Part shown: piece after piece, positions 1 to 64,000 of the stretch
Layout of the letters: each line of letters opens with the position of its first letter
How positions within the stretch are numbered: the stretch's first letter is position 1
NCBI GenBank assembly: GCA_016180525.1
Contig: JACPBB010000002.1
Coordinates: 48,824 to 112,823 of the forward strand
DNA: 64,000 nucleotides
DNA from: Parcubacteria group bacterium
GTDB taxonomy: Bacteria > Patescibacteriota > Minisyncoccia > Phycocordibacterales > UBA2135
Direction of reading: 5' to 3'
Program-made: the position numbers and the translations under genes
Notes under the pieces: model-generated
Database searches by the model: none
Told to the model about the DNA's origin: nothing
What the model saw: the letters and a program-made list of their open reading frames with translations, nothing else

Positions 1-1
1 G

Positions 2-115
2 CCGTGGTTTTTCGTTGATAATTCGGTCATTTTTGAGGACGATGCTCAAGACTACGGAGCGGGCCCCGGATTCGGCATGAAATTCATCTGGGAATTGCTA
101 CGACAATATGTATAA
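2..115 (+). CDS. 3' end of a gene entering from outside the window (partial)
   Basis: Open frame from the window edge (PWFFVDNSVIFEDD...LLRQYV*) ends just before a hairpin terminator. Confidence 0.45.
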   Translation, partial: PWFFVDNSVIFEDDAQDYGAGPGFGMKFIWELLRQYV

Positions 116-121
116 AAACAA

Positions 122-148
122 TAAAGCGGCGCAATGCGCCGCTTTTTT
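122..148. terminator. Intrinsic, probably bidirectional terminator
   Basis: AAAGCGGCGCA-A-TGCGCCGCTTTTTT hairpin between convergent genes. Confidence 0.75.
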
Positions 149-155
149 TAATTTT

Positions 156-398
156 TTATTCCCGAAAGACAAGCGGGCGGACTAAAGTAACCCTACCCTC
201 ATCGTCGGTGCAAAATTTTACTAAAACATCAGCCTGTAGTCCTTTTTTACTAAATTGAGTGAGTTCGCGGAGACGCTCCCCGCTATAACTCTCAATCTTA
301 TCAAGCGTAAACGGATATTCTCTCCCATTTTTCCCCTCTTCAATAATAAAGACAATATTAGACTGAATCCTCGCCACCTTTCCCAAACGGAATCTCAT
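156..398 (-). CDS. Small hypothetical protein, possibly cold-shock/OB-fold-like
   Basis: GKV...VFII...G.EYPF...V.F...GRV..VR pattern loosely resembles the CSD strand order; start at MRFRLG assumed. Confidence 0.4.
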   Translation of the reverse strand: MRFRLGKVARIQSNIVFIIEEGKNGREYPFTLDKIESYSGERLRELTQFSKKGLQADVLVKFCTDDEGRVTLVRPLVFRE

Positions 399-460
399 GT
401 TTGGCTTCCCTCTCCGGTACAATCTTTAATTATCTTAACAGGAAAATAAGAAGTTGGCTA

Positions 461-1471
461 TTAATTAATTTCAATGTCTATGTGTTTCACTGAAGGAAAT
501 GCCGCCATTATTTTTTTCTCCGCTTCGTCAATTTTTCTGCCGACAAGACGCGGAACACGGTTTGTCTGATACGCAACGAATCTCTTAAACTCTTCAAAAT
601 CTTTTTTGATAACTTTAAATTCACTCTCCATATCATCCTGCTCCATAATTTCTTCAATAAGAGCAGCACCGTTGAATTCAATCTCACACTTTACGCGATA
701 CTTCCCGATATCAAGAACTTCTGATTTAAAATCAATTATTTTTTCAATGTAAGGCTCCGTAAGGAGCATCGTGGAAATTTCCTCCGCGATATCTTCGGGA
801 ATACTTTTACCCATAAGAAACTCGCGATTTTTTTTGATAAGAAAAATGGCGATAACCGCTAAAATAATTCCGACAATAACAGAGCCAACAGCATCCCAGA
901 TAAAACTTCCAGTGAGATATGAGATGAGAACAGCAGAGAGAGCAACAATAACTCCGAGCACCGCGGCCGCATCCTCATAGACGACCGCAATGGTGACAGG
1001 GTCCCCATGCTGTAGCGCTTTATAGAAAGTATCTTTTTTATGGTGCGAACGCAGTTCTTGGACAGCCTTGTATAACGTAAAAGATTCAATGAGAAGCGAG
1101 ATAGAGAGAATCGCAAAAATAGTGCCGCTGATCTCCGCTTCATGATGCTCAATAATTGTCATAATTCCGTGATAGATGGTAACTCCCGCACCCAAGAAAA
1201 AAATACCGCAGGCGGATATAAGCGCCCAAAGAAAGCGCTCACTTCCGTACCCGTATACATAGTCCTCGTCTGCCGCGCGAGTTGAACGGCGAAGCCCTAT
1301 AAGAAGAAGCCCTTGGTTCATGGTGTCTGCCAAGCTATGCACCGCCTCACTAAAAAGAGAGCTTGAGCCGGAGAGAAAATACCCAATAAACTTAAGAATG
1401 GCGATGCAAAAATTGCCGCTCAAGGCAAAAATGACCGATGTTGTACCCGGAGTTGTGCCGCGAGATTTCAT
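461..1471 (-). CDS. Cation diffusion facilitator (CDF) family transporter
   Basis: SEAVHSLAD, YGYGSERF and VYEDAAA motifs, about 6 TM helices, soluble C-terminal domain. Confidence 0.9.
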   Translation of the reverse strand: MKSRGTTPGTTSVIFALSGNFCIAILKFIGYFLSGSSSLFSEAVHSLADTMNQGLLLIGLRRSTRAADEDYVYGYGSERFLWALISACGIFFLGAGVTIYHGIMTIIEHHEAEISGTIFAILSISLLIESFTLYKAVQELRSHHKKDTFYKALQHGDPVTIAVVYEDAAAVLGVIVALSAVLISYLTGSFIWDAVGSVIVGIILAVIAIFLIKKNREFLMGKSIPEDIAEEISTMLLTEPYIEKIIDFKSEVLDIGKYRVKCEIEFNGAALIEEIMEQDDMESEFKVIKKDFEEFKRFVAYQTNRVPRLVGRKIDEAEKKIMAAFPSVKHIDIEIN

Positions 1472-1562
1472 AGATATGCATAAGTATAGCACTCTCGGAG
1501 ACGCCGCATCAGACAATTTTTATGATGAGTTCAGTGAATAATCTTTAATATTATCGCAGAAT

Positions 1563-1678
1563 TCCATGGGCGTAAGCCCGTGGAGAAGTTAAGCAATGCG
1601 AGCGGGGCGAAGCATTGCGACCCAAAACCCTCCATTCTAGAAATAAATCTCCGCGCCTGTAAGGGCGTAGAGATTTAT
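1563..1678. repeat. Intergenic multi-hairpin (REP/MITE-like) element
   Basis: Hairpins CCATGGGC-GTAA-GCCCGTGG, GCAATGC...GCATTGC and ATAAATCTC...AGAGATTTAT. Confidence 0.5.
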
Positions 1679-1875
1679 AATAAGGACGTATTGATTTATC
1701 TAACGCCAACAAAAAATTTTTTCATTATTTAAAAAGAAATATATTTGGGGCGCCCCACCTACGCCAAGGCTTTGACGGGCAAGCGTCGTAGAGGATGCTT
1801 GCCCATCCGTAGCTTTAGCGAAGGAGGGTTAGAACTGTAATACACCAAACGAGTAAGAATTTTTATATTCCTCTC

Positions 1876-2658
1876 TTATCTATTTGAAATAACAATTAAA
1901 TAATCTTTGAAGTCCAAATAATTGCTCCTTTGGTATTTTTTGATTTTATTAAGAAACGTTTTCGCTTCTGAGTCTTTGGGGAATGAATCTGTGTTATGAA
2001 TGAAACGGTAGAAAATTTTCAGGTCAAAGGTTTTTGTTGTGTTTAAGATATCTCCAACAAACATTCTCATTTTGAGCTTTTTAGCTTTAACTTTAAGATT
2101 TAATTTTTTATAGAAACTCATTATATACTCTGCATAATTAAATGTTGGATATATTTGATGAAGCATTATCTGATAGTGAGCACTTTTTTCTGGAAGGGTT
2201 AAAATAAGAAGTTTGCCTTTTGGTTTCAAAAAAGTGACCAATTTTTTAAGTTGTCGGTCGTAATCCTTTTGATTAAGCGCCCAGTAATAGTTTGTATGTG
2301 ACGTAAAAATTGTGTCATATTTCTTTTGGGGATTAAACGACGCGAGAGAGCGCGGAAATAGTTCTCCAACATTATTTTCGGGCTCAAGAAATGCTTCCGC
2401 TGAAGCAAGGGCATTTTCATTCGGTTCCAGCAAGTCACAGGTGTAATTCCCTTTTATCCTGTCAAGAACTTGTTTTGTGGTATGCCCTTCGCCGCACCCC
2501 ACGTCAAGGATTTGTTTCCTTCCCTTAACCTTAACAGAATCAACCTCTTTAACTATTTCAGCAATAATATTAATCCAGTCCTCATTGAGAGCACGGATAT
2601 ACATGTTTTCATATACATCAGAGAATTCCTTCTCTCCCCAAAAATGCCATTTTGCCAT
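1876..2658 (-). CDS. Class I SAM-dependent methyltransferase
   Basis: ILDVGCGEG motif I, LLEPN, YDTIF, LKPKGKL; start moved to MAKWHF because the longer ORF overlaps tRNA-His. Confidence 0.85.
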   Translation of the reverse strand: MAKWHFWGEKEFSDVYENMYIRALNEDWINIIAEIVKEVDSVKVKGRKQILDVGCGEGHTTKQVLDRIKGNYTCDLLEPNENALASAEAFLEPENNVGELFPRSLASFNPQKKYDTIFTSHTNYYWALNQKDYDRQLKKLVTFLKPKGKLLILTLPEKSAHYQIMLHQIYPTFNYAEYIMSFYKKLNLKVKAKKLKMRMFVGDILNTTKTFDLKIFYRFIHNTDSFPKDSEAKTFLNKIKKYQRSNYLDFKDYLIVISNR

Positions 2659-2733
2659 GAATTTTATTATATCAGTTCCAGCGACCCGATGAGGTAGTTT
2701 TTTAGACCCTACAAAATAAAACTCTTTTAGATG

Positions 2734-2806
2734 GGTGCTCACTGAGAATTGAACTCAGATTAAAGGCTCCACAGGCCTCTGTGTTAACCGTTACACCATG
2801 AGCACC
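2734..2806 (-). tRNA. tRNA-His(GTG)
   Basis: Cloverleaf with G-1, acceptor GTGCTCA/TGAGCAC, anticodon arm GAGGC-CTGTGGA-GCCTT, T-loop TTCAATT. Confidence 0.93.
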
Positions 2807-3134
2807 ATAAAACTTTTGCTCTGCAAAAGTAAATTTCTAAAAACTAAACACTAACCGCTGAATCCTATTTATAATGCGGATTTTTCTCTCTAATTCCTCT
2901 CTTGAAGTTAACAAATCACGCGAGCGCAAACAAGAGCGATGAATCCCGTTCCAAATCGCAGGCGCGTCCCCAAAAATCTCACGCTTTCCGCTTTTTCGTG
3001 TCAAAAAATTTGGTAGTGCCTCAACCCCCTTTCCTGTATATAACATGCAGAAGGATTATAATACGCGAACTTGCTGTTGTAAAGATATGTTTTCTAAGAT
3101 TAATTGATTATTATGTACTAAGGCGTTTAGAAGC

Positions 3135-5183
3135 ATGGAGTTTGAAATGACCCCGATCGATGTTGATAAGCTCATTAAAAATGATATTGAAAGAAAGAAA
3201 AAGCGTCACAGCAAGCATCAGCATATCACATTTAAAGAGTACCTTGAATTAGTGAAGCAGAACCCGCGTATTGCCCAAAACGCATTCGCACGAGTGCATC
3301 AAATGATAATGCATGCCGGCATTGAAGAAATTCCGGAACATGAACGTTGGCTCGGTGTTGATCGGCGCCTTCTATTCTTTGCCCAAAAACTATTTGGCAT
3401 TGATTCTTGCGTTGTACAACTCACCGACCACATGGAAGCAGGCGCAAACCGTGCCTCAACGGGCAAACAAATCCCCCTTTTGGTTGGTCCGCCGGCGAGC
3501 GGAAAATCAAGCATTGTAAAAATGCTCAAACAAGGTTTGGAGCACTATGATCTCTTGCCCATTTTTGCAATCTCTGGATGTCCGAAGCACGAAGAGCCCC
3601 TACATCTACTTCCGAGAAATACGCGGGAAGAGATTGAAAAAGACCTTGGAGTACGTATTACTGGAGACCTGTGCCATGTATGTCGGCACCGCTTAAAAAC
3701 TGAATTTAAATCTGATGACGGCACTATTCGTTGGTGGGAATTCCCCGTTGAGACATTTACATTTTCTATTCAAGGAGCTCGCGGTATTACTTCATTTGAA
3801 CCTTCCAATGAAAAGGCGTCCGATATAACGGCTTTGACCGGAAGAGAAAATGTCGGTGTTACTTCAAATCCAAATCGTGGATACAAAGACCCTCACGCAT
3901 TTGAACTCTCTGGAGAAATTCCAAAGGCAGAGCGTGGAATTTGCGAAGGAAGAGAGCTTACTTCAAGCGACCCGGAAGTGCTTAATGTGTTCTTCAGCGT
4001 TGCCGAGGAACAAGAGTTGAAAATTACCGGTTCTAACTTCCCTCACCTGTCAGTGGATGCTGTCATTATCGGGCATACGAATCTAACGCCATATAAAAAC
4101 TTTGCGGGGGACAAGAAACACGAGGGACTGCATCAACGATTTTATGTGATTCCGTGTCCATATCCGCTTCGTATTCAGGACGAAGTCCGTGTATATAGAA
4201 AGCTCATTGAACAAGAAAGTGATTTTGTCCGTCTGAAGAAATGCCACATTGCCCCCGGCTCGCTTGAGCTCGCGGCAACGTTTGCTGTCATTACACGATA
4301 TGTAGAGTCTGACAAAGTCGGACCAATCACAAAGGCAAAAATCTACAATAACGAAAAGGCGCTTACAGAACTCGAAAACGCAGAAAGCAGGCCTCGTGAT
4401 ATTCAAGAATTGCTTGATGAAGGCCAGGGACATGCGGATATCGCAAAACGCGAAGGAATGTTCGGCGCAAGTGCGAGAGACGTGCTCGCGGCGCTCAACA
4501 ACGCACTCGTGCGCGAATCGACGCGCGGCAAGTGCTTAACCCCGCTTACCGCAATTCGTGCTATGCGCGATATATTCCAAGGTGAACACCGCATGGGATA
4601 CACTCCTGAGCAAATACAGAAATTCTTGGAGCTACTCTCTGCCGCAGAGGGAGAGAGTGTCATGACAGAGTACAAAGAGTTTGTCGTGACGGTCGTGAAC
4701 AAAGCGTATCTTAGGGCATACGGATCTCTTGCGGAAGAATTGTTTAGAAAGTACATTGCGGAAGTTGATCATTATCGCGACACAAAAAGAAAATATGTTC
4801 GCGGAAAACAAGTTGAGATTAAACGAGATATCGTAACGAACAAACCCAAGGAGCCTGATATCAAATTTCTCCGCTCTATTGAACAGCACATTCCGCTCAC
4901 GGAAGCAGAAGCAGAAGTGTTTCGCGGAGAAGTTCTTGAGTGTAAGGCAAGCATGAAGGACTTTTCTTACTCAACATATCCCCCCCTTGCGCGCGCGGTT
5001 GAGAAAAAGCTTCTCGCAGACAGTAAGTCCAGCCTGACGCTTGTGCTCGCGAGCGACAAACCGAAGGGAACCGAGGAAAAGAAACGAGTTGAAAACCTGT
5101 TCGCCTCTCTCGGCGAAAGTGGATTCTGTGAAGTGTGCGCTAAAGAAGTTGTTGAAAAAGCACAAGAGTTTTTGAGAGAATAA
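3135..5183 (+). CDS. yeaG: PrkA/YeaG family serine protein kinase (AAA+)
   Basis: Walker A GPPASGKS, CPKHEEPL motif, PYPLR..DEV.VY.K, first gene of the YeaG-YeaH-SpoVR triad. Confidence 0.92.
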   Translation: MEFEMTPIDVDKLIKNDIERKKKRHSKHQHITFKEYLELVKQNPRIAQNAFARVHQMIMHAGIEEIPEHERWLGVDRRLLFFAQKLFGIDSCVVQLTDHMEAGANRASTGKQIPLLVGPPASGKSSIVKMLKQGLEHYDLLPIFAISGCPKHEEPLHLLPRNTREEIEKDLGVRITGDLCHVCRHRLKTEFKSDDGTIRWWEFPVETFTFSIQGARGITSFEPSNEKASDITALTGRENVGVTSNPNRGYKDPHAFELSGEIPKAERGICEGRELTSSDPEVLNVFFSVAEEQELKITGSNFPHLSVDAVIIGHTNLTPYKNFAGDKKHEGLHQRFYVIPCPYPLRIQDEVRVYRKLIEQESDFVRLKKCHIAPGSLELAATFAVITRYVESDKVGPITKAKIYNNEKALTELENAESRPRDIQELLDEGQGHADIAKREGMFGASARDVLAALNNALVRESTRGKCLTPLTAIRAMRDIFQGEHRMGYTPEQIQKFLELLSAAEGESVMTEYKEFVVTVVNKAYLRAYGSLAEELFRKYIAEVDHYRDTKRKYVRGKQVEIKRDIVTNKPKEPDIKFLRSIEQHIPLTEAEAEVFRGEVLECKASMKDFSYSTYPPLARAVEKKLLADSKSSLTLVLASDKPKGTEEKKRVENLFASLGESGFCEVCAKEVVEKAQEFLRE

Positions 5184-5267
5184 CATACCCCAAAGCCCCC
5201 TCTTTTATGAGGTGGGCTTTTTTGCTACACTCTAACATAGAGTATCCTTGAAAGACGGAGAATATAG

Positions 5268-6597
5268 ATGCCAATTATTGTCTCAGAACATATTCAAGAA
5301 CGCGGCAAGGGAGATGCGCGACGACATCGCGACAAGCAGCGAGAGGCTATAAAGAAAAATCTTCCTGAAATACTTTCGGAAGAATCAATTATCACTGGAA
5401 GGCCGGGGAAAATTATAAAAGTCCCCATTAAGAGTCTTGATATACCGCATTTTAAACACGGGCGAGGCAAAGACGAAAATGACGCCGGAGTTGGTCAAGG
5501 TAAGGGAAAGCCAGGGGATGTTATTGGTCGTCGGCCAGGAAAAGGAACAAAACCTGGAGGACCGGGAACTGAACCAGGGGTAGACTATCTTGAGGCAGAA
5601 TTTACCATTGAAGAATTGACGGAATTATTCCTTGAAGATATGGGTCTCCCCCGACTTGAGAAAAAAAATGTCCGTGAAATTGAAGTAGAGCTTGGATTTA
5701 AAGTAAGAGGAACCCAGCGCACAGGGCCGCATGTCCTTTTAAATCGCAAAAAAAACAGCGCAAGAGGGAATGAAGCGGTTTTGGAGCTTTCTCCAAGCAC
5801 TTAAACAAGAAACGGGAAAATCTGAACTGCACTGTTACGAAGCATTGAAGCGCACAGACGGCCGTTTTGCCGACGCGCTTGAATTGCTCAACGCAGGAAA
5901 AATTGTGCTGACAGACGAAAGTCACGTTTCTGTTGATCCATTCCCGATTCTTCACCATGAAGATTATCGATATCACAAAATAGAAGAAGATGTTACAAAA
6001 GAATCTCAGGCTGTGGTCATTGCGATTATGGACGTTTCCGCGTCAATGACTCCTCTCAAAAAATATTTCGCTCGCACAATGATCTTCTGGCTTGTAAATT
6101 TCCTACGGCAAATATATAAACGAGTTGACATCCGTTTTATCGCCCATGATACCGAGGCACGAATCGTCGATGAAGAAAATTTCTTCAGAGTTGGAGAAAG
6201 CGGCGGAACACACTGTTACGCCGGATATGAACTCGCAAACTCACTCATAGAGACTGATTATCCGATAAGCCAATGGAATGTGTATGTATGGCACTTCTCT
6301 GACGGAGAAGATGGAAACACAGCACGTTCTATGGAAGAGGCACGGAGGCTTTTTGAGCGAAAGATTAATATGTTCGGCTATGGGGAAATATGTCCTGAAA
6401 AAGAATATTGGCCACCTGAACTTCTAAAACAATTTATTAAGACCTTTGATCTCAAAGAAGTTAAAGAAGAAAAAGATTTCACGGTTCATGTAAGTTTTGA
6501 CGAAAAATATCCGTTCTTGGGTGTCGCGATGCAGGAAAAAAAACATATCTGGCAAGCCCTTAAGGCGTTTCTCAAGCGAGATAGGTGGTCGTCATGA
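5268..6597 (+). pseudogene. yeaH: YeaH/YhbH (DUF444, vWA-like) protein split by a +1 frameshift at an A8 run
   Basis: ORF 5268-5804 holds the N-half (RHR.K..EAIKK, GVGQG.GKPGDVIG) and ORF 5770-6597 the C-half (MDVSASM, FIAHDTEA, SGGT, FSDGED); deleting one A at 5748-5755 fuses them. Confidence 0.85.
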
Positions 6598-8105
6598 AAA
6601 AGCACGAACTAAAGCGTCTTATACAAATTGAGAAAGAAATAAAAAAGATCGCGGTTGAAGAGTGCGGCCTCTTAACGACCGATATCGTATTTGAGGTTGT
6701 CCCCGCAAGAAAAATGATTGAGGCAATGGCGTATCAGTTTCCGGTCAACTTTTCACACTGGTCCTTTGGACGCGATTATGACAGGCATCGCACCATTTAC
6801 GAACACACCGGAGTTGGAATACCATATGAACAAGTGTGGAACTTTGAAATTCCTAAGGCACTTCTCGTTGATACCAATCCACTTCCGTTAAATGTGTTGG
6901 TAATAGCCCATGTATACGGACACGTTGATTACTTTTTAGGAAATCGCTACTTACAACACGGTCGTTCTTTTTCCGATATCGCCGAAGAAGCACGGTATGC
7001 GGCGACACGGTTTAAAGAATATGAAGTCCGATTTGGAATAGAGTGGGTTGAAAAAGTAATTGAGGCAGGTATGGCGCTACAATGGCACCAGCCGCTTGAT
7101 CCCTTCCTGGAAGAGCCGCGTGAAGAAGATGCTCGTGCATATCTCATGAAATTGGAAAAAGAGAAAATGCGGTACGTTCAGACACACGCGGTCTCGTCAA
7201 ATAAAAAGAAGACTGAACAAGAGTTACGGAGACTGGAAGCACAGCTTAAAATACTCGCGCACAAAACTCCACCTGAACCAGTATATGATATACTCCAATA
7301 CATTATTAAACACGCCCCACGCCTTAAGGAAGAGGAGCGTGATATTTTAACGGTTATCAGAAATCAAGCGCGAGCACTGGCTCCAAATCGCAGAACGAAA
7401 CTGCTCGATGAAGGATGGGCGACATACTGGCACACCCGTATCATGCGCCGACTATTTGAAAAAGGACTTTTGAGTGCTGAAGAACATGGAGTCTTCCTTG
7501 ACTATCACGCAAAAGTAACTCAAGCGAGTAAGCGACAATTCAATGTATACAATATCGGTCCCGCACTCTTTGAGTACATAAAAGAGCGTTGGGACAGAGG
7601 GCAGTTCGGAAAAGAGTATGAGGAATGTAGGAACCCTTTTGAACGAAATCGATGGGACACAAAAGTAAACAGGGGAACAGAAAAAATATTTGAAGTTCGT
7701 TCTTCATATACTGACCGCATGGCAGCAGAAGAGTTTTTTACTCCAGATTTTATACGAGCATGTGAGTTATATATTTATGAAGATCGTCAAGATGGCTTAG
7801 GAAACATTGTGTCTGTCGTTGTGGAAAAGAGACCCGCAGAAGTTCAAAAAATCTTCAAAAGAATATATGCTCTCTACGGCACGCCTCAAATATGTGTCAT
7901 TGACGGCAATTATAAAGACAAAGGATTTTTGTATCTTGCCCACAAACCCTTCGGGGATGGGGAGCTTGATCAAACATACCGAAAAGGAGCTCTTGAATAT
8001 GTTTATGCATGTTGGAAACGCCCGGTTTTTCTGGAGACACAAATCGGCAAAGATGTTGTTGTATGTTCTTTTGATGGAACAAAACACAAGATTGTACCTA
8101 AATAA
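6594..8105 (+). CDS. spoVR: SpoVR/YcgB family protein
   Basis: HWSFG, YEQV.N, LVIAHVYGH.DYF, TKLLDEGWATYWH; ATGA overlap with the yeaH stop. Confidence 0.92.
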   Translation: MKKHELKRLIQIEKEIKKIAVEECGLLTTDIVFEVVPARKMIEAMAYQFPVNFSHWSFGRDYDRHRTIYEHTGVGIPYEQVWNFEIPKALLVDTNPLPLNVLVIAHVYGHVDYFLGNRYLQHGRSFSDIAEEARYAATRFKEYEVRFGIEWVEKVIEAGMALQWHQPLDPFLEEPREEDARAYLMKLEKEKMRYVQTHAVSSNKKKTEQELRRLEAQLKILAHKTPPEPVYDILQYIIKHAPRLKEEERDILTVIRNQARALAPNRRTKLLDEGWATYWHTRIMRRLFEKGLLSAEEHGVFLDYHAKVTQASKRQFNVYNIGPALFEYIKERWDRGQFGKEYEECRNPFERNRWDTKVNRGTEKIFEVRSSYTDRMAAEEFFTPDFIRACELYIYEDRQDGLGNIVSVVVEKRPAEVQKIFKRIYALYGTPQICVIDGNYKDKGFLYLAHKPFGDGELDQTYRKGALEYVYACWKRPVFLETQIGKDVVVCSFDGTKHKIVPK

Positions 8106-8111
8106 ATACGC

Positions 8112-8145
8112 AAAACCGCTCTGGTATACATCAGAGCGGTTTTTT
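8112..8145 (+). terminator. Intrinsic terminator after spoVR
   Basis: AAAACCGCTCTG...CAGAGCGGTTTTTT. Confidence 0.75.
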
Positions 8146-8146
8146 C

Positions 8147-8347
8147 TTTTGGTGCGCAGGAGAGGAATTTCACTACTCGTCGCTCCGCCAGTTGGCGGAG
8201 CTCCTGCGCTTTCAAACCACTCGGTTTGAAGAATCCTCCACGGGAAAACTACAGTTTTCCCGGCCCCTTTCGTGTTCAAATCCTCACCGTGCTCAAAAAC
8301 ATCACAACAAAAAAACCGTACTGTTTGTGAGTACGGTTTTTTTGTTT
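8147..8347 (-). mobile_element. tRNA-Leu-anchored small structured element bounded by a 20 bp duplicate of the tRNA 3' end
   Basis: TTTTGGTGCGCAGGAGAGGA at 8147-8166 and 8345-8364; internal core homologous to 33971-34129. Confidence 0.65.
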
Positions 8348-8434
8348 TGGTGCGCAGGAGAGGATTTGAACCTCCACGACCTTGCGGCCACTAGCCCCTC
8401 AAGCTAGTGCGTCTACCAGTTTCGCCACCTGCGC
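8348..8434 (-). tRNA. tRNA-Leu(GAG)
   Basis: GCGCAGG...CCTGCGC-A-CCA, anticodon arm CTAGC-TTGAGGG-GCTAG, long variable arm. Confidence 0.95.
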
Positions 8435-8513
8435 AAAAATCAGTATTTAGTATAGAGTATTTAGTATGAAGTTTCAAGAAAACTAAAAACCTTTCGATGC
8501 TGTCGAAAGGTTT

Positions 8514-9005
8514 TTAGTTTTCTTTTTCTGATTTTGCCTCTGCCGCAAGGACAACGGGTCCTTTGCTTGTACTCTCTGCTTCGACCGCTTCACTATTCTC
8601 GGCCGCAAGTACTGTGGGCAACTCTTTCTTCTCTTCTTTCGGCTCAACGGGAACAAAGTCAGCGAGTCCTTTCATTTTTCTCCTGATTTCCCGAGCTGTT
8701 TTTTCGCGAATGTAATAGAGCTTGCTCCGACGAACTTTAGAGCGACGAATGACTTCAATTTTATCTATAACCGGTGAGTAGAGCGGAAAAATTTTCTCAA
8801 CCCCAACTCCGGAGGCAATTTTCCTTACAGTAAAAGTAGCTCCTGGCTCTCTGCCATGCTTACGAGCAATGACGAGCCCCTCAAACGCCTGAAGGCGTAT
8901 TTTGCCTTTTTCATCCTTTATTTTCTGCCACACGCGTACAGTGTCCCCCGCCCGTATGAGAAGCGCGCGTCGTTCGTTTATATTAACCGGTGAAAGTGTA
9001 ATCAT
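8514..9005 (-). CDS. rplS: 50S ribosomal protein L19 with acidic C-terminal extension
   Basis: [44 protein letters not shown]. Confidence 0.97.
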
Positions 9006-9030
9006 AAAATATGAAAGTTACTGTATCATA

Positions 9031-9753
9031 TTATAATTTTATATTCAATGTCGTGAGCGCCGCTTTGAAATCAGGAGGTATCGGTGCCTCAAGACGAAGC
9101 GCTGCCCCGCTCGGAGTTTTGATTTCAATGCTATATGCGTGAAGCGCGAGCCGACCCATCTCTTTCGGACATGAGCGTTTGGGAGCATAGAGCGTGTCAC
9201 AGAGTATCGGGTGACCAATTGATTTAAGGTGTACTCTTATTTGGTGGGTTCTGCCCGTCTGCGGCAGAACCGAAAGATACGAGAAGGCGGAAGTTTCTGA
9301 AATAACCGAATATCCAGTCTGTGCGGGACGCTTCAGTCCGCGAGCACTCGGCTCTGCCGAACGAGCCCTAAAATCTTTTGAGCTTCTGCCGATTGGTTTA
9401 TCAATAACGCCTCTTTTTACTTTGAGCAAACCGTAGACAATGGCGCGGTACTCTTTTTTAACGCTTCGTTCTTGAAATTGTTTTTTAAAAAATAAAAAAG
9501 CGTTTTGATTTTTTGCGAACAGCACAAGCCCCGAAGTTTCTTTATCAAGCCTATGCACAATGCCCGCCCTATGTATTATTTCCCCCGATGAGAGTTTGAG
9601 CGGCTCTCCGATTGTTTCCAATTTAGGATATTTTTTTACAACAAAATCAACAAGCGTTTGAGCTTGAGTTTTCCCATCTGAATGAACAGTAAGACCTGCG
9701 GGTTTATTCACGGCCACAATATCATCATCTTCAAAAACAATGCTTGGTTCCAT
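9031..9753 (-). CDS. RluA/RluD family pseudouridine synthase
   Basis: VNKPAGL.VH, HRLDKETSG, TGRTHQIRVH, LALHA. Confidence 0.95.
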   Translation of the reverse strand: MEPSIVFEDDDIVAVNKPAGLTVHSDGKTQAQTLVDFVVKKYPKLETIGEPLKLSSGEIIHRAGIVHRLDKETSGLVLFAKNQNAFLFFKKQFQERSVKKEYRAIVYGLLKVKRGVIDKPIGRSSKDFRARSAEPSARGLKRPAQTGYSVISETSAFSYLSVLPQTGRTHQIRVHLKSIGHPILCDTLYAPKRSCPKEMGRLALHAYSIEIKTPSGAALRLEAPIPPDFKAALTTLNIKL

Positions 9754-9765
9754 GTGCTATATAAA

Positions 9766-10446
9766 TTATTTTCCCCTCCTTCTCTCACGCTCACCAAATT
9801 CTGCAAGAATCATCTCAAATTCTTTTTTTGAAAAATCAGGCCAAAATGTATCAATAAAAAAAAGTTCACTATACACTGATTGCCACGGTAAAAAATTAGA
9901 AAGTCTTTTTTCGCCTCCCGTGCGAATAATAATATCCGGATCGGCAATTCCAACAGTAAAGAGATGATTCGCAAAATCTGCCTCCGCAATTTCCTTTTGA
10001 GAACTTGCGAAAGAGCAAAGCGCCTGAGCGGCAGAGATAATTTCCGCACGTCCGCCATATGAGAGCGCAATACCAAGCGTGAATTCTTTTTTATCCTTCG
10101 TTTTTTCCTCCGCCTCATGCATCAGTGCTTGCATATCTTCTGGAAAACGATTCCGTGTTCCCAAAAAACGAATTTTTGTGTCTTCTCCTGAGAGAGTTTC
10201 AATCTCGTTTTTAAGAACCTCGCGGAATAAATCCATAAGATACGACACTTCTTCCTCCGTTCTATTCCAATTCTCCGTTGAAAATGCGTATACAACAAGG
10301 ACCTTGACGCCAACCTCTTTGGCCCACCCGACAACTTCTTTCAATTTTTCATATCCCTTTTTGTGCCCTTCATATGTAGGAAAACTGTGAGCCATTGCCC
10401 ACCTACGATTGCCGTCCATAATAATACCGATACATTTTGGAATCAT
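9766..10446 (-). CDS. uppS: Undecaprenyl diphosphate synthase
   Basis: IIMDGNRRWA, YAFSTENW.R, YGGRAEI, IRTGGEKRLSNFLPWQ. Confidence 0.96.
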   Translation of the reverse strand: MIPKCIGIIMDGNRRWAMAHSFPTYEGHKKGYEKLKEVVGWAKEVGVKVLVVYAFSTENWNRTEEEVSYLMDLFREVLKNEIETLSGEDTKIRFLGTRNRFPEDMQALMHEAEEKTKDKKEFTLGIALSYGGRAEIISAAQALCSFASSQKEIAEADFANHLFTVGIADPDIIIRTGGEKRLSNFLPWQSVYSELFFIDTFWPDFSKKEFEMILAEFGERERRRGK

Positions 10447-10484
10447 ATACTTAGGGGTTAGTAGTTAGCGTTTAGGATTTAGTA

Positions 10485-10760
10485 TTAATAGAGGATTTTA
10501 AAGCCTTGAAACTTCTCTACCGGCTCATGCCACTCTACTTTAACATTCGCGACTCGTGCAAGAAACGGACCTTTGTGAAGATATTCTAAAAGCTTTTCCA
10601 AACTCTCTTCGGTTCCTTGCGCAAAAACTAAAACTGAGCCGTCTTCCTGGTTTTCAACGGTCCCTGAAATGTTAAGTCCGCGCGCTTTGCGCTGAACAAA
10701 ATCCCTGTACATAACAAGCTGGACCTTCCCGCTTATTTTACATCGTATTTCTTTTATCAT
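10485..10760 (-). CDS. acyP: Acylphosphatase
   Basis: ISGKVQ.V.YR, G.V.N..DGSV, GP..A.V. Confidence 0.9.
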   Translation of the reverse strand: MIKEIRCKISGKVQLVMYRDFVQRKARGLNISGTVENQEDGSVLVFAQGTEESLEKLLEYLHKGPFLARVANVKVEWHEPVEKFQGFKILY

Positions 10761-10819
10761 AATCAAACAATGCGCGCTAGGACCTTCTCATATTCCATAA
10801 AATTAATACATTAATTTTA

Positions 10820-10892
10820 TGGACGCTAGAGGACTCGAACCTCTGACCCTCTCGGTGTAAACGAGATGCTCTACCAACTGAGCTAAGCGTCC
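10820..10892 (-). tRNA. tRNA-Val(TAC)
   Basis: GGACGCT...AGCGTCC-A, anticodon arm TCTCG-TTTACAC-CGAGA. Confidence 0.95.
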
Positions 10893-11017
10893 ATTTGAGT
10901 GTGGAGACAAAACTGAGTCCCGACGTTTTTGTCGGGACCCCGACCGCTTTGCGCGTCGGGGCTAAGCGTCCCCCACATTTGTCCATACTATACTTAACTA
11001 TACTAAAAATACAAATA

Positions 11018-11046
11018 AAAAAGGCGGGCGCAATGCGCCCGACCCG
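11018..11046 (-). terminator. Intrinsic terminator
   Basis: Minus strand CGGGCGCA-T-TGCGCCCGCCTTTTTT. Confidence 0.7.
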
Positions 11047-11138
11047 AGTTTGAACAATCTGTTTTTCATTATTCTCGCCTGAGCTGCCCAATAAGCAGTC
11101 GGCGGGTTTTTTCTTCCCAGGGTCCGTCTTTGTTAGGC

Positions 11139-11213
11139 TTACTGGTAGCCAACCTTGGCTTCGAGATAAGCCTTCAGGGTACGATATACGCACCCTCGTG
11201 AGTCCATCCACAT
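11139..11213 (-). CDS. Putative 24-aa peptide MWMDSRGCVYRTLKAYLEAKVGYQ
   Basis: AGGAGG 5 nt before ATG; consensus promoter upstream and terminator downstream; below the ORF-track size cut-off. Confidence 0.45.
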   Translation of the reverse strand: MWMDSRGCVYRTLKAYLEAKVGYQ

Positions 11214-11351
11214 CGAAACCTCCTGTGAAAAGTGGTGGAAAGAACGCACATGAGGCCTCGCCGCTATTTATAATGTAAAAACATATGTGTTAAGGGAGGC
11301 CTCATGCGCATTCTCTCGCCTCTATGAACCATATTCTAATTCTTAACTCCT

Positions 11352-11379
11352 ATTATACACAAATATAAAATTTTGTCAA
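11352..11379 (-). promoter_or_regulatory. Sigma70-type promoter
   Basis: TTGACA-16 nt-TATAAT on the minus strand. Confidence 0.6.
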
Positions 11380-11736
11380 GTTTTCACTAAGGAGGTAGTT
11401 TTTAATCCTCTTGGGATAAAAATAAAGTCATCCCGATTTGTATTGAGACTCGTTTGTTTTTTACGCAGGATACTTGAATTAGGGCGAACCCACCGCGCCT
11501 TCGGCGCGGCAGAACCCCCGCCAAAAATGCAGGCGGCGAAGCCGCACCGCTGACAATTTCAAGTTTTTTTTGACGGCGAATAAATCCAAGAATTCGCGAA
11601 GCGAATACCTTGAATGAACTAAATATAGAAAATTATGACAATAATTTCAATTTTAGAAAAAGTGAGAGCCCCGAGCAGATTTTTGGTCCGCGAGGGGCTC
11701 GGGTTGAGGGCGATGTTTGTGCGTGCCAGGCCACGA

Positions 11737-11910
11737 CTACTTCGTCTTGTAGAAGATCGTGATCGTGACGTCGTGGTCCAGGCGTCCGGAGGCGTCCTGC
11801 ATGGTTCGCGTGATCTCGATCTTGTCGCCCATCTTGTCGAGCCACGCATTGATCCGCTGTTCCAAGCCCTCCGCATCGTTGCAGCCGTAGAAGACTTTCA
11901 CTCGTTCCAT
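11737..11910 (-). CDS. Small protein resembling the Cse60/DUF2758 family
   Basis: M.RVKVF....E.LE..IN.WL......I.I pattern; AAGGAGG RBS; GC-rich codons. Confidence 0.6.
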   Translation of the reverse strand: MERVKVFYGCNDAEGLEQRINAWLDKMGDKIEITRTMQDASGRLDHDVTITIFYKTK

Positions 11911-11994
11911 TTCGCGAACCTCCTTCAAGGTGCTGTTTTCGGCGGCACTTTACCGCAGAAGTCAGCGGGTTTTTGGAATTCCGATGACACAACT

Positions 11995-12023
11995 AATATA
12001 GCATATTCCTTGCTTAAAGTCAA
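11995..12023 (-). promoter_or_regulatory. Sigma70-type promoter
   Basis: TTGACT-17 nt-TATATT with TG extension, upstream of the Cse60-like gene. Confidence 0.6.
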
Positions 12024-12202
12024 GGGCAAGTGGGAAAACAGAAAAAGCCCATATTTTAGGGCTTTTTCTGTGGTTTCGTATTGGATTAAAAATTTTTCTT
12101 CCCCTCAAACGAAATCGCGAATTCCGTTTTGAGCCGAAAATACAATACGCGCGAGCCGCCGAGCAACGCGAGGCGGCGAGCTCTGACTTGCAATTTCCTT
12201 TC

Positions 12203-12277
12203 TGGTGCCCTCGGCAGGAATCGAACCCGCATCAACGCCTTAGAAGAGCGCTGCTCTATCCATTGAGCTACAAGGGC
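12203..12277 (-). tRNA. tRNA-Arg(TCT)
   Basis: GCCCTTG...CGAGGGC-A-CCA, anticodon loop CTTCTAA. Confidence 0.94.
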
Positions 12278-12359
12278 AATAATAATGTTGTTCAGTTAAA
12301 AAGTTTTAAAGCATAATTGGTCTTTATAACTTTATAAACTTGATAACTTTATAACCGAT

Positions 12360-12692
12360 TTACAATGATGGGTCAATTATTTCCGGTCGATTGCTGAAAA
12401 GCTCTTGAAACAAAATTTCTTTTTCTTTAAACAATTTGAGTACCTCCTTAAGCGCATCCACATGCACGACCTCAGAGCGCAAGGCTCCGACAGTTTCTAT
12501 ATTGGCTCCTTCGTCAGTATTGATGATAACAAAAAGATACACTGCGATCGTTACGAGTAAAACACCGACAACGAGCATGAGGATGATAAGAATAAGCCAG
12601 TCTCTATACGGATTAATGTCAAAACTTCCCTTGTGAGAAAGTTTTAGAAACGAAAACCCTTTTTTTATTGTACTAATTATATTTTGGAACAT
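12360..12692 (-). CDS. Single-TM protein at the end of the pilMNO operon
   Basis: One TM helix, C-terminal DPS; overlaps the operon and is co-oriented. Confidence 0.7.
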   Translation of the reverse strand: MFQNIISTIKKGFSFLKLSHKGSFDINPYRDWLILIILMLVVGVLLVTIAVYLFVIINTDEGANIETVGALRSEVVHVDALKEVLKLFKEKEILFQELFSNRPEIIDPSL

Positions 12693-12712
12693 AAGAATTA
12701 AAAATTGAGTTA

Positions 12713-13327
12713 TTATTTTGGATCAAAGCTAAGAACCGTAAGCGTAAACACGGCGTGCCATGTATCTGTCGCCTTCCGTTTTTCAAGACCACGGGGAGTT
12801 TCTTTATCAAGTAAAAATTTTTCAAGCGAAATTTTAACAGGAATATGCTCCACAATTTCCAGAAAATAAAATATTTCACTGAAACTCCCGAGTGTTTCAA
12901 ATTCCATAGCAAGAACATTTTCTGTTTCTCGAATATTTACAAAATTAAATCGCAAAAGAACGTTTGCGTGCCTACCCGCCTGCTCTATGTCCTCAATAAA
13001 TGCAACTAATTTTTCCTCGTTTATAAAATACCTATTAAGTGCTTCCCGCTCCGTTTCTGTGTCGCGAAAACTATCGCGGAGCGCGTAGAGCTGTTGTTCT
13101 TTAAGTTGCTCGGTGTCGAGCATACTTGTCGCCTCGGTAATCGCATCTTTTTTGTTCAGTACAAATCCAAACAAAAACGCATACCCTAAAAGTGCCAGCG
13201 TGGTCAGCGCCATGAGCAGAATAATACTGTAACGAACCGACATTTTTTTTCGATCCGACTCAACAATTGAAATCGGGGAAGACCGCGGTTTAAAAGAAAT
13301 TTCTTTGGAATTATTTTCCATCTTCAT
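12713..13327 (-). CDS. PilO-like type IV pilus assembly protein
   Basis: TM + coiled coil + GSF..I..FL..+E.+P; position after pilM/pilN. Confidence 0.7.
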   Translation of the reverse strand: MKMENNSKEISFKPRSSPISIVESDRKKMSVRYSIILLMALTTLALLGYAFLFGFVLNKKDAITEATSMLDTEQLKEQQLYALRDSFRDTETEREALNRYFINEEKLVAFIEDIEQAGRHANVLLRFNFVNIRETENVLAMEFETLGSFSEIFYFLEIVEHIPVKISLEKFLLDKETPRGLEKRKATDTWHAVFTLTVLSFDPK

Positions 13328-13874
13328 CGTTGTTAAATTGTAATGAAACAGAAAAAGGAATGTCAGAACTTTTTACAAAATTTGAAACAGGAAGCTCTAC
13401 ATTTGTAAAAACAGGTTCTTTCTCAAGCGCGTTCACAAACGCAAGAAGCGTTTGTCGGTCTTTTGCGACGCCTGAGACCGTCATCCGTACTCCTTGTGAG
13501 CTTCCTGGGATATTTTCGTAAAAAAACGCGGTGAGTGTAACATTAAAATTTTTCCGTGCCATGGTTTTTTCTATTGCTTCGTATATAAAAATATATCCGC
13601 TCTTTTCTTCCTGAAGCAGGGAGATTTTTTTGTTTGTGTCCGATACGCTTTTCTTTAAATTTTTGCGCTCTTCAACAGAAACAATTTCTGAGACAACAGT
13701 AAGACGATCAAGCGCCACTTTCTCTTTTACAAAGCCCCACAACAGAGCAGGTGAGAGTGCCACAACCCCAAACCCTACGGTTATCACGAAAAATATGAGC
13801 CCAACAATTAAAAGACGGGATTTGTATGTATTTTGTATTTTTACTTTCTCTGAAACTGGTAATAAATTAACCAT
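13311..13874 (-). CDS. pilN: PilN-like type IV pilus assembly protein
   Basis: N-terminal NLLP motif, TM, SGVA..R..L..F...LE..P.F..V. Confidence 0.8.
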   Translation of the reverse strand: MVNLLPVSEKVKIQNTYKSRLLIVGLIFFVITVGFGVVALSPALLWGFVKEKVALDRLTVVSEIVSVEERKNLKKSVSDTNKKISLLQEEKSGYIFIYEAIEKTMARKNFNVTLTAFFYENIPGSSQGVRMTVSGVAKDRQTLLAFVNALEKEPVFTNVELPVSNFVKSSDIPFSVSLQFNNDEDGK

Positions 13875-13886
13875 GATTTTAAAATT

Positions 13887-14975
13887 CTACGATAGAGTTC
13901 CTAACGCAAGCCCAAGCGCAGTTGCGTATCGGAGCGCGTGATTACTAGGGATCTCGGGAACATACTGTGCGAGTGAATTAATATTAATCCACGGGTTCGC
14001 AATTTCTATGTCTATGTTGAGTGTTGTTGCTAAATAATTGGGGAGCCCCGGAACGTTAGCCTCTCCGCCGCAGATTATAATACGGTCAATCGCATCACCA
14101 CCTTTTTCAATAATATTTTCGTGAGAGCGGGCGTATTCATAATGCTTACTGATTTCATCACGTAAAATAGCTAGCCGCGCGACAAGCGCCCGATAGAGCG
14201 GGTCCTCTTTTCCGTGAAGTAAGCCTTCGCTTTCTTTGCGCCGCTGTGCTTCTCCAAAAGAAATATTGAGGGAGCGCGCTACCGCTTCCGTTAAAGAGTG
14301 CCCTCCAACTTTTATCGTAGAGGTAAATGTTATAACTCCCCCTGACTGGACCGCGACCCCAGTTCTTGTGCCCCCAATGTCAAGCAAGAGAAACGTGCCG
14401 CAATCGCCTCTCTGTACGATTGCCCTCGCAATAGAGTGCGCCTCAAATTCAAAAGAAAGCGGCGTTAATCCGGTATTTTCAAAAATTTTAAGATAACCCT
14501 CTACAACTCTATGCGGCATAACCGACAAACCGACCTTGTAATTTCCCTCACTCCGTGAGACTCCGCAGGTTACCAGCTGATAATCAAAAACAGCCTCGTG
14601 GGGAGAGAGCGGAACATGGTCTGCGAGTTGCAATTCCAAACTCTCATATATTTCTTCCGGCTTAACGCGTGGTATTTCAATTTTGAGCGAATATCCCTGC
14701 TCTTCGGGAAGCGACGTCCGAACAAAAGAAAAACCATGTTTTTTTTTCATACCCACAAGTATTTTGCGCATTTCATCGTGTTTGCGAATAAGCCCCTCAA
14801 CGACAATGCCGGGAGAAATTGATTGTTCGCCAAATTTTCCCAACACAAGGCCGTGAGAAGCGCGTTTCAACTCGGCAAAACGAATAGACTGATCTGAGAT
14901 ATCAAGGCCAACCGCTGGCATTTCCAAAAACTGCGGTGGAGGAAAAAAACGGAAAAAACGATTATTATACAGCAT
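13887..14975 (-). CDS. pilM: Type IV pilus assembly protein PilM
   Basis: GLDISD.SIR, LDIGGTRT, ICGGEAN.PGL, ANPW, YATALGLAL (actin-like fold). Confidence 0.92.
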   Translation of the reverse strand: MLYNNRFFRFFPPPQFLEMPAVGLDISDQSIRFAELKRASHGLVLGKFGEQSISPGIVVEGLIRKHDEMRKILVGMKKKHGFSFVRTSLPEEQGYSLKIEIPRVKPEEIYESLELQLADHVPLSPHEAVFDYQLVTCGVSRSEGNYKVGLSVMPHRVVEGYLKIFENTGLTPLSFEFEAHSIARAIVQRGDCGTFLLLDIGGTRTGVAVQSGGVITFTSTIKVGGHSLTEAVARSLNISFGEAQRRKESEGLLHGKEDPLYRALVARLAILRDEISKHYEYARSHENIIEKGGDAIDRIIICGGEANVPGLPNYLATTLNIDIEIANPWININSLAQYVPEIPSNHALRYATALGLALGTLS

Positions 14976-15147
14976 TATTTTAAGTATACCCCCACACTAA
15001 TATATTTTGAAATTGATGTGGGGGTATAAGCAATAATCCCGCAGACGTATATGTTTTTAGCCCCATCCCGCCGTATACTCCTTATATGCCTACAATACAA
15101 ACACAGTTTGAAATAACAATGTGTGACACCCTTACGGACGCAGAGAT

Positions 15148-15747
15148 TCAACGAACAAAGAGTACGAACGCAATAATTATAATAGCCACAATAATAGAAA
15201 TAGTGTTGAAATAAGTAAAAATGAGATTTCCCAACCGGTCGCCGAATTTTTGAGCACAGAACGCAACAATAAAAAATCGTAAGGCGCGCCCAATAATTGA
15301 CGCAATAATAAAAATCATAAGAGAGATATGAAAAAAGCCAGCACTTAGTGTAAACACTTTATACGGGATTGGACTAAACGCAGATACAAAAATGGCAAGA
15401 AACGCGTTATCGGCAAAGAGAACTCCGACTTTCTGCATTTCATCTCCAAAATGATATGCCTCTATGATTTGTTTTCCAATTACATCAAACAAAAAACTGC
15501 CAATAAAATAGCCGGCAACTCCGCCCAGCACTGAGGTAATAGTGGTAAGTGTTGCATAATATATCCATCGCTCTTTCCGCGCAATTAAAATAGCGATAAG
15601 TAAAATATCCGGAGGAATGGGAAAAAACGTTGCTTCCGCAAATGAAAAAAAAGAAAGCCATGCTTTCATGTGTGGACCTTCAGCGTGACGCACAAACCAG
15701 TCGCGTATCCTAATCTTAAGCAGTGTTTTGTTGATATCATTTTCCAT
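15148..15747 (-). CDS. DedA/YqaA family membrane protein
   Basis: SFAEA.FFPIPPD, SVLGG..GY, FSPIPYKVF...AG, GRALRFF. Confidence 0.92.
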   Translation of the reverse strand: MENDINKTLLKIRIRDWFVRHAEGPHMKAWLSFFSFAEATFFPIPPDILLIAILIARKERWIYYATLTTITSVLGGVAGYFIGSFLFDVIGKQIIEAYHFGDEMQKVGVLFADNAFLAIFVSAFSPIPYKVFTLSAGFFHISLMIFIIASIIGRALRFFIVAFCAQKFGDRLGNLIFTYFNTISIIVAIIIIAFVLFVR

Positions 15748-16138
15748 TATTGTATTTTCTCTTATCTAAAAAACTCTGTAAAATAATCGCAGCCGCAGAA
15801 TCATCTACGGGGACATTGCTCTCTTTTTCTCTGCTACGCCGAGCTTCCTGCGAAGTAAGCACCTCTGATTCAAACGCAATTGGAAGGCTTGTAGTTTTTT
15901 GGAGCCTCTCTTTAAAATCAGCTATTTTTTTCATGACCGGATTCTCTGTCCCTCCATACATGCGTGATTCCCCGATAACAATTTGAGAAACACTTTCTTG
16001 TTTGCATATGTCGTGAATGCTTTTTATAAGACGTGCATCGTTGTTTAAAATACTGTGAGGAAAAGCTAGCATTCCATTCTCATCGGAGAGGGCTATGCCA
16101 ATTCGTTTTTCCCCATAATCAATGCCGAGAAAACGCAT
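15737..16138 (-). CDS. ruvX: Pre-16S rRNA nuclease / resolvase-like YqgF
   Basis: LGIDYGEKRIGIALSD, E.LTS.EA, D..AAAIILQSFLD. Confidence 0.93.
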   Translation of the reverse strand: MRFLGIDYGEKRIGIALSDENGMLAFPHSILNNDARLIKSIHDICKQESVSQIVIGESRMYGGTENPVMKKIADFKERLQKTTSLPIAFESEVLTSQEARRSREKESNVPVDDSAAAIILQSFLDKRKYNNGK

Positions 16139-16354
16139 AGTATGTAGTATATCGCATCTTGCCTTGCCCGGTAGCGAGCCTTGCTCTGGTACTGGGGTAG
16201 TTTTGTATATATAACAATAATGAACCCTTAAAGATACAGGGTTGTTTGATACTTTATACTTGATATCAGAGCACTAAACACTCTTTTTGTGCTTTTAGTG
16301 CTCGACCGAGCACATAATTTGCAAATTATGTGCTCGGGCTTTATACTTGATAAT

Positions 16355-16600
16355 ATGCCTTCATTAGAATTATTTTTTGAGCAAAATTTGTGGGTGCTGG
16401 TAGTTGCAATGCTCTGGGTTTTGCCGTGGAAAGGCTATGCCCTCTGGAGCGCCGCGCAACTGCGCCACAAATGGTGGTTCATTATTTTGCTCGTGGTAAA
16501 CACACTTGCAATTTTGGACATTATCTACATCTTTGCTATCGCCAAAAAAGGTAGCGCGCTTTTTGGAAAGAAAGATAGAGTTTCATCTCAAAACGAGTAA
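16355..16600 (+). CDS. Small membrane protein (DUF5652-like)
   Basis: W.LPWKG.ALW.AA....KWWF..LL.VNT..IL.IIY. Confidence 0.75.
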   Translation: MPSLELFFEQNLWVLVVAMLWVLPWKGYALWSAAQLRHKWWFIILLVVNTLAILDIIYIFAIAKKGSALFGKKDRVSSQNE

Positions 16601-16735
16601 CAAATTAATTGCTTTATTCTCCTTTTTGTCATATTCTCAAAGAGAAGTATTTTTTGTGTAGAATAAAGAATAATTTTACTTCGTAAAATTTGCTTCCATA
16701 AACATTCTTTATTTAAGACGAAAAAGTATTTTAAG

Positions 16736-16822
16736 GGAGGAGTCGCATAGTGGTCTAGTGCGGCGGTCTTGAAAACCGCTAGGTCTTTATCGGCCTCGTG
16801 AGTTCGAATCTCACCTCCTCCG
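16736..16822 (+). tRNA. tRNA-Ser(TGA)
   Basis: GGAGGAG...CTCCTCC-G, anticodon arm GCGGT-CTTGAAA-ACCGC, long variable arm. Confidence 0.95.
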
Positions 16823-16930
16823 TTTTTACGTCCCTTTCCGATAGATATCGGAAAGGGACGTTTTGCACAGCTCATTTTTCAACAAGATAGTTTCTGATGA
16901 TATAATAAAGACAAGTAATGCACGTTATTC

Positions 16931-17398
16931 ATGGAAGAAGAACAAAAAAATATCACCTGGAAAACACTTGAACATAAACATGCCCACAAAGACCCTGACT
17001 GGTTTTGGGGTATTGGCATTATTGCCACATCAATCGCGATTATATCCATCATTGGCGGAAATCCGCTGTTTGCCGTTTTAATCGTTATTGGAGCAGTTAC
17101 ACTTTTCCTGCACGCAATAAAAATACCCCAGAATATAGAGGTGCGTGTCAGCGCGGATGGTATTTTAATTCACAATGCTCTTTTCTCATATGAACAGCTT
17201 GAGTCATTTAATGTTGAAAATAACGAGCACGACTCCTTTATTATTTTAAAATCAAAAAGAATTTTAACCCCACGAATTATTGTTCCGCTCAAGGCGGGAC
17301 TGGAAAAAGACGCACGGGGTGTGCTTCTCAAGTATCTCAAAGAAGAAAAACTTGAAGTTCCGATATCGCATCGCCTTCTTGAATTTTTAGGATTATAA
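16931..17398 (+). CDS. Conserved hypothetical two-TM protein
   Basis: W...EH.H..K..DWFW, two TMs, PH-like C-terminal region. Confidence 0.75.
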   Translation: MEEEQKNITWKTLEHKHAHKDPDWFWGIGIIATSIAIISIIGGNPLFAVLIVIGAVTLFLHAIKIPQNIEVRVSADGILIHNALFSYEQLESFNVENNEHDSFIILKSKRILTPRIIVPLKAGLEKDARGVLLKYLKEEKLEVPISHRLLEFLGL

Positions 17399-17439
17399 AG
17401 AAAATCGCCCCGATTAATATCGGGGCGATTTTCTTTTTT
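17397..17439. terminator. Bidirectional terminator
   Basis: AAAGAAAATCGCCCCGAT-TAAT-ATCGGGGCGATTTTCTTTTTT. Confidence 0.85.
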
Positions 17440-17467
17440 GTATATTGCAATCTAAAATTTGAAATTG

Positions 17468-18196
17468 TTAGAATTCCTCAAATTCCGGAATAAGCGTCAC
17501 TACAGCGCTATCTGAAAGCTCGCCTCCTTCGTTTTGGCACGTTAGTATAAATGTGCTTTGCACAGTAATCGGGCCAGAGGGCGCAGAGCCCGAAATGCCG
17601 GTTTGTGAAAATCCATTAGGGCCGGTCACCGTACAGCTGTCAACGTTTGTCGCGGACCATGTAACTGTTGACTGATTGCCAGACTTTACCGAAACCGGAC
17701 TTGCAGAAATGCCAACATCAGGGTTAAGCACCGTTACTCCAACTGATGATTGAAGCGACGACGGAGAGTATGTGCCAGGATTATAAAAGCATACAACAGT
17801 GTACGTCGTGTCTGTTGTGGGAGAAACAACAACCGAACCAGAAATGGCTCCCCCCGTTGAAAAATTAAGACCATCGCAACTCGTCGCTCCGGTGGCATTC
17901 CATTCAATTGTTACGCTACCCCCTTGGTTTATGGTGATAGCCCCCCCGCTTTCACCAGTTTCATTATTTTCTCCAAATAAATTAAGTGCGGGCGGAGCAC
18001 ATTCTCCCGGGGTATGCTCGTATGAGGGACACGACGCGGGAATCGCAAACCCGCCGCTTATCCCTTTAGGAGAAAGAGATGTAACGCCAACCTCCACAGA
18101 TTTTTGCGGCAACATAGTAAGGCCGGCGCCCCAAAATATCCACCCGATAAGAAGTAGCGCGAGCACAGCGACAATAAGTTGAGGAATGTTTTTCAT
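17468..18196 (-). CDS. Membrane-anchored protein with two Ig/PKD-like beta-sandwich repeats
   Basis: Two repeats of (S/T)..W.AT..(T/D)SC...TT(Y/F).(V/L).C; N-terminal TM; C-terminal P.FEEF. Confidence 0.75.
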   Translation of the reverse strand: MKNIPQLIVAVLALLLIGWIFWGAGLTMLPQKSVEVGVTSLSPKGISGGFAIPASCPSYEHTPGECAPPALNLFGENNETGESGGAITINQGGSVTIEWNATGATSCDGLNFSTGGAISGSVVVSPTTDTTYTVVCFYNPGTYSPSSLQSSVGVTVLNPDVGISASPVSVKSGNQSTVTWSATNVDSCTVTGPNGFSQTGISGSAPSGPITVQSTFILTCQNEGGELSDSAVVTLIPEFEEF

Positions 18197-18235
18197 GCTA
18201 ATAATTATATCAAATAGAGCCAAAAACAAAAACAA

Positions 18236-19006
18236 TTATTTGCCGGCGGTTAAATTAATATTAAATCGTATGGCTTCTTTCATTTCATAAACCCCTTGTC
18301 CCGCAACGTTTGGATCGTTTCCGGGGTATGCCCTATGCCAATCTGATTCTGTAAGAGTTTCCGCCCAAAAAAGCGCCTTTTGAAAGTAAATCTTGGCTTT
18401 TTCATTATTGCCTAGGTTCATATGCGCAAGCGCTGTCATATTTAAAAGCCACGGGTTATTCGGAAAATGCGCGAGTCCGCCCTCCGCAGTTTGCCGTGTT
18501 TTTTCATAGTTCCCCTGTTGAAAATAAATCCACGCCAGGTCGTTGTACACAGCCCAGTTATTTCTATCCCATTCAAAAAATTTCAAAAAATTTTTCTCCG
18601 CTTTTTCATATTCTTTCGTATATCCATAAATGAGCCCGCGGATATAATATGAAGACATAAGCGAGTCGCCATGCAGCTCAATTTGTGTATTTATCTTCTC
18701 GAGTGCCCCATCAAAATCCCCGCGCAAAAAATCAATCCGCGCAAGCTGGTGCCACGCATCAGACACGTTCGGATCGACTCCGAGCGCTTTATTAAAATAT
18801 TCTGCCGCCCTGTCTAAGTCATACTTCCCGCTTCCGCCAACATTGAAATAATAATTTCCCTTTTGCACGAATACGTTCGCGTCATTCCCCCGCAAAGAAA
18901 ACATATCAAAAACAACTGCTCCCGTTTTTGTTCGTGTCAACACAAGTACTACAAGCACAAAGATTACGAAAATAAAGATAAGTTTTTTATTCAGCGAGAT
19001 TTGCAT
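18236..19006 (-). CDS. Membrane-anchored TPR protein
   Basis: N-terminal TM and several TPR-type A..Y..KAL..DP repeats. Confidence 0.85.
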   Translation of the reverse strand: MQISLNKKLIFIFVIFVLVVLVLTRTKTGAVVFDMFSLRGNDANVFVQKGNYYFNVGGSGKYDLDRAAEYFNKALGVDPNVSDAWHQLARIDFLRGDFDGALEKINTQIELHGDSLMSSYYIRGLIYGYTKEYEKAEKNFLKFFEWDRNNWAVYNDLAWIYFQQGNYEKTRQTAEGGLAHFPNNPWLLNMTALAHMNLGNNEKAKIYFQKALFWAETLTESDWHRAYPGNDPNVAGQGVYEMKEAIRFNINLTAGK

Positions 19007-19056
19007 TATTTCTCTATTATACCAAAAACACTATAAAATAAGGATTTTTTTAAATA

Positions 19057-19085
19057 TTGACAGATATGTATTTATTTGTTATAAT
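19057..19085 (+). promoter_or_regulatory. Consensus sigma70 promoter
   Basis: TTGACA-17 nt-TATAAT with TG extension. Confidence 0.75.
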
Positions 19086-19129
19086 TAACGATAAAGATCT
19101 TTACAATTCGATTCCACCTTCATGAAAGG

Positions 19130-19723
19130 ATGAAACAAATGAGATACTTTGGATTCTTGTTTTCCATCTTTGCGCTCATTTTTGCCTTGACATTACAAAA
19201 TAGCGCAGAGGCGGCTCTCCCGTCGCCGCAGGAAAACGCTCGTCCGGAAAACGTTACACCACTTTCGGTCTCCAAAACATGGACCATTCCTCAAGAAAAA
19301 AGAAGCGCCTACTATCCGAACGCGGAAGCGTTCGAGGCGATGGTAGACAACCTTCACGTGCGTGGAACCGACGCGGGAGAGGGCACGCACAGGGTGATCC
19401 TGACGCTCACCGCCGGCACCCCCCGCACTGAGGGCTCGGTTGCGTACTTCTTCATATCCCCAATTGCGTTTGAAGGTATATTCATGTGGATGCTCGAAGA
19501 ATACGAAGAGCGTGAAGGAGGTCTCAACGTGAGGTTCTGGTTCTTCTCCGATGAAATTCGGAGTTACGAAGCGGATCTGTTTGGCGGTGCGCCACCCAGT
19601 CCGTCAGAATATTTCATGCCAGAGAATCCGGGATGGGACACGGCAGTGAAGAAATCCCGTCTTGCGTGGAAATTGCTCTGTGAGAAATACGGATGCATCC
19701 CGCACCGCTATAACGCGTTCTAA
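19130..19723 (+). CDS. Secreted hypothetical protein
   Basis: Signal peptide ending AEA; GC-richer than flanks; own promoter and terminator. Confidence 0.7.
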   Translation: MKQMRYFGFLFSIFALIFALTLQNSAEAALPSPQENARPENVTPLSVSKTWTIPQEKRSAYYPNAEAFEAMVDNLHVRGTDAGEGTHRVILTLTAGTPRTEGSVAYFFISPIAFEGIFMWMLEEYEEREGGLNVRFWFFSDEIRSYEADLFGGAPPSPSEYFMPENPGWDTAVKKSRLAWKLLCEKYGCIPHRYNAF

Positions 19724-19757
19724 TCAGAAAATTCTCCCGCCACCGTGGCAAAACTCG

Positions 19758-19790
19758 ACAACCCTTGCGAAAGTAGGGGTTGCTTTTTTT
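19758..19790 (+). terminator. Intrinsic terminator
   Basis: CAACCCTTGC-GAAA-GTAGGGGTTGCTTTTTTT. Confidence 0.75.
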
Positions 19791-19813
19791 ATAAAAATAT
19801 TACGCAAAAAATT

Positions 19814-20560
19814 TTAATATCCTCCGACAATAATACTCTCTCCTGAAACGGCGGTTGCCAGATCCGAAGCTAGAAACAAACAAGCGTTCGCAATATCAAC
19901 AGATGTTGGTAATTTTTTTAAAAATGTCTGGTCTGCGATAGAAGAATATTTTTTTGAAAAATTTTCATCATTCTCTTTGTTGACAAAGCCCGGAATAACC
20001 GCGTTTATTCTAATACCGTCCTCGCCGAGTTCTTTTGCAAGTCCTAGCGTCAAAGACAAAAGAGCTCCTTTTGAAACAATATAATGAATCCCCGTCTGAG
20101 AAAAAAGTGGCCTCAAGGCGGCAATTGAGGAGATGTTTATTATAGATGGATTTAATCTTTGTTTTAAAAGCGGAGTCATTTTTTTTATTAAATGAAACAC
20201 TCCAAAAAAATTCGTTCGTAGAGCGTCTTCCCATATTTCATCACTTATATTCTCAAGAGAGTTCCATTGTCGAAGCGCGGCGTTATTTATGAGAATATCA
20301 AGGTGCCCAAAACGATTCTTAATTTGAGAAACAATCTCTTCAACTGCTCCTGCGTCTCCGATATCAGCAGATATGCCAATTACTGCATACCCCTTTCCTT
20401 CAAAAATATCTACCACTTTCTGAACAGTATTTTTCACCCTTCCATTAATAATTATTTTAGCCCCCTGTTCAGCAAATGCTTCGGCAATAACATACCCAAT
20501 TCCACGTGTAGATCCGGTTACCAAAACAACTCTCTCTGTAAAATTTAAATATTGCTTCAT
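19814..20560 (-). CDS. SDR family oxidoreductase (FabG-like)
   Basis: TGSTRGIG, NNAA, NISS, YIVSK catalytic motif, RINAVIPG. Confidence 0.93.
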   Translation of the reverse strand: MKQYLNFTERVVLVTGSTRGIGYVIAEAFAEQGAKIIINGRVKNTVQKVVDIFEGKGYAVIGISADIGDAGAVEEIVSQIKNRFGHLDILINNAALRQWNSLENISDEIWEDALRTNFFGVFHLIKKMTPLLKQRLNPSIINISSIAALRPLFSQTGIHYIVSKGALLSLTLGLAKELGEDGIRINAVIPGFVNKENDENFSKKYSSIADQTFLKKLPTSVDIANACLFLASDLATAVSGESIIVGGY

Positions 20561-20604
20561 GCCCCATTCGTTTTTGAATTAGAATTCATTGAATAAAGTT
20601 TTGT

Positions 20605-22251
20605 CTAATTAGTAGCGGAAATCGCAACAATGTCTGCTAAAAAATCATTGTTGTTAAGAAAACCACTAATAATACCTGTAAGAGAATCCTTTTTTGTAAA
20701 ACAAAAATAATAATAATTTTTATTCCCCGCAGAAAATGTAAAGCTGACACAATTGCCCTTTATAACAAAATTGTCAAGTGATCCATCTTCTGCACCAATA
20801 CTTGATTCAAAAAATCGTCCCGATAACGCTTCTTTGCCGGATGAATGGGAAAAGCTCATTTTAAATGTTCCTGAACTAAATCTCCCCGGACCTTCAGTTC
20901 GTTCCCATGACACGTTCCATGGAGAATTTTGTACAAGAATTTCCGCAAAAGACTTTGAGCCGCTGGGGGTATTTGTTTCTAATTTTAACAAAATCTCAGA
21001 AAGACGGAAGCCACGAGTTGCTCTATTGTTGGCTGAATTTATTTCAAGTGCATTTTTGTACGCAGGTTGTGCTAACTCAAATTCGCCTAGTCTCATATAA
21101 ATATCTCCAAGAACACGATACGGCGCGCTAATTTTGTCCAGCCTTTCGGGGGTATTGTATCCACGAACTTCATATCCTGGAAAGTCTTTAAACGGCTTGT
21201 CTAAATCATGATTAAACTCAACCGCAGAAAGAGCATATTTTTCCGCTTCTTCCATTTTCCCAAGAGCAAGTTTTGCTTCTGCCAAAACATGCAACGCAAA
21301 TACTTTAAAGTATGGGGGCATAAATTCTAAAAATTTTTCATCATTCACCACTCGTTCTAGATGACGCTCTTCTTCTATATAATTATTTTTTGAAAGCGCC
21401 CTCATCCCAATGGTGTAGTTTTTAAACATTTCTTCGGTTTCTTTCATCACGATTCCGCGTGGAGGATATGGTGTCTCTTCTAAATTTTTTATTTTATTTA
21501 ATGCCATTGCTAAATTTTTAGGCTGAATAATAAGATATTGATTCTGGCCACTTGGTGACATTATATTTTGCAATCTTTGAAAGTCTTTAAAACTTAATTC
21601 ATAATTATTTCCAAGCCAATAACTCTGAAATATCAATTTTCCATTGGGTTCGTCAATGCCAATAAGTACTGTCGCGGGATAATAATGAAATGTTGAATTA
21701 AAAGGTTGGCTCTCCGTTAATGGCAGGAGCAAAAAAAGTGGAGTTCTCACTTCTTCATTAATATATTTTTTTACTTCGTTAAGGGTAAGTCGTTCTTTTT
21801 TTACCACGTAATATCCAGTCTCCTGAACATATTTCTCCACACCATCAGTTGAGAAATCAAATGAACCTGACCTTACCAACCTCTCAGTAATTTCCGCGGG
21901 GGTTATCTTTCCCGGATTCCAATATTCTAACACTGAGGCCACCGCCCCGCTTACATCACCTACAATAAAACTATTTTTCCCAATATGATTATGGACACCA
22001 ACATACGGAACTCCTGGAATTGTGTATCTAAACGTTCCTGCGGGTATACGAACAGATTCTGTACCACCAATAACTTCTCTAATTTCTCCTGGCTTTATTA
22101 TTGACTCAAGCGAGGAGGTTTTTAAAGAAAAAAAGTACCAGGTAAAACCTCCCGCAACAAGCAGTAAAAGAACGCTTACCCAAGCAACAATAGTTACTGG
22201 AGTTGCTAATTTATTTTGATCAAAGGCATTCTTTTGATTATTGTCTTCCAT
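20605..22251 (-). CDS. Membrane-anchored C39-peptidase-like + TPR + beta-barrel domain protein
   Basis: TM; IPGVPY...AVASVLEYW...HY...VLIGID...LSF.DF (C39-like); TPR helices; C-terminal domain similar to the 32846-33277 product. Confidence 0.6.
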   Translation of the reverse strand: MEDNNQKNAFDQNKLATPVTIVAWVSVLLLLVAGGFTWYFFSLKTSSLESIIKPGEIREVIGGTESVRIPAGTFRYTIPGVPYVGVHNHIGKNSFIVGDVSGAVASVLEYWNPGKITPAEITERLVRSGSFDFSTDGVEKYVQETGYYVVKKERLTLNEVKKYINEEVRTPLFLLLPLTESQPFNSTFHYYPATVLIGIDEPNGKLIFQSYWLGNNYELSFKDFQRLQNIMSPSGQNQYLIIQPKNLAMALNKIKNLEETPYPPRGIVMKETEEMFKNYTIGMRALSKNNYIEEERHLERVVNDEKFLEFMPPYFKVFALHVLAEAKLALGKMEEAEKYALSAVEFNHDLDKPFKDFPGYEVRGYNTPERLDKISAPYRVLGDIYMRLGEFELAQPAYKNALEINSANNRATRGFRLSEILLKLETNTPSGSKSFAEILVQNSPWNVSWERTEGPGRFSSGTFKMSFSHSSGKEALSGRFFESSIGAEDGSLDNFVIKGNCVSFTFSAGNKNYYYFCFTKKDSLTGIISGFLNNNDFLADIVAISATN

Positions 22252-22308
22252 GTTGTTTATGCTTTTTGTACGCGCTCATCGCCAATTAAGACAAAAAGAG
22301 AAAGCGAC

Positions 22309-23208
22309 TTATGCCGTATTGCCAAACGAAATAAGTTTATTTGCAAAAGACAACATTGCCTCTCTTGCTCCTTTCTTATTTATCGAAACATGGGGCATAA
22401 CTCCTAAGATTTTATGAATGTCAAATTCTTTTTTCTTGTTAAAAATTTCTCCGGCAGTCCAATCTCTGTAATGTGCTCGAAGCAGTAAGTATGCTTCTCT
22501 GCTTTTATCTTCTACTTGCCCTGTAATTTCTATAGATTCGCTGGGCTCAAGCAAAAGGCCGTCACTGTCTTTCATTTTTTTCCATATGTTTTGTGTATTT
22601 CCGATGGCGTGCGCCTTAGATGTGTTTTTTGTTTTTATGTTCTGATGATTAACCCCCTCCGTCTTCTCAATGGCATTTTCTTCAAATACATGAATGTCTT
22701 TAAATTTTGAATCAACTATTAATTCTGTGTTTTTAGGATACACGACCCGAAGTAGGGAAAGATGGTCAATAAAACTTTCTTCGGGCTCAATTTCTTTTAT
22801 CTGAGCAATAAAGTGTCCATCCCTCAGTTGTACATTATTCTGAATTCGATATAGATCCGGCGTAATCTTTCCGCTTTCATACATTTGCATTCCTTCCTTT
22901 TTATTAGTAAACAACGTATTAGGTTTCCCAAACAAAAAATCATTTTCAAATATAAATGTTTTCCCGTTCCACGTAGATATAAAAGGGGTACTGAAACCGC
23001 CGTCATGATCTGCACAACCGCTGTCACAGCCACCGTCGCCGCCACCGTCGGCTCCATCACCGCTAGAGTCAAGTATAAAAAAGGGGGAAAGAAAAACGCC
23101 CATACTCATCTCAAAATACTGAGAGGCAATGAGCATCGCTAGTAAAGAAACTATCTTTATTAGAAATGATTTTTCGATTACGAAACATTTTGTAATTGAA
23201 GTTTGCAT
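22309..23208 (-). CDS. Membrane-anchored protein with Gly/Asp/Cys-rich segment and an (S/C)PF..WNG-type domain (N-half)
   Basis: Hydrophobic N-terminus; DSSGDGADGGGDGGCDSGC; STPFISTWNG...END...PDLY...IKE.E.EES.IDHLSL. Confidence 0.7.
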   Translation of the reverse strand: MQTSITKCFVIEKSFLIKIVSLLAMLIASQYFEMSMGVFLSPFFILDSSGDGADGGGDGGCDSGCADHDGGFSTPFISTWNGKTFIFENDFLFGKPNTLFTNKKEGMQMYESGKITPDLYRIQNNVQLRDGHFIAQIKEIEPEESFIDHLSLLRVVYPKNTELIVDSKFKDIHVFEENAIEKTEGVNHQNIKTKNTSKAHAIGNTQNIWKKMKDSDGLLLEPSESIEITGQVEDKSREAYLLLRAHYRDWTAGEIFNKKKEFDIHKILGVMPHVSINKKGAREAMLSFANKLISFGNTA

Positions 23209-23226
23209 ATATATTTTAAAGATATT

Positions 23227-24018
23227 TTATGACAAAACCGGATTCTTGCCCTTATTTTGATATGTATTAAGCGTGTATAATTTTTTTAAAAATGATTTTG
23301 AGTCCAAATCAAGCCGTCCTGCCCAATCCCCCGCTTCTTTTTGGGCCTCTTCGCTTGCCGCTGTGTACACGCCCCCTGCTTGAAGCATAAAAGCATATTG
23401 TTCGTTAGAGGAAATATTCGGCTTCACTACTTTAAAAGAAACGTCAACGACATCGCCTGGGATTGTGTGGAGATATTCACCAGAGCGTGGAGAATTAAGA
23501 ATCCTTGCATAATCTTTTTCTTCTCTTTTATGATATGCTCTCGCAACTGAAAATTGTTCTGTCTCGTAAGAAAGATTTTTCTTTGGAGAAATGAGTCCGG
23601 CAAAATATACCTTATGTTTTTTTGTCGCAGTTACCCGCAATTGCACATTTCCCCTTTTTTGTATTGCTTCTTTGGGAATAGTAATTGTATTCAATGTCGG
23701 CTGATAATACCGTGGTGAATAAATATCAAGTGGCACAAAAGAAATACCGTTCCAATATTCAATTATTAAAGAGCATCCTCCGCCAGACCCGCCACCGCAT
23801 CCAGGTGGGGGGGGCGGGGGTGGAGTATCGGCGTGTGCCAAGGGAGTACCCTTTGTAGAACCAAATAAAATATTGTGCGCCTTTTGAGAAAGCGTGAGTG
23901 TTTTGCCCTCATCGCCTTGACTCCCAGAGATTGTTTTAAGTACAAAAAGAATAAACAATCCAAATAAAAGCGCTATTCCTTTAAATATTTTTTTTATTTT
24001 ATTTTGCGTGTAAACCAT
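23227..24018 (-). CDS. Membrane-anchored protein with AHA-D-P7-GCGGGSGGGC segment and globular domain (probable C-half)
   Basis: TM; AHADTPPPPPPPGCGGGSGGGCS; ...Y....GD.V.VSF...F.L...G.Y. Confidence 0.7.
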   Translation of the reverse strand: MVYTQNKIKKIFKGIALLFGLFILFVLKTISGSQGDEGKTLTLSQKAHNILFGSTKGTPLAHADTPPPPPPPGCGGGSGGGCSLIIEYWNGISFVPLDIYSPRYYQPTLNTITIPKEAIQKRGNVQLRVTATKKHKVYFAGLISPKKNLSYETEQFSVARAYHKREEKDYARILNSPRSGEYLHTIPGDVVDVSFKVVKPNISSNEQYAFMLQAGGVYTAASEEAQKEAGDWAGRLDLDSKSFLKKLYTLNTYQNKGKNPVLS

Positions 24019-24021
24019 AAT

Positions 24022-24130
24022 GCCTACGAGTAATTATGAAAATTACAAAAATTTATAAAAATAACTATAAAAAGCGCGAATACAACATTATATCATAAAT
24101 ACGACAGAGCCTACGAGCAATTATGAAAAT
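24022..24130. repeat. 22 bp direct repeat pair in the divergent promoter region
   Basis: GCCTACGAGTAATTATGAAAAT (24022-24043) and GCCTACGAGCAATTATGAAAAT (24109-24130), one mismatch. Confidence 0.8.
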
Positions 24131-24175
24131 GATACAAAATTGGTGTATTTATAGTATATTATACATACTATCCTT

Positions 24176-25666
24176 ATGAAAGAGTTTGATGTGGAAGTTA
24201 CCACAAACGTTGTGGAATATTTAAAACAAAGACATTTTCGTCCATATAAGCGAAGCATTTTAAAGTTATGCCTAAAAATGCTTGAAAAATACACGGGAGA
24301 GAATATTACTATACCCGTCTCTCGAGAGCTTCAATTACTTGGAGGAACATCGGTTTATCTTTGGAATTCAATAGAGACGCTCTACGCACTGCAGTCTTTG
24401 GGTATCGTTTCGCATTTCTCAAAAAATATGCACTACCCAGACGAGCCGCGTCTTCACGGATATAGCGCGGCATATTCAACCTCAGCAAATCGTTCACTAA
24501 GTAGAGCAAGCGGGGTTGATTTCTTTGACAAAAAAAAGGCTTTCTTCCGAATGCTTGGCGAATCAGTTGAGCGGCATTTGTGGTCTTGCACAGATTTTTT
24601 TTCAAGAAATCAAATAATGAAACCTTATAAAGAAATTAAAAATAAATCATTGAATATATTTTTACTTGCCGGATTCACGAAAGAACAAAAAAAACAATAT
24701 AGAGAGCTCCAGCTTACCGAAAATACACCACTTGCGTGGATTCCCGCCACATCACTTGTAAGTGAAAAGAAAATATGGTGTCCAACACAACTATTGAGCG
24801 TCCGTTATTTTAGAGAAAATGTGAGAACGCCAAAGAGACCCGCGAAACCAGAGCCAATGCTGCGGTGGTGTGTTACCACAGGTCTTGCAACGGGAAAAAC
24901 ACTAGAGGAAGCAATCGTTGCTGGGATATTGGAGGTAATAGAAAGAGACGCATTTATGATTACCTTTTTAAATAAACTCTCTCCTCCACTCATAGATTTG
25001 GAATATGTCGCAAGCCAAGACAAAGACATAGATACTATTTTGAAAAAATTTAAACGATACAATCTTGAAGTATATATGATCGCGCTTCCCACTGATTTTC
25101 CTGTACACGTTGTGTTGAGCCTCGTTATTGACCCATCGGGACGAGGCCCGGCTACAAGTGTGGGAGCAAGTGCTGATTTTGATTTAAAAAGATGCATCCT
25201 TGACGCATTATCTGAATCTCTCTCAGTAAGATACAATATAAAAAATAAATACAAGGATCCGATTGATTTGCAACATATTGGAAGAGAAGAGAGAATATTA
25301 TATTGGGCAAAAGAAGAAAACGTGCCTGGTCTTGAATTTTTAACAAAAGGGAAAAAAAATAAAGTTGAGTTAAATAAACAACATGTTTCGCAAAACTCAG
25401 AGATTCGTCATGACAAAAAACAACTTGATACACTTAGAGTAGAATTTAAAAAACAAAATCAAGAAGTATGTTTTGTAGAGCTTTCCTCAAAAGAAACCAG
25501 AAAACTTGGCTTTAGAACGGTTTTTGTGGTTGCTCCGGAAATGCAGCCAATGCACCTTGATGAATCAATCCCCTATTTTGGTGGCAAGCGCCTCAAGGAA
25601 GTACCTGAGAAACTGGGATACAAACCAGCGAAAGAATTAAATAAGGAGCCACATCCCTTTCCTTAA
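24176..25666 (+). CDS. YcaO family ATP-dependent cyclodehydratase
   Basis: GESVER, TTGLATG..LEEAI..GILEVIERDA, ALSE, C-terminal PHPFP. Confidence 0.93.
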   Translation: MKEFDVEVTTNVVEYLKQRHFRPYKRSILKLCLKMLEKYTGENITIPVSRELQLLGGTSVYLWNSIETLYALQSLGIVSHFSKNMHYPDEPRLHGYSAAYSTSANRSLSRASGVDFFDKKKAFFRMLGESVERHLWSCTDFFSRNQIMKPYKEIKNKSLNIFLLAGFTKEQKKQYRELQLTENTPLAWIPATSLVSEKKIWCPTQLLSVRYFRENVRTPKRPAKPEPMLRWCVTTGLATGKTLEEAIVAGILEVIERDAFMITFLNKLSPPLIDLEYVASQDKDIDTILKKFKRYNLEVYMIALPTDFPVHVVLSLVIDPSGRGPATSVGASADFDLKRCILDALSESLSVRYNIKNKYKDPIDLQHIGREERILYWAKEENVPGLEFLTKGKKNKVELNKQHVSQNSEIRHDKKQLDTLRVEFKKQNQEVCFVELSSKETRKLGFRTVFVVAPEMQPMHLDESIPYFGGKRLKEVPEKLGYKPAKELNKEPHPFP

Positions 25667-25668
25667 TC

Positions 25669-26415
25669 ATGCTTTCTAAATTATTTCACAAAAAAATCAC
25701 AAATGAACGACCATATACACCAAGAGACCCAAAAGATTGGCCGATTTCATGGCGTACCGTGTATTTTAAAGAATACCCAAGATTTGATAGAGTAATGCTG
25801 CCAATAAATTTTTTAGAGCTGAAAAATTTAAAAGATGTTTTAGAAAAAAGACATTCTACCAGAACGTTTGACATAAAAAAAGAAATAACTCTACAGGAAC
25901 TCTCAACAATGCTTTATTATTCAGCCGGCATAAAAGGGACGCCTGGCAAATATAGAGACAAGCCGCAAATGGAAAAAAATAAATCAAGGCGATTCTATCC
26001 GTCCGGCGGAGAGCGATATCCGCTTGAAGTGTACGTCGCAATAAAGCGAATTTCCGAGATAAACTCTGGAATATACCACTATAACTTGCCCAATCACTCT
26101 CTTGAACAATTGTCAGATAAAGAATGTTTAAGCGAGTTTTATGAAGCACTTGGCGAACCATGGGCAAAAGACGCTGCGGTAGTTTTTATTATAACTGCTG
26201 TCTGGGATAGAAATTTTATAAAATATCAAGACTTCGGTTACAACATAATTCTTACCGAGACGGGACATATGGCTCAAAATCTAATTTTACTTTCAGAGTC
26301 TTTGGATCTACACTATTGTCCGTTTATTGGATTTGATAATAAAAAAATAAATAAAATTTTAGACATTGATGAGGAAAATGAGTCTTCTTTATATATGATT
26401 GCAGGAGGAAAATAG
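25669..26415 (+). CDS. SagB/ThcOx-type FMN-dependent dehydrogenase (nitroreductase fold)
   Basis: RHSTR.F, R.YPSGG.RYPLEVY, GIYHY....H.L, KY...GY.....E.GH.AQN. Confidence 0.92.
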   Translation: MLSKLFHKKITNERPYTPRDPKDWPISWRTVYFKEYPRFDRVMLPINFLELKNLKDVLEKRHSTRTFDIKKEITLQELSTMLYYSAGIKGTPGKYRDKPQMEKNKSRRFYPSGGERYPLEVYVAIKRISEINSGIYHYNLPNHSLEQLSDKECLSEFYEALGEPWAKDAAVVFIITAVWDRNFIKYQDFGYNIILTETGHMAQNLILLSESLDLHYCPFIGFDNKKINKILDIDEENESSLYMIAGGK

Positions 26416-26457
26416 TATTATTGATTCTTTAGAGAAATTTTATGTGCTATTAATTGT

Positions 26458-27483
26458 ATGTTTTTTATAAAAAACCTTTCACAAAACAACACAGAGCATG
26501 AAACCGTATTACAGGATCAGCTCTTGGCAACGCACTACTTAATTACTCTCACACACACAACACTTGAGCGTCTGGGCCTTTTTGATGTCTTGAGAAAAAA
26601 AACAGAGCCAGCAGCAATTGATGAGCTATCAAAAATAATAAAAGTAAGAACTGACATTTTAGAGGCTTGTATTAATTTCTTGTGGTCTACGACCAATTAT
26701 CTAGAAAAAAACGGGCAAAAAATTATTTTGAAAAATAATCCGCCAAAATGGTTTTGGATAGCAACGTATAAACCTGTATTTGACAACTTAGAAAGTTTAT
26801 TAAAAGGAACAAAAAAATATGGAAATGATGTTGTTCGTGATGGATATTATTTACAAAAAATGTCTATTACAATCAATAATCCGGTTGAAAATTATATAGT
26901 CCAACAGCTTCAAGAAATTAAAGAAAAAAGTATCCTTGTCGATTTGGGCTGCGGCCCAGGGACACTTCTTTCACGGGTAAGCGCTGCAAATCCATTAATA
27001 GAGGGGCTTGGCATAGATGTTGACCCAATCATAACCGACATTGCTCAAAAAAACGTAATGCGTTCGCGTCGTCCAATAAAAATTATCACGGCAGACGTGA
27101 CAAAAATACATTTCTGGAAAAAACACATTCCATCAAATGTAAATCTTATATTCTCAGCAAATTCCATACTCCATGAACTCTTACGAGACGGAGAAGAAAG
27201 GTTCATCTCTTTTTTAAAAACACTCAAGGGCGCGTTTCCGGGCTCTCGATTTTTTGTAACAGAAATTAACGCGCTTTCGCCTCAAGAAATAAAAAATATG
27301 CGGAGCAACGATTACAAATTTTTTATGGCAATGTTTATGTTCACCCATCCGCTTACTGAACAGGGATTGCCACGATCCAAAAAAGAATGGCTTTCTTTTT
27401 TTAAAAAAAGCCAGTGGTCCGTCATGCGAACAGAACAACCTAAAAATAATGACGCGCGAATTATCTATGACTGTCTCTTATGA
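26458..27483 (+). CDS. O/N-methyltransferase with N-terminal dimerisation/wHTH region
   Basis: LVDLGCGPG, GIDVD, SILHE, PRSKKEW. Confidence 0.88.
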   Translation: MFFIKNLSQNNTEHETVLQDQLLATHYLITLTHTTLERLGLFDVLRKKTEPAAIDELSKIIKVRTDILEACINFLWSTTNYLEKNGQKIILKNNPPKWFWIATYKPVFDNLESLLKGTKKYGNDVVRDGYYLQKMSITINNPVENYIVQQLQEIKEKSILVDLGCGPGTLLSRVSAANPLIEGLGIDVDPIITDIAQKNVMRSRRPIKIITADVTKIHFWKKHIPSNVNLIFSANSILHELLRDGEERFISFLKTLKGAFPGSRFFVTEINALSPQEIKNMRSNDYKFFMAMFMFTHPLTEQGLPRSKKEWLSFFKKSQWSVMRTEQPKNNDARIIYDCLL

Positions 27484-28580
27484 ATCCATTCTTATTAAAT
27501 CTCCAAATACTTTCATCAATTTGGGACGTTATCAGTAAACAAGATTTTTATCTTGGTCCAACAGTTGAAAGATTTGACACGCTGCTTCGAGATTTTACTG
27601 GAAGCAAACACGCGCTCGGCGTCTCAAGCGGAACAGACGCTCTCATTTTGTCACTGAAAGCCCTCGGTGTCGGGCCTGGGGATGAGATTATTGTCCCAGC
27701 GATTAGTTTTTTCTCAACAGCAAGTGCTGTGTCCTGGGTTGGCGCACGTCCTGTTTTTGTTGATATAGATATAAAAACATATACAATAAATCCAAATTTG
27801 ATAGAGCGAGCAATTACCCAAAGAACAAAAGGAGTTATTCCTGTACACCTTAACGGCGGAGCGGCCGAAATGGAATCCATAATGACGCTCGCTAAAAAAC
27901 ATGGAATTTATGTAATCGTGGATGCGTCACAGTCCCTTGGGGTATATTATAAAAACCTTCCAATGAGCGCGTGGGGCGATTTAGTATGTCTTAGTTTTAG
28001 TTTTAACAAGAAAGAACTTGGCGGTTATGGTAATGCCGGAGCAGTTCTTACTAATAACAATGATATTTATAAAAAAATATCACTGTTTCGTGCATATGGA
28101 ACTTCATCAAAAAAAGAAATGTACTCAAACCATGTCGTAGCAAGCGGTTCTTATCGTATTGACTCATTGCAGGCAGCAATACTCAGCTGTAAAATTCCAT
28201 ACTGGAATGAATATATACGGCGACGCCGAGAAAAATATATTTTATACAAGAAATTACTTAAGAATGTTCCGCGCATTATCTTGCCCGATGAGGGGCAAAA
28301 TTGCCTACACAGCGGATATAGATTCATTTTTCTGACTCCGCACAGAGATGAATTAAGAAAGTTTTTACGACATTCTCAGATACGAAGTCCGAATTATTAT
28401 GATATTCCCTTACCATTTTTCCCTGCATTTAATTCACTCGAATATTCAAGCGGGGACTTTCCGGTTTCAGAAAAATTTGCACGTGAATCAATCAGTTTGC
28501 CGACCGACAATGCAGTAACAAAAAAAAGCGCGGAGTGGGTTATAAATTTAGTAAAGACATTTTTAGAAAAACAAAAATAA
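27480..28580 (+). CDS. DegT/DnrJ/EryC1/StrS PLP-dependent aminotransferase
   Basis: SSGTDAL, GVGPGDE+IVP, PVFVDID, IPVHL.G, DASQSLG, SF..NKKELGGYG.AGA, R+DS+QAA. Confidence 0.92.
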   Translation: MNPFLLNLQILSSIWDVISKQDFYLGPTVERFDTLLRDFTGSKHALGVSSGTDALILSLKALGVGPGDEIIVPAISFFSTASAVSWVGARPVFVDIDIKTYTINPNLIERAITQRTKGVIPVHLNGGAAEMESIMTLAKKHGIYVIVDASQSLGVYYKNLPMSAWGDLVCLSFSFNKKELGGYGNAGAVLTNNNDIYKKISLFRAYGTSSKKEMYSNHVVASGSYRIDSLQAAILSCKIPYWNEYIRRRREKYILYKKLLKNVPRIILPDEGQNCLHSGYRFIFLTPHRDELRKFLRHSQIRSPNYYDIPLPFFPAFNSLEYSSGDFPVSEKFARESISLPTDNAVTKKSAEWVINLVKTFLEKQK

Positions 28581-28604
28581 AAAATTCTTGTTTAATTCAT
28601 TTCT

Positions 28605-31600
28605 ATGGAAGAAAGGCTAAAAAAAATTATAAAAAGTGAAGTTTTCATAACCAAAAAGGAGGCGACAATTGTTTCACAACAGGGCAGGAAATTGGATTGG
28701 ATTTTTGATTTTAGAAGAATATTACTTGTTCCGGAATATATAGATTTAATAGCTGAGATTTTTTGGGAAAAATATAAAGATAAATATCCCTTTCAAGTAT
28801 GCGGTCTTGAGACTGCCGCCATTCCTCTTGTGACCGCTATTGTTATGAAAAGCGTTCAAAAAGAAAAGCCTATCAATGGATTTTTTATTAGAAAATCAAG
28901 AAAAAAATACGGGCTTACGCGATTGGTAGAGGGAAGTATAAATAAAGAAAAAATTATTATAGTTGATGATCTTATAAGTTATGGAGACGCTGTTAAAAAA
29001 CAAATACAAATCCTTGATGAATTAGGGAAAAAAGTTTCTGAAGTGTTTGTCATCATGCATTTTAAACAATTGAAATATTATGATTTTCTGAAAAACCGCG
29101 AAATTATTTTGACTTCTCTTTTCCCACTTACGGATTTTGGACCACCGTTTCAAAAAATAGCCTCTGATAAAAAATATCTCGGCGACGCATTCATCAGAAA
29201 GTGGTATTTCAAAAGTGAAAATCCAAATTATTTTTATGTTATCCCTAAATCAGCTCCTGCTATAGACGGAGATAAAATTTATTTTGGAAGCGATAGCGGA
29301 TATTTTTGGGCGCTTAATCAAAATGACGGCTCTGTCTCATGGAAATACAAAGTTGGCTTAGGCTCAAGAGGAAAAAGTGTGTTTTCTTCTCCGGCGGTTT
29401 ATGACAATACTGTCTATTTCGGAGCATATGATGGAAACGTTTACGCGCTTGACACAAAAACCGGAAAAAGAAAGTGGGTATTTATGGAAGCTGACTGGGT
29501 CGGCTCATCTCCAGCACTTGCGCCGGACTTAGGACTTCTTTTTATAGGTCTTCAATTCGGTCTGTGGAATAAAAAAGGGGGTATTGCCGCGCTTGATTTG
29601 AAAACGGGAGAGAAAAAATGGGAACATCTTACTTCAGAATACACACCCTGCTCTCCCACATATTCAAAAGAAAAAAAAATAGTTGCTATCGGTAGCAATG
29701 ACTCCGCAGTATATTTATGTGACGCAAAAAATGGAAAACTTTTGTGGAAATTCCAAACAAAGGGAGAAATAAAATCTTCTTTGGTTTTTGATGAAAAAAG
29801 AAATACAGTAATTTTTGGTAATTTTGAAGGGAAATTATATGTCGTTGATATCAAAACGGGGCATGAAGTATTTTCATATCAAGCAGAATTTGGTATATAT
29901 TCAACTCCCGTTATATATAAAGATAATATATATTTTTCGTCTTTAGATAAGCACCTATACAGCATAAATCTTGACACACAAAAACTTAATTGGAAATTTC
30001 AAACTGGCGGAAGAATTCTCGCTTCGCCTATTATTATTAATGATAAATTATATATTGGCTCAAATGATGAAAGATTATATGAAATAAATCTCGACACAGG
30101 AGAAATGCTTGCGTTTTTCCAAACAACAGAGCGCATTACAAACAAAATCGCATACAACAAAGGAACAAAACAATTTTTTCTTTCAACGTTCGCAAACGAA
30201 ATATATTGTTTGAAGAGAATACAAAAAAATGATAAGAAATATGTTCAATTCAAACTACCCTCTTTGCCTACTGTGGAGGCATTCGATAAAAACGAAAAAG
30301 AATTTGCACTTGCGTTAAGCAGAAAAACGCTTGCATTATTTTTGCATGCAAAAAACAAAAACAACAAACTAGATCGTAATATACAAATACCTCAAAAACT
30401 TCTTAGCAAATCTTTTGTTGGTGTAAGTTTTTGGATGTATGGTTCTTTGCGAGGGTGCCAAATTGTTCGCGGCAAAAAAATATACGATGCAATAATAGAA
30501 GCAACAAAAAGAGCCGCGCAAGATATGAGATTTAAATCGCTTAACATAATTGATCTGGATGTCATTAGAATCCAAATATCTATAATTTCTAATAAGTGGG
30601 ATGAAATAGACAAAAAGAGAATAAAAAATTTAGAAATTAATCCTATGGCTGGTTATTTTTTAAGCAGCAAAGAAGGTATTGGTTGGTTTTTGCCTGAAGT
30701 TTTTAACATTGTTCCGTTTGCAAACATGGAACAACTAGTGTTCCAATTGGCAATCAAAAAGGCAAAAATTTCTCCAGAATTGCTTGCCGACAAGGAGACT
30801 ACAATATATTCTTTCAGCACCGATGATTTTATGGAGGGGAAAAACGGCAACATATTAGATCTAGAGGGCCCAATAGTAAAAACAGAAATAGAAACAACAG
30901 AGAAAAAAGTAGTTGGGGCGGCGAAGAGAGCCGCCGATTGGATGTTGCCGCTTATGGATAAAGACGGAGGGCTTGTCACAATACTAAACCCCTACGGAAA
31001 AATAATTAGTCATTATGATTGGGCAAGAACAATTTTCTCTGGGTGGGTCCTTGCAGAGTTCGGAAGAATGTTTAATCAAGAATCACATATACAAGCGGCA
31101 AGAAACAATTTTGAATATAATAAAAAAAATATTTTTGACGATTCTGTTCACATTAAAAATAAGCTTCTCGTTTTATCATATCTTGGACAGCAAGCGCTGT
31201 CATTAAGTTATTTGCCTGAGGCGCTATTGTGCGCTGATGCCATCGTCACACAATTGCAAAACGAGCCTTTTCACCCACTAACTTTCTCTCAAATAGGAAG
31301 TTTTTTGGGAACAATGGCTCTTCGTGGCAATAAAAAATATTTGAATTATGCCCTCCAATGCGCAACCGCGGTAAAAAACTCCTTCGATGAACGAGGGACG
31401 AACGGTATACCAAGAAGTATTGCCGAATATGCTGAACTTGTAAATACATTGAGCATTCTTTACGGGTGCACAGGAGAGAAAAAACATGCTGATGCTTCAA
31501 AAGAAATGGCTTTGTGGATTTTAAAAAATCAATTAGAAAGCGGCGCTTTTAAAAATACAGAGAGTTCTAATTTTTCATATACGCGAGGCACAAGCAAGGC

Positions 31601-31853
31601 AGTGGAAGTTCTTTCGTTATTTAATCCGTCATCTTTTCCGCAAGTGAAGCAGGAAAATTATAGAAATCAAGTATTGAGAGCTTTCAAATGGCTTCTTTCA
31701 ATGCAATATAACGAACTAAATTCATTTTTTATTGACTCTCAAGAAGTTAAAAAATACCTTGGAGGATTTAGGCATGATTATTTAAACACCGAAGCGTGGA
31801 TAGACTCGGCAGCGCATTTTATTTTAGCAATCACTAGATTTTATAAACCATGA
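28605..31853 (+). CDS. Multidomain protein: PyrE-like phosphoribosyltransferase + PQQ-type beta-propeller + AMMECR1-like + alpha-helical toroid
   Basis: GLETAAIPL...IRKSRKKYG...IIVDDLISYG; repeated SSP...YFG..DG..YAL...TG..KW; VSF...G.LRGC...A..D.RF; C-terminal Q...G.F helical repeats. Confidence 0.78.
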   Translation: MEERLKKIIKSEVFITKKEATIVSQQGRKLDWIFDFRRILLVPEYIDLIAEIFWEKYKDKYPFQVCGLETAAIPLVTAIVMKSVQKEKPINGFFIRKSRKKYGLTRLVEGSINKEKIIIVDDLISYGDAVKKQIQILDELGKKVSEVFVIMHFKQLKYYDFLKNREIILTSLFPLTDFGPPFQKIASDKKYLGDAFIRKWYFKSENPNYFYVIPKSAPAIDGDKIYFGSDSGYFWALNQNDGSVSWKYKVGLGSRGKSVFSSPAVYDNTVYFGAYDGNVYALDTKTGKRKWVFMEADWVGSSPALAPDLGLLFIGLQFGLWNKKGGIAALDLKTGEKKWEHLTSEYTPCSPTYSKEKKIVAIGSNDSAVYLCDAKNGKLLWKFQTKGEIKSSLVFDEKRNTVIFGNFEGKLYVVDIKTGHEVFSYQAEFGIYSTPVIYKDNIYFSSLDKHLYSINLDTQKLNWKFQTGGRILASPIIINDKLYIGSNDERLYEINLDTGEMLAFFQTTERITNKIAYNKGTKQFFLSTFANEIYCLKRIQKNDKKYVQFKLPSLPTVEAFDKNEKEFALALSRKTLALFLHAKNKNNKLDRNIQIPQKLLSKSFVGVSFWMYGSLRGCQIVRGKKIYDAIIEATKRAAQDMRFKSLNIIDLDVIRIQISIISNKWDEIDKKRIKNLEINPMAGYFLSSKEGIGWFLPEVFNIVPFANMEQLVFQLAIKKAKISPELLADKETTIYSFSTDDFMEGKNGNILDLEGPIVKTEIETTEKKVVGAAKRAADWMLPLMDKDGGLVTILNPYGKIISHYDWARTIFSGWVLAEFGRMFNQESHIQAARNNFEYNKKNIFDDSVHIKNKLLVLSYLGQQALSLSYLPEALLCADAIVTQLQNEPFHPLTFSQIGSFLGTMALRGNKKYLNYALQCATAVKNSFDERGTNGIPRSIAEYAELVNTLSILYGCTGEKKHADASKEMALWILKNQLESGAFKNTESSNFSYTRGTSKAVEVLSLFNPSSFPQVKQENYRNQVLRAFKWLLSMQYNELNSFFIDSQEVKKYLGGFRHDYLNTEAWIDSAAHFILAITRFYKP

Positions 31854-32596
31854 GCAGTAAACAAGAAACAATTGAGCAAATACGAAAAAAATTGGACTCT
31901 CTGTCTGTTCCAAAAAAAGAGTTGGAGCGCCTCTATGCCATGCTGGACATTTCATTGCTCCCTGTGGCTCAACAACCAAAACGGCCCGCCTTACAAGTGC
32001 CACATTACTTATATATGCCTGGACTTAAGGCGCGACCATTTCATGATAAAGGTCAATTTGCTTTTGTGACACATTTGGAAAATGCTTATGCAGACATTAA
32101 AAGAGAATTTGATTTAGTGAATAAACAAGAATTGGTACAAGAGCATCGAGAAACAAAGCAAAATGTTATCCGCGGCGCGTGGGGTGAGTTCAATATTTAT
32201 AATTTAGGCAAACGTTCCGCTTTGAGCGCACTGGCTCCCCGTACCCTTGAGGTTCTACAAACCATTCCTGGTACAACTGAGATGGGCTTTGTTTATTTTT
32301 CGGTCTTATACCCAAAAACTTTTCTTCGCGCACACTTTGCTCCTTTTAATTTTAGATTAAGAATTCACCTACCCTTATATGTACCCCCTATGTGCGGAAT
32401 GCAAGTGGCATGGGAAGAGTATGCGTGGCAAGAAGGTATCTGTGTTGTTTTTGATGACTCTTTTCAGCATGCGGCGTGGAATAAGAGTAATTTAATACGC
32501 GTGGTGCTCCTCGTAGATTTTTGGCACCCTGATGTAACAAAAATTGAGCGTCAAGCGCTTTCTGAAATTTTAAAATCTAAAATTTTAAAGTTTTGA
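31850..32596 (+). CDS. Aspartyl/asparaginyl beta-hydroxylase family (Fe/2OG)
   Basis: FS.L.P....AH..P.N.RLR.HLPL.VP, W.EG...VFDDSF.H.AWN....RVVL+VD.WHP. Confidence 0.92.
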   Translation: MSSKQETIEQIRKKLDSLSVPKKELERLYAMLDISLLPVAQQPKRPALQVPHYLYMPGLKARPFHDKGQFAFVTHLENAYADIKREFDLVNKQELVQEHRETKQNVIRGAWGEFNIYNLGKRSALSALAPRTLEVLQTIPGTTEMGFVYFSVLYPKTFLRAHFAPFNFRLRIHLPLYVPPMCGMQVAWEEYAWQEGICVVFDDSFQHAAWNKSNLIRVVLLVDFWHPDVTKIERQALSEILKSKILKF

Positions 32597-32762
32597 AGAG
32601 ACCTAAATTTATAGATGTGTTTTAATTAATACGTGTGGTGTACGCCATTGGTCTAAAATAAAGGGGCAATATTCGCTTCCATGGTTGAGATTCGCTCATC
32701 TCGAACACGAAATATGCCATTATATTAAGGATAATTTGACTCTGAAAAAATTACGAAAGTAC

Positions 32763-32790
32763 TTGACAAAAGTTTAAATATGTGTATAAT
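32763..32790 (+). promoter_or_regulatory. Sigma70 promoter
   Basis: TTGACA-16 nt-TATAAT. Confidence 0.65.
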
Positions 32791-32845
32791 ATAAATAGTT
32801 TACTGACTTCTGTGTTTAACCCGAGCTCCCGAAAGGAAAAGCGCC

Positions 32846-33277
32846 ATGCACTCGTTTTTCAAGACACTGATCGCCTCAGCGGCGATCGCTCTCTTCGCCT
32901 TCATCGGCGGCTACACGATGAATGCAGTCGCCAGCACCATGGACGAGACTGCCTTCAAACAGGTTCTGGTCAACAGCTCCCCATACCATGCCAAATGGGA
33001 GACCCCGTGGGCAAGCGGTACCCAGGACATGAGCTTCGCTCTGGACGCCAACGGCAATCTTACCGGCAAGCTCTTCAACCTGAGCAACGCCGGCAGGGAC
33101 GCAACGCTCAAGAACATCGTCATCGAGGGCAACCGAGTTCGTTTCGTCTCGGCCGATACCGGGTCGCAGTTCAAGTACGAACTCAACAAAGACGGTACCC
33201 TCTCAGGCACAATCGAGGGTACGGGCCCCCGCGGGAGCTGGACGGCAAGCGTGAAGGCCGTTCCTGACAAACACTAA
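32846..33277 (+). CDS. Secreted small beta-barrel-like protein
   Basis: Signal peptide ending AVA; beta-rich; GC-rich codons; similar to the C-terminus of 20605-22251. Confidence 0.8.
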   Translation: MHSFFKTLIASAAIALFAFIGGYTMNAVASTMDETAFKQVLVNSSPYHAKWETPWASGTQDMSFALDANGNLTGKLFNLSNAGRDATLKNIVIEGNRVRFVSADTGSQFKYELNKDGTLSGTIEGTGPRGSWTASVKAVPDKH

Positions 33278-33298
33278 CACGTCGCCAGCACCCTCACC

Positions 33299-33332
33299 TC
33301 GCCCCGACCTGAAAAGGCCGGGGCGACTTTTT
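33299..33332 (+). terminator. Intrinsic terminator
   Basis: TCGCCCCGACC-TGAAA-AGGCCGGGGCGACTTTTT. Confidence 0.7.
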
Positions 33333-33747
33333 ATATATTAGGATGACTCAAAAACCGCTCTTCTAAATCTGATGTCATGATGCGGCAGGTGTTTACTTTA
33401 CCAAAAAGTCGCGAGCGGGTTTTGCTTATAATAAAGTAGCCGATGTTTCGTATAAATGGCGGTATAAAAATAAGCGTGTAATAAAGAAGCGGCCACGGCC
33501 ATGAAAGACCTTTTGCGATACGAAGCGCCGCGGTTGACGCCAAATAGCATTTCTCTCCTGTTATCAAATACATCGCCGTTACATTGTCCGGGTCTCCGCC
33601 GCATTTCTGTATCAATGTTTTACCCACTTCGCTTTGAATTGAAGCAAATTTAAATTTTTTCTTCGGGTCACGATCAATAATAAACGTAACCGACTTATCG
33701 CAGAGATTGCACTCGCCGTCAAAGAGTATGATTGAATAATTCTGCAT
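33331..33747 (-). CDS. DCC family (DUF393) thiol-disulfide oxidoreductase
   Basis: FDGECNLC, D....FKFASIQS, STAALRI, P.FIRN..Y....R..LFG...C. Confidence 0.92.
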   Translation of the reverse strand: MQNYSIILFDGECNLCDKSVTFIIDRDPKKKFKFASIQSEVGKTLIQKCGGDPDNVTAMYLITGEKCYLASTAALRIAKGLSWPWPLLYYTLIFIPPFIRNIGYFIISKTRSRLFGKVNTCRIMTSDLEERFLSHPNI

Positions 33748-33897
33748 TCTGTATATTATACAATAAACAGACGTGGTGTATTCAAATAATAAAGGTTCCT
33801 CGCTCTAAGAGCATTAGATATTGAACCTATATTTCGCCTTCGCTCGGACGAAGTGAAAATTCTTATTTTTACTTCGCTCCTCGTTAGCCGAAATAAC

Positions 33898-33969
33898 GCG
33901 CCCATCGTTCAACGGATAGGACATAAGATTGCGGATCTTAAAATCGAGGTTCGATTCCTCGTGGGCGCA
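33898..33969 (+). tRNA. tRNA-Arg(GCG)
   Basis: GCGCCCA...TGGGCGC-A, anticodon arm TAAGA-TTGCGGA-TCTTA. Confidence 0.92.
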
Positions 33970-33970
33970 T

Positions 33971-34129
33971 TAGCACGAAGTGATAATCTTCCGCGAGGAA
34001 TTGAATGCGAGGGGGGTCGGAGAAACTGTAGTTTCCCCGTTGAGGAAGGCAACGAGGAGCACGGCGATGAGTGTTAGAAAACCGTGGGTTTCCAAGGAGT
34101 AAGATAGCGAAGCGTCCTCGTGGGCGCAT
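33971..34129 (+). mobile_element. tRNA-Arg-anchored small structured element bounded by a 15 bp duplicate of the tRNA 3' end
   Basis: TCCTCGTGGGCGCAT at 33956-33970 and 34115-34129; core homologous to the element behind tRNA-Leu. Confidence 0.65.
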
Positions 34130-34135
34130 CACCGT

Positions 34136-34176
34136 AAAACAGCCCCCTCCGGTGTACACCGGAGGGGGCTGTTTTT
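34136..34176. terminator. Bidirectional terminator
   Basis: AAAACAGCCCCCTCCGGTG-TA-CACCGGAGGGGGCTGTTTTT. Confidence 0.85.
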
Positions 34177-34182
34177 GGATTT

Positions 34183-34446
34183 TTATGTTTTTTTATTCAC
34201 TAGAATAGTTAGGCGGGATTTTTTGCGAGCAGCAGTGTTTTTCTTTATGACTCCCCGCTTCGCTGCCTTATCTATCGCGGCGTATGCTTTCGGCAAGAGA
34301 GTCTTCGCTTCAGATAATTTTTTTGCCACAATCAAATCTCGCACCTCCTTAATCGTGGAGCGCATGTGCCGCCTGCGGCGGTCGTTAAATACCTTTTTTT
34401 GCTTAGATACGCGAAGCGCCTTTTTTGCTGATGATGTTATTGGCAT
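34183..34446 (-). CDS. rpsT: 30S ribosomal protein S20
   Basis: MP...SAKKALR, IDKAAK.GVIKKN.AARKKSRL. Confidence 0.97.
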   Translation of the reverse strand: MPITSSAKKALRVSKQKKVFNDRRRRHMRSTIKEVRDLIVAKKLSEAKTLLPKAYAAIDKAAKRGVIKKNTAARKKSRLTILVNKKT

Positions 34447-34593
34447 AGTTAAGGGTTTAGGGTCTAGCGTTTAGTTTATTTTTTTATTATTTCTGAACCT
34501 TGAACGCTAAACGCTTTCATTCAACATAATTACAATAGCCTAACAAAACAGAGCAACTTCTGCAAGGCCCCCTAATGCGCTATGATGTATATA

Positions 34594-35166
34594 ATGATTG
34601 CTCAAATTACAGGAATTGTCGTCCATAAAACACCCGGGGCATTTATCGTTGATACAAACGGGGTCGGGTACAAAATACATACCCCTCGGGATATTTTGCA
34701 AAAAACAAAACTCAAAGAGAAAATAACACTTCTGACACATTTAGCGGTGCGTGAAGACAGTATGGATTTGTACGGTTTTGGAGACAAAGCGGGGCTGGAG
34801 CTGTTTGAAAAACTCATTACGGTCTCTGGCATCGGCCCAAAGTCAGCTCTCGCAATACTAAATCTTGCCCCCGTCTCAAAACTGATACAAGCAATTTCCA
34901 CAGGAGACGCAAGTTACCTTACGAAAGTCTCCGGGATCGGAAAAAAGAGTGCCGCAAAAATTATTCTTGAATTAAAAGATTCTGTAGGAGAAGGCTCTGG
35001 GGAAATAAGCGGAGATAGTTTGCGAGGAGAAAAAGATTCGCTTGAAGCACTTATATCGCTTGGATACGGCGCTGCAGAAGCACGAGAGGCTCTCCAAAAA
35101 ATTAAAAACAAAAATGCAAACACAGGAGAGACGATTAAAGAAGCTTTACAGATTCTCTCCCGCTAA
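34594..35166 (+). CDS. ruvA: Holliday junction branch migration protein RuvA
   Basis: GVGY, VRED..LYGF, VSGIGPK.AL, GIGKK.A.+I+LELKD, AL.SLGY. Confidence 0.96.
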   Translation: MIAQITGIVVHKTPGAFIVDTNGVGYKIHTPRDILQKTKLKEKITLLTHLAVREDSMDLYGFGDKAGLELFEKLITVSGIGPKSALAILNLAPVSKLIQAISTGDASYLTKVSGIGKKSAAKIILELKDSVGEGSGEISGDSLRGEKDSLEALISLGYGAAEAREALQKIKNKNANTGETIKEALQILSR

Positions 35167-35219
35167 AAAATGTAAATTTAATTTTTTAAAACATATATTT
35201 GAAATCTGAAATAAAGATT

Positions 35220-36491
35220 ATGGAACGCTTTCTTTTTTATTTAAAAAAATTCATTCCGAAAAAAATATTTTCTGCGTTTCAGCCGGCGTATCATTACACA
35301 CTTGCGCTCCTTGGGGCTATTTTTTTTAGATTCCCATCCAGAAATATATTTGTAATTGCCGTTACAGGCACGAAAGGGAAAACTACGACTATTGAGCTTT
35401 TAAACGCAATGCTTGAAGGAGCAGGCTATAAAACCGCGCTCTCAAATTCTTTACGCTTTAAAATAGGAAAGGAGTCTATGGACAACACCTTCAAAATGAC
35501 AATGCCGGGGCGTTTTTTTATGCATGCGTTTTTACGAAAAGCCGTAAGGAACGGCTGCGCGTACGCGATTATAGAAATTACTTCGGAGGGTGTAAAATTA
35601 TTTAGAAATCAGTTTATTGCTTTAAATACCCTTATATTTACCAATCTGGCTCCGGAGCACATAGAATCGCATGGTTCGTACGAAAAATATAGAGATGCGA
35701 AAGTAAGCATTGCAGAATCTTTAAAAACCTCGCGAAAAAAAAGAAAATTTATCATTGTGAACGGAGACGATAAAGAAGCAGGACGTTTTCTCTCTTTGCA
35801 TATCAAAGAAAAATATTCCTATTCGCTTAAAGACGCCGAACCGTATGAACTTCATAAAGAAACTCTTTCTCTAACCTTATACGGAGAGCGCGTGCAGTCT
35901 CGCCTTTCCGGAGTTTTTAATATATATAACATTCTTGCCGCGGCAGCATGCGCAAAAAATCTCGGTATAAGCAATGAGGTAATTAAAAATACCGTTCACA
36001 CGTTTTCCGGAGTTCCCGGAAGGATGGAATATGTTGACGAAGGCCAGGATTTTACGGTACTCGTTGATTATGCTCACACACCCGATTCGCTAGAAAAAGT
36101 ATATGAAACATTTCCACACACTCAAAAAATTTGTGTCTTAGGAGCCGCCGGTGGTGGAAGAGACGTGTGGAAACGAAAAGAGCTCGGAGCCATAGCGAAT
36201 ACGCATTGTTCAAAAATTATTCTTACGAATGAGGACCCATATGATGAAAATCCCCTTGAAATAGTGCACAATGTAGAAGAGGGCATAGGACGAGATATAG
36301 CACAGACTATCATGGATAGACGAGGGGCCATACTAGAGGCTCTTAAAAGCGCAAAAACGGGCGATGCGGTTATAATTACAGGCAAAGGGAGTGAGCCGTA
36401 CATTATGGGGCCAGAGGGAAGTAAACTGCCGTGGAGTGATGTTGCGGTGGTAAGAGAGGAGTTGAGAAAAATAAGGAGTGAACAAAAGTGA
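35220..36491 (+). CDS. murE: UDP-MurNAc-tripeptide synthetase (MurE-type Mur ligase)
   Basis: VTGTKGKTT, E+TSEG, FTNL.PEH+E.H, VPGRME, VDYAHTPDSL, NEDPY.E, TGKG.E. Confidence 0.9.
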   Translation: MERFLFYLKKFIPKKIFSAFQPAYHYTLALLGAIFFRFPSRNIFVIAVTGTKGKTTTIELLNAMLEGAGYKTALSNSLRFKIGKESMDNTFKMTMPGRFFMHAFLRKAVRNGCAYAIIEITSEGVKLFRNQFIALNTLIFTNLAPEHIESHGSYEKYRDAKVSIAESLKTSRKKRKFIIVNGDDKEAGRFLSLHIKEKYSYSLKDAEPYELHKETLSLTLYGERVQSRLSGVFNIYNILAAAACAKNLGISNEVIKNTVHTFSGVPGRMEYVDEGQDFTVLVDYAHTPDSLEKVYETFPHTQKICVLGAAGGGRDVWKRKELGAIANTHCSKIILTNEDPYDENPLEIVHNVEEGIGRDIAQTIMDRRGAILEALKSAKTGDAVIITGKGSEPYIMGPEGSKLPWSDVAVVREELRKIRSEQK

Positions 36492-36539
36492 GCGACTGTA
36501 TTTTTCCAACCCTGTTAAATGATTTTAAATTTTTTGTCT

Positions 36540-36797
36540 ATGTGGTATTACGTATATATACTTCGTTCATTAAAGGATAAAAAATTTTATATAGGATATA
36601 CTACTAATTTAAAATCACGATTTGAGGCACATTCAAAAGGGCATGTAGAGTCAACAAAGAAAAGAGGTCAACTAAAAATTGTATATTCCGAAGCGTGCCT
36701 CAATAAAAAAGACGCGTTGCATCGTGAAAAATATTTTAAAACACATCATGGTAAACAATTTTTATATAAACGCCTCAAATCGTATTTAACAGGGTGA
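36540..36797 (+). CDS. GIY-YIG nuclease family protein
   Basis: YVYIL.S.....YIG.T.NL..R...H..G...STK....YSE......A..RE. Confidence 0.9.
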   Translation: MWYYVYILRSLKDKKFYIGYTTNLKSRFEAHSKGHVESTKKRGQLKIVYSEACLNKKDALHREKYFKTHHGKQFLYKRLKSYLTG

Positions 36798-36834
36798 TGA
36801 TTTTAATAGTCATTTCATTCCTTAAAAATCTATC

Positions 36835-37716
36835 ATGGACATGCTCAAATGGATAATTTTTATACTTGTTATTCTTTGGATCGTTTGGTTTTTAACCGGC
36901 GGTCCAAAAAGCGGATTTGTCAGTCAGCCGTTTTTACGCCCTCCCGCCCCTCTTGATACCGGGGAGCTTTATGGAGAACCGCTTTCAATTCCAGGCTTTG
37001 AAAGCAGAAGTGAAACGGGGTCTGCACAAGAAGAGAGCGCGCCTACATCAATATTCAGCGGAAGTATACAGCTTGCGGTTGGCAACCCCTACACTCAAAG
37101 TCCGCAGGAAGAATATGTTGAGATACGAGCCTCTTACAGCAACACGCAACCAATTAACATAACTGGCTGGGAAATAAAAAGCGCGATAAGCGGACTTGGC
37201 GCAAAGATCGGACAGGGAGTATACCTGCCGGCGTCTGGATTAGTAAACAGAGAAGAGCAAATTTTTCTAAATCCAGGTGACCACGCCGTTATAAACACGG
37301 GGCGATCCCCAAACGGCGTTTCGTTTCGGCTTAACAGTTGCACCGGGTACTTTGAACAATTCCAAGATTTTGCTCCGCAGCTTCCCTCGCAATGTCCGCT
37401 TATTGAAACTAAAGATCTGCCCGCAGTTGGAGCAGGAGGATTAAATGATGCCTGTATAAATTATATAGAACGTCTTCCGCAGTGTTTTGCTCACGTGCTT
37501 GCGGTCCCCACAGAGCTTTCTTCGGCATGCGGTGAATATATAAATAAAAATATCCATTACAGCGGATGTGTAGCCGCGCATAAAAATGATTCGGATTTTT
37601 ACAAGTCAGAATGGAGAATATTTCTAAATCAAAATACCGAATTGTGGCGCCAAACTAGAGAAACAATAAAGTTGTTTGATGCGCAGGGAAAAGTCATAGA
37701 CTCGCTTTCCTATTAG
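36835..37716 (+). CDS. Membrane-anchored protein with lamin-tail-like domain
   Basis: TM, EEYVEI...I.ITGW.I, TG.SP.G.SFR.N.C.GY, ETI.L.D..G..ID. Confidence 0.65.
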   Translation: MDMLKWIIFILVILWIVWFLTGGPKSGFVSQPFLRPPAPLDTGELYGEPLSIPGFESRSETGSAQEESAPTSIFSGSIQLAVGNPYTQSPQEEYVEIRASYSNTQPINITGWEIKSAISGLGAKIGQGVYLPASGLVNREEQIFLNPGDHAVINTGRSPNGVSFRLNSCTGYFEQFQDFAPQLPSQCPLIETKDLPAVGAGGLNDACINYIERLPQCFAHVLAVPTELSSACGEYINKNIHYSGCVAAHKNDSDFYKSEWRIFLNQNTELWRQTRETIKLFDAQGKVIDSLSY

Positions 37717-37781
37717 GAATTAGGCACTAGGCGTTAGAATTTAAATTTTCTAGAGCCTAACGCCTAATACCTAGAGCCTTT

Positions 37782-38261
37782 TTAAATATTTAAAATTCTG
37801 AAGAGGGCAGCCCCAGCTGCGACAGAGACATTGAGTGACTCCTTTTTCCCCTTCATGGGAATTTCCGCGATGATGTCGCAGTATTTGAGCACAGACGCGG
37901 GAATTCCCGACACTTCATTTCCAAAAACAAATGCTGTTTTTTTCTTCGGATGAATAGTTTTATAATCAATAGATTTTTTATCCTGCTCAATCGCAATAAC
38001 ATAAAAGCCATTTTGTCGTAATAACTTAATGAGCGGCACAACTCCAGTAACCTGCTCCCAGAATACTGTTTTTTCGGCCCCAAGCGCGGTTTTTTGAATC
38101 TCTTTTTGAATTCTACTAAATCTATCTATGGGCGCCGGGGTATGCCCCACAAGATATATTTTTGAAACTCCAGCTGCTTCTGCTGTCCTAAATATTGAGC
38201 CGACATTGTGGGTGCTTCGAATATTATGGAGCACAACTACAACTTCTTTATGGTTTCTCAT
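37782..38261 (-). CDS. TrmH/SpoU family RNA methyltransferase
   Basis: NIRS.HNVGSIFRTA, FGNEV.G+, EIPM.G.KESLNVSVA. Confidence 0.93.
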   Translation of the reverse strand: MRNHKEVVVVLHNIRSTHNVGSIFRTAEAAGVSKIYLVGHTPAPIDRFSRIQKEIQKTALGAEKTVFWEQVTGVVPLIKLLRQNGFYVIAIEQDKKSIDYKTIHPKKKTAFVFGNEVSGIPASVLKYCDIIAEIPMKGKKESLNVSVAAGAALFRILNI

Positions 38262-38302
38262 GCGAAAACTATACCATATAATCTCTATGATATACTCATA
38301 GT

Positions 38303-38650
38303 ATGATCTCTTTGTTTCCAGACTTTCTTTCGTTCGCACTCATTGCACCATTTATCATTCGGCTCTGTCTTGGTTTTTATTTTTTGCTGTACGCAATTCG
38401 GCTTTTTAAAAACCCACCACCTGTGGGCAGTGCCCATAAAGGATATATTCTTGCGACAATTGCTCTCTTGGGAAGCGTCTTTGTGCTTCTCGGCCTTTTC
38501 ACTCAGGGGGCGGCAATTGTTCTTGGGCTTCTCTCTCTTTACCGAATGAAGCGCTCGCAAAATAAAATTCTCTACGCGCTTCTCTTCGGCATGGCGCTCT
38601 CGCTTCTCTTCTCCGGCGCGGGGCTTTTCGCGTTTGACTTGCCCTTGTAA
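38303..38650 (+). CDS. DoxX-like membrane protein
   Basis: R+.LG, LGLFTQ.AA, L...GAG.FAFDLP. Confidence 0.7.
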   Translation: MISLFPDFLSFALIAPFIIRLCLGFYFLLYAIRLFKNPPPVGSAHKGYILATIALLGSVFVLLGLFTQGAAIVLGLLSLYRMKRSQNKILYALLFGMALSLLFSGAGLFAFDLPL

Positions 38651-38700
38651 TTCTATATTGAAAATTGTATAGTGAACCCAGAAAAAAAGGAGTTGCCACA

Positions 38701-38964
38701 ATGAGTTACGCCAATATTGATCAACGAATTAAAGAATTAGAAGAAGAAATTGCCGACGGAAGCGAACATCAGATAGAAACTTGGGAGCATGGTGGCTGGG
38801 GGGTTGGCTATGGACTTCTTGCACAGGGCAGTAGGCTTGAGAAAAAACGTAAAAAACTTTCATCATTAAGAAAAGTGAAGCGGCTCTATGAGGCATTGGA
38901 CATGTTTTTGAAGCATATTCGCATTTTTTTTCGTAGCCTCGGGGGTGTGGGGACACGCCGATGA
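38701..38964 (+). CDS. Hypothetical protein
   Basis: AAGGAG RBS before ATG 38701; coiled-coil character; ATGA overlap with the next ORF. Confidence 0.6.
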   Translation: MSYANIDQRIKELEEEIADGSEHQIETWEHGGWGVGYGLLAQGSRLEKKRKKLSSLRKVKRLYEALDMFLKHIRIFFRSLGGVGTRR

Positions 38965-39317
38965 GCCACGTTGACATTGACGCGTGTATTGCATTTTCTA
39001 AAGAGGGAGTCACGCGTTGTGAGAAAATGATAATGGAGATGTTTGGAGATGGCGGCTGTTGCATTGCCCAGTCATTTGCTTTGGCAAAACAGAGACACTT
39101 ACTCAATATTGAATTGTTGGAAGAACTGAAACAAAAATACGAAAATTTAAATGATCTTCAAAAACAAGCCCTCATACAATCTTTTCTTGCAAAAATAATT
39201 ACTGAATTTCATACTGATGTGCTAAAGAGAAAAATAGAGATTCTTGAGAGAACAATAATCAGACTGCTTCCTGAAGCTGCCCAAAAATTTGTTCACACAA
39301 CTCCAAAAGCCGCATAA
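38961..39317 (+). CDS. Hypothetical protein
   Basis: Coupled to the previous ORF; followed by hairpin AAAGCCGC...GCGGCTTTT. Confidence 0.6.
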   Translation: MSHVDIDACIAFSKEGVTRCEKMIMEMFGDGGCCIAQSFALAKQRHLLNIELLEELKQKYENLNDLQKQALIQSFLAKIITEFHTDVLKRKIEILERTIIRLLPEAAQKFVHTTPKAA

Positions 39318-39397
39318 AGCGGCTTTTTCTTGTTTTGAGTTTGAAATTTTAAACTTTTATGATATAAAAATAATGACGCATGTGCGTCATTTTTTAT

Positions 39398-39470
39398 CCG
39401 CCCATAGCTCAGCTGGTAGAGCAGCTCCCTTTTAAGGAGAAGGTCCCAGGTTCGATTCCTGGTGGGCGGA
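39398..39470 (+). tRNA. tRNA-Lys(TTT)
   Basis: CCGCCCA...TGGGCGG-A, anticodon loop CTTTTAA, T arm CCAGG-TTCGATT-CCTGG. Confidence 0.93.
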
Positions 39471-39757
39471 TTTGATAAAAAGGAAAATTTGTTTTAAAAA
39501 CAAAAGTTATCCACATATGATATTGCTCCCTTCGCGTCACAAGATACAATAAAGGCAGACCTGAAATACGTCTTATTGAAAAACTTTAGCCGGTAAGGCC
39601 TCAACATTTCGTTCAATACAAAGACGCATTTCAATTGTTCCATTAAAGTCATTTTTTGACTCTATTTTTTAAAGCCCGATTGCTAGAAACCCGCAAACCA
39701 TTGCGGGTTTCATTATTGCCAAATTTTAATGAGTTTAAACGAATATAAAATTTGAGC

Positions 39758-39870
39758 ACCCCGTTAGAAGTTTTTATGTTATACCAGCATATTATTGATG
39801 GTAGCCGTAGGCGGATTCGCTTGCGTATATTATTTCACCTCTTGGCGCGCGCTGAACTTTCTAATGGGGT
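39758..39870. mobile_element. MITE-like element with terminal inverted repeats
   Basis: ACCCCGTTAGAA ... TTCTAATGGGGT (11/12 match), non-coding interior. Confidence 0.45.
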
Positions 39871-39888
39871 AAGCCCACAAAATATTTT

Positions 39889-40599
39889 TTAGAGATTAAG
39901 CACGAATCGCTCAAGCGCAACGCGCATGTCATGGAGCCCGCGCCGCGCGTCGTGGTAGAGAGAAACGAGGGCCTCCGAGAGATTTTCAAGCTCTTCCGTA
40001 GAATAGTTATTCGCAAACCGTTTTGTTTTCTGATACACAAAGGGGTGAAGTCCCGGATTTTCTCCTTCCCGCTTCACCAAAAGCATATTTTTGATTTGAG
40101 AAAAAAATGTGCCAAGTATCTGCTCCGGCTTAAGACCTTCTCCATCAATCGCCTTACAAAACAATACCCATGTTTTTTTGCGGTCTCGTGCGCCAAATGC
40201 GTCTCCAAGCGCAAAGGAGTTAATGTTTCTTTTTTGTCCTTTTTCTTTCTCTGACTTCCATATTTTCTGCGCGTGCGCAGTAATCTTTTTTATAAACGCC
40301 GCCTCAATTTTCTCTTCAAGTAATACAAAAACATTCGGGGATTCCGCAAACTCTTTTAAACGTTCTTCAATAAATGCTTTCGCCTCCGGCGCAAGAAGGG
40401 CATTTCGCAAAAGAATAATATGCTCGCGCTCAAAAAGTCCCTGCCCGTGTAGGAGCTCTTCAATATCCCGAATATTAAAATTTTCCTCTCCGTATTCAAA
40501 AAAGGACGCGTTCGGTTTTTTCTCAAACAATTTTTCTAAAAACATATCGCACTTTTTGCGACTTTCATCAGCGTTGTTTCCATAAAAAAGATAAATCAT
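39889..40599 (-). CDS. holA: DNA polymerase III delta subunit-like (short form)
   Basis: MIYLFYG, GLF....I.L, F.L.DA...RD, HPFV..K....A..Y....L......L. Confidence 0.75.
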   Translation of the reverse strand: MIYLFYGNNADESRKKCDMFLEKLFEKKPNASFFEYGEENFNIRDIEELLHGQGLFEREHIILLRNALLAPEAKAFIEERLKEFAESPNVFVLLEEKIEAAFIKKITAHAQKIWKSEKEKGQKRNINSFALGDAFGARDRKKTWVLFCKAIDGEGLKPEQILGTFFSQIKNMLLVKREGENPGLHPFVYQKTKRFANNYSTEELENLSEALVSLYHDARRGLHDMRVALERFVLNL

Positions 40600-40619
40600 G
40601 CTAAATTTTAAATTTGAAA

Positions 40620-43007
40620 TTATAAATTTGCAATTTGCAATTTTTTCAACTCTCCCCAATTATCTCCTACAGATACATCAACAATGAATGGAATGTCGGT
40701 TTTAACAATATGTTCCATAATGTGTTTAATTTTTGGCACAACTGCTGAAACTGCGTCTTTTTTAATTTCATAAACAAGCTCGTCGTGCACCTGTAAAAGT
40801 AAAAATACCTTATCAGCTAGATTTTCTTTAGTGAGCATTTCATTCACGCGGATAATCGCGAGTTTAATAATATCCCCCGTTGCGGTCCCTTGTATGGGGG
40901 CATTCACTGCCATGCGCTCTGCCGCGCTTCTGATATAGGGAATATTTGAATGAATACCCTCAATATAGCGACGTCTTCCAAAAAGCGTTTCCGTATAGCC
41001 CCTCTTCGCGGTTTCTTGTTTTATGTGCTCAATATACTTCGCGATTCCAGGAAATTTTTTAAAATAATCATCATAAAATTTTTGCGCTTCTTCGCGGGTA
41101 CTTTTGAGTGACCGCTGAAGCGATGTAATCCCCATACCATAAATAATGCCGAAATTAATCACCTTCGCCTTCCTGCGCATATCTTTATTTACTTTGTGAA
41201 GAGTGACCCCGAATATGTGAGCGGCAACGGCCGCGTGCACATCAACTCCCTCCTGTAAAATTTTCGTAAGTGTTTTCTCTTTTGATAACAACGCAAGAAC
41301 CCGCAGTTCAATCTGCGAATAATCAAGTGCGACAAGCGAAAATCCTTTGTCCGCGCGAAATGCCATCCGAATTTCGTCTCCATATCCTCCGCGCGCGGGA
41401 ATATTCTGCATATTCGGGTCTTTTGACGACATGCGACCCGTTGTTGTTCCTGTTTGAATAAATGTTGTATGCAGTCGCCCATCTTTTGAAACCATCTGCG
41501 GAATATTATCAACATATGTTGAAAGTAGCTTTTGCAGTTCCCGATAGCCTAAAATGTGCTCAATAATGGGGTGAGCGCCCTCAAGTTTTAAAAGTTCCGA
41601 CTCGCGAGTTGAGCGCGCACCTCCCTCTGTTTTCCGCAACCCTTTGAGAGAAAGTTTCAGGTGATCAAAAAGCACAACCGAAAGCTGCTGTGATGAGTTA
41701 ATATTAAATCTTTCCCCAGCTTCTTTCCAAATGTTATTTTGGAGTTTTTCCAGTGCGTCGTGATATTTTTTAGAAAGTTTTTTCAGGTATGCGGTATCAA
41801 CAATAATTCCCCGCTCACTCGCCTGTTTGAGAAGCGGCAGAAGTGGCAATTCAATGTCGTAGTATACTTTTTCTAGATTTCTTTTTTTGAGTTCTTCAAA
41901 AATACGCTTTTTTGCGCTTGCAAAAGAATCTGTGTGAACAAATTGCAAAATATCTTCTTTTGTGGGACTTGTGATGTTGGAATTAACAAGCCAGAGCGCG
42001 AGAGCAGTTTCTGCAACTTCTTTTTGAGAAATGCTCTCTGATTTCGATGCCTCTTTTTCTTCTGTTGTCTCAACGTCTCCAAACATTTTTTTTGCCCGCT
42101 CGGTGAGCGTTCTGAATTCAAGCTCGTGAAAAAGCGCCGCAACTTTTGAAACATCAAACGACTCCGCAAATGATTTTTCCGGAAGAGAAAAAGAAATGGG
42201 GGCATCGGCGCGAATTGTCGCGAGCGTTTTTGAAAAAAGCGCTTCTTCTTCGCCTTCTTGTAAAAGTTTTATTATGCGCGGCGTTAGACTCTTTTTCGCA
42301 AACTGTTTCTCGTCTTTTTTAAGCGCCCTATACATCTCTTCAATACTTCCAAATCCTTGAATTAGAATTGTCGCTGTTTTCTCTCCGATACCCTTAATTC
42401 CCACAATGTTGTCCGACGGGTCTCCCCGCAAGCCTTTAAAATCAGGAAGAAGTTTTGGAGAGAATCCGAAACGTTTTTCTACGGCCTCTTCGTCGTAGAG
42501 TACCGTGTCGTTTATTCCTTTTTTAAGGGTAAATACCTGTACCCGCCTATCGTCTACAAGCTGGAGCGTGTCCATGTCACCCGAGGCAATCACTATTTCA
42601 ATATCGCCCTTCTGAAGTTTTTTTTTCATCTGCGCGACAATGGTGCCGAGCATATCGTCAGCCTCAAACCCCAATTTTTCATAGATGGGAATGTTAAACG
42701 CCTTGAAAATATCCCGCGAGCGATTCATTTGCGCGATAAGGTCATCTTCCGCTTTGGGCCGCTTCGCTTTATATGCTTCATACGCGACGTGCCTGAACGT
42801 GGGGCCCGGCATATCGTAACAAGCGGCAATATAATCCGGCTTCAAGTCGGCAATGATTTTCATGAGCATAGCGGAGAGACCATAGAGAGCTCCTGTCGGC
42901 TCGCCCTTGCTTGAAGAAAACTCAGGCATGGCGTGATAGCCACGATGGAGAATCGCGTGCGCATCCAGAAGCACTAATCTCTTTGATTTTTTAGATATGT
43001 TTACCAT
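40620..43007 (-). CDS. polA: DNA polymerase I (5'-3' exonuclease + polymerase)
   Basis: EADD, GD.SDNI.G+.GIGEKTA, TGRMSS..PN.QNIP, DYSQIELR, K..NFGIIYG, LQVHDELV. Confidence 0.97.
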   Translation of the reverse strand: MVNISKKSKRLVLLDAHAILHRGYHAMPEFSSSKGEPTGALYGLSAMLMKIIADLKPDYIAACYDMPGPTFRHVAYEAYKAKRPKAEDDLIAQMNRSRDIFKAFNIPIYEKLGFEADDMLGTIVAQMKKKLQKGDIEIVIASGDMDTLQLVDDRRVQVFTLKKGINDTVLYDEEAVEKRFGFSPKLLPDFKGLRGDPSDNIVGIKGIGEKTATILIQGFGSIEEMYRALKKDEKQFAKKSLTPRIIKLLQEGEEEALFSKTLATIRADAPISFSLPEKSFAESFDVSKVAALFHELEFRTLTERAKKMFGDVETTEEKEASKSESISQKEVAETALALWLVNSNITSPTKEDILQFVHTDSFASAKKRIFEELKKRNLEKVYYDIELPLLPLLKQASERGIIVDTAYLKKLSKKYHDALEKLQNNIWKEAGERFNINSSQQLSVVLFDHLKLSLKGLRKTEGGARSTRESELLKLEGAHPIIEHILGYRELQKLLSTYVDNIPQMVSKDGRLHTTFIQTGTTTGRMSSKDPNMQNIPARGGYGDEIRMAFRADKGFSLVALDYSQIELRVLALLSKEKTLTKILQEGVDVHAAVAAHIFGVTLHKVNKDMRRKAKVINFGIIYGMGITSLQRSLKSTREEAQKFYDDYFKKFPGIAKYIEHIKQETAKRGYTETLFGRRRYIEGIHSNIPYIRSAAERMAVNAPIQGTATGDIIKLAIIRVNEMLTKENLADKVFLLLQVHDELVYEIKKDAVSAVVPKIKHIMEHIVKTDIPFIVDVSVGDNWGELKKLQIANL

Positions 43008-43009
43008 TC

Positions 43010-43456
43010 TTAAATCTTAATAGTTATTTTTCTTTCATGCTCACTAATATGTTCAAAATATATTTTTATTGCGTTTTTGGGAATTGCTTTTTCTATTCTG
43101 TCCGCCCATTCAACAAGAATAATGTTGCGCGAATCTTTTTTTATATCATCCCAGCCGATTTGATGTAGCTCGCCCTCATCTTTGAGCCGATACGCGTCAA
43201 TATGTATAAATTTTGTAAAATCATTTTTTAAAATATCATATGCCCGCAAAAGTATAAATGTAGGACTTGGAACGGTTTCCTCTACTCCAAATTCTTTCGC
43301 GGCCGCTTGAGCAAAATTCGTCTTTCCACTTCCTAAATCTCCGTAGAGCGCGAGCATCGTGGCTTCTTTCCGTTTTGTGTCAGAGAGAATGTTTGCAACT
43401 ATTTCGCGAGCTATTTTTTCCGTCTCTTTCGGATTGTGAGTAATGTGCTCTGTCAT
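43010..43456 (-). CDS. tsaE: tRNA t6A biosynthesis ATPase
   Basis: L.GDLGSGKT.F, SPTF.L, H.D.YRL, VEWA. Confidence 0.95.
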   Translation of the reverse strand: MTEHITHNPKETEKIAREIVANILSDTKRKEATMLALYGDLGSGKTNFAQAAAKEFGVEETVPSPTFILLRAYDILKNDFTKFIHIDAYRLKDEGELHQIGWDDIKKDSRNIILVEWADRIEKAIPKNAIKIYFEHISEHERKITIKI

Positions 43457-43552
43457 ATTTATTTAATTGTAACACGACATTATAAATAGAAAGGGCGCGC
43501 CATCCAAATCCGAAGATTGGATGTCGCGCCCTTGAGTTGTTGGCCGAGTTGC

Positions 43553-44029
43553 TTAGCGCACGCCGCAGAACGGCGAGCCCCAGCCGTGCACACGGCACTG
43601 TTCGGCCGCGTCATTCCAGGCCTGGTTATCGGCGGCATTGCGGACCCACTGGGCTCGAACGTCACCGAGATTCGCGCCGCCCTGGCCGATGCCGAAGCCG
43701 ATGGTGGCTTGCGGCGCCTGAAAGATGACGCCCTGCTGCTGCGGAACCGGAACGATAATGATCTGCGGCTGCTGGTAGACCACGACAGGCGGCTGTGGAG
43801 CCTGAATGATGACCGTCTGGGTCGGATACGAGTGACCGTAGACGACCTGCGGCGGCGTCAGTATCCGGTCGAGCACGAAGCCGGTGAAAGTGCCAGCCGC
43901 GAATGCACCCCAACTGTTACCGCCGTGATTGTGGTGACGGCCGCCGGCGTTGGCGTCGTTGGCGAAGCCAGTGAAGCCGATGGCGATGATCGAGAAGATG
44001 GCAAGCGAAGAGAGAATCTTGCGAACCAT
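43553..44029 (-). CDS. Secreted Pro/Gln/Val-rich hypothetical protein
   Basis: Signal peptide ending ANA, glycine-zipper-like segment, PQ-rich linker; AAGGAGG RBS; strongly GC-rich. Confidence 0.7.
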   Translation of the reverse strand: MVRKILSSLAIFSIIAIGFTGFANDANAGGRHHNHGGNSWGAFAAGTFTGFVLDRILTPPQVVYGHSYPTQTVIIQAPQPPVVVYQQPQIIIVPVPQQQGVIFQAPQATIGFGIGQGGANLGDVRAQWVRNAADNQAWNDAAEQCRVHGWGSPFCGVR

Positions 44030-44223
44030 TTTTTTGGCCCTCCTTAGGCCGATGTTGAATGGAACCACTTCTAAGCTAATGTAATTATATCATACTTTGA
44101 TATATAAAGTCAAGCCCCCAAACAGTTAAAATACCCTTATTTTACAATCATAAAAATTCAGTTCCAAGGCCTGGCCTTGGAACGGTAAAAATAAAAAGAG
44201 GCGGCATCGTGAGATGCCGCCGG

Positions 44224-44388
44224 CTAGAGATAGAATTCCGGTACTTTTTTTGAGAGGCGCCTACGATTGTGTTTCTCCATCCACTCTCCAGCACTGTCTA
44301 TGAGCCGAAGAGCGGAGATAAGCGTCGCGGCGATTGCGACGATTGCCCACTCTGCAAATTTTCGGGCATTGTCATCTTTCATGTTCAT
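44224..44388 (-). CDS. Unannotated 54-aa single-TM protein
   Basis: MNMKDDNARKFAEWAIVAIAATLISALRL...FYL*; GGGAGG RBS; promoter upstream; terminator 44193-44221. Confidence 0.6.
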   Translation of the reverse strand: MNMKDDNARKFAEWAIVAIAATLISALRLIDSAGEWMEKHNRRRLSKKVPEFYL

Positions 44389-44427
44389 GATCTGCCTCCC
44401 TTAAAATGTTAAATCTGATTGCTTTTT

Positions 44428-44456
44428 ATTATATCAATAAAATATATTTATGTCAA
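44428..44456 (-). promoter_or_regulatory. Consensus sigma70 promoter
   Basis: TTGACA-17 nt-TATAAT with TG extension, minus strand. Confidence 0.7.
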
Positions 44457-44508
44457 GTGTCTAAAATAATATAAAAGCGCCCCTAACTTGAGGGGCGCGA
44501 TTGCGAAA

Positions 44509-45000
44509 TTAATTAACGATTCTCCATGAACCATCCGGATTTCTGCACGCTGTGCCATAGGCTCGCACCTTCTTGCCGCCGACAGTTACTTCCTGCTGAT
44601 ATTCGCGACAGTATTCACCAGAAGAAGTCTGATATGTGCGAGTAGGCATAATCATTCCAGAGTGTCCGGAATCAGGATTGTGCCACGGAGTTCCGACCCT
44701 GGTGGGATTCGTTTCAAGAGCTACCATAGCAGCGCGCTCAGCGTACATTCTGTCAGCGCGGTCAAGCGAGGCGCCGACTTCACTACCAGCCCATGCACCG
44801 AGAAGGACGCCGAGTGCAGTTGCCGCAAGCTGACCCTTGCCCGAGCCAATCTGCGAGCCAGCGAGTCCGCCGATAGCCCCGCCGATAAGCATTCCGCCTG
44901 TTTGTTTGTTCCCCCATCCATTTGACTGACATGCCGAAACCGAAATCATGAGCGCAAACACAAGTCCAACGCTTAGAATGGCTTTCATTATTCTTTTCAT
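44509..45000 (-). CDS. 17 kDa surface antigen-like glycine-zipper lipoprotein (RT0821/Lpp0805 type)
   Basis: Lipobox VSAC, GG..GG..GSQIG.G.GQL.AT..G, W.NPDSG, CREYQQ.V.VGG...AYGTACR.PDGSW. Confidence 0.9.
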   Translation of the reverse strand: MKRIMKAILSVGLVFALMISVSACQSNGWGNKQTGGMLIGGAIGGLAGSQIGSGKGQLAATALGVLLGAWAGSEVGASLDRADRMYAERAAMVALETNPTRVGTPWHNPDSGHSGMIMPTRTYQTSSGEYCREYQQEVTVGGKKVRAYGTACRNPDGSWRIVN

Positions 45001-45165
45001 TGACCCCTCCTTTTTGGGCCGCATTGTGGGTGTCAAAACCCGCACAAAGTTTATATGAAGAGAGATTGTGGGTCAAGCTAACCCACCTTTATACCTTATA
45101 CAGAATACCGAAGCACCGAACACATACTTTCAAAGTATGTGCTCTGGCTTTATACTTAAAGATAT

Positions 45166-46845
45166 ATGGTTACATTTGACGAGAACAGGCAAAACAAACA
45201 ACTGGAGATACTGCGCCGCTCTGAAGAAGAGGACGTGGTAAAAATACTTTCTCAAAAATACGGAATTCCCTATCTTGACCTTGGAAGTATTCCTATAAAC
45301 ACGGACGCACTCCGCCTTATTCCCGAAGAAGAGTCGCGAGAAGCAGAGGCCGCCGGTTTTAAGCTTGTCGGCAAAAAAATTTTTGTGGCGGTTCTTTCTC
45401 CCAAAAAAGAGAGAACTCTCATGGCTTTAAAAGAACTTGAGCGCAAGGGATATGAGCCGCTCCTTAATCTTGTCTCAAGACAAGGCCTTGAGCGCGCTTG
45501 GGAGCGTTATAAAGAAATTTCTTTTGCCGAAGAGACGGAGGCGGGGGTTCTTGAAATTTCAAGTCAAAAACTCTCTTCGTTTGTTGAAGAGCTCGGGACA
45601 ATAGAGGACCTTAAAAAACTTATTACCGAAACGATGGGGTCATCCACAAAATATCATGTATCCCACATTCTTGAAATTCTAATTGCTGGCGGCATGGCAA
45701 CTGAAGCTTCCGATATTCACATTGAACCGGAGGAGACTTCCGCAAAATTGCGGCTACGGCTTGATGGAGTGCTTCAAGATTTAATGTTTATTGAAAGCAA
45801 AATATATACCCTCATCAACTCACGCATTAAATTGCTCTCGGGACTCAAGCTTAATGTTAAAGATGAGGCTCAGGACGGCAGATTTAGCATAAAAATTAAG
45901 GATAACGATATAGAAATCAGAACTTCAATAATTCCCGGCGCATATGGAGAGTCAATTGTAATGCGTCTGTTAAATCCTAAAAAACTTTCTGTTTCTTTTG
46001 AAAATCTTGGGATAGAGCCGCGGCTTCTTTCAATTATTGAGCGTGAGCTTGAGAAACCAAACGGAATGATATTAAATACCGGCCCGACGGGATCTGGAAA
46101 AACAACCGCGCTCTACGCTTTTTTAAAAAAAGTGCAAACTCCTGGAATAAAAATTATCACCATTGAGGATCCTGTTGAATATCATCTGCCGGGAATCACG
46201 CAAACCCAGGTTGACGAGGAGGGAGAGTATACATTCGCGCAAGGAGTCCGCTCCGTGCTCCGACAAGACCCTGATGTCATCATGATTGGAGAAATCAGGG
46301 ACAAAGATACCGCACGAACCGCGATTCACGCGGCTTTGACCGGACATTTGGTTCTCGCAACGCTTCACACAAACAACGCTGCCGGAACAATTCCGCGTCT
46401 TATTGATCTGGGAGTTAACAGTAAAGTTATTGGCTCCGCGCTTACGGCGACAATGGCGCAGAGACTCGTGAGAAAAATATGCCTTGAGTGCAAGAAAAAA
46501 CGGGCACCCACCGCCGCTGAAAAGAAAATTATTCAAACTATTATTTCCCGTATGCCCGATATATATAAGCAAGAAATGCCAAAAACATACTCACTGTGGG
46601 AGGGAGAGAAGTGTCTCAAGTGCCACAACACCGGCTATAAAGGAAGAATTGGTATTTTTGAAGCAATACTGATGGATGAACAGGTAGAGAAAGTAACAAC
46701 CCAAAATCCAAGCGAGCGTGAAATTACAAAAGCTGCCGAATCCCAAAATATACTGTCAATGCGGGAAGACGGACTGTTAAAAGTTATGCGGGGCATAACT
46801 TCTCTTTCTGAATTAGAACGAGTGGTTGGACTTGAAGGAGACTGA
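45166..46845 (+). CDS. pilB: GspE/PilB family secretion/pilus assembly ATPase
   Basis: ASDIHIEP, QDGRF, GPTGSGKTT, TIEDPVEY, LRQDPDVIMIGEIRD, TGHLV.+TLH, C..C..GYKGR. Confidence 0.92.
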   Translation: MVTFDENRQNKQLEILRRSEEEDVVKILSQKYGIPYLDLGSIPINTDALRLIPEEESREAEAAGFKLVGKKIFVAVLSPKKERTLMALKELERKGYEPLLNLVSRQGLERAWERYKEISFAEETEAGVLEISSQKLSSFVEELGTIEDLKKLITETMGSSTKYHVSHILEILIAGGMATEASDIHIEPEETSAKLRLRLDGVLQDLMFIESKIYTLINSRIKLLSGLKLNVKDEAQDGRFSIKIKDNDIEIRTSIIPGAYGESIVMRLLNPKKLSVSFENLGIEPRLLSIIERELEKPNGMILNTGPTGSGKTTALYAFLKKVQTPGIKIITIEDPVEYHLPGITQTQVDEEGEYTFAQGVRSVLRQDPDVIMIGEIRDKDTARTAIHAALTGHLVLATLHTNNAAGTIPRLIDLGVNSKVIGSALTATMAQRLVRKICLECKKKRAPTAAEKKIIQTIISRMPDIYKQEMPKTYSLWEGEKCLKCHNTGYKGRIGIFEAILMDEQVEKVTTQNPSEREITKAAESQNILSMREDGLLKVMRGITSLSELERVVGLEGD

Positions 46846-46988
46846 GAAAAACAAAAATCCGACACATGTCGGGTTTTTGTTTGCTATACCGTTACACCTC
46901 AAATTTACATATTTTCAAGATTGCGGAGTATTAAAAAATAGAGAAAATGAATTCCAAAGATTCATATGTTTACATAGGTCGGTACGAC

Positions 46989-47145
46989 ACCTTTATTCTC
47001 TAAGCAATCCTTTTGAGTCAGAAAACAAAAAAGACAGGCAAATCGCTAAGGGGAACTCCAGCATACACACCGAAGCGGGCACCCAGAGTATCCTCGCAGA
47101 ATACCCTAAAGCCCGAAAGGCCCGATTGCCTAGAGAATAAAAGGT
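46989..47145 (-). ncRNA. Candidate structured ncRNA
   Basis: About 20 bp closing stem enclosing three hairpins; G-U pairs and a cUUCGg loop favour the minus strand. Confidence 0.4.
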
Positions 47146-47245
47146 CCTACCGTGTTAAAGAGACTTTATAAGAGTCGCTTGATATAATGAGTATGCAAAT
47201 CAAAAAGCATTAACTACTAATACATGCTAGCATAAATAATAAAAA

Positions 47246-48262
47246 ATGTCAAGTACTCCAAAAAATAAAGATTCCGAACCAAAGTTCTTAGACAACACGC
47301 TTCGCCCGTCAAAATGGGACGAGTATATCGGGCAACGAGGAGTTAAAAATAATCTTCGCATTCTACTGGATGCTGCGGGCGGAAGAAAACAGCCACCCGA
47401 GCATCTCCTCTTCTACGGACCTCCGGGGCTCGGTAAAACAACGCTCGCGCATTTAATCGCGCAAGAAACACGTTCACAGATGAAAGTTACTTCCGGTCCC
47501 GCGATTGAAAAAATCGGAGACCTTGCCTCGCTCCTTACAAATTTATCTCCGGGAGATATTCTTTTTATAGATGAAATACACCGTTTGAGTAAAGTTATAG
47601 AAGAAGTGCTCTACCCCGCGATGGAGAACGGCTCGCTTGATATTATTATCGGCAAAGGCCCTTCGGCGCGCACGATACAACTTGAGCTTCCTCCATTTAC
47701 CCTTATCGCTGCGACGACACGCATAGCCCTTCTCTCTTCGCCTCTGCGAAGCCGTTTTTCGGGCGGAGTATTCCGACTTGAATTTTACAGCGAAGAAGAG
47801 ATCCAGCAAATATTAAAACGCTCCGCGGGGCTTCTTAAAACAAACATTAATGCTGATGCTCTTGCCGAAATCGCGCAAAGAAGCAGATACACTCCGAGAA
47901 CCGCAAATTATCTATTAAAACGATGTAGAGATTTTGGACAAGTAAATAAAAAAAGAGAGCTCACAAAAGAAATCGTAGAGGAGGCTCTTTCTCTTCTTGA
48001 AATTGACGCGCGAGGCCTTACCTCATCAGACCGAAAAATACTTGAGTCAATTATTATGAAATTTAACGGTGGACCCGTCGGAGTAAACACGCTCTCTGCT
48101 GCGACGTCAGAAGAGAGCGCCACCATTGAGGAGGTCTACGAGCCGTATCTCTTACAAATCGGCATGCTTGAGCGAACACCCCGCGGACGGATGGCGACAA
48201 AAGCCGCATATGAGCATTTGGGGCTTCCCCCGCCGCAAGACCCGCAAGAGAGGTTGTTATAA
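47246..48262 (+). CDS. ruvB: Holliday junction branch migration helicase RuvB
   Basis: LRP...EYIGQ, GPPGLGKTTLA, FIDEIHRL, EEVLYPAME, LPPFTLI.ATTR, RTPRGR. Confidence 0.97.
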   Translation: MSSTPKNKDSEPKFLDNTLRPSKWDEYIGQRGVKNNLRILLDAAGGRKQPPEHLLFYGPPGLGKTTLAHLIAQETRSQMKVTSGPAIEKIGDLASLLTNLSPGDILFIDEIHRLSKVIEEVLYPAMENGSLDIIIGKGPSARTIQLELPPFTLIAATTRIALLSSPLRSRFSGGVFRLEFYSEEEIQQILKRSAGLLKTNINADALAEIAQRSRYTPRTANYLLKRCRDFGQVNKKRELTKEIVEEALSLLEIDARGLTSSDRKILESIIMKFNGGPVGVNTLSAATSEESATIEEVYEPYLLQIGMLERTPRGRMATKAAYEHLGLPPPQDPQERLL

Positions 48263-48359
48263 CGAGTGTAGTGAGTATATTTTCTTAACCGAGAGCACTC
48301 AACGTATTGAGTGCTTGGTGCTCAAAAAATGTGGTCGCTTCGCTCCCTATTTATTTGGC

Positions 48360-48395
48360 ATGTCTGGTCATAACAAATGGAGTAAAATTAAACAC
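48360..48395 (+). repeat. Orphan duplicate of the first 12 codons of yebC
   Basis: 34/36 identical to 48473-48508; both differences are synonymous. Confidence 0.8.
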
Positions 48396-48472
48396 CCTAG
48401 TATCACAGCGCGAAGCGCTGGCTACGGGGCGGGAAGTGGTAATACAGACTTATCAGAGTAAAATTACATACG

Positions 48473-49006
48473 ATGTCGGGACATAACAAATGGAGTAAAA
48501 TTAAACACAAAAAAGCGGCGGAAGATGCTAAAAAAAGCAAGGCATTTTCAAAGTTTACCCGCCTCATAACGCTTGAGGCAAAAAAAGCAGCCGGAAACAA
48601 AGACGCTCCCGGGCTGCGAACTATCATTGAGCGCGCACGAGCAATTAACATGCCTGCCGATAATATTGAGCGAGCAATTAAAAAAGGTTCTGATAAAGAA
48701 TCCGCAAATCTTGAGGAGGTAACATATGAAGCATACGGTCCGGGCGGAAGCGCGCTCATTGTAGAGGGACTCACTGATAACAAAAACAGGACTTTGGGAG
48801 AATTAAAAATATTATTCGCTGATTATGATACAACTCTTGCCGAGCGCGGAGCAGCACTCTGGGCGTTTGAAAAAACTCCCGACAAAAAGTGGCACCCAAA
48901 AACTACCATGTCTCTTTCAGATGAGAATAAGGAAAAATTAAAACAACTGATTGATATGTTGGAGGAAAACGATGATGTGCAAGCAGTATATACTAATGGC
49001 GGTTAG
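48473..49006 (+). CDS. yebC: YebC/PmpR family protein (short form)
   Basis: MSGHNKWSKIKH.K, NMP.+NIERAI, YEAYGPGG, TDNKNRT, DDVQ.VYTN. Confidence 0.95.
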   Translation: MSGHNKWSKIKHKKAAEDAKKSKAFSKFTRLITLEAKKAAGNKDAPGLRTIIERARAINMPADNIERAIKKGSDKESANLEEVTYEAYGPGGSALIVEGLTDNKNRTLGELKILFADYDTTLAERGAALWAFEKTPDKKWHPKTTMSLSDENKEKLKQLIDMLEENDDVQAVYTNGG

Positions 49007-49062
49007 CGTAGAGCGTTTAGCATGAAACACAAGGTTGTTTCCAAATTAAAACAATACATTGC

Positions 49063-49584
49063 ATGAATCGCGACACACGATACAAGTTACACGATATAAG
49101 AGTGCTTGCTATTGACCCAGGATTTGAGCGACTCGGTATCGCCGTCATCGAAAAAAAACAAAAAGGACGAGAGATTCTTCTCTTTTCTTCGTGTTTTAGA
49201 ACTTCCCCGAAATTGCCATTCCCAGAACGCCTAGAATCTGTGGGAAAAGAAATAGAAAAAATGATAAAAAAGTTTAAGCCGCGAGCGCTTGCGATTGAAA
49301 CACTTTTTTTTAACACGAACCAGAGAACAGCCATGCGAGTCGCAGAAGCGCGGGGCGCGATTATGTTTGTATCAAAAAAAATGGGACTTGAAATTTTTGA
49401 ATATTCACCTCTTCAGATTAAAATAGCCATTACCGGATATGGCCGCGCGACCAAAGAACAGATTACGTTGATGATTCCCCGCCTTATAGATATTAAAAAT
49501 AAAGGGGGAAAAACGGATGATGAATATGATGCCATCGCGGTAGGACTTACCCATTGCGCCTCCACGCTACCTGTGGACAAGTAA
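49063..49584 (+). CDS. ruvC: Crossover junction endodeoxyribonuclease RuvC
   Basis: LAIDPG, AIE.LFF..N, EARG, EY.PLQIK..+TGYG.A.K, DD..DA+A. Confidence 0.95.
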   Translation: MNRDTRYKLHDIRVLAIDPGFERLGIAVIEKKQKGREILLFSSCFRTSPKLPFPERLESVGKEIEKMIKKFKPRALAIETLFFNTNQRTAMRVAEARGAIMFVSKKMGLEIFEYSPLQIKIAITGYGRATKEQITLMIPRLIDIKNKGGKTDDEYDAIAVGLTHCASTLPVDK

Positions 49585-49698
49585 GTGTTCTTAACTATAG
49601 ACAAAAAAACGGGATTTGATACAACTATGGGGACTGCGTGTAACGCATTTAAAAAGGTCATTTAATTTATTATTAGTCATTAAATTCGTAGTATTATA

Positions 49699-49791
49699 AT
49701 GGACGACGAACTTAATGTTTTAGACGAAGAAGAAGCAGAAGACGACGCTCCGATTATGGATGATATGAGCGAAGAAGACGAAGAAGAATAA
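49699..49791 (+). CDS. Putative 30-aa hyperacidic peptide
   Basis: MDDELNVLDEEEAEDDAPIMDDMSEEDEEE*, followed immediately by a strong hairpin. Confidence 0.5.
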   Translation: MDDELNVLDEEEAEDDAPIMDDMSEEDEEE

Positions 49792-49833
49792 CAAACTAAA
49801 AATCATCCCGATTCCTCGGGATGATTTTTAGTT
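49792..49833. terminator. Bidirectional terminator
   Basis: AAACTAAAAATCATCCCGA-TTCC-TCGGGATGATTTTTAGTTT. Confidence 0.85.
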
Positions 49834-49835
49834 TG

Positions 49836-51077
49836 TTATTTTACTTTTATTTTTAAAAATTTTTTCTTTCCTATTTTTAAATTTATATCTGCGTTGATAC
49901 GATAACTGATACTGTCCAACTTAACGCCAGTTTCTGTATTCATAATCGCTCGCCCTTCAATAAGTCTTCTAAATTCAGACTTGGAAGAAACGATGTTTTT
50001 TGCCAATAAAATATTTTCAAGAGTGGCATCCCTAGCAACAGAAATCTCAGTGGCGTCGCTGGGAAATTCTTTTCTCTGAAATGTGCTGACAAAATGTTTT
50101 TCCGCTTCCTCCGCTTTTTTTGCTCCATGATATAGGGCAACAATTTCCTTCGCTAGCTTCATTTTAATGTCTCGAGGATTAATACCCGCCCTCAGTTCTT
50201 TTTTAATGTGCTCTATTTCAGAAAGAGACACGAGGGTGCAATCAATAAACACTTGAATAATGGTGCTGTCTGGAAGCGCCATAACTTTTCCATACATGTG
50301 AGCCGGAGTATCGCAGAGCGCCACATAGCCTCCCTCACTTTTACTCATAAGTTTTCTGCCAGTTTTTGGATTCTCAAGAAGAGTCGTCGCTATAATAAAT
50401 TTTTCTTTATTGTTATATTTCCTCTGAAGTATTCTGCCGGCAAGCATATTAAAAATCTGGTCAGAGCCTCCAATTTCAATGTCTACATCCATCGCAGTGC
50501 TGTCATACCCCTGCATCAACGGATAAAAAAATTCATGCATATATATCGGCCTCCCCTCTTTCATTCGTTTTTCAAACATATCTCGTTCAATCATGTGCTG
50601 CACCGTAAATGAGGACGCTAGTTTCAAAATCTGCTCAAATCTTAATTTCTTAAGCCACACGCTGTTTTGTAATATCTTTGCCGGATTTTTTTTGTCAGTA
50701 AACGAGAGAATGGGAGCAATTTGTTTTTTCCATGTTTTTAAATTCTTTTTTATCTCCTTCAGAGAGAGCGCAATACGCGCGGAATCTTTCCCCGATGGGT
50801 CTCCTATCATCGCGGTAAAATCGCCAAACAAGACAATTACCTCGTGCCCCAGTTTTCGCAATTTTTCAAGCAATATAAAATTTGTTGAATGCCCTAAATG
50901 TAATTCAGGCCCCGTCGCATCAGCCCCAATATAAATACGCAAACGCCTGCCAGAAAGTAGTTCTTTTTTAAGCACTTCCCGCGAAGGAAGAATTTGAAAA
51001 ACACTCCGCGAAAGGAGTTCGTCTATTGCTTTTTCCTCAGTAACAATAAAATTTTTTTTCTTTGCGGAGCGTATCAT
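49836..51077 (-). CDS. tyrS: Tyrosine--tRNA ligase
   Basis: G.D.TGP.LHLGH, GDFTA.IGDPSG, YPLMQGYD, GG.DQ.FN, MSKS, C-terminal S4 domain. Confidence 0.96.
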   Translation of the reverse strand: MIRSAKKKNFIVTEEKAIDELLSRSVFQILPSREVLKKELLSGRRLRIYIGADATGPELHLGHSTNFILLEKLRKLGHEVIVLFGDFTAMIGDPSGKDSARIALSLKEIKKNLKTWKKQIAPILSFTDKKNPAKILQNSVWLKKLRFEQILKLASSFTVQHMIERDMFEKRMKEGRPIYMHEFFYPLMQGYDSTAMDVDIEIGGSDQIFNMLAGRILQRKYNNKEKFIIATTLLENPKTGRKLMSKSEGGYVALCDTPAHMYGKVMALPDSTIIQVFIDCTLVSLSEIEHIKKELRAGINPRDIKMKLAKEIVALYHGAKKAEEAEKHFVSTFQRKEFPSDATEISVARDATLENILLAKNIVSSKSEFRRLIEGRAIMNTETGVKLDSISYRINADINLKIGKKKFLKIKVK

Positions 51078-51149
51078 AATATATACAATAACATACAATA
51101 GAAAACTTTGACAAAACAAAAAAATCTATTTATGATACGATGAATATCG

Positions 51150-53702
51150 ATGGTAAAAAGGAAAAAACATCGTCTGCAAAATCTATTCCTGTTCTTCGTT
51201 GGACTGGGCTTTTTCGGCGCGGGCGGGATACTCCTCTGGGCCGCGGTGCTCCCCATTCCCGATTTAAATACATTTGAAGACCGTATTGTAGTTGAGTCAA
51301 CAAAAATATATGACAGAACAGGAGAGGTGCTTTTGTATGATTTTCACGAAAATGTACGGAGAACTGTCGTTCCTATTGAAGAAATATCACACAACCTCAA
51401 AAATGCCACAGTTGCGATTGAGGACGACACATTCTACGAGCATTACGGAGTGCGGCCGCTTGCGTTTCTCCGCGCAGTATTGGTAAATATACTCAACTTG
51501 GAATTCTCGCAGGGTGGTTCAACATTAACTCAACAAGTCGTAAAAAACTCAATTTTAACGGCACAAAAAAAGATTTCACGAAAACTAAAGGAGTGGGTTC
51601 TTTCGGTAAAATTAGACGCAACGCTCTCAAAAAATGAAATCCTTGGGCTTTATCTCAACGAAACTCCGTACGGAGGAAACGTCTACGGAGTAGAAGACGC
51701 GAGTAAATTATTTTTTGGAAAAAGCGCAAACGAAGTAACGCTCGCCGAAGCAGCCTACATTGCTTCTCTGCCACAGGCGCCAACATATTATTCGCCATAT
51801 GGAAACAACAGAGAAAAATTGGAAGAACGAAAAAATCTCGTACTCACCCGGATGCGAGAACTTGATTTTATAAGCGAAGAAGAATACAACTCAGCTCTTG
51901 CCGAAGTCGTTGAATTTAAACCGCGCGCCACATTTGGCATTCGTGCTCCACACTTCGTGTTCTTTGTTCAAGAATATCTTGAACAAAAATACGGAAGAGA
52001 GGCGGTGGAAAGAGGGGGGCTCCGCGTAACAACAACTCTTGACGCAGAATTGCAAGAAAAAGCAGAAAATCTTGTCACGCAATTCGCGGACGTCAACGCA
52101 AAAAATTACAACGCCCATAACGCTGGCCTTGTCGCAATTGACCCAAAAACTGGAGAGATTCTCGTCATGGTAGGGTCTCGTAATTATTTTGGGGAAAGTT
52201 TCCCTGAAGGATGCACTTCTGGAGTTAATTGCGCGTTTGACCCGCAAGTAAACGTTGCGGCTCTAAAACCGGGACGACAGCCTGGTTCTTCATTTAAACC
52301 GTTTGTATACGCAACTGCCCTCCAAAGAGGATATACCCCCGAAACAGTCGTATTTGACCTTGAAACACAATTTCATTCGGGTTGTGACAGTGAAGGAAAA
52401 CCAGTTGATCCAACTGTAAAAGAAGAAGAGTGTTACAAACCGATAAATTATGACGAAGTATTTCGCGGACCGGTAACATTTCGCAATGCCCTTGCGCAAT
52501 CAATTAACATTCCTGCTATAAAAGTTTTATACCTCGCGGGGCTAAGAGAGTCTTTGCAAACGGCAAAAAAGATGGGTATTTCTTCACTCGCAGATATTAA
52601 TCGGTACGGCCTTACGCTCGTGCTCGGAGGCGGAGAAGTGTCGCTCTTAGAAATGGCAAGCGCGTACGGAGTATTTGCAAATGAAGGGATAAAGAATCCT
52701 CCCACAGGGATACTTAAAGTTGAGGACAGAAATGGAAATATTTTAGAAACATTTTCTCCGAGGCCGGAGCGGGTGCTAGAGCAAAATATTGCTCTTCAAA
52801 TTTCAGACATTCTCTCCGATGAGGAGGCACGTTCTCCCGCCTTTGGTGAGCGTTCGTTCCTTTATATTCCGGGGCATGACGTGGCTGCAAAAACCGGAAC
52901 TACAAATGATTATAGAGATGCGTGGATTATTGGATACACACCAAGTATTTCCGTCGGCGCATGGGCCGGAAACAATGACAACAGCGAGATGGAAAAAAGG
53001 GTCGCAGGGTTTATCATAGCGCCACTCTGGAACGCGTTTATGAAAGAAGCCCTCGCGCAAACGCCACAAGAGCCATTTAAAAAACCTGAAAATACTTCAG
53101 AAAAAAATATAAAGCCGATTTTACGCGGAGTATGGCGCGGCAATGAATCATATTTTATTGATAAAATTTCCGGAAAATTAGCAACGGTATATACTCCGGA
53201 GGAAACAAAAGAAGAGCGCGTGATAACAAACGTGCATTCAATTTTGTATTGGGTTAAAAAAGAAGACCCGCGCGGTGAAATACCTTTAAGTCCACAAACT
53301 GATCCTCAATTTTCATTGTGGGAAATACCTGTACGCAAATGGGTTTTGGAAAATAATATTATAGAAGGAGGAGCTGAGTCAAAGCCAAAAGAATTTGATA
53401 CCGTACACAGGCCAGAACTTGCTCCTAAAATTAAAATATACGGCATAGACACCAGCGCAGAATATGACCCGACTCAAAAATTAACATTTACCGTGGTGGG
53501 GATTGGAAATTATCCGGCAACTCGTTCTGATTTATTTATAAATGGAGTATATTTGTCATCCACAAATAAAATTCCATTTATTTTTTCTTTTGTTCCAAAC
53601 GACATAACAAATATAAAAGAAGAAAACGAAATTCGAGCAATAGTTTACGATTCGGTCATGAACAGAAGTGAGAGTGCATTTACTTTAAAAATTCGCCCAT
53701 AG
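51150..53702 (+). CDS. Class A penicillin-binding protein (transglycosylase + transpeptidase)
   Basis: EDD.FYEH.G, QGGSTLTQQ, RKLKE, RQPGSSFKP, S.N, KTGT. Confidence 0.95.
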   Translation: MVKRKKHRLQNLFLFFVGLGFFGAGGILLWAAVLPIPDLNTFEDRIVVESTKIYDRTGEVLLYDFHENVRRTVVPIEEISHNLKNATVAIEDDTFYEHYGVRPLAFLRAVLVNILNLEFSQGGSTLTQQVVKNSILTAQKKISRKLKEWVLSVKLDATLSKNEILGLYLNETPYGGNVYGVEDASKLFFGKSANEVTLAEAAYIASLPQAPTYYSPYGNNREKLEERKNLVLTRMRELDFISEEEYNSALAEVVEFKPRATFGIRAPHFVFFVQEYLEQKYGREAVERGGLRVTTTLDAELQEKAENLVTQFADVNAKNYNAHNAGLVAIDPKTGEILVMVGSRNYFGESFPEGCTSGVNCAFDPQVNVAALKPGRQPGSSFKPFVYATALQRGYTPETVVFDLETQFHSGCDSEGKPVDPTVKEEECYKPINYDEVFRGPVTFRNALAQSINIPAIKVLYLAGLRESLQTAKKMGISSLADINRYGLTLVLGGGEVSLLEMASAYGVFANEGIKNPPTGILKVEDRNGNILETFSPRPERVLEQNIALQISDILSDEEARSPAFGERSFLYIPGHDVAAKTGTTNDYRDAWIIGYTPSISVGAWAGNNDNSEMEKRVAGFIIAPLWNAFMKEALAQTPQEPFKKPENTSEKNIKPILRGVWRGNESYFIDKISGKLATVYTPEETKEERVITNVHSILYWVKKEDPRGEIPLSPQTDPQFSLWEIPVRKWVLENNIIEGGAESKPKEFDTVHRPELAPKIKIYGIDTSAEYDPTQKLTFTVVGIGNYPATRSDLFINGVYLSSTNKIPFIFSFVPNDITNIKEENEIRAIVYDSVMNRSESAFTLKIRP

Positions 53703-53708
53703 AATTAT

Positions 53709-53969
53709 TTATCGAATATCGGAAATTTGTTTTTTTTCAATTTGTTCACGCATTCTTTCTAGAAGAATCGGCTTTTTTATGTGCATCTCGCTTTTTATAG
53801 CAGGAGAAGCTGCAAGGTAAATGGTGTTATGTTCAACTCGTATGTCTTTCGGCTCTATGTCTATGTTTATTTCTTCTTTAACAATAGTTATAAAAATTTT
53901 TTTAAGAAAATCATCTGGAGGAGTTATGTGTTTATACTTTTCAAGATATGAGCCGATATTAAAATCCAT
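53709..53969 (-). CDS. Small protein downstream of dnaN, DciA/DUF721-like
   Basis: I.+..S.A.K.E+...K..+L..+.......I.DIR pattern and position after dnaN. Confidence 0.5.
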   Translation of the reverse strand: MDFNIGSYLEKYKHITPPDDFLKKIFITIVKEEINIDIEPKDIRVEHNTIYLAASPAIKSEMHIKKPILLERMREQIEKKQISDIR

Positions 53970-54038
53970 ATGTTAAGTATTTCGTATCTCGTATTTAGTA
54001 TTAATAAAATTAAATAACTGTATACCAGATACTAAATA

Positions 54039-55136
54039 CTACTTATTGAGCGGCATCACGAGGTACATGAATGATTTGTCCCCCACTCCTCGTATGACAA
54101 GCGGGCGAGCTTCGCCGCTAAATTGAAAGACAACGCTGTCTTTTGGTATTGAAGCAAAACATTCAATCAAATATCTCTGATTAAAACTCAAAGAAAGTTT
54201 TTCTCCGGAAAGAGCTCCTTCTATATTCGCCACATGCTCTCCAACATCCGCATTTTGGGAATGAACTGTAAACTCTTTTCCTTTAGGATCAACTGAGAAA
54301 TCAACCTGATTTAATTTATCTGAAAATATATTGGATATTTTTAGGGCATTTATCATATCTTCTTTTAGTATCGTTGCTTCTGATTTAAATTCTTTGGGAA
54401 TAATCTGTTGATAATCCGGAAAGACGCCGTCAATAATGCGGGAAGTTATATACATATTTTCAGTCACAAAAGAAATTTGATTTTTATCAAAATGAACTTC
54501 AACATCTCCAGAAACTTCGTCAAGTATTCGTATTATTTCCAATATATTTTTTAACGGGATAAGCACCGGAGAAAATTGTTCTCCATGGGAAACAGATAAT
54601 TTTTTTTCAGCAAGACGAAACGAGTCGGTCGCGACTAGCGTAACTGTGTCAGAGTCTCCAAAAATATAAACGCTTGATATTTCAGGTTTTATATCGGATA
54701 GTGAGGCACTGTGAGAAACTGATTTAAGTCCCGAAACAAATTTATGCGAATCAATAATAAAAGGATTTTTATTTTTTATATGGGGTAATGTCGGAAAATC
54801 TTCATATGGGTAACTTTTAATAACCGTTGATATATTTTTTGTTGAAACTGAAAGATTATTATTTTTAAGCTTCAATGAAACCGTCTTGTCATGCATATTT
54901 GATAGCAGATTATTAAGTACTCCACCGGGAATTGCGGTTACCCCTTCTTCTTCTACTTTTGCAGGAACTATAATTTCAACTCCTAAATCAAGATTCGTTG
55001 CCCGTATACGCACCATTTGTCCTTTAGCGACAAAAAGTAAAGAACTCAAAATAGGCAATGTAAGATTTTTACCGGTTACTTTTTCTGCAATACTGACAGC
55101 ATTTTTTATTTTTTCTTTTACACATTCTATTCTCAT
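54039..55136 (-). CDS. dnaN: DNA polymerase III beta clamp
   Basis: LPILS, ATNL+, +FP, VATDSFRL, SR+I+G.FPDY..+IP, FN..YL, +MP+. Confidence 0.97.
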   Translation of the reverse strand: MRIECVKEKIKNAVSIAEKVTGKNLTLPILSSLLFVAKGQMVRIRATNLDLGVEIIVPAKVEEEGVTAIPGGVLNNLLSNMHDKTVSLKLKNNNLSVSTKNISTVIKSYPYEDFPTLPHIKNKNPFIIDSHKFVSGLKSVSHSASLSDIKPEISSVYIFGDSDTVTLVATDSFRLAEKKLSVSHGEQFSPVLIPLKNILEIIRILDEVSGDVEVHFDKNQISFVTENMYITSRIIDGVFPDYQQIIPKEFKSEATILKEDMINALKISNIFSDKLNQVDFSVDPKGKEFTVHSQNADVGEHVANIEGALSGEKLSLSFNQRYLIECFASIPKDSVVFQFSGEARPLVIRGVGDKSFMYLVMPLNK

Positions 55137-55440
55137 AAATAATCTATTTTAAAAAACTATACACCACTGTTTATAAAATATAATGTTTTGATTATAAATA
55201 TATAATGATGATTATAGTGTTGTTGATATGTTTATAAAACTTATATTGTCTTTAAATTCAAAGGTTTATTTGAAACTATAATTTTTAACATCGTGTTGAA
55301 AATTAAAATGAAATGTTTACATTTTTTTTATATCGGTAATTACAGAAATTATATCCATATCATGCACATGTTTTAATTCGATATTTCCACTCACTGTTCA
55401 CATTTTTATATAAGATGTAAACAGTGTTATAAACAATTCT
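55137..55440. other. Probable oriC (dnaA-dnaN intergenic region)
   Basis: Very AT-rich, multiple degenerate DnaA-box-like 9-mers (TTATAAACA, TTTTCAACA, ATGTAAACA) in both orientations. Confidence 0.65.
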
Positions 55441-56787
55441 TTAAAACATTGAACGAATTCTTTCAACCTCCTGAACGAGCATATTGTTTTCTTTTAGGTT
55501 GTTTCTGATTTTTTCACACGAATGTATAACGGTTGTGTGATCTCTTCCTCCCATTTTTTGTCCAATAGTTGGATAAGAAATATTAAAATCTTCCCGCAAA
55601 ATATACATAATTATCTGGCGAGGCTTAACAATTTCTTTACGCCTGGTTTTCTTATAAATATGATCTCGTTCTACATTGTAAAAATCAGAGACCACACGCA
55701 CCACATCATCAACGGAAAGCATTTTTTTAGGGCGTTCATTGTGTTTTATAAGAGACTTAATTTCTTGAATGGATAATTCTCTGTTTTTTAATTGAACTTG
55801 GCAGATAATCATATTTAATATTCCTTCTAATTCTCTGATACTGCTTTGCGTGGCAGAAGAAACATACTCAATAATTTCATCCGGCAATTCAAAATTTGCC
55901 TGCTTTGATTTTGATTTGAGGATAACCACTTTTGACTCAAAATCAGGCTCCATAATATCAACGATCATTCCCTGCCCAAGTCTAGATTTAAGGCGCTCCT
56001 CAAGTTCTGCGTAGTTGTAGTGTCTATCAGCGGAAAATATCATTTGTTTATTGTTGTTGTACAACGTATTAAACAAATGGAAAAATTCATCCTGTGTTCC
56101 GCCTTTTCCTTCAAAATAATGTATATCGTCCATTATGAGCACGTCATATTTACGGTATTTTTCCTTAAAAATACTTATTTTATTCATTTGCACTGAGTTT
56201 ATATAGTCAAGATAAAACTTTTCGGCAGTGAGATAATACACCTTTTTATTTTCATGAGCCTGTTTTATGCCATTCCCGACAGCTTGCATAAGATGTGTTT
56301 TACCAAGGCCAGTTTTCCCATAAATAAATAAGGGATTATAGGCATCGCCTGGCTTTTTCATGACCGATTGAGCAGCTGCATAGGCAATCTCGTTAAAGGG
56401 GCCTACCACAAAAGACTCAAAACCATATCGAGGGTTTAAATTATCTTCTTTATTTATATAAAGGTCTTTAAGAGGCAGTTCTCCGGCATAGGCTGGAGCT
56501 TTTTCCTCTAATTGTACGGCCTCTTTTACCTCTCGTGGCTCATTTTTTGTGATGATATACTCAATACTCCGCACGCCCTCGTTTAAATTCCGCAGAGAGC
56601 GCAGTATAGACTTATGATACTTATTGGAAAGCCACTCTCGCGCGAATCCATTGGGAACACCCAAAAAAATGATTCCATTTTCCTGCTTTACAATATAGGT
56701 GTTTTTAAACCATGTACTAAAATTTGCTTTGGAAACGCCTATCTCGAGGTCGCTGAGTACATTTTCCCAAAGTTGTTTGTTGTCCAT
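55441..56787 (-). CDS. dnaA: Chromosomal replication initiator DnaA
   Basis: YNPLFIYG.TGLGKTHL, DDI, RL.SR, RELEG, RQ..MY, GRDHTTV. Confidence 0.97.
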   Translation of the reverse strand: MDNKQLWENVLSDLEIGVSKANFSTWFKNTYIVKQENGIIFLGVPNGFAREWLSNKYHKSILRSLRNLNEGVRSIEYIITKNEPREVKEAVQLEEKAPAYAGELPLKDLYINKEDNLNPRYGFESFVVGPFNEIAYAAAQSVMKKPGDAYNPLFIYGKTGLGKTHLMQAVGNGIKQAHENKKVYYLTAEKFYLDYINSVQMNKISIFKEKYRKYDVLIMDDIHYFEGKGGTQDEFFHLFNTLYNNNKQMIFSADRHYNYAELEERLKSRLGQGMIVDIMEPDFESKVVILKSKSKQANFELPDEIIEYVSSATQSSIRELEGILNMIICQVQLKNRELSIQEIKSLIKHNERPKKMLSVDDVVRVVSDFYNVERDHIYKKTRRKEIVKPRQIIMYILREDFNISYPTIGQKMGGRDHTTVIHSCEKIRNNLKENNMLVQEVERIRSMF

Positions 56788-57080
56788 AGTGAGCACGTTT
56801 TAAAGAGATTCTTATTTATTATTTATTAATTATATATGACTTGAAATTACTGCAAACTTGTTAAATTGGTTGCAGTGTGTTGATAATATGTGGAAAATGG
56901 TGATAAAAAAATTTGACTTTTAAATTTTTTGATAGAAATTAAAACAGGGCGTATTTTATAAATAAATCAAAAAAATTTTGATGCATTGATGCGCTCGTAT
57001 ATTAAATTTTTTTAATGCGAACCTTGTCCAAGGCGGGCGGGGGTTTACTAACATCACCTTTTGGTATACACTACCTGTTA

Positions 57081-57218
57081 ATGTCTAAAACATATCAACC
57101 CAAGAGGAAAAAAAGAAAAACAACGCATGGTTTTCTTGTTCGAAGAAAAACTGCCGGCGGAAGAAATATATTGAAGCGAAGAATGAGAAAAGGAAGGAGA
57201 CGTCTAACTGTTAAGTGA
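57081..57218 (+). CDS. rpmH: 50S ribosomal protein L34
   Basis: TYQPK..KR..THGF..R..T..GR..L.RR..KGR..L. Confidence 0.96.
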
Positions 57219-57320
57219 ATATAACACGAAATGTTCGAAAAACATTCGAAATCTATGAAAATATAATGTTTTTAATTTCATAATTTCGCATATGATTTTT
57301 TAGTTCCGCATTATTGTTTT

Positions 57321-57671
57321 GTGCTAAAAAAAAATCAAAAAATAAAACGGAAAGAATTTCTTGACGTTATGGCGCGAGGAAAAATATTTCACTCCCAGCA
57401 CCTCTCTTTGAGGGTTTCTAAAAAAGAAACTCAAAAAAATAATTCTCCCAAAATTTCTTTTGTTGTATCCGCCAAAGTCGCGCGAAAAGCAGTCGATAGA
57501 AATAAATTAAAACGAAGAGGATATATCATTGTTCGCGCGTTGCTCAAAAACATAAAGCAAAATTATTTTTTTGCTTTTTTCTTTAAAAAAGATTCTACTA
57601 CGCTTTTATTTGAAGAAATAAAAAAAGAAATTATTTTTTTATTAAGGCGTGCGGATGTTTTGTATGACTAA
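57321..57671 (+). CDS. rnpA: Ribonuclease P protein component
   Basis: F..V...G, FVVS.KV..KAVDRNKLKRR. Confidence 0.93.
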   Translation: MLKKNQKIKRKEFLDVMARGKIFHSQHLSLRVSKKETQKNNSPKISFVVSAKVARKAVDRNKLKRRGYIIVRALLKNIKQNYFFAFFFKKDSTTLLFEEIKKEIIFLLRRADVLYD

Positions 57672-57888
57672 AAAAATTGCAACATTTTTAATAACTTTTT
57701 ATCAAAAATTTTTTTCTCCCGACACAGGAATTACTGGAAGGAGAAATATTTGCGTTCTTTACCCAACTTGTTCTGAATATGCCAAAATCGCCATTGAAAA
57801 ATATGGGTTTATTAAGGGCGTAGTAAAATCAGTAGCACGCATTTTTCGGTGTCATCCGTGGCAGAAAAATCATATAGATGTACCGTAA
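57664..57888 (+). CDS. yidD: Membrane protein insertion efficiency factor
   Basis: YQ...SP, C..YPTCSEY...AIEKYG..KG.....RI.RCHP. Confidence 0.94.
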   Translation: MTKKIATFLITFYQKFFSPDTGITGRRNICVLYPTCSEYAKIAIEKYGFIKGVVKSVARIFRCHPWQKNHIDVP

Positions 57889-58011
57889 AACATATAACGT
57901 AAAACGCAAAATGTGGATTATAAAACCTGAAGTATAAATTGCAAAAATTCTTGAGTTATACGCCTTACGTTATGTGTTGCGCGTATTGTGTAAATCCCGT
58001 ACAATACGAGG

Positions 58012-58776
58012 ATGATTGCCGATATTTTTAATACGATTCTCTATGAACCCCTCTTAAACGGGTTGATTTTTTTAGTGGGCGTTATTCCTTATGGAGATGT
58101 CGGATTTGCCGTCATAATTCTTACGCTTTTGGTAAAAATTATTCTCTTCCCCCTTTCTCATAAATCAGTTAAAACACAGCGGAAAATGAAAGAGGTTGAG
58201 CCTGAAATTAAAAAAATAAAAGAAAAATATAGCAAAGACAAACAAGAACAGGCAAAAAAGGTAATGGAACTATACAAACAGCACAGCCTTAATCCTTTTT
58301 CTGGATGTTTATTTTTTGCCATACAGATGCCTATCATTATTGCTCTCTATTGGGTTTTCTGGAAAGGACTTACAAACGGCATCAACGCGGATCTTTTGTA
58401 TTCATTCATAACAGTTCCTGAATCAGTGCACTTTAACTTCTTGGGGTTTATCGATATGACCGGGCGTAGTTACTTTTTGGCGGCGTTTGCGGGCATCTCT
58501 CAATATATTCAACTCCAACTCTCTCTTCCTGCAACTCCGGTGTCATCGCTTAAGGCGGGGGGCTCGTTTAAAGATGAATTTGCAAGAAATTTTACGTTTC
58601 AGATGAGGTACGTGTTTCCTGTCTTTGTGTTTATAATTTCATATACGATTTCTTCCGCAGTTGCCTTATATTGGGCAGTATCAAACATCTTCATGATAGG
58701 GCATGAGCTTTTGGTGCGGCGGAAAGCAAGGGCTATCGCCAGCAATCCGGATACTCCGAATAAAATATCCGAATAA
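58012..58776 (+). CDS. yidC: YidC/Oxa1 membrane protein insertase
   Basis: AVIILT..VK..LFP, MELYK....NP.SGC, IQ.PI, LYW..SN. Confidence 0.95.
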   Translation: MIADIFNTILYEPLLNGLIFLVGVIPYGDVGFAVIILTLLVKIILFPLSHKSVKTQRKMKEVEPEIKKIKEKYSKDKQEQAKKVMELYKQHSLNPFSGCLFFAIQMPIIIALYWVFWKGLTNGINADLLYSFITVPESVHFNFLGFIDMTGRSYFLAAFAGISQYIQLQLSLPATPVSSLKAGGSFKDEFARNFTFQMRYVFPVFVFIISYTISSAVALYWAVSNIFMIGHELLVRRKARAIASNPDTPNKISE

Positions 58777-58866
58777 CTCGAATAGAGTTGCTACCGCTTG
58801 ATTTTATCTCTCAATCAGGTATATTCGGAGTATTCGGATACTCATTCATATATTCTGATTATTATC

Positions 58867-59358
58867 ATGGAAACCGCATTTATACAAAAAACAATAGAAG
58901 ACATATTGAGGTGCCTTTCTGTTGACGCCACGTTTTCGGGCATTGTTGAAATAAACAACGGAGATATTATAAAATTTTCAATTAAAACAAAAGAGCCCTA
59001 TATTTTGATAGGAGATGAGGGTAAAGTACTCATGGCTTTTAATCATTTGATTAAAAAGATTTTTGAGACTCAGTCCGTGAAACAAAATTTTAAACCACTT
59101 AATTTTATTGTGGATATTAATGATTATCAGGAGCAGAAAATTGAAGATATAAAAAATAAAGCTCGCATGATGGCGGAGCGAGCGCGCTTTTTTAAAAACA
59201 ATGTTGAGCTACCTGCCATGAATCCGTATGAACGAATGATTGTGCATTCGTTTTTCACGAATACGCCCGATATAGAAACTGAATCAACCGGCACAGGCCT
59301 CGAGCGCCGCGTCGTGATTAAATATGTAGGAACAACAGAAGAGGCTCTAGGAAACTAG
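58867..59358 (+). CDS. jag: Jag/EloR-like KH + R3H RNA-binding protein
   Basis: LIG..G..L, VD+N.Y, L..MN.YER..VH, TES.G....R.VVI. Confidence 0.88.
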   Translation: METAFIQKTIEDILRCLSVDATFSGIVEINNGDIIKFSIKTKEPYILIGDEGKVLMAFNHLIKKIFETQSVKQNFKPLNFIVDINDYQEQKIEDIKNKARMMAERARFFKNNVELPAMNPYERMIVHSFFTNTPDIETESTGTGLERRVVIKYVGTTEEALGN

Positions 59359-59409
59359 GCTTTAGGCGTTAGGAAAAATTAAAAAACCCTAAAGCCTAGA
59401 GCCTGACGC

Positions 59410-60645
59410 CTAAGGCCTAATTTTCAGGCTCCACAACGAGGAGTCTTTTTTGTTTCTGAAGATAAGGAGTGTTTCATCTAGAGAAAGCTCCGGATCAATG
59501 AGGTCAATCTCTGTTCGGGCGTCGTCTTCCGGAATCGCGAGAATGTTTAATGCGCCCGTTTCCGTATTTATTTTCCATATTGTGTCGGAGAAGGAAACTT
59601 TTCCTTGGTACCAAAAGTCAGGGTAGTCTCCTGTTTCAACTGAACGCGGCGCTCCACAGAAAAGCGTTACGTCATCCTTACTCCACGCACACTTTTCAGG
59701 AAGAGTTGTAATGGGGAATGCGGTTATCCCCCGCGTTCCTGTTCTGTGGAGAAATGTTTCAAAAGAATCGCTCGCACTTGCCGAAAAAATGACTTTGCTT
59801 TTATCATGTGAAACAAGTGCGGTTAACCCGGGGACATCTCCGAGCAGTTTACTCAAAACCCCAGTTTTACTATTAAGAGTGTACAAAAAACCTCTTACTA
59901 ACGCGGATGGCTTTGGAAGAAGAGTAATGGTGTTTGTGTCTACCCACTTCGGGATCCAGCCAACTATTGCAGATTCAAAAATTTGCTTTTTACTGCTCCC
60001 ATCAATTTTTGATATTGTTCCTATTGCTGCGTTTCCAAGAGAGAGAATATAAAACAAGTCTTGTCCGCTCGGAGAGATGGAGAGATTGTGAATATTGTCT
60101 GGAAGAAATGTTCCATTTAATGCTCCGTTGCTTCCCGTTGTTGTTGAAATTGCGATATTCGCCGCAACTGTTTTTATCGCGTTATTGTTTTCAAGATATT
60201 GAAATATGAGGTTTTCTCCACTTGCCCCCCACAGTATTTTTTGGATTCCCGGGACGGTTGTATTTGAAATCCTTTCCGCGCGCGCTCCACCCGACCCTAT
60301 TTCATAAACATGCCCTGTTTGTTTTTCTATATATCGTATAAAAGTTTTACCGTCTTTTTCAAAGACGACTGCCCCCGCGACGGGGCGAGAAGATATTTGC
60401 CGAAGACCACCCTTAAGGGGTTCTGCCGCTTCTTGTTTTTCTCCATCTCTGCTTATAGATGGTATTGTGGGGGCACCACCGGTGTCCCGAGAAGACCCTC
60501 CTCCAAAAGGAGAGATTTTGCTCGTTGTTAAGGGTTCTACACCTGGAATCTTGCCTTGCTGTATTAAAATAAATCCTCCCACAAAGAGCGCAATACCGAG
60601 CACGGCGAGAATCCCTATTGTTATGTAAATTGTTTTTTGGTGCAT
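59410..60645 (-). CDS. Membrane-anchored beta-propeller (TolB-like) protein
   Basis: N-terminal TM, repeated S.SP/WS.D blades, PD.WYQG...FSD. Confidence 0.65.
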   Translation of the reverse strand: MHQKTIYITIGILAVLGIALFVGGFILIQQGKIPGVEPLTTSKISPFGGGSSRDTGGAPTIPSISRDGEKQEAAEPLKGGLRQISSRPVAGAVVFEKDGKTFIRYIEKQTGHVYEIGSGGARAERISNTTVPGIQKILWGASGENLIFQYLENNNAIKTVAANIAISTTTGSNGALNGTFLPDNIHNLSISPSGQDLFYILSLGNAAIGTISKIDGSSKKQIFESAIVGWIPKWVDTNTITLLPKPSALVRGFLYTLNSKTGVLSKLLGDVPGLTALVSHDKSKVIFSASASDSFETFLHRTGTRGITAFPITTLPEKCAWSKDDVTLFCGAPRSVETGDYPDFWYQGKVSFSDTIWKINTETGALNILAIPEDDARTEIDLIDPELSLDETLLIFRNKKDSSLWSLKIRP

Positions 60646-60648
60646 GTT

Positions 60649-61392
60649 TTATTGTTTGACTTCACACACATAAGTGCCTGCAAAGTTTTGAGCAGTTCTT
60701 AAATATGAATAAGAAAATTCCCCTCCCTGTTTACTGCATACAATTCCAGCGGCCTTAACTTGTTCACCACTTACGTTTCCGGTTACGACTGCTTCAAAGT
60801 ATTTTCCTGTTTTGGGATCAAAATTAGTATATTTTAAAACATTTTCTTTTCTCCCGAGTAAGTCTTTGCCCGTAACGCTTGTTCCTGTTTTTGCGGCATT
60901 TTCTGCCTCTTTGACTGATGGTAGCGGAACTGTGGTTACATTTCTTGTCTCCGGAGAAAATTTAAATACCACCAAATCGGGGTTTATAGTTTCAAGCAAA
61001 AGATACCCGCCAAACGCTATGGCAAGTCCGAAAATCGCCATAGTAATTTTATTTTTCGCGTCCTCTTTTTTCGTAAACGCGTCGCTTCCCATGTATTCTA
61101 TCCCAGCAATAACAATAACAAGGACCGCAAGAACAATAGCAAGGCCGATACCCAAGAAAATAAGATTTTCAAGATACCCGATTGCGTTTGTTGTACCAAT
61201 TCCTTGCTGTCCCGGAAGTGAGGTAAGCGAAGTGTAGGAAACCTGAGCCACTTGCTCGTCACTTGCCACAGCAGCGGCATTTTGCTGGCCAGATTCATTC
61301 CATGCATATAGGCCGCCAATCATAATAAGCATTGTGGCGGTAACAATAAGAGGATGTTTTTTTTCTTGGACGAGTTTTAAAATTTTTTCCAT
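60649..61392 (-). CDS. VirB2/TrbC-type pilin-like protein
   Basis: LAV..I..AG..Y.......K..AK..I..AI.GL......YL+L..INP. Confidence 0.8.
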   Translation of the reverse strand: MEKILKLVQEKKHPLIVTATMLIMIGGLYAWNESGQQNAAAVASDEQVAQVSYTSLTSLPGQQGIGTTNAIGYLENLIFLGIGLAIVLAVLVIVIAGIEYMGSDAFTKKEDAKNKITMAIFGLAIAFGGYLLLETINPDLVVFKFSPETRNVTTVPLPSVKEAENAAKTGTSVTGKDLLGRKENVLKYTNFDPKTGKYFEAVVTGNVSGEQVKAAGIVCSKQGGEFSYSYLRTAQNFAGTYVCEVKQ

Positions 61393-61436
61393 ATAATTTT
61401 TTTCTAAATCCTAATACCCAATATCTAGAGCCTAAT

Positions 61437-62423
61437 CTAAAACCTTATAATTAATTCTGCCGCTGCCTCCTGAAGAATGTTTATTGCATTTTTTATTTCA
61501 AGAGCAACTTGTGCAATGCCTCCCGCGGTATCTCGTTTAAGCGTTATCTCGTTAATTTTTTCAGAAGATTCAACCGAATTGCTGTTCAGGGACCATCCAA
61601 AATTCACCTTCCGCGAAGCGAAGTCTTCTCCCGAGAAAAAATAAGGCTCCGCGCGAAGCGTTATCTCTTCTTGCGAAAGATTTAGCTGTGGTCCAAGCGC
61701 GTTGTCGTATTTGATTCCCTCTGTCGGATGTTTTTCATAAAAAATTATTTCAGGATTTCTTGACTCAATAACAACTGCGCTTCGCGCTTTGTATATTCCA
61801 TCTTGAGACGAAACAGAAACAGAAATATTGCTTGTTTGAAATAGTCCGGGGGCCGTAATAAAAATACTTTCTTTCCCCGTGCCAGAGAAGGACCCTAAAA
61901 CTCTTCTGTCCTGTTGCCAGGTATATATAAGACTATTTGAAGATATTTTCTTTCCGTTTTCAGAAATAAAATGTGGTATTGCCGCTATTTTTATTCTGCT
62001 TTTTGAGCTCGCGAGAGACTTTCCTTTATAAAACGGCGGAGCGTAAGTAAACGCTTCCCAAACAAGGTCAACTTCCGCGGGGTGCACTTCAAAATTTCGT
62101 TCAATGATTTCGTTTTCTGTATTTATTGTAATTTGAACCATAGACACAGAGCCCAACTCGCCTGTTTTAAAGGTGAATGTTGTTTTGCCGACACCATCCT
62201 GTTCCAATTTGTTATTTAGTCGCCAAGAGATACGCGCGGTATTTAAATTGATAGAAAAACTCTCTAATGCTACCAAAACATCTTCATAGGCACGGGGCTC
62301 CCCAGGGGTGATGCTTATGTTTATAGACGGTGCTATTTGAGCGTGCGCAGTAAAACCAGCAATTAAGAAAAATACTGAAATAATTGCTATTTGGGATGCT
62401 GTTTTTTTGATAAAAGATGTCAT
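61437..62423 (-). CDS. Secreted Ig-like domain protein
   Basis: Signal peptide ending AHA; WEA..Y.PPFYKGK; beta-rich repeats; L.AEPYFFS. Confidence 0.7.
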   Translation of the reverse strand: MTSFIKKTASQIAIISVFFLIAGFTAHAQIAPSINISITPGEPRAYEDVLVALESFSINLNTARISWRLNNKLEQDGVGKTTFTFKTGELGSVSMVQITINTENEIIERNFEVHPAEVDLVWEAFTYAPPFYKGKSLASSKSRIKIAAIPHFISENGKKISSNSLIYTWQQDRRVLGSFSGTGKESIFITAPGLFQTSNISVSVSSQDGIYKARSAVVIESRNPEIIFYEKHPTEGIKYDNALGPQLNLSQEEITLRAEPYFFSGEDFASRKVNFGWSLNSNSVESSEKINEITLKRDTAGGIAQVALEIKNAINILQEAAAELIIRF

Positions 62424-62426
62424 GAT

Positions 62427-62513
62427 TTAGGCGCTAGGCCTTAGGCGTTAGGCGTTAGGCGTTAGGATTTAATTTATTTTTCTAGAGCCTAACGCCTAAT
62501 GCCTAAAGCCTTA
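62427..62513. repeat. Heptamer (TTAGGCG)n array followed by its inverted counterpart
   Basis: TTAGGCG-like units, then CCTAACG-CCTAATG-CCTAAAG. Confidence 0.75.
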
Positions 62514-62517
62514 TTAA

Positions 62518-63999
62518 TTATACCCCACTCTGTCTGTTTTGAGGCAACTCAACTCTGTTCGGTGCAGACCCGCCTTGACTCGTCGGCGAGGCAGGCGTCT
62601 CACCCTGTAAAATTTCTTTGTCTCGCTTTGCTTTCTTAATGGCTAAAATTTCAGATGGTTTTGAGGTTATGAGCTGGTCTTCAGTGTAGGATGCGATTAC
62701 TTTGAGGGCTACGTGTTTTAGCCCTGCAAAAAATATCCCCTCTCCCACATCGGACTCAAGCAAGAGATATTTTTCCTCATCGGTTAAGTTGAACGTTTTC
62801 TGAATCAGGTCAATTGCCGTCGGCGACTGTTTAAAAAGAATTTGAATCGCAGAGTTTGTAAGCATCGCGTTTCCATATGAAGAACGGAGAAAATCCCCCA
62901 CATCTTGGGTAATAGTTGCAAGCCCAAGATAATATTTGCGGCCTCGTTTTGCCATACTGAAAAGAAACGAGGCCGTATCGTCTGCTTTCATCATCCACCA
63001 CGCCTCATCAATCACTAGCAGTCGTTTTTTAAGGTTTTTTCGTACTGCGTTCCAAATAAAATGAGTAATAATGTACATTGCAACCGGCTTTAGCTCGTCC
63101 TCCATGTCGCGAACGGAAAAGACGACGAATTTTTTATTTATATCAACGTTGGTCGGTCTGTTGATAAACCCGGACCATGTGCCCTTGGTATATTTGGAAA
63201 GTTTTTGTGATAGTGTTCCGCCCCCCTCCATGCCGGCAAGCACAAGCTCAAAATCAGAAAGGAGCGGCGGCTCTATATTACTAAAATTAGAATCGGGCGT
63301 AATGTCTTTTAGGGCATATGTTTCGGAAATCGCACGGTCTATAATAGCGTCTTCCTCTGGAGTGAGCCCGTTAAGCATTACTCTGAAGAGACCAACGAGA
63401 TTTACAATATTTGAACGCAGCACATCTGCCGGTGACTCATCTTCTCCGACTGGAGGCAAATCAAACGGATTAATATGGTGCTCGGAAGTGAGAGAAATAT
63501 TGAAATATCGTCCGTCTGCCGCTTCCGTCAGGTACTCATATTCTTTTTCCGGATCAATAACGATTACATCTGTGTCAAACATAAGGCTTCTCAGTATTTC
63601 AAGTTTAGTTGCATAAGATTTTCCTGCGCCGGAAGTCGCGAACATGACAGAGTTGTAGTTTTCCATTGAAAATCGGTCAAATAGAATTAAGCTTGAATTG
63701 TGGCGGTTTACTCCATAAAGGATTCCACGGTCAGAAGTAAGGTCAAATGACACAAACGGGAAGAAACTTGAAAGCGGAGAGGAATTGAGTTTGGAATGCG
63801 TTTTAAGCTGGTCGTCTGCTATGGGGAGCACGCTTTTGAACCCCTCTTCTTGCTGGAAGAGTGCTGGCCGGATATATATTAATTTTGATTCAAGTATTGA
63901 TTTAATTTCTGACTCTATTTTATCGAGCTCTTTTTCATTATCCGCGTATATACTGAGGTACAAGCCGACATCAAAGAGCTTTTCCCGCGCTTGCTGCAA
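62518..63999 (-). CDS. VirB4/TraC-like ATPase (5' part lies outside the window)
   Basis: SGAGKS, IDPE.EY, INPF, VIDEAW, K..RKY.....ITQ. Confidence 0.9.
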   Translation of the reverse strand: MQQAREKLFDVGLYLSIYADNEKELDKIESEIKSILESKLIYIRPALFQQEEGFKSVLPIADDQLKTHSKLNSSPLSSFFPFVSFDLTSDRGILYGVNRHNSSLILFDRFSMENYNSVMFATSGAGKSYATKLEILRSLMFDTDVIVIDPEKEYEYLTEAADGRYFNISLTSEHHINPFDLPPVGEDESPADVLRSNIVNLVGLFRVMLNGLTPEEDAIIDRAISETYALKDITPDSNFSNIEPPLLSDFELVLAGMEGGGTLSQKLSKYTKGTWSGFINRPTNVDINKKFVVFSVRDMEDELKPVAMYIITHFIWNAVRKNLKKRLLVIDEAWWMMKADDTASFLFSMAKRGRKYYLGLATITQDVGDFLRSSYGNAMLTNSAIQILFKQSPTAIDLIQKTFNLTDEEKYLLLESDVGEGIFFAGLKHVALKVIASYTEDQLITSKPSEILAIKKAKRDKEILQGETPASPTSQGGSAPNRVELPQNRQSGV

Positions 64000-64000
64000 C

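Follow-up and report, generated by a model that had tools for sequence, protein, structure and literature searches.

A gene-less repeat family with target-matched antisense arms at tRNA and protein genes of Patescibacteria

tRNA-linked repeats and the element behind tRNA-Leu(GAG)

The tRNA-linked repeats (TLRs) of Escherichia coli have been on record since 1978 (Egan and Landy 1978; Rudd 1999; both as cited in PMC8144298). In its passages on these units, that 2021 article recognises 22 TLRs in E. coli, each identified by a copy, 18-19 bp long, of the end of the upstream gene, assigns them no known function, and describes the rrB TLRs as transcribed and processed. The mode of action of rttR is given as unknown in the pertinent part of bioRxiv 10.1101/2024.07.17.603846, and the current version of PMC10542128 holds no passage on RtT. 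The element described here, which lies behind a tRNA-Leu(GAG) gene of a Parcubacteria group bacterium, resembles the TLRs (the 178-bp tyrT repeats, RtT (RF00391), and the rrA, rrB and rrF units) in being a gene-less unit of 100-200 bp behind a tRNA or rRNA gene and in ending with a copy of the host gene's 3' end, here 17 nt of tRNA and 3 nt of trailer. In K-12, a host-matched antisense segment likewise precedes a hairpin-rich core in the tyr, lys and arg TLRs; this segment is weak in the 5S unit. Unlike the TLRs, however, the Patescibacteria family also strikes protein genes on either strand and contains a mirror-covarying tract, and the cores show no sequence homology: our core profile did not match four E. 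coli TLR loci (best E 0.71), and RtT was not found in the source genome at E 1. Because the cores are unrelated, we describe the layout as TLR-like but do not assign the element to RF00391. Among phages, the RtT unit matched one Salmonella record only.

Other described systems share single traits with the element. Integrative elements with tyrosine integrases use a T-loop sublocation, bring replacement gene ends, and restore the working gene; the element has in common with them a putative T-loop junction, a restored working gene, a displaced old end and silent differences at protein targets, but it has no integrase or cargo, one core serves many unrelated targets, and its antisense arm is internal. 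Folded single strands are integrated in CTX phage via XerCD and at integron attC sites, and IS200/IS605 elements use DNA-guided targeting with fixed guides of 4-5 nt and without target duplication. In the model proposed below, a folded strand with a bubble, or an internal guide, would similarly direct one strand exchange. Unlike IS200/IS605, the element has a target duplication, and the Y1 transposase (PF01797) of IS200/IS605 and REP/RAYT systems is absent from its source genome, which is 97% complete and may have held one in the past. Group II introns and retrons differ in that no reverse transcriptase match was found in the element or the source genome. A group I intron reading was rejected, the core being too short and the junction having no G-U.

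The window, the whole 64,000-nucleotide stretch analysed (contig JACPBB010000002.1, positions 48,824 to 112,823), comes from a 946-kb assembly. The element is 198 bp long, gene-less and on the minus strand. Its layout, read from the sequence, and that of a second copy are as follows (positions within the window).

8449..8477, minus strand: sigma-70-like promoter match upstream of the tRNA (10/12, a consensus match only)
8348..8434, minus strand: tRNA-Leu(GAG), intact, the host gene
8345..8371, minus strand: working (first) copy of the target, from G53 to CCA plus 3 A
Between 8365 and 8364, minus strand: inferred junction between tRNA 59 and 60 (position from family statistics)
8306..8346, minus strand: terminator-like hairpin 1, centre of the long fold-back
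8286..8305, minus strand: degenerate inverted copy of the tRNA acceptor strand and trailer (the two arms match at 38/49 positions)
8274..8285, minus strand: antisense arm GAGGATTTGAAC, exact complement of tRNA 8360-8371 (tRNA 53-64)
8265..8270, minus strand: mirror purine tract, predicted from covariation as third strand of an intrastrand triplex with core hairpin 1
8241..8262, minus strand: core hairpin 1, with purine arm, 4-nt loop and pyrimidine arm
8234..8241, minus strand: conserved box GTGGAGGA (conservation partly imposed by the search patterns)
8211..8230, minus strand: core hairpin 2
8182..8201, minus strand: optional hairpin module, which differs among copies
8167..8173, minus strand: altered T-loop copy GTGAAAT (target GTTCAAA), forming a mismatch bubble against the antisense arm
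8147..8166, minus strand: spare gene end ("stub"), a 20-bp direct repeat
8112..8143, minus strand: terminator-like hairpin 2
33898..33969, plus strand: tRNA-Arg(GCG), host of the second copy
33970..34129, plus strand: second copy, with the same core, antisense arm 33994-34005 and stub 34115-34129 (core profile E 2.4e-12)

The tRNA end, terminator and antisense arm make up one long imperfect fold-back, and the element region folds much better than shuffled sequences (z -8.7). Contigs from public DNA runs (three runs of a single study, one possibly the source of the assembly) tile the element in overlapping pieces, none spanning the whole stretch, so that it is not an assembly artefact. The initial annotation of this DNA had named a terminator-like hairpin, a 12-nt T-arm complement, two further hairpins and a re-copied tRNA 3' end, all of which are present. 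Length, CCA and 198-bp spacing of the re-copy (8147-8166, from 8345-8364) stand as described, but its 20 bp comprise 17 nt of tRNA and 3 trailer A rather than tRNA alone. The same annotation rightly judged the unit too small to encode an integrase, its 198 bp containing no gene; it missed the third hairpin (8182-8201), the second terminator (8112-8143), the mirror tract (8265-8270) and the long fold-back, and did not recognise the layout of the E. coli repeats. A 9-nt complement to the acceptor strand at 8201-8209 was set aside as probably due to chance, sister copies being one change from the motif. Separately, a 20-bp perfect hairpin occupies 8477-8523, between the upstream ORF (8514-9005) and the tRNA promoter.

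An Rfam comparison, which the initial annotation had proposed, returned only tRNA at gathering level in the window, so that no family reaches its threshold on the element; sub-threshold matches, including DUF3800-VI, were weak and were rejected. No published description of this Patescibacteria family was found in a search that covered few subscription journals. It is a genuine and so far uncatalogued form of a type of unit that is known but has had no explanation.

Hosts, targets and patchy occupancy

Six of the 52 tRNA and tmRNA genes in the source genome carry a 3'-end duplication with an antisense segment, four with the core of the tRNA-Leu(GAG) element and two with other cores. The core profile gave six significant copies there: the four tRNA-linked ones, one at a displaced tRNA-Gln stub, and one in the 5' end of a glycosyltransferase-like gene, the last with a direct repeat of ~45 bp and its own 14-nt matched arm. 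At C1:157464 (tRNA-Gly) and C5:127994 (tRNA-Lys) of the same genome, and at loci L143 and L154, the arm-core-stub layout occurs with at least two unrelated cores. The tRNA-Gln(CTG) gene is followed by a 2.4-kb islet (C1:284990-287470, minus strand) that has the appearance of tandem accretion, comprising in order a 428-aa gene, a broken GIY-YIG gene, a first stub, a 109-aa gene, and an element with a second stub. Degenerate partial self-copies, with the core absent, follow tRNA-Pro (C1:152639), tRNA-Ile (C1:246929) and tRNA-Leu (C3:322625).

Beyond the source genome, the core pattern was present in 7 of 41 related genomes, and scans of larger collections found at least 120 loci in genomes (~330 estimated) and at least 120 in metagenomes (~1100 estimated). 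Patescibacteria lineages accounted for 75 of the 80 genome-scan records listed. A strict pattern occurred in 0 of 251 genomes of a phylum sample, in which only 13 genomes share the class of the source genome, itself also negative by this pattern; viral contigs gave 0 exact matches to three patterns. Altogether the family comprises 218 distinct copies with enough flank, 116 of them behind tRNAs of 39 anticodons. This breadth, together with the second copy at tRNA-Arg(GCG), whose arm is complementary to its host tRNA at 11 of 12 nt, upholds the early impression of a scaffold common to different tRNAs. The term "tRNA-anchored", used in the same annotation, suits many copies but is too narrow, since the ends of protein genes are targets too.

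Targets are found in tRNA and tmRNA genes and at either end of protein genes. Judging by names read from translations, C-terminal targets are rpsI-, rpmG-, rplL- and gapA-like genes, whereas glycosyltransferase-, fusA-, typA-, murD- and dnaK-like genes have elements at the N-terminus, on the opposite strand; copies at protein N-termini and at two tRNA-Phe genes run opposite to the host transcript. tmRNA-like 3' ends are targets at loci L112, L220, L273 and L333, and the L112 stub differs from its working copy at stem positions, as though it came from another allele. A conserved, structured non-coding target without an Rfam match recurs at loci L068, L086, L098, L113, L116, L281 and L300 (upstream of secA in L068 and L086) and is possibly an undescribed RNA gene. 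Similarity between cores was higher for shared than for different targets outside tRNAs (median 0.60 versus 0.50) and slightly so at tRNAs (0.53 versus 0.51), in a comparison that ignores kinship of hosts.

Being next to the outer host flank, the stub is probably the original end of the host gene, displaced. Across the 178 codons of 16 scored pairs (17 attempted), protein-gene stubs and working ends show 59 silent differences and 9 that change the amino acid, with 2 pairs identical; the silent share expected for a neutral stub is ~0.32, and the silent count is an overestimate, as codons were located through peptide motifs and stubs in decay are lost from it. Cases such as 8 silent and 0 other changes in 14 codons point to two alleles that were both once functional, and silent-only differences of this kind would be hard to get from a decaying duplicate. 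Some copies have identical duplications of 42-79 bp.

Occupancy of the target sites is patchy, and the empty alleles that the initial annotation had suggested seeking are present in relatives. At the rpsI-like site, a stub was found in 4 of the 24 loci listed, all at the same codon and one with a different core; distant genomes use this codon, and the site is empty in 16 of the 16 nearest relatives of one carrier. Of 17 loci for the rpmG-like site, 6 did not yield to parsing and one has a gap; among the 11 that were parsed, 2 are filled. tRNA-Leu(GAG) lacks an element in three family genomes; in a fourth, which is congeneric with one of those three, another core follows it. The silent differences and the mostly empty sites in relatives fit a mobile element that would bring a replacement gene end, and from such patterns we infer that the family is mobile.

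Antisense arm, junction and predicted triplex

The antisense arm follows the gene that it accompanies. Arms were scored identically against own and foreign targets in copies with enough flank (118 of 132 distinct copies from genomes and 101 of 117 from metagenomes), and with both sets pooled a match of at least 12 of 14 nt to the own target was found in 79 of 117 tRNA-linked copies, compared with 178 of 2288 control pairs. The tRNA-linked values were 49/68 versus 146/1700 in genomes and 30/49 versus 32/588 in metagenomes; those for other targets were 18/50 versus 18/1250 and 26/52 versus 7/624, respectively, in sets that share a few sequences and with an "other" class that includes RNA genes missed by ARAGORN. 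An own-target match this far above control pairs in two sets of copies corroborates the proposal, made from two copies in the window, that the segment is adapted to each host gene. A 12-of-14 arm is missing from about a third of tRNA-linked copies and from half to two thirds of the others.

The arm usually starts at G53, ends 5-7 nt ahead of the core in 63 of 67 loci, and complements ~7 nt to the left of the junction along with the first bases of the working copy. It prefers the working copy by 56:1, a measure that is partly circular, and the spare end is mismatched to it at target positions 3-4. At tRNA 55 and 56 stub and working copy are identical in 11/52 copies, whereas the five remaining T-loop positions reach 31-38/52. 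A mini-hairpin lies between tRNA 59 and 60 in 16 of these 52 tRNA-linked copies. From these mismatches and mini-hairpins, we read the junction as lying between tRNA 59 and 60, with a mismatch bubble probably built in. The fold-back that starts at G53 spans the whole arm (median 39 bp and 75% identity over 67 loci) and is often centred on the terminator; by tRNA position, the arm matches in ~40/52 copies at 53-63 and in 17-21/52 beyond 67. Arm mismatches are G-T in 24 cases and A-C in 14, a weak difference. GC skew in the element's orientation was noisy, being positive in 34/50 tRNA-linked, 4/11 N-terminal and 3/13 nested copies, and these mixed signs among copy classes speak against a strict replication-strand rule.

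Core hairpin 1 covaries (68 A-T, 57 G-C and 1 G-T), and the purine tract on its 5' side mirrors the purine arm, with A/A 70, G/G 49, A/G 11 and G/A 0 times in 132 copies; two copies lengthen all three tracts by one base. Three positions mirror-covary in the 117 metagenome copies (GG 108/AA 7, GG 43/AA 60 and AA 98/GG 13), in which the search pattern left the third tract free and which are related to each other, so that p-values exaggerate the signal. G stands opposite A once at each of these positions and T opposite A five times and once, whereas a sixth triad lacks covariation, with G opposite A in 42/117. The tRNA-Leu(GAG) copy itself has 6 triads of allowed triplets, with the mirroring third tract 5' of a purine/pyrimidine hairpin. 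Such three-strand mirror covariation is the pattern that a class I purine-motif intrastrand triplex predicts. As the repeats BoxC, PIT and TM-ECO are presented in the relevant sections of PMC4666352, the element shares with them the set of third tract, purine arm and pyrimidine arm in class I order, and with the class I purine motif the G-G-C and A(T)-A-T triplets. TM-ECO itself is class II and thus unlike the family core, which has only 5-6 triads and is embedded in a target-mirroring element; the word "tRNA" is absent from the main text of that paper.

The same sections of PMC4666352 state that RNA is unable to form purine-motif triplexes and that polymerases can be arrested by triplexes of the R type. 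The T-opposite-A substitutions fit the antiparallel purine motif, which is DNA-only; the complementary strand, however, could form a pyrimidine-motif triplex, which RNA can form, so a DNA form is favoured but not proven. GCGNAGC mini-hairpins, which are unusually stable in DNA, occur 62 times on the element strand and 3 times on the opposite one. The element strand also folds better with RNA parameters (123/128), and folding energy gives no distinction between DNA and RNA. In many copies, the bases that follow the GGAGGA box partly mirror the 5' arm of hairpin 2 (AGG/GGAA and GAG/GAGA; window 8211-8241), hinting at a second triplex-like module. The core can apparently move or be reused alone, because many cores sit within other repeats without arm or stub. 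Loci at which it lies inside palindromic repeats of this kind are L025, L050, L061, L096, L100 and L126, and L032, L039, L084, L091 and L127; we take these repeats to resemble IS200-like ends and endonuclease-associated REP-like repeats.

Proposed insertion mechanism and alternative explanations

On balance, though with confidence only a little above even, we favour the reading that the unit is a single-stranded-DNA element without genes, in which the arm probably serves as the splint for insertion at one bond and the gene that is entered is restored. This accords with the suggestion in the initial annotation of a non-autonomous element with target-matched, guide-like sequence. The moving form would be single-stranded DNA, probably circular. 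Its arm would pair with the element's own copy of the gene end except at a bubble; the mismatched stretch would give way to the host strand, and the arm could then guide, or splint from within, a single strand exchange. Displaced downstream, the former gene end would become the stub, with the element supplying its replacement. The predicted triplex and the mini-hairpin core may be a handle for a host enzyme acting in trans, for which a Xer-like tyrosine recombinase, present in the source genome, is a candidate, and new targets might be gained when the target is copied by folding back at its terminator hairpin. A bolder version, which we put forward tentatively and think rather unlikely, is an enzyme-less, self-reprogramming mobile DNA that would write its own guide by target fold-back and insert scarlessly for the gene at a guide-defined bond, with a triplex core either presented to a conserved host enzyme or itself catalytic, and with the E. 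coli TLRs and look-alikes in bacteria and archaea as its footprints.

The source genome has two tyrosine recombinase (PF00589) matches, ten GIY-YIG matches and no serine recombinase match. The 76 nearest downstream ORFs (76 of 134 loci; ORFs of at least 100 aa) include no recombinase, transposase or reverse transcriptase, and clusters of ORFs near the loci were of housekeeping types only, with no linked integrase; longer versions carrying a recombinase or nuclease, which the initial annotation had also suggested seeking, were not found. Small GIY-YIG genes lie near 4 of 134 loci, about the genome background. Among the public-run contigs listed, which drop rare variants, none showed an excision joint, a circle or an empty allele from within the population. 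Elsewhere in the source genome, small GIY-YIG genes beside tRNA-Ser-GCT (C1:254880-255077, L215) and tRNA-Phe-GAA (C1:362886-363095, L217) are flanked on one side by the intact tRNA and on the other by a duplicated tRNA 5' fragment that a hairpin interrupts, as a mirror-image cassette that duplicates the 5' end, and a third such gene is directly upstream of tmRNA. Stand-alone GIY-YIG genes of 70-90 aa with short flanking inverted repeats occur in the window at ~36546-36755 (plus strand) and in the source genome at C3:126104, C3:183904 and C4:6522.

The main rival to splinted insertion is a replication scar, which we consider unlikely: the core, as a predicted polymerase-arresting triplex, would provoke template switching and so produce a fold-back with a duplication, filled alleles would spread by natural transformation, a short crossover falling within the stub, and the arm would be a by-product rather than a guide. 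Such a history would account for whole-arm fold-backs centred on terminators and for the identical duplications in some copies, would draw on the capacity of R-type triplexes to arrest polymerases noted in that part of PMC4666352, and would make a dedicated enzyme, of which none was found, unnecessary. It is harder to reconcile with an arm that is best matched beside the core while the remainder decays, with a mismatch bubble at a fixed place, and with the use of one rpsI-like codon by distant genomes. A structured RNA co-transcribed with the host gene, such as a TLR-type small RNA or a processing decoy, whose arm would pair with the T-arm or whose stub would mimic a processing site, seems more doubtful still. 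Most copies are sense to a tRNA, the element strand is the better folded one with RNA parameters, and the E. coli rrA, rrB and rrF TLRs are described in the passages of PMC8144298 on these units as transcribed, processed and bound to Hfq and CsrA. Against this stand the copies that run opposite to the host transcript, the terminator that often precedes the core, the patchy occupancy, and substitutions that fit a DNA-only motif; the earlier alternative of a cis RNA for tRNA folding or processing likewise does not account for the copies that lie in protein-coding genes or occupy the non-coding strand.

That the units are deleted remnants of integrase-bearing islands, attL-attR scars at the T-loop, is very improbable and already largely refuted, even though a 3'-end duplication starting in the T-loop and a replaced gene end are hallmarks of integrative elements and one source-genome copy lies, with a second stub, at the far end of the tRNA-Gln islet. 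Remnants would not be expected to have a uniform small size, a target-matched arm, and a single conserved core shared by 39 anticodons and several protein genes, nor does an integrase adjoin any of 76 loci.

For TLR-type units in general, the analysis yields testable statements: the junction is defined (between tRNA 59 and 60, or at one codon), the arm follows the target, the displaced ends carry silent changes, relatives have empty sites, and the covariation of the core predicts a three-stranded DNA fold. Short tRNA 3' duplications annotated as att sites of islands can be such units, and a mobile-DNA reading would help to explain the E. coli tRNA-linked repeats. If the splint model is true, the family would be a natural system for DNA-guided insertion that preserves genes and carries a very small payload, and would offer a route for the exchange of conserved gene ends between genomes.

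Follow-up and report, generated by a model that had tools for sequence, protein, structure and literature searches.

We describe an azole-peptide gene cluster from a tiny-genome groundwater bacterium of the Parcubacteria group (GTDB Patescibacteriota; Minisyncoccia; Phycocordibacterales; UBA2135). It is probably a CPR-type azole cluster, in which a YcaO cyclodehydratase and a SagB-type dehydrogenase azolate Cys, Ser and Thr residues in the Gly-rich segments of two proteins, ORF A and ORF B, the swapped halves of a single domain into which they are predicted to reassemble. The window, that is the whole stretch of 64,000 nt analysed, covers positions 48,824 to 112,823 of the forward strand of JACPBB010000002.1 (GCA_016180525.1). 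The features discussed are collected in Table 1.

Table 1. Features of the cluster and its neighbours, in window coordinates
Feature	Position	Strand	Remarks
Surface-protein gene	17468..18235	-	255 aa, no Pfam match; recurrent left neighbour of cassette
Membrane-anchored TPR protein	18236..19006	-	Pfam TPR
Short-chain dehydrogenase/reductase (SDR)	19814-20560	-	PF13561 E 1e-52
TM - inactive C39-like - TPR - beta domain protein	20605-22251	-	Catalytic Cys/His positions replaced
ORF B (whole)	22309-23208	-	Leader, variable segment, N-terminal half-domain
ORF B N-terminal half of jelly-roll-like domain	22309..22989	-	Starts Thr74 of S-T-P-F
ORF B variable Gly/Asp/Ser/Cys segment, candidate core 2	22990..23070	-	27 aa, 2 Cys
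ORF B leader, 'type II'	23071..23208	-	Hydrophobic stretch ending L-S-P-F-F-I-L
ORF A (whole)	23227-24018	-	Hydrophobic leader, A-x-A-D, Gly/Cys core, C-terminal half-domain
ORF A C-terminal half of domain	23227..23772	-	Starts Ser83; T132-x-x-H135
ORF A variable Pro/Gly/Cys segment, candidate core 1	23773..23829	-	Residues 64-82
ORF A leader, 'type I'	23830..24018	-	Basic N-terminus and hydrophobic helix; linker of ~30 aa up to A-H-A, next residue D
Two 33-nt direct repeats	24022..24141		Divergent intergenic region; 85% alike, 87 nt apart
Stand-alone azoline-type YcaO cyclodehydratase	24176-25666	+	PF02624 E 5e-48 (above cut-off), C-terminal PxPxP
SagB-type FMN azoline dehydrogenase	25669-26415	+	TIGR03605 147.8 vs cut-off 78.4
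SAM methyltransferase	26458-27483	+	Distant from ApyS
DegT-family PLP aminotransferase	27480-28580	+	PF01041 E 3e-92; catalytic Lys region intact
PRTase/propeller/AMMECR1/GH88-like helical fusion	28605-31853	+	PRTase-propeller residues 1-540; AMMECR1-helical residues ~550-1082
Asp/Asn beta-hydroxylase-like enzyme	31850-32596	+	PF05118 E 5e-39
Small secreted protein	32846..33277	+	Homologous to C-terminal domain of C39-like-TPR protein

The ORF positions and strands given in the initial annotation all held, and all of the genes are real. The plus strand operon is as tight as was claimed, with gaps of 2, 42, -4, 24 and -4 nt between the genes for YcaO, SagB, the methyltransferase, DegT, the fusion protein and the hydroxylase, and the divergent minus strand operon (A, B, C39-like-TPR, SDR) has gaps of 18, 57 and 44 nt. 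The two direct repeats between the operons are possible regulatory sites. The GC content of 19814-32596 is 0.367, against 0.427 and 0.410 in the flanks. The conserved cassette reaches further left than first proposed, to the TPR gene and the surface-protein gene. No gene accompanies the precursor gene more constantly than that of the TPR protein, which has a homologue in 32 of 84 related loci (58% in G402, a genome of the same family), and homologues of the surface protein adjoin the precursor cassette in many loci (60% identity in G402). The small secreted protein and the C-terminal domain of the C39-like-TPR protein are homologous (32% over 111 aa, pairwise E 1e-12). The small protein stands alone, and its gene has a perfect promoter-like site of its own at 32763-32790.

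The YcaO scores 217.9 bits against TIGR03604, just under the cut-off of 219.25, and keeps its ATP-binding residues (E129, E132, G236, E253 and R257, invariant in 18 rows). Its model matches LynD (4v1v) with Z 35.8 and rmsd 3.0 over 399 aligned residues. The PxPxP tail that had been noted is indeed there, as PHPFP at 492-496, and PxP is conserved among the YcaOs compared; the accessible part of PMC7136475 describes a PxP tail as a motif of azoline-forming YcaOs. The predicted FMN dehydrogenase partner was likewise borne out, scoring well above the TIGR03605 cut-off. It is related to CyaGox and McbC and carries K185-Y186, which we take to be the functional Lys-Tyr of such dehydrogenases.

The partners reported as missing were not found. 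The genome, which is 97% complete, gave no match to ThiF (PF00899) for an E1-like protein or to PqqD (PF05402) for an RRE, although a diverged RRE could escape such a search, and of the ORFs in the window four showed Walker-A in a crude motif search, none of them ABC-transporter-like. The YcaO, at 496 aa, has only ~60 additional N-terminal residues; these are helical, and the model shows no three-strand/three-helix unit at the N-terminus. Of the features by which LAP/TOMM clusters are recognised, a YcaO with ATP-binding residues, the PxP tail, an FMN dehydrogenase and a leader plus core precursor are present and no E1/RRE was found. This does not rule out membership, because the available text of PMC7136475 has the partner accompanying YcaO 'in most cases'. 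Assigning the pair, as it stands here with neither E1/RRE partner nor ABC exporter found, to the azole type is supported.

The earlier statement that the cluster has no precursor is correct in form only, since the N-terminus of ORF A belongs to a widespread family of free precursors. Its leader has the architecture of 12 free or Hint-fused precursors, with A63 and D64 in at least 90% of 13 rows; the likeness is weak in sequence (pairwise E 0.006 and 0.03), which counts against our explanation. Candidate core 1 is hypervariable between conserved flanks in eight homologues, and its content of only 2 Cys, 1 Ser and 1 Thr also counts against. In ORF B homologues a conserved hydrophobic-Pro motif precedes the variable segment. 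Candidate core 2 is hypervariable too, with pLDDT ~25 in the fused model, and one homologue (P0014) has no variable segment at all, a further point against. The Gly/Cys segments of these membrane-targeted proteins remain the likely substrates, as originally suggested. Acidic, hypervariable cores beside surface-protein genes would suit a function at the surface or in recognition more readily than one as a diffusible antibiotic.

Neighbourhood comparison of relatives confirms that the cluster genes co-occur in other genomes. YcaO was found in 19/401 phylum genomes and 23/401 class genomes, and in 15 of the 17 class genomes with a stand-alone YcaO a leader plus core gene lies within about 3 kb of it, its product being free, Hint-fused or fused to the A/B domain; in L034 a true Hint domain stands in place of the A/B domain behind the same leader and core. 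The orthologous locus in G402 encodes YcaO, a free 108-aa precursor, C39-like-TPR, SDR, TPR and surface proteins, and the precursor's leader ends T-P-R-A-H-A-D, followed by poly-Pro and Gly as in ORF A. The four YcaOs nearest to the one studied here (quick tree, SH-aLRT 100) adjoin free precursors in three cases (L002, L134, L138) and a fused A/B protein in the fourth (L051). The A/B domain occurs together with YcaO in 5 of 9 domain-bearing class genomes, against a YcaO in 17 of the other 391 (Fisher 3e-5, with related genomes not independent), and YcaO or SagB is found in 24/40 metagenome loci, redundant contigs included. At least one Cys is present in the variable segments of 19/23 fused proteins adjacent to YcaO or SagB and in 0/8 without them; L075 (4 Cys, no YcaO in its 6-kb locus) was left out of this count because it is split. 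Four YcaO-adjacent proteins without Cys in their segments, and the occurrence of the domain without YcaO in 4/10 domain-bearing genomes searched, count against our explanation. So do Cys-rich cores lacking a YcaO, namely that of L075 and those of the free precursors L160 (6 Cys) and L162 (4 Cys), which lie beside radical SAM genes in genomes with no YcaO match.

It is also conceivable, if improbable, that the Gly/Cys stretches are flexible linkers, that YcaO and SagB act elsewhere (on another peptide, or in backbone amidine or thioamide chemistry), and that the linkage marks a hotspot for surface-related genes. Accessory genes do turn over freely at this site, and the precursor cassette is found without YcaO in L160-L162, G765, G569 and G660; CPR YcaOs are also read as thioamidating in the accessible part of PMC12153355. 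Against this, no further ORF resembling a Gly/Cys precursor turned up in a crude scan of the genome, both SagB and the PxP tail speak for azoles, Cys content in the fused proteins tracks the presence of YcaO, and there is no TfuA-like match among the cluster's own ORFs (15 ORFs scanned).

Sequence comparison shows ORF A and ORF B to be the two halves, in swapped order, of one domain, predicted to be jelly-roll-like, that is usually a single chain of ~500 aa, the ORF B half being homologous to the N-half of such proteins. The split and the swap are a new feature of this cluster. The domain has about 986 relatives at 50% clustering and no family in Pfam, where A and B had no match and the fused proteins scanned (P0015, P0023) gave no Hint match. 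Prediction of the A+B complex gave a score of 0.70 (best control 0.00), with agreement between runs in at least 72% of contacts and a partner pLDDT of at least 75; among solved pairs 116/157 came up to this mark, among mismatched pairs 2/215. The halves are thus predicted to reassemble into one domain. A fold search with the domain model returned jelly-roll/CBM-like structures (Z 8.6, rmsd 3.5, 119 aligned), and its top 50 listed jelly-roll domains instead of any Hint fold.

Both halves start with Ser, Thr or Cys, in 174/174 and 178/178 aligned rows, and never with Asp, Asn or Ala; in ORF B the residue ahead of the invariant Pro is T, C or S in 174/174. The Thr-x-x-His of half A is T/S in 188/193 rows and H in 189/193. 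These starts and this motif hint at Hint-like self-cleavage. We tentatively propose that A+B may be a self-cleaving jelly-roll that converged on the Hint strategy, tolerates splitting and circular permutation and, at the cell surface, frees two peptides carrying azoles; as such it would be a release domain of general use in CPR bacteria, interchangeable with Hint and used also behind His-Xaa-Ser precursors and surface proteins. The internal hydrophobic helix between the halves of the fused ~500-aa forms poses a topology problem for our explanation, and the fusion of the domain behind unrelated surface proteins also counts against it. There is some chance, which we would not put high, that the azole segments instead stay on a membrane-tethered surface protein A+B, in which the Ser/Thr/Cys and Thr-x-x-His residues are structural or bind metal. 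A jelly-roll/CBM-like fold is typical of binding domains, the invariant acidic residues D88, D116, E137, E139 and E141 could bind metal, many surface proteins end in the same domain, and the A-x-A site of ORF A follows the hydrophobic helix only after ~32 residues, an unusual distance for signal peptidase I and a point against our own scheme. However, the same leader and core occur as free peptides and Hint fusions, so the core can work without the A/B domain, and at both starts only Ser, Thr and Cys replace one another.

The label of the C39-like-TPR protein had to be corrected: in this protein and those of L002 and L132 the catalytic Cys position reads D-V-S-G-A and the His is replaced. As a working C39 peptidase it was rejected for want of Cys and His, and its Peptidase_C70 score is only 16.5 versus 19. 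In position it corresponds to a TM-helical/propeller protein of ~360-400 aa found after the precursor in relatives, and homologues stand before or after precursors in L002, L132, L160, L161 and L171.

The genome search gave no match to SRP54 or FtsY, and found SecA, signal peptidase I and TatC; export after modification is therefore feasible. Since no SRP was found, we envisage that the hydrophobic leaders escape capture during translation, which would leave time for modification in the cytoplasm. The stand-alone YcaO, directed by the leader rather than by an E1/RRE partner, would act with SagB to turn Cys, Ser and Thr of the Gly-rich segments into thiazoles and oxazoles. Export would follow via SecA. 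The type I leader would be cut at A-H-A/D by signal peptidase I or another protease, invoked because the C39-like neighbour is catalytically dead. Outside the cell, the two halves would fold together as a single jelly-roll-like domain displaying the modified segments, and possibly cutting them off at the Ser/Thr/Cys starting each half; membrane-anchored TPR proteins may bind or present the product.

The remaining genes were judged by their recurrence over the 84 related loci. Homologues of the methyltransferase, rejected as ApyS (NF050150) at 69.8 bits against a cut-off of 400, occur in 8/84, all near YcaO. DegT is found in 16/84, mostly among sugar genes (glycosyltransferases, epimerases), including loci without YcaO. 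The two parts of the fusion are separate genes in relatives, and none of 400 genomes has both in one match: the PRTase-propeller half occurs in eight other genomes, one with YcaO (Fisher 0.37), and in 2/84 loci, the AMMECR1-helical half in three other genomes, all with YcaO, and in 3/84 loci. The SDR is a patchy accessory (7/84, 43-47% in five). The hydroxylase has no homologue in the 84 loci, its nearest relatives (53-55%) lying on short contigs. With the hydroxylase absent from all 84 and the accessories mostly patchy, the methylation, hydroxylation, amino-sugar or ribosyl chemistry first proposed for the peptide is not supported. That the entire plus strand operon makes a single azole product carrying many further groups (methyl, hydroxyl, amino-sugar and ribosyl) is accordingly unlikely, even given the tight gene coupling, the restriction of the methyltransferase and AMMECR1-helical homologues to YcaO company, the PRTase-propeller genes adjoining precursors or genes of the cassette in L067, L138, L160, L161 and L162, and the Asp-rich core of ORF B. 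Most loci lack each accessory, DegT travels with glycosyltransferases, and the PRTase-propeller rarely accompanies YcaO.

Among known systems, the microcin B17 synthetase McbABCD shares a YcaO with a PxP tail (model Z 31.3 to 6gri_D) and a related dehydrogenase, McbC, and the Gly-rich cores, with their Gly-Cys and Gly-Ser steps, presumably resemble that of microcin B17. In contrast to McbABCD, there is here no E1-like McbB/RRE, ABC exporter or pentapeptide immunity gene, and the acidic cores lie between a membrane-type leader and a folded domain. The best matches of the YcaO domain, the cyanobactin heterocyclases LynD, TruD and MusD (sequence E 1e-47 to 1e-49, structure Z 33-36), are E1/RRE-YcaO fusions of ~780 aa. 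The N-terminal cleavage centre of Hint/intein domains, as far as PMC4031507 is accessible, shares the first-position Cys/Ser/Thr and a Thr-x-x-His turn (B:7, B:10). The A/B fold is predicted to be jelly-roll-like and the fused proteins gave no Pfam Hint match; a resemblance, if real, would be convergent. Bufferins and other Sec-signal RiPPs, according to the available portion of PMC12452194, have Cys-containing precursors, some of them long or domain-fused, in which export signals replace classical leaders, and are a precedent for modification in the cytoplasm before export via Sec; they differ in the modifying machinery, which consists of MNIO enzymes and an RRE-containing partner where we find YcaO/SagB.

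The claim of an unprecedented system was not borne out. The cluster type is not new, because clusters of YcaO with an adjoining nitroreductase/SagB gene in small CPR genomes have been published: Sharrar et al. 2020 (PMC7298704, accessible part) report 110 LAP clusters from 93 genomes, with 51 Parcubacteria among them. One cluster has an 84-aa putative precursor; a Microgenomates cluster described there has a peptidase and a free precursor, and the portion available makes no mention of hydrophobic A-x-A-D leaders, folded-domain fusion, a split precursor or the present accessory set.

The substrates and export route of these CPR clusters are not described in the accessible parts of the literature surveyed, and the locus names a testable substrate family with a membrane-type leader, A-x-A-D and an acidic Gly/Cys core. 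It also offers a YcaO apparently working without its usual partner, and the failure to find an SRP in the genome gives a reason why export can wait for modification. If A+B self-cleaves, its fold would be new among autoprocessing domains, and this naturally split protein might be useful in protein engineering; if it does not, azoles on a surface protein would be an unusual modification bearing on the recognition between episymbiont and host.

All ten ORFs of the initial annotation were found, on the right strands and with family matches as described in profile searches, and its two divergent operons are indeed closely packed, with 157 nt between them; this divergent intergenic, or promoter, region contains two direct repeats of 33 nt that are 85% alike. 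The cluster block has a GC content of 0.367, against 0.427 and 0.410 in the flanks, and the genome (946 kb, 97% complete) has a single YcaO. This protein retains the conserved Glu and Arg residues and carries PHPFP at its C-terminus. Its model (pLDDT 86) matches LynD, MusD, TruD and McbD from residue ∼60 onward, with Z of 31–36, the first 60 residues being helical and unmatched in the structure comparison. The SagB scores over the TIGR03605 cut-off and is kin to CyaGox and McbC; it has Lys-Tyr at K185-Y186. The best reading of the two enzymes is an azole-forming pair. The E1-like/RRE partner, noted earlier as absent, gave no match in ThiF and PqqD searches of the whole genome. The cluster is LAP/TOMM-like, having the enzymes and precursor of that class without the usual E1/RRE partner, and azole formation is predicted.

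Positions of features in the window and in the loci compared
Sequence	Position	Strand	Feature
Window	17468-18235	-	Surface-protein gene
Window	18236-19006	-	TPR gene
Window	19057-19085		Perfect sigma-70-like site upstream of 19130-19723
Window	19130-19723		Small secreted protein
Window	20605-22251	-	C39-like-TPR gene
Window	22309-23208	-	ORF B
Window	23227-24018	-	ORF A
Window	24022-24141		Direct repeat pair
Window	32763-32790		Perfect sigma-70-like site upstream of 32846-33277
Window	32846-33277		Small secreted protein
G000 (window's genome), C1 (L146)	19076-19762		TatC
L034 (G211)	5576-7064		Tandem Hint-fused precursors
L056	4764-6208		YcaO split into two ORFs
L102	11520-12956		YcaO split into two ORFs
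L104 (G699)	419-7272		His-Xaa-Ser system
L134	6529-8366		Surface-protein homologue
L162	4627-7200		B12-dependent radical SAM-propeller fusion, beside a precursor and PRT-propeller

ORF A has eight homologues of common layout: a hydrophobic leader running to A-x-A-D, a hypervariable Gly/Ser/Cys/Asp segment and then a conserved C-terminal domain. Elsewhere, leader and segment form a free ORF of 70–130 aa adjoining YcaO (L002, L056, L129-L132, L134, L135, L137 and L138). The orthologous locus of a same-family genome runs YcaO, free 108-aa precursor, C39-like-TPR, methyltransferase-like ORF, SDR, further genes, TPR and surface protein. L034 lies at the chromosomal site that the cassette occupies in the window; its two tandem precursors, with an identical leader and Cys-rich core, both continue into a diverged Hint domain and adjoin SagB and YcaO. 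Since sequence similarity among the leaders is weak, the precursor-family call rests on architecture and position: HMMs built from the leaders of fused proteins barely recover the free precursors (L002 at 8.5 bits), which were identified by composition and position, and the same search of the window's genome gave no further precursor. The A/B cores resemble that of microcin B17 in being Gly-rich with Gly-Cys/Gly-Ser steps. The type II leader of ORF B was considered as a lipoprotein signal and rejected, the Cys after it not being constant.

YcaO occurs in 23 class genomes, six of which have only long frames (647–787 aa); the four of these that were fetched are all YcaO–SagB fusions without the cassette. 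A leader and core gene lies within ∼3 kb in 15 of the other 17, the exceptions being G520, which shows none, and G620, where the contig ends. Conversely, the cassette stands without YcaO in L160-L162, alongside radical SAM or AMP-ligase genes, and YcaO/SagB is therefore only one of its tailoring options. Its constant part is the precursor, a membrane-anchored helical or propeller protein, the TPR protein and the surface protein. The L162 fusion adjoins a 70-aa precursor and a PRT-propeller gene, in a genome without a YcaO match.

Several other arrangements were seen. YcaO–SagB fusions of 580–770 aa without a precursor cassette occur at L024, L025, L035, L038 and L140-L143. In the phylum, L026 and L028-L031 hold a separate YcaO type with Cys-rich ORFs of 47–58 aa and C39 or S9 peptidases that look active, nearer the published CPR LAP cluster. 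A single-sequence search of genome contigs for YcaO relatives gave L002 alone, and the YcaO tree was a quick one only; the L002 contig, labelled Bdellovibrionales, has a CPR-type YcaO, precursor and C39-like-TPR, and may be mis-binned or transferred. Surface-protein homologues (at L134, and P0047 and P0165) carry long Tyr-x-Gln-x-x-Tyr repeats behind a leader and are possibly another modified-peptide class; some members of the A/B domain family have repeats of a similar kind in their variable segments. Several related cassettes also hold small secreted ORFs like the two in the window. Promoter-like sites overall are at chance level (44 versus 45.5).

The accessory genes are less constant. Homologues in 84 loci numbered eight for the methyltransferase, 16 for DegT, seven for the SDR, two for the PRT-propeller, three for the AMMECR1-helical protein and none for the hydroxylase; loci chosen for the PRT-propeller gene were added later, outside this count. 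As for the earlier condition that the genes co-occur in other genomes, YcaO and its leader and core gene do so, and the accessories only patchily. The 1082-aa fusion corresponds to two genes found apart elsewhere. Its AMMECR1-helical half occurs in three of 400 class genomes, all three with YcaO, and an AMMECR1-related step on the peptide is plausible; its PRT-propeller half occurs in eight of 400, one with YcaO, and several adjoin precursors. DegT is mostly accompanied by glycosyltransferases, epimerases and nucleotidyltransferases, and no solved relatives of the methyltransferase were found. As for the added chemistry first proposed, methylation is plausible, whereas ribosyl, amino-sugar and hydroxyl additions to the peptide are suggested by gene adjacency only.

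The domain shared by ORFs A and B is present in 10 of 401 class genomes, the window's included. YcaO is found in 5/9 of the other domain-bearing genomes versus 17/391 without the domain (Fisher 3e-5, kin not being independent), always within ∼3.5 kb in the five. Among 40 metagenome loci, many of which are redundant or short, 24 have YcaO or SagB. Of 23 fused proteins adjacent to YcaO/SagB, 19 have Cys in their variable segments, as do none of eight others, three of the latter having been checked at genome level. Six rows were left out of this count: duplicates (L047, L071, L062), other fusions (L082, L104) and a split protein (L075), which with 4 Cys runs counter to the trend. Some free precursors from genomes without YcaO are also Cys-rich (L160, L162).

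Most relatives of ORF B are ∼500 aa long, with the B domain first and the A domain second; in front of each half stand a leader-like stretch and then a variable segment. The two leader types exchange positions between clades, and P0144 is a circularly permuted single chain. A frameshift or assembly error was rejected as the origin of the A/B split, the same split recurring in four other protein pairs or halves (HYT27_03600/03605 and HYW58_02435/02440 among them). The A/B region was matched without differences in long contigs of four DNA runs from one study, possibly the source and so not independent support; no holder of the sequence was listed among RNA data. A search of representatives clustered at 50% gave 986 relatives with E≤0.001. 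The named relatives of ORFs A and B belong to Parcubacteria and Kaiserbacteria, which suggests a Parcubacteria-type host. Pfam has no family for the domain, and a first metagenome scan with alignment A1 gave no matches.

The fused-protein model (pLDDT 74) is a jelly-roll/CBM-like sandwich across both halves. Its match by fold (model residues 175–401, Z 8.6, rmsd 3.5, 119 aligned) is middling and says nothing of function; the VIA Z of ∼8 covers residues 172–400 only. Foldseek gave nothing at E≤0.001, and apart from a weak UnbV_ASPIC lead the ESM Atlas yielded just Bacteroidota/Acidobacteriota clusters without names. Assembly is predicted for the A and B of the window, scoring 0.70 versus 0.00 for the best control, with contact agreement of at least 72% and partner pLDDT of at least 75. 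This mark was attained by 116/157 solved complexes and 2/215 mismatches, counts that apply only roughly because the analysis used its own alignment. The fold search turned up no solved structure of a relative that the predictor might have memorised to reach this mark. P0175 carries a Hint domain within its jelly-roll, at the internal site where other members have helix and core.

Both junctions begin with a potential nucleophile. The residue preceding the invariant Pro of half B is Thr in 134, Cys in 34 and Ser in 6 of 174 rows, and half A starts with Ser in 151 and Cys in 27 of 178 aligned rows; its T/S-x-x-H has T/S in 188/193 and H in 189/193. Recounts independent of the first columns agreed in 170/170 for half B, with eight rows unmatched (four truncated, four visibly Cys/Thr), and, among insert-bearing chains, in 160/161 for half A, where the single mismatch is misregistered by one. 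Of the 23 half-A rows that lack a partner half B, 19 have Ser/Cys and four do not. At the remaining x-Pro-aromatic sites of these proteins, Ser/Thr/Cys is found in ∼21%. As the positions are homologous, these start residues amount to one observation. In inteins the nucleophile is Cys, Ser or Thr, working with Thr B:7 and His B:10 (PMC4031507), and in other loci the place of the A/B domain is taken by Hint or by nothing. At L104, a His-Xaa-Ser system (HxsB and HxsD over cut-off, and HxsC-like) has an HxsA3-like precursor fused to the same jelly-roll domain, and the domain also follows several surface proteins. On such circumstantial grounds, self-cleavage by A and B may be suggested tentatively, though we think it less likely than not; a structural role for the conserved Ser/Thr/Cys and T/S-x-x-H is possible.

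A genome search gave no match for SRP54/FtsY, while SecA and signal peptidase I are present, and post-translational Sec export following cytoplasmic modification is therefore feasible; TatC is also present. Bufferins offer a precedent for this order (PMC12452194), and a literature search found nothing on SRP loss in CPR. Caveats for such export are that A-H-A lies ∼32 residues past the hydrophobic helix and that fused forms, with their internal helix, raise a problem of topology. A role as leader peptidase was rejected for the C39-like neighbour: the catalytic Cys and His of the C39 consensus are absent in three homologues. Without them, a membrane-anchored protein that binds rather than cleaves is the likelier reading.

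CPR LAP clusters have been published, and YcaO, present in 19/401 phylum and 23/401 class genomes, is not rare in CPR bacteria, in agreement with Sharrar et al. (PMC7298704). Within a literature covering few subscription papers, no description was found of the leader, the A/B domain or the Hint-fused precursor, nor of a jelly-roll domain that is split and permutable and has a nucleophile at both of its junctions; the supplementary cluster tables of Sharrar et al. might list such loci. On balance we favour a CPR-type azole-peptide cluster in which YcaO/SagB would modify the A and B segments and the two halves are predicted to reassemble. The cluster itself is real, and its new element is this two-part, permutable domain.

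Follow-up and report, generated by a model that had tools for sequence, protein, structure and literature searches.

Short folded elements with site-matched antisense segments adjoin the ends of tRNA and other genes in Patescibacteria

Behind the tRNA-Arg(GCG) gene of the 64,000-nucleotide stretch of DNA analysed here (the window) lies one copy of an element family that is real and apparently unpublished: no description of it was found in the literature searched, which was covered in part and with subscription journals and bioRxiv supplements outside that coverage. The copies combine a folded core with an antisense segment matched to the gene that they adjoin and with a second copy of the end of that gene. 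We lean, by a small measure, towards reading the copies as insertion elements that are non-autonomous and fold as single strands, probably of DNA, each using its antisense copy as a base-pairing guide and depending on an enzyme provided in trans.

Results

Anatomy of the copy at tRNA-Arg

An earlier note on this DNA had described a segment downstream of the tRNA gene (33991-34005) able to pair with that tRNA with two G-U pairs, as well as a 15-bp duplicate of the tRNA 3′ end 159 bp downstream. Both descriptions proved accurate. The pairing, with the T-loop, T-stem and acceptor strand, contains two G-T pairs and can be extended to 17 consecutive pairs between 33990-34006 and tRNA positions 53-69, four of them G-T; the duplicate is exact, with 33956-33970 being identical to 34115-34129. 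Among 1000 dinucleotide shuffles of the downstream 165 nt none reached 17 pairs, by a thin margin (maximum of 16), and the longest duplicate was 9 bp long, compared with the 15 bp observed. The tRNA together with the element has a folding z of -5.2, and both the antisense segment and A* (Table 1) are somewhat degenerate in this copy.

Table 1. Positions of the features at the tRNA-Arg locus and of related sites (window coordinates unless a contig is named).
Feature	Position	Strand	Remarks
tRNA-Arg(GCG), target gene, intact	33898-33969	+	
Segment A (tRNA positions 53-59)	33949-33955	+	7 nt of target, antisense-paired, without exact duplicate
B, proximal gene-end copy (tRNA position 60 onward)	33956-33970	+	putative left element end
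Spacer, 19 nt	33971-33989	+	small hairpin with GAA triloop at 33974-33982
Antisense segment (putative guide)	33990-34006	+	complement of 33949-33965, 4 G-T pairs
7-nt linker and conserved G-rich core start	34007-34017	+	
Core hairpin 1	34018-34039	+	family-wide compensatory changes
Joiner, purine-rich and conserved, plus variable optional hairpin	34040-34075	+	
Core hairpin 2	34076-34093	+	family-wide compensatory changes
A*, mismatched copy of segment A	34099-34105	+	degenerate in the Arg copy
Optional 9-nt insert at junction	34106-34114	+	GAA-triloop mini-hairpin inside; present in 22/60 copies
Distal copy of tRNA 3′ end	34115-34129	+	putative resident chromosomal end
Terminator-like hairpin 3′ of distal copy	34136-34175	+	
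Second family copy, at tRNA-Leu(GAG)	8147-8354	-	approximate limits
GIY-YIG site	G000:C1:254880-255077		
GIY-YIG site	G000:C1:362886-363095		
GIY-YIG site	36519-36797		

Alignment of the Arg and Leu elements is significant (local score of 54, against a shuffle mean of 16.7 and a maximum of 35 in 2000 shuffles). The claim that the two match in order and core sequence stands for a stretch of about 52 nt common to both at 81%; the 3′ halves align poorly. Local misassembly, named in the earlier note as a possible source of the duplicates, is not supported, as the X1 and X2 runs both gave contigs that read through the element without a differing letter. Since these runs may be the assembly's own source, the occurrence of the same anatomy in 145 other copies is the stronger argument.

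Two further observations concern this locus. An unrelated hairpin repeat of about 70 bp adjoins the tRNA gene upstream (33822-33896); some 8-10 more copies are present in the genome at 73-88% identity, and similar stretches occur in other run contigs. The two invariant purine-rich strands that flank hairpin 1 (window 34007-34049) may resemble the mismatch-zippered loops in DNA aptamers that bind adenine nucleotides.

Size and distribution of the family

From 160 fetched loci and the present genome (G000, 0.95 Mb) we extracted 146 distinct core copies, and the anatomy proposed from the two window copies (conserved core, target-matched antisense segment and duplicate) recurs across them. Of these, 75 lie at most 140 nt behind a same-strand tRNA gene, 31 tRNA types being represented. 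A profile search of G000 yielded six full copies and one partial copy, located downstream of tRNA-Arg, Leu, Ser and Glu, at the close of a 2.2-kb cargo region that follows tRNA-Gln, and at the 5′ end of a glycosyltransferase gene. In core hairpins 1 and 2, compensatory changes were found at 5/14 pairs (34 aligned copies).

The exact core pattern, which misses divergent copies, is present in 18/41 close relatives and, in the survey of the phylum that the earlier note had suggested, in 31/401 genomes with 1-9 matches each, a patchy and clumped distribution. Among the 80 named records listed with the core, 74 bear Patescibacteria-type labels, five are unlabelled bacteria and one is labelled Gammaproteobacteria; with the small genome size, this points to a Patescibacteria host. 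Viral contigs gave 0 exact core-pattern matches, and phage and plasmid collections no blastn match. The statement that no named family fits agrees with the Rfam search, in which no family matched the element: apart from tRNAs, the window contains no match at gathering score, and at E≤5 only weak terminator-type matches appear.

Several variants were noticed. Two subfamilies carry the core with a fixed 5′ motif in place of the target-matched antisense segment, the first comprising L045, L060, L063, L067, L095, L099, L112, L119, L143 and L158 and the second L051, L076, L087, L124, L128, L153 and L157. Tandem or nested copies occupy one tRNA at L059, L068, L078, L082 and L097. A sister family with a different core is represented by L165 (G000:C5:127994-128215), where tRNA-Lys(CTT) is followed by a short antisense T-loop segment and a 20-bp distal duplicate. 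In congener G001, tRNA-Arg(GCG) (L004 1553-1720) lacks the core; it is followed by a structured trailer of another kind, in which a short segment antisense to the T-arm lies some 110 bp downstream.

Geometry and target matching

The general layout is segment A followed by B, a spacer, an antisense segment complementary to A and the start of B, the core, A* and B again; one junction thus lies between A and B and the other between A* and B. At tRNA genes, A corresponds to the 7 nt of positions 53-59 and B begins at position 60. A T-arm could be located for 81 copies, and 63 of these pair well. In these 63 copies, which were preselected for pairing, pairing sets in sharply, from 0.22 at tRNA position 52 to 0.95 at position 53, values at far positions being lowered by ungapped scoring. 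In 52/63 of them a distance of 7 nt separates the end of the antisense segment from the core, and the distal duplicate starts exactly at position 60 in 40/52. When all 81 copies were taken without selection, pairing at variable positions was of 0.64, against a null of 0.33 obtained by permuting the antisense segments (maximum of 0.41 in 5000).

Copies taken from other lineages, in genomes rich in the element (the second sample), gave a similar picture. There, 34/38 copies pair at at least 8 of 9 positions, and at tmRNA the antisense segment matches the variant T-loop of that gene. The spacing is 10 in 23 copies and the duplicate starts at 56-60. The junction offsets vary among subfamilies (spacing of 7 vs 10; duplicate start at 56-60).

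Segment A* starts T-loop-like in 40/52 well-paired copies and carries GA at tRNA positions 55-56 in 30/40; in most copies it is complementary to the antisense segment. It also tracks its host at tRNA positions 57 and 59 (p=0.0002 each). Because A* follows the host and carries GA, the antisense segment should be able to pair with both junctions, perfectly with that between A and B, and with a tandem G-A mismatch with that between A* and B. A modelled circle of the Arg copy (one base short) predicted no helix between A* and the antisense segment with DNA parameters.

Targets other than tRNA genes

The association is not restricted to tRNA genes, as had been assumed earlier. The same layout was found at tmRNA 3′ ends and at protein genes, where the targets are 3′ ends on the coding strand (rpsI, rpmG, lepA) and 5′ ends on the non-coding strand (typA, fusA, murD, RNase H, dnaX and family-4 glycosyltransferases); rpmG and dnaX are names that we presume from the translations. 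A geometry of 6-8 nt is kept at protein-gene targets without T-loop similarity. Segment A has different sequences at tRNA, tmRNA and protein-gene targets, with no fixed 4-5-nt target common to the copies, and the junction flanks share no sequence across target classes. In about 30 copies of the family no antisense target is recognisable. Five copies (L094, L114, L126, L142, L146) target one unannotated hairpin of about 60 nt upstream of motifs that we take to be DnaA-box-like; it is possibly a conserved non-coding RNA near the origin.

These data bear on the idea that the elements are remnants of, or minimal, tyrosine-integrase islands, or that they exploit Xer, their two tRNA ends being attL and attR. 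According to the available sections of PMC4383910, islands in tRNA and tmRNA genes (the Islander principle) have their crossover in the T-loop/T-stem, restore the target and leave the displaced 3′ fragment at the far end. The family likewise splits and restores tRNA and tmRNA targets, with a displaced 3′ fragment present, and one G000 copy closes the cargo region behind tRNA-Gln. However, a single core sits at 31 tRNA types and at unrelated protein genes on either strand without a common site sequence, the element is of about 160 bp with no integrase inside or adjacent, and its antisense segment and A* would be left unexplained. We regard this explanation as largely contradicted and very improbable.

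At protein genes the two end copies can be compared as codons. Between proximal and distal copies we counted 30 synonymous vs 8 non-synonymous differences in 137 codons from 12 loci, which are not independent and exclude lepA and RNase H, where no distal copy is recognisable; the differences include multi-base serine swaps. As the differences are mostly synonymous, both copies have been under coding selection, each having served as the gene end. Such a pattern would follow if one copy travels with the element and the other is resident, or from excision and return of the element. Congeners G113 and G327 have the same gene directly downstream of the distal stub and different DNA before the stub, which is consistent with the distal copy being the resident end.

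The folding strand

Folding is clearly strand-specific. The element strand has 88 mini-hairpins with GNA triloops and the opposite strand 10 (shuffle maximum of 28), and hairpin 1 contains 12 G-T vs 2 A-C pairs. GNRA tetraloops show a bias in the same direction (35 vs 8, and in the second sample 64 vs 1). As to whether that strand is DNA or RNA, the loops do not all point the same way. The GNA-triloop motif is extraordinarily stable in DNA and the RNA counterpart of a related tetraloop is much weaker, as stated in the available part of PMC13037366. In the 45 copies of the second sample, tetraloops of the GNRA type outnumber triloops (64 vs 11). Among the loops of hairpin 1, 32 are GNRA vs 9 GNYA, and this pattern is RNA-like. 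On balance we lean modestly towards DNA.

The earlier note had taken G-U-compatible mismatches as a sign of selection at the RNA level. Family-wide counts do not bear this out: the antisense helix has 14 G-T vs 6 A-C mismatches in 52 copies (p=0.12), and 16 vs 18 in 63 copies when a slightly longer window is used. The argument is therefore weak, G-T also being compatible with single-stranded DNA.

An active form made of RNA is an alternative. It would be a structured, possibly catalytic molecule with the antisense segment as internal guide, spreading by reverse splicing or reverse transcription, or else it would switch tRNA maturation between the proximal and the distal 3′ end. The alternative cloverleaf suggested in the earlier note is indeed the predicted minimum-energy RNA fold of both window copies; to this are added the strand bias of the GNRA loops and the G-T excess of hairpin 1. 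Group I introns have a guide that spans both sides of the junction, and the antisense segment covers both sides as well. On the other hand, at least 8 copies are antisense to the protein gene that they interrupt and still keep their triloops on the element strand (5 vs 0 in 10 copies). Loops of the UNCG type number just 2, a near absence, and the distal tRNA copy is decayed or missing in 11/63. Splicing is not needed, because the gene is already restored in the DNA. The element, unlike group I introns and other known structured RNAs, matches no curated RNA family in Rfam, and G000 has no match to a reverse transcriptase domain. We consider this alternative unlikely.

Copy history and retargeting

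The similarity between cores is independent of the target: nearest-neighbour cores are at the same tRNA type in 1/56 cases (null of 1.6), and 17/19 core pairs with at least 90% identity, reaching up to 98.8%, are at different tRNAs. Conversion between cores could contribute to this likeness. In several copies the exact duplicate is 30-79 bp long and takes in intergenic DNA of the locus, and some antisense arms are the continuation of the tRNA's own terminator stem (e.g., L088, L041). From both features we infer that guides are made on the spot through fold-back copying. One copy is common to congeners G048 and G075 by vertical descent, and at the corresponding tRNA-rpsT locus congener G001 carries different DNA.

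The same footprints could be produced without any dedicated enzyme if, during replication, a nascent strand folded back at a terminator, jumped to another core via T-loop microhomology and returned, with gene conversion homogenising the cores. Long local duplicates, near-identical cores within one genome and the absence of a partner gene would all fit such template switching. Against it stand the 6-8-nt geometry at protein-gene targets devoid of T-loop similarity and the conservation of A* as a specifically mismatched antisense partner. It is further disfavoured because distal coding copies stay synonymous, unlike a dead duplicate, and we judge it rather improbable.

Search for an enzyme, an excised form and empty sites

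Of 144 neighbouring ORFs, 129 were scanned (the 15 short ones left out mostly overlap the element or a tRNA). They include no integrase, transposase or reverse transcriptase, and neither they nor G000 contain an IS110 DEDD recombinase. G000 also gave no Y1, reverse transcriptase or serine recombinase match; its tyrosine recombinase matches, one full and one at a contig edge, are both away from the element. No coding gene was found inside the element and no autonomous long version within 2.5 kb of the copies. Y1 transposase was considered as a partner and rejected, as its presence does not track the element (14/18 vs 13/23; 9/22 vs 12/22); the core was found at 0/20 Y1 loci, a number small enough for a rare cognate copy to escape.

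Small GIY-YIG nucleases occur in 44/44 genomes, with a median of 6.5 in element-positive genomes vs 3 (p=0.001, ignoring kinship). Because their genes are at tRNA 5′ ends, outside the element, and within 2.5 kb of 1/81 unselected copies, we treat the association as a lead only. Nine such genes or fragments (ten matches) are present in G000; two of them are located within duplicated 5′ ends of tRNA genes, along with hairpin inserts. Behind tRNA-Gln(CTG), locus L161 (G000:C1:285000-287470) comprises, in this order, a 428-aa ORF without Pfam match, a broken GIY-YIG gene, a tRNA 3′ stub, a 121-aa ORF and a family element with a decayed proximal copy, and it looks like stacked cassettes.

In the contigs of five runs no joint skips the Arg or the Leu element; as rare variants are lost in contigs, this does not show that such joints are absent. 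One joint listed in the run contigs was rejected, because the letters between its two sides are foreign and it seems to come from another organism. A metagenome scan with the distal flank for the empty allele gave 0 matches, and the congeners have other inserts or contig ends at the site, with no precise empty site. By GC skew, 30/44 tRNA copies and 3/7 antisense copies have positive orientation; compared with tRNA genes themselves, the copies show no clear further bias to the lagging strand, a result counted against a mobile element. That reading is also weakened by the lack of an enzyme, an excised form or an exact empty site among the results, by the fold of the modelled circle, by the RNA-like loops, by the junction offsets that vary among subfamilies and by the copy that G048 and G075 inherited vertically.

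Discussion

For the guided, single-strand insertion element that we slightly favour speak the sharp onset and regular spacing of the antisense pairing, the host tracking of the antisense segment and of A*, the likeness of cores at unrelated targets, the recurrence of the layout in protein genes on either strand and the mostly synonymous end copies. The long local duplicates, the arms that continue a terminator, the tandem copies, the triloop bias, the patchy distribution and the other DNA at the G001 locus are further points in its favour. Such an element would work in three steps. The antisense segment would first pair with either junction and so align both ends for strand transfer; cuts at both junctions would release a single-stranded circle of about 160 nt and rejoin the gene, and for insertion a target strand would displace A*. 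The B carried by the element would then restore the gene, which under this mechanism is why only gene termini are occupied. Lastly, a new guide would arise as a fold-back copy of the target's own strand, from the terminator hairpin or from microhomology, and would be joined to the core.

By analogy, the closest counterpart of such an element would be the peel-and-paste transposition of IS200/IS605, joined to the way in which tDNA islands restore their target gene; it would be a member of neither. In IS608 (IS200/IS605), a guide 5′ of the hairpin pairs with the cleavage site or the target, the folded ends are strand-specific and the left and right sites are similar, not identical (available sections of PMC5934647 and PMC5027513); its guide is of 4-5 nt, and targeting with 12/17 nt was reached only through engineering, as far as the same sections of PMC5934647 report. 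With IS200/IS605 and their ORF-less derivatives the family has in common the strand-specific hairpin ends, seen here as covarying hairpins with loop and G-T asymmetry. It differs in that the guide is of 9-20 or more nt and covers both sides of the junction, changes from site to site and serves no fixed 4-5-nt target; the element also brings a second copy of the gene end, and neither a TnpA gene nor an association with one was found.

Other systems are further away. The single-strand hairpin recombination of CTX phage, IMEX and integron attC sites uses fixed recombinase-binding arms (11-bp XerC/XerD arms) according to the available part of PMC6744903. Here, by contrast, the stem sequence is that of the target itself, with no fixed arms across target classes. 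REP/REPIN sequences with their RAYT are short, multi-copy, lineage-restricted hairpin repeats without ORF, and so is the present family. Its copies, unlike those, do not flank Y1 genes (0/20 loci) and have site-matched antisense and direct copies at gene termini. In IS110 bridge-RNA recombination the choice of target is programmable by base pairing, as proposed here; the family differs in having its guide in cis beside the site and a long gene-end duplicate, and no IS110 recombinase was found in G000 or the neighbouring ORFs.

More tentatively, and with less than even confidence, the family might be a natural programmable insertion system, in which a folded core of about 100 nt writes its own guide of 10-20 nt by copying the target backwards and, by means of this guide, excises and reinserts at any gene end, sometimes with cargo. 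The enzyme would be an unnamed Patescibacteria protein, or the core itself would be catalytic.

Long base-pair-guided targeting has been engineered in IS608 (PMC5934647, available sections), and the family described here appears to have arrived at it in nature, across dozens of unrelated targets, and also to make its own guides. Its anatomy yields exact, testable junctions. If confirmed, this would be a new mode of programmable DNA insertion, the enzyme of which would be of interest for genome editing. It would also account for the gene-end stubs and hairpins found around tRNAs and essential genes of Patescibacteria, and would give one route by which these small genomes gain cargo genes.
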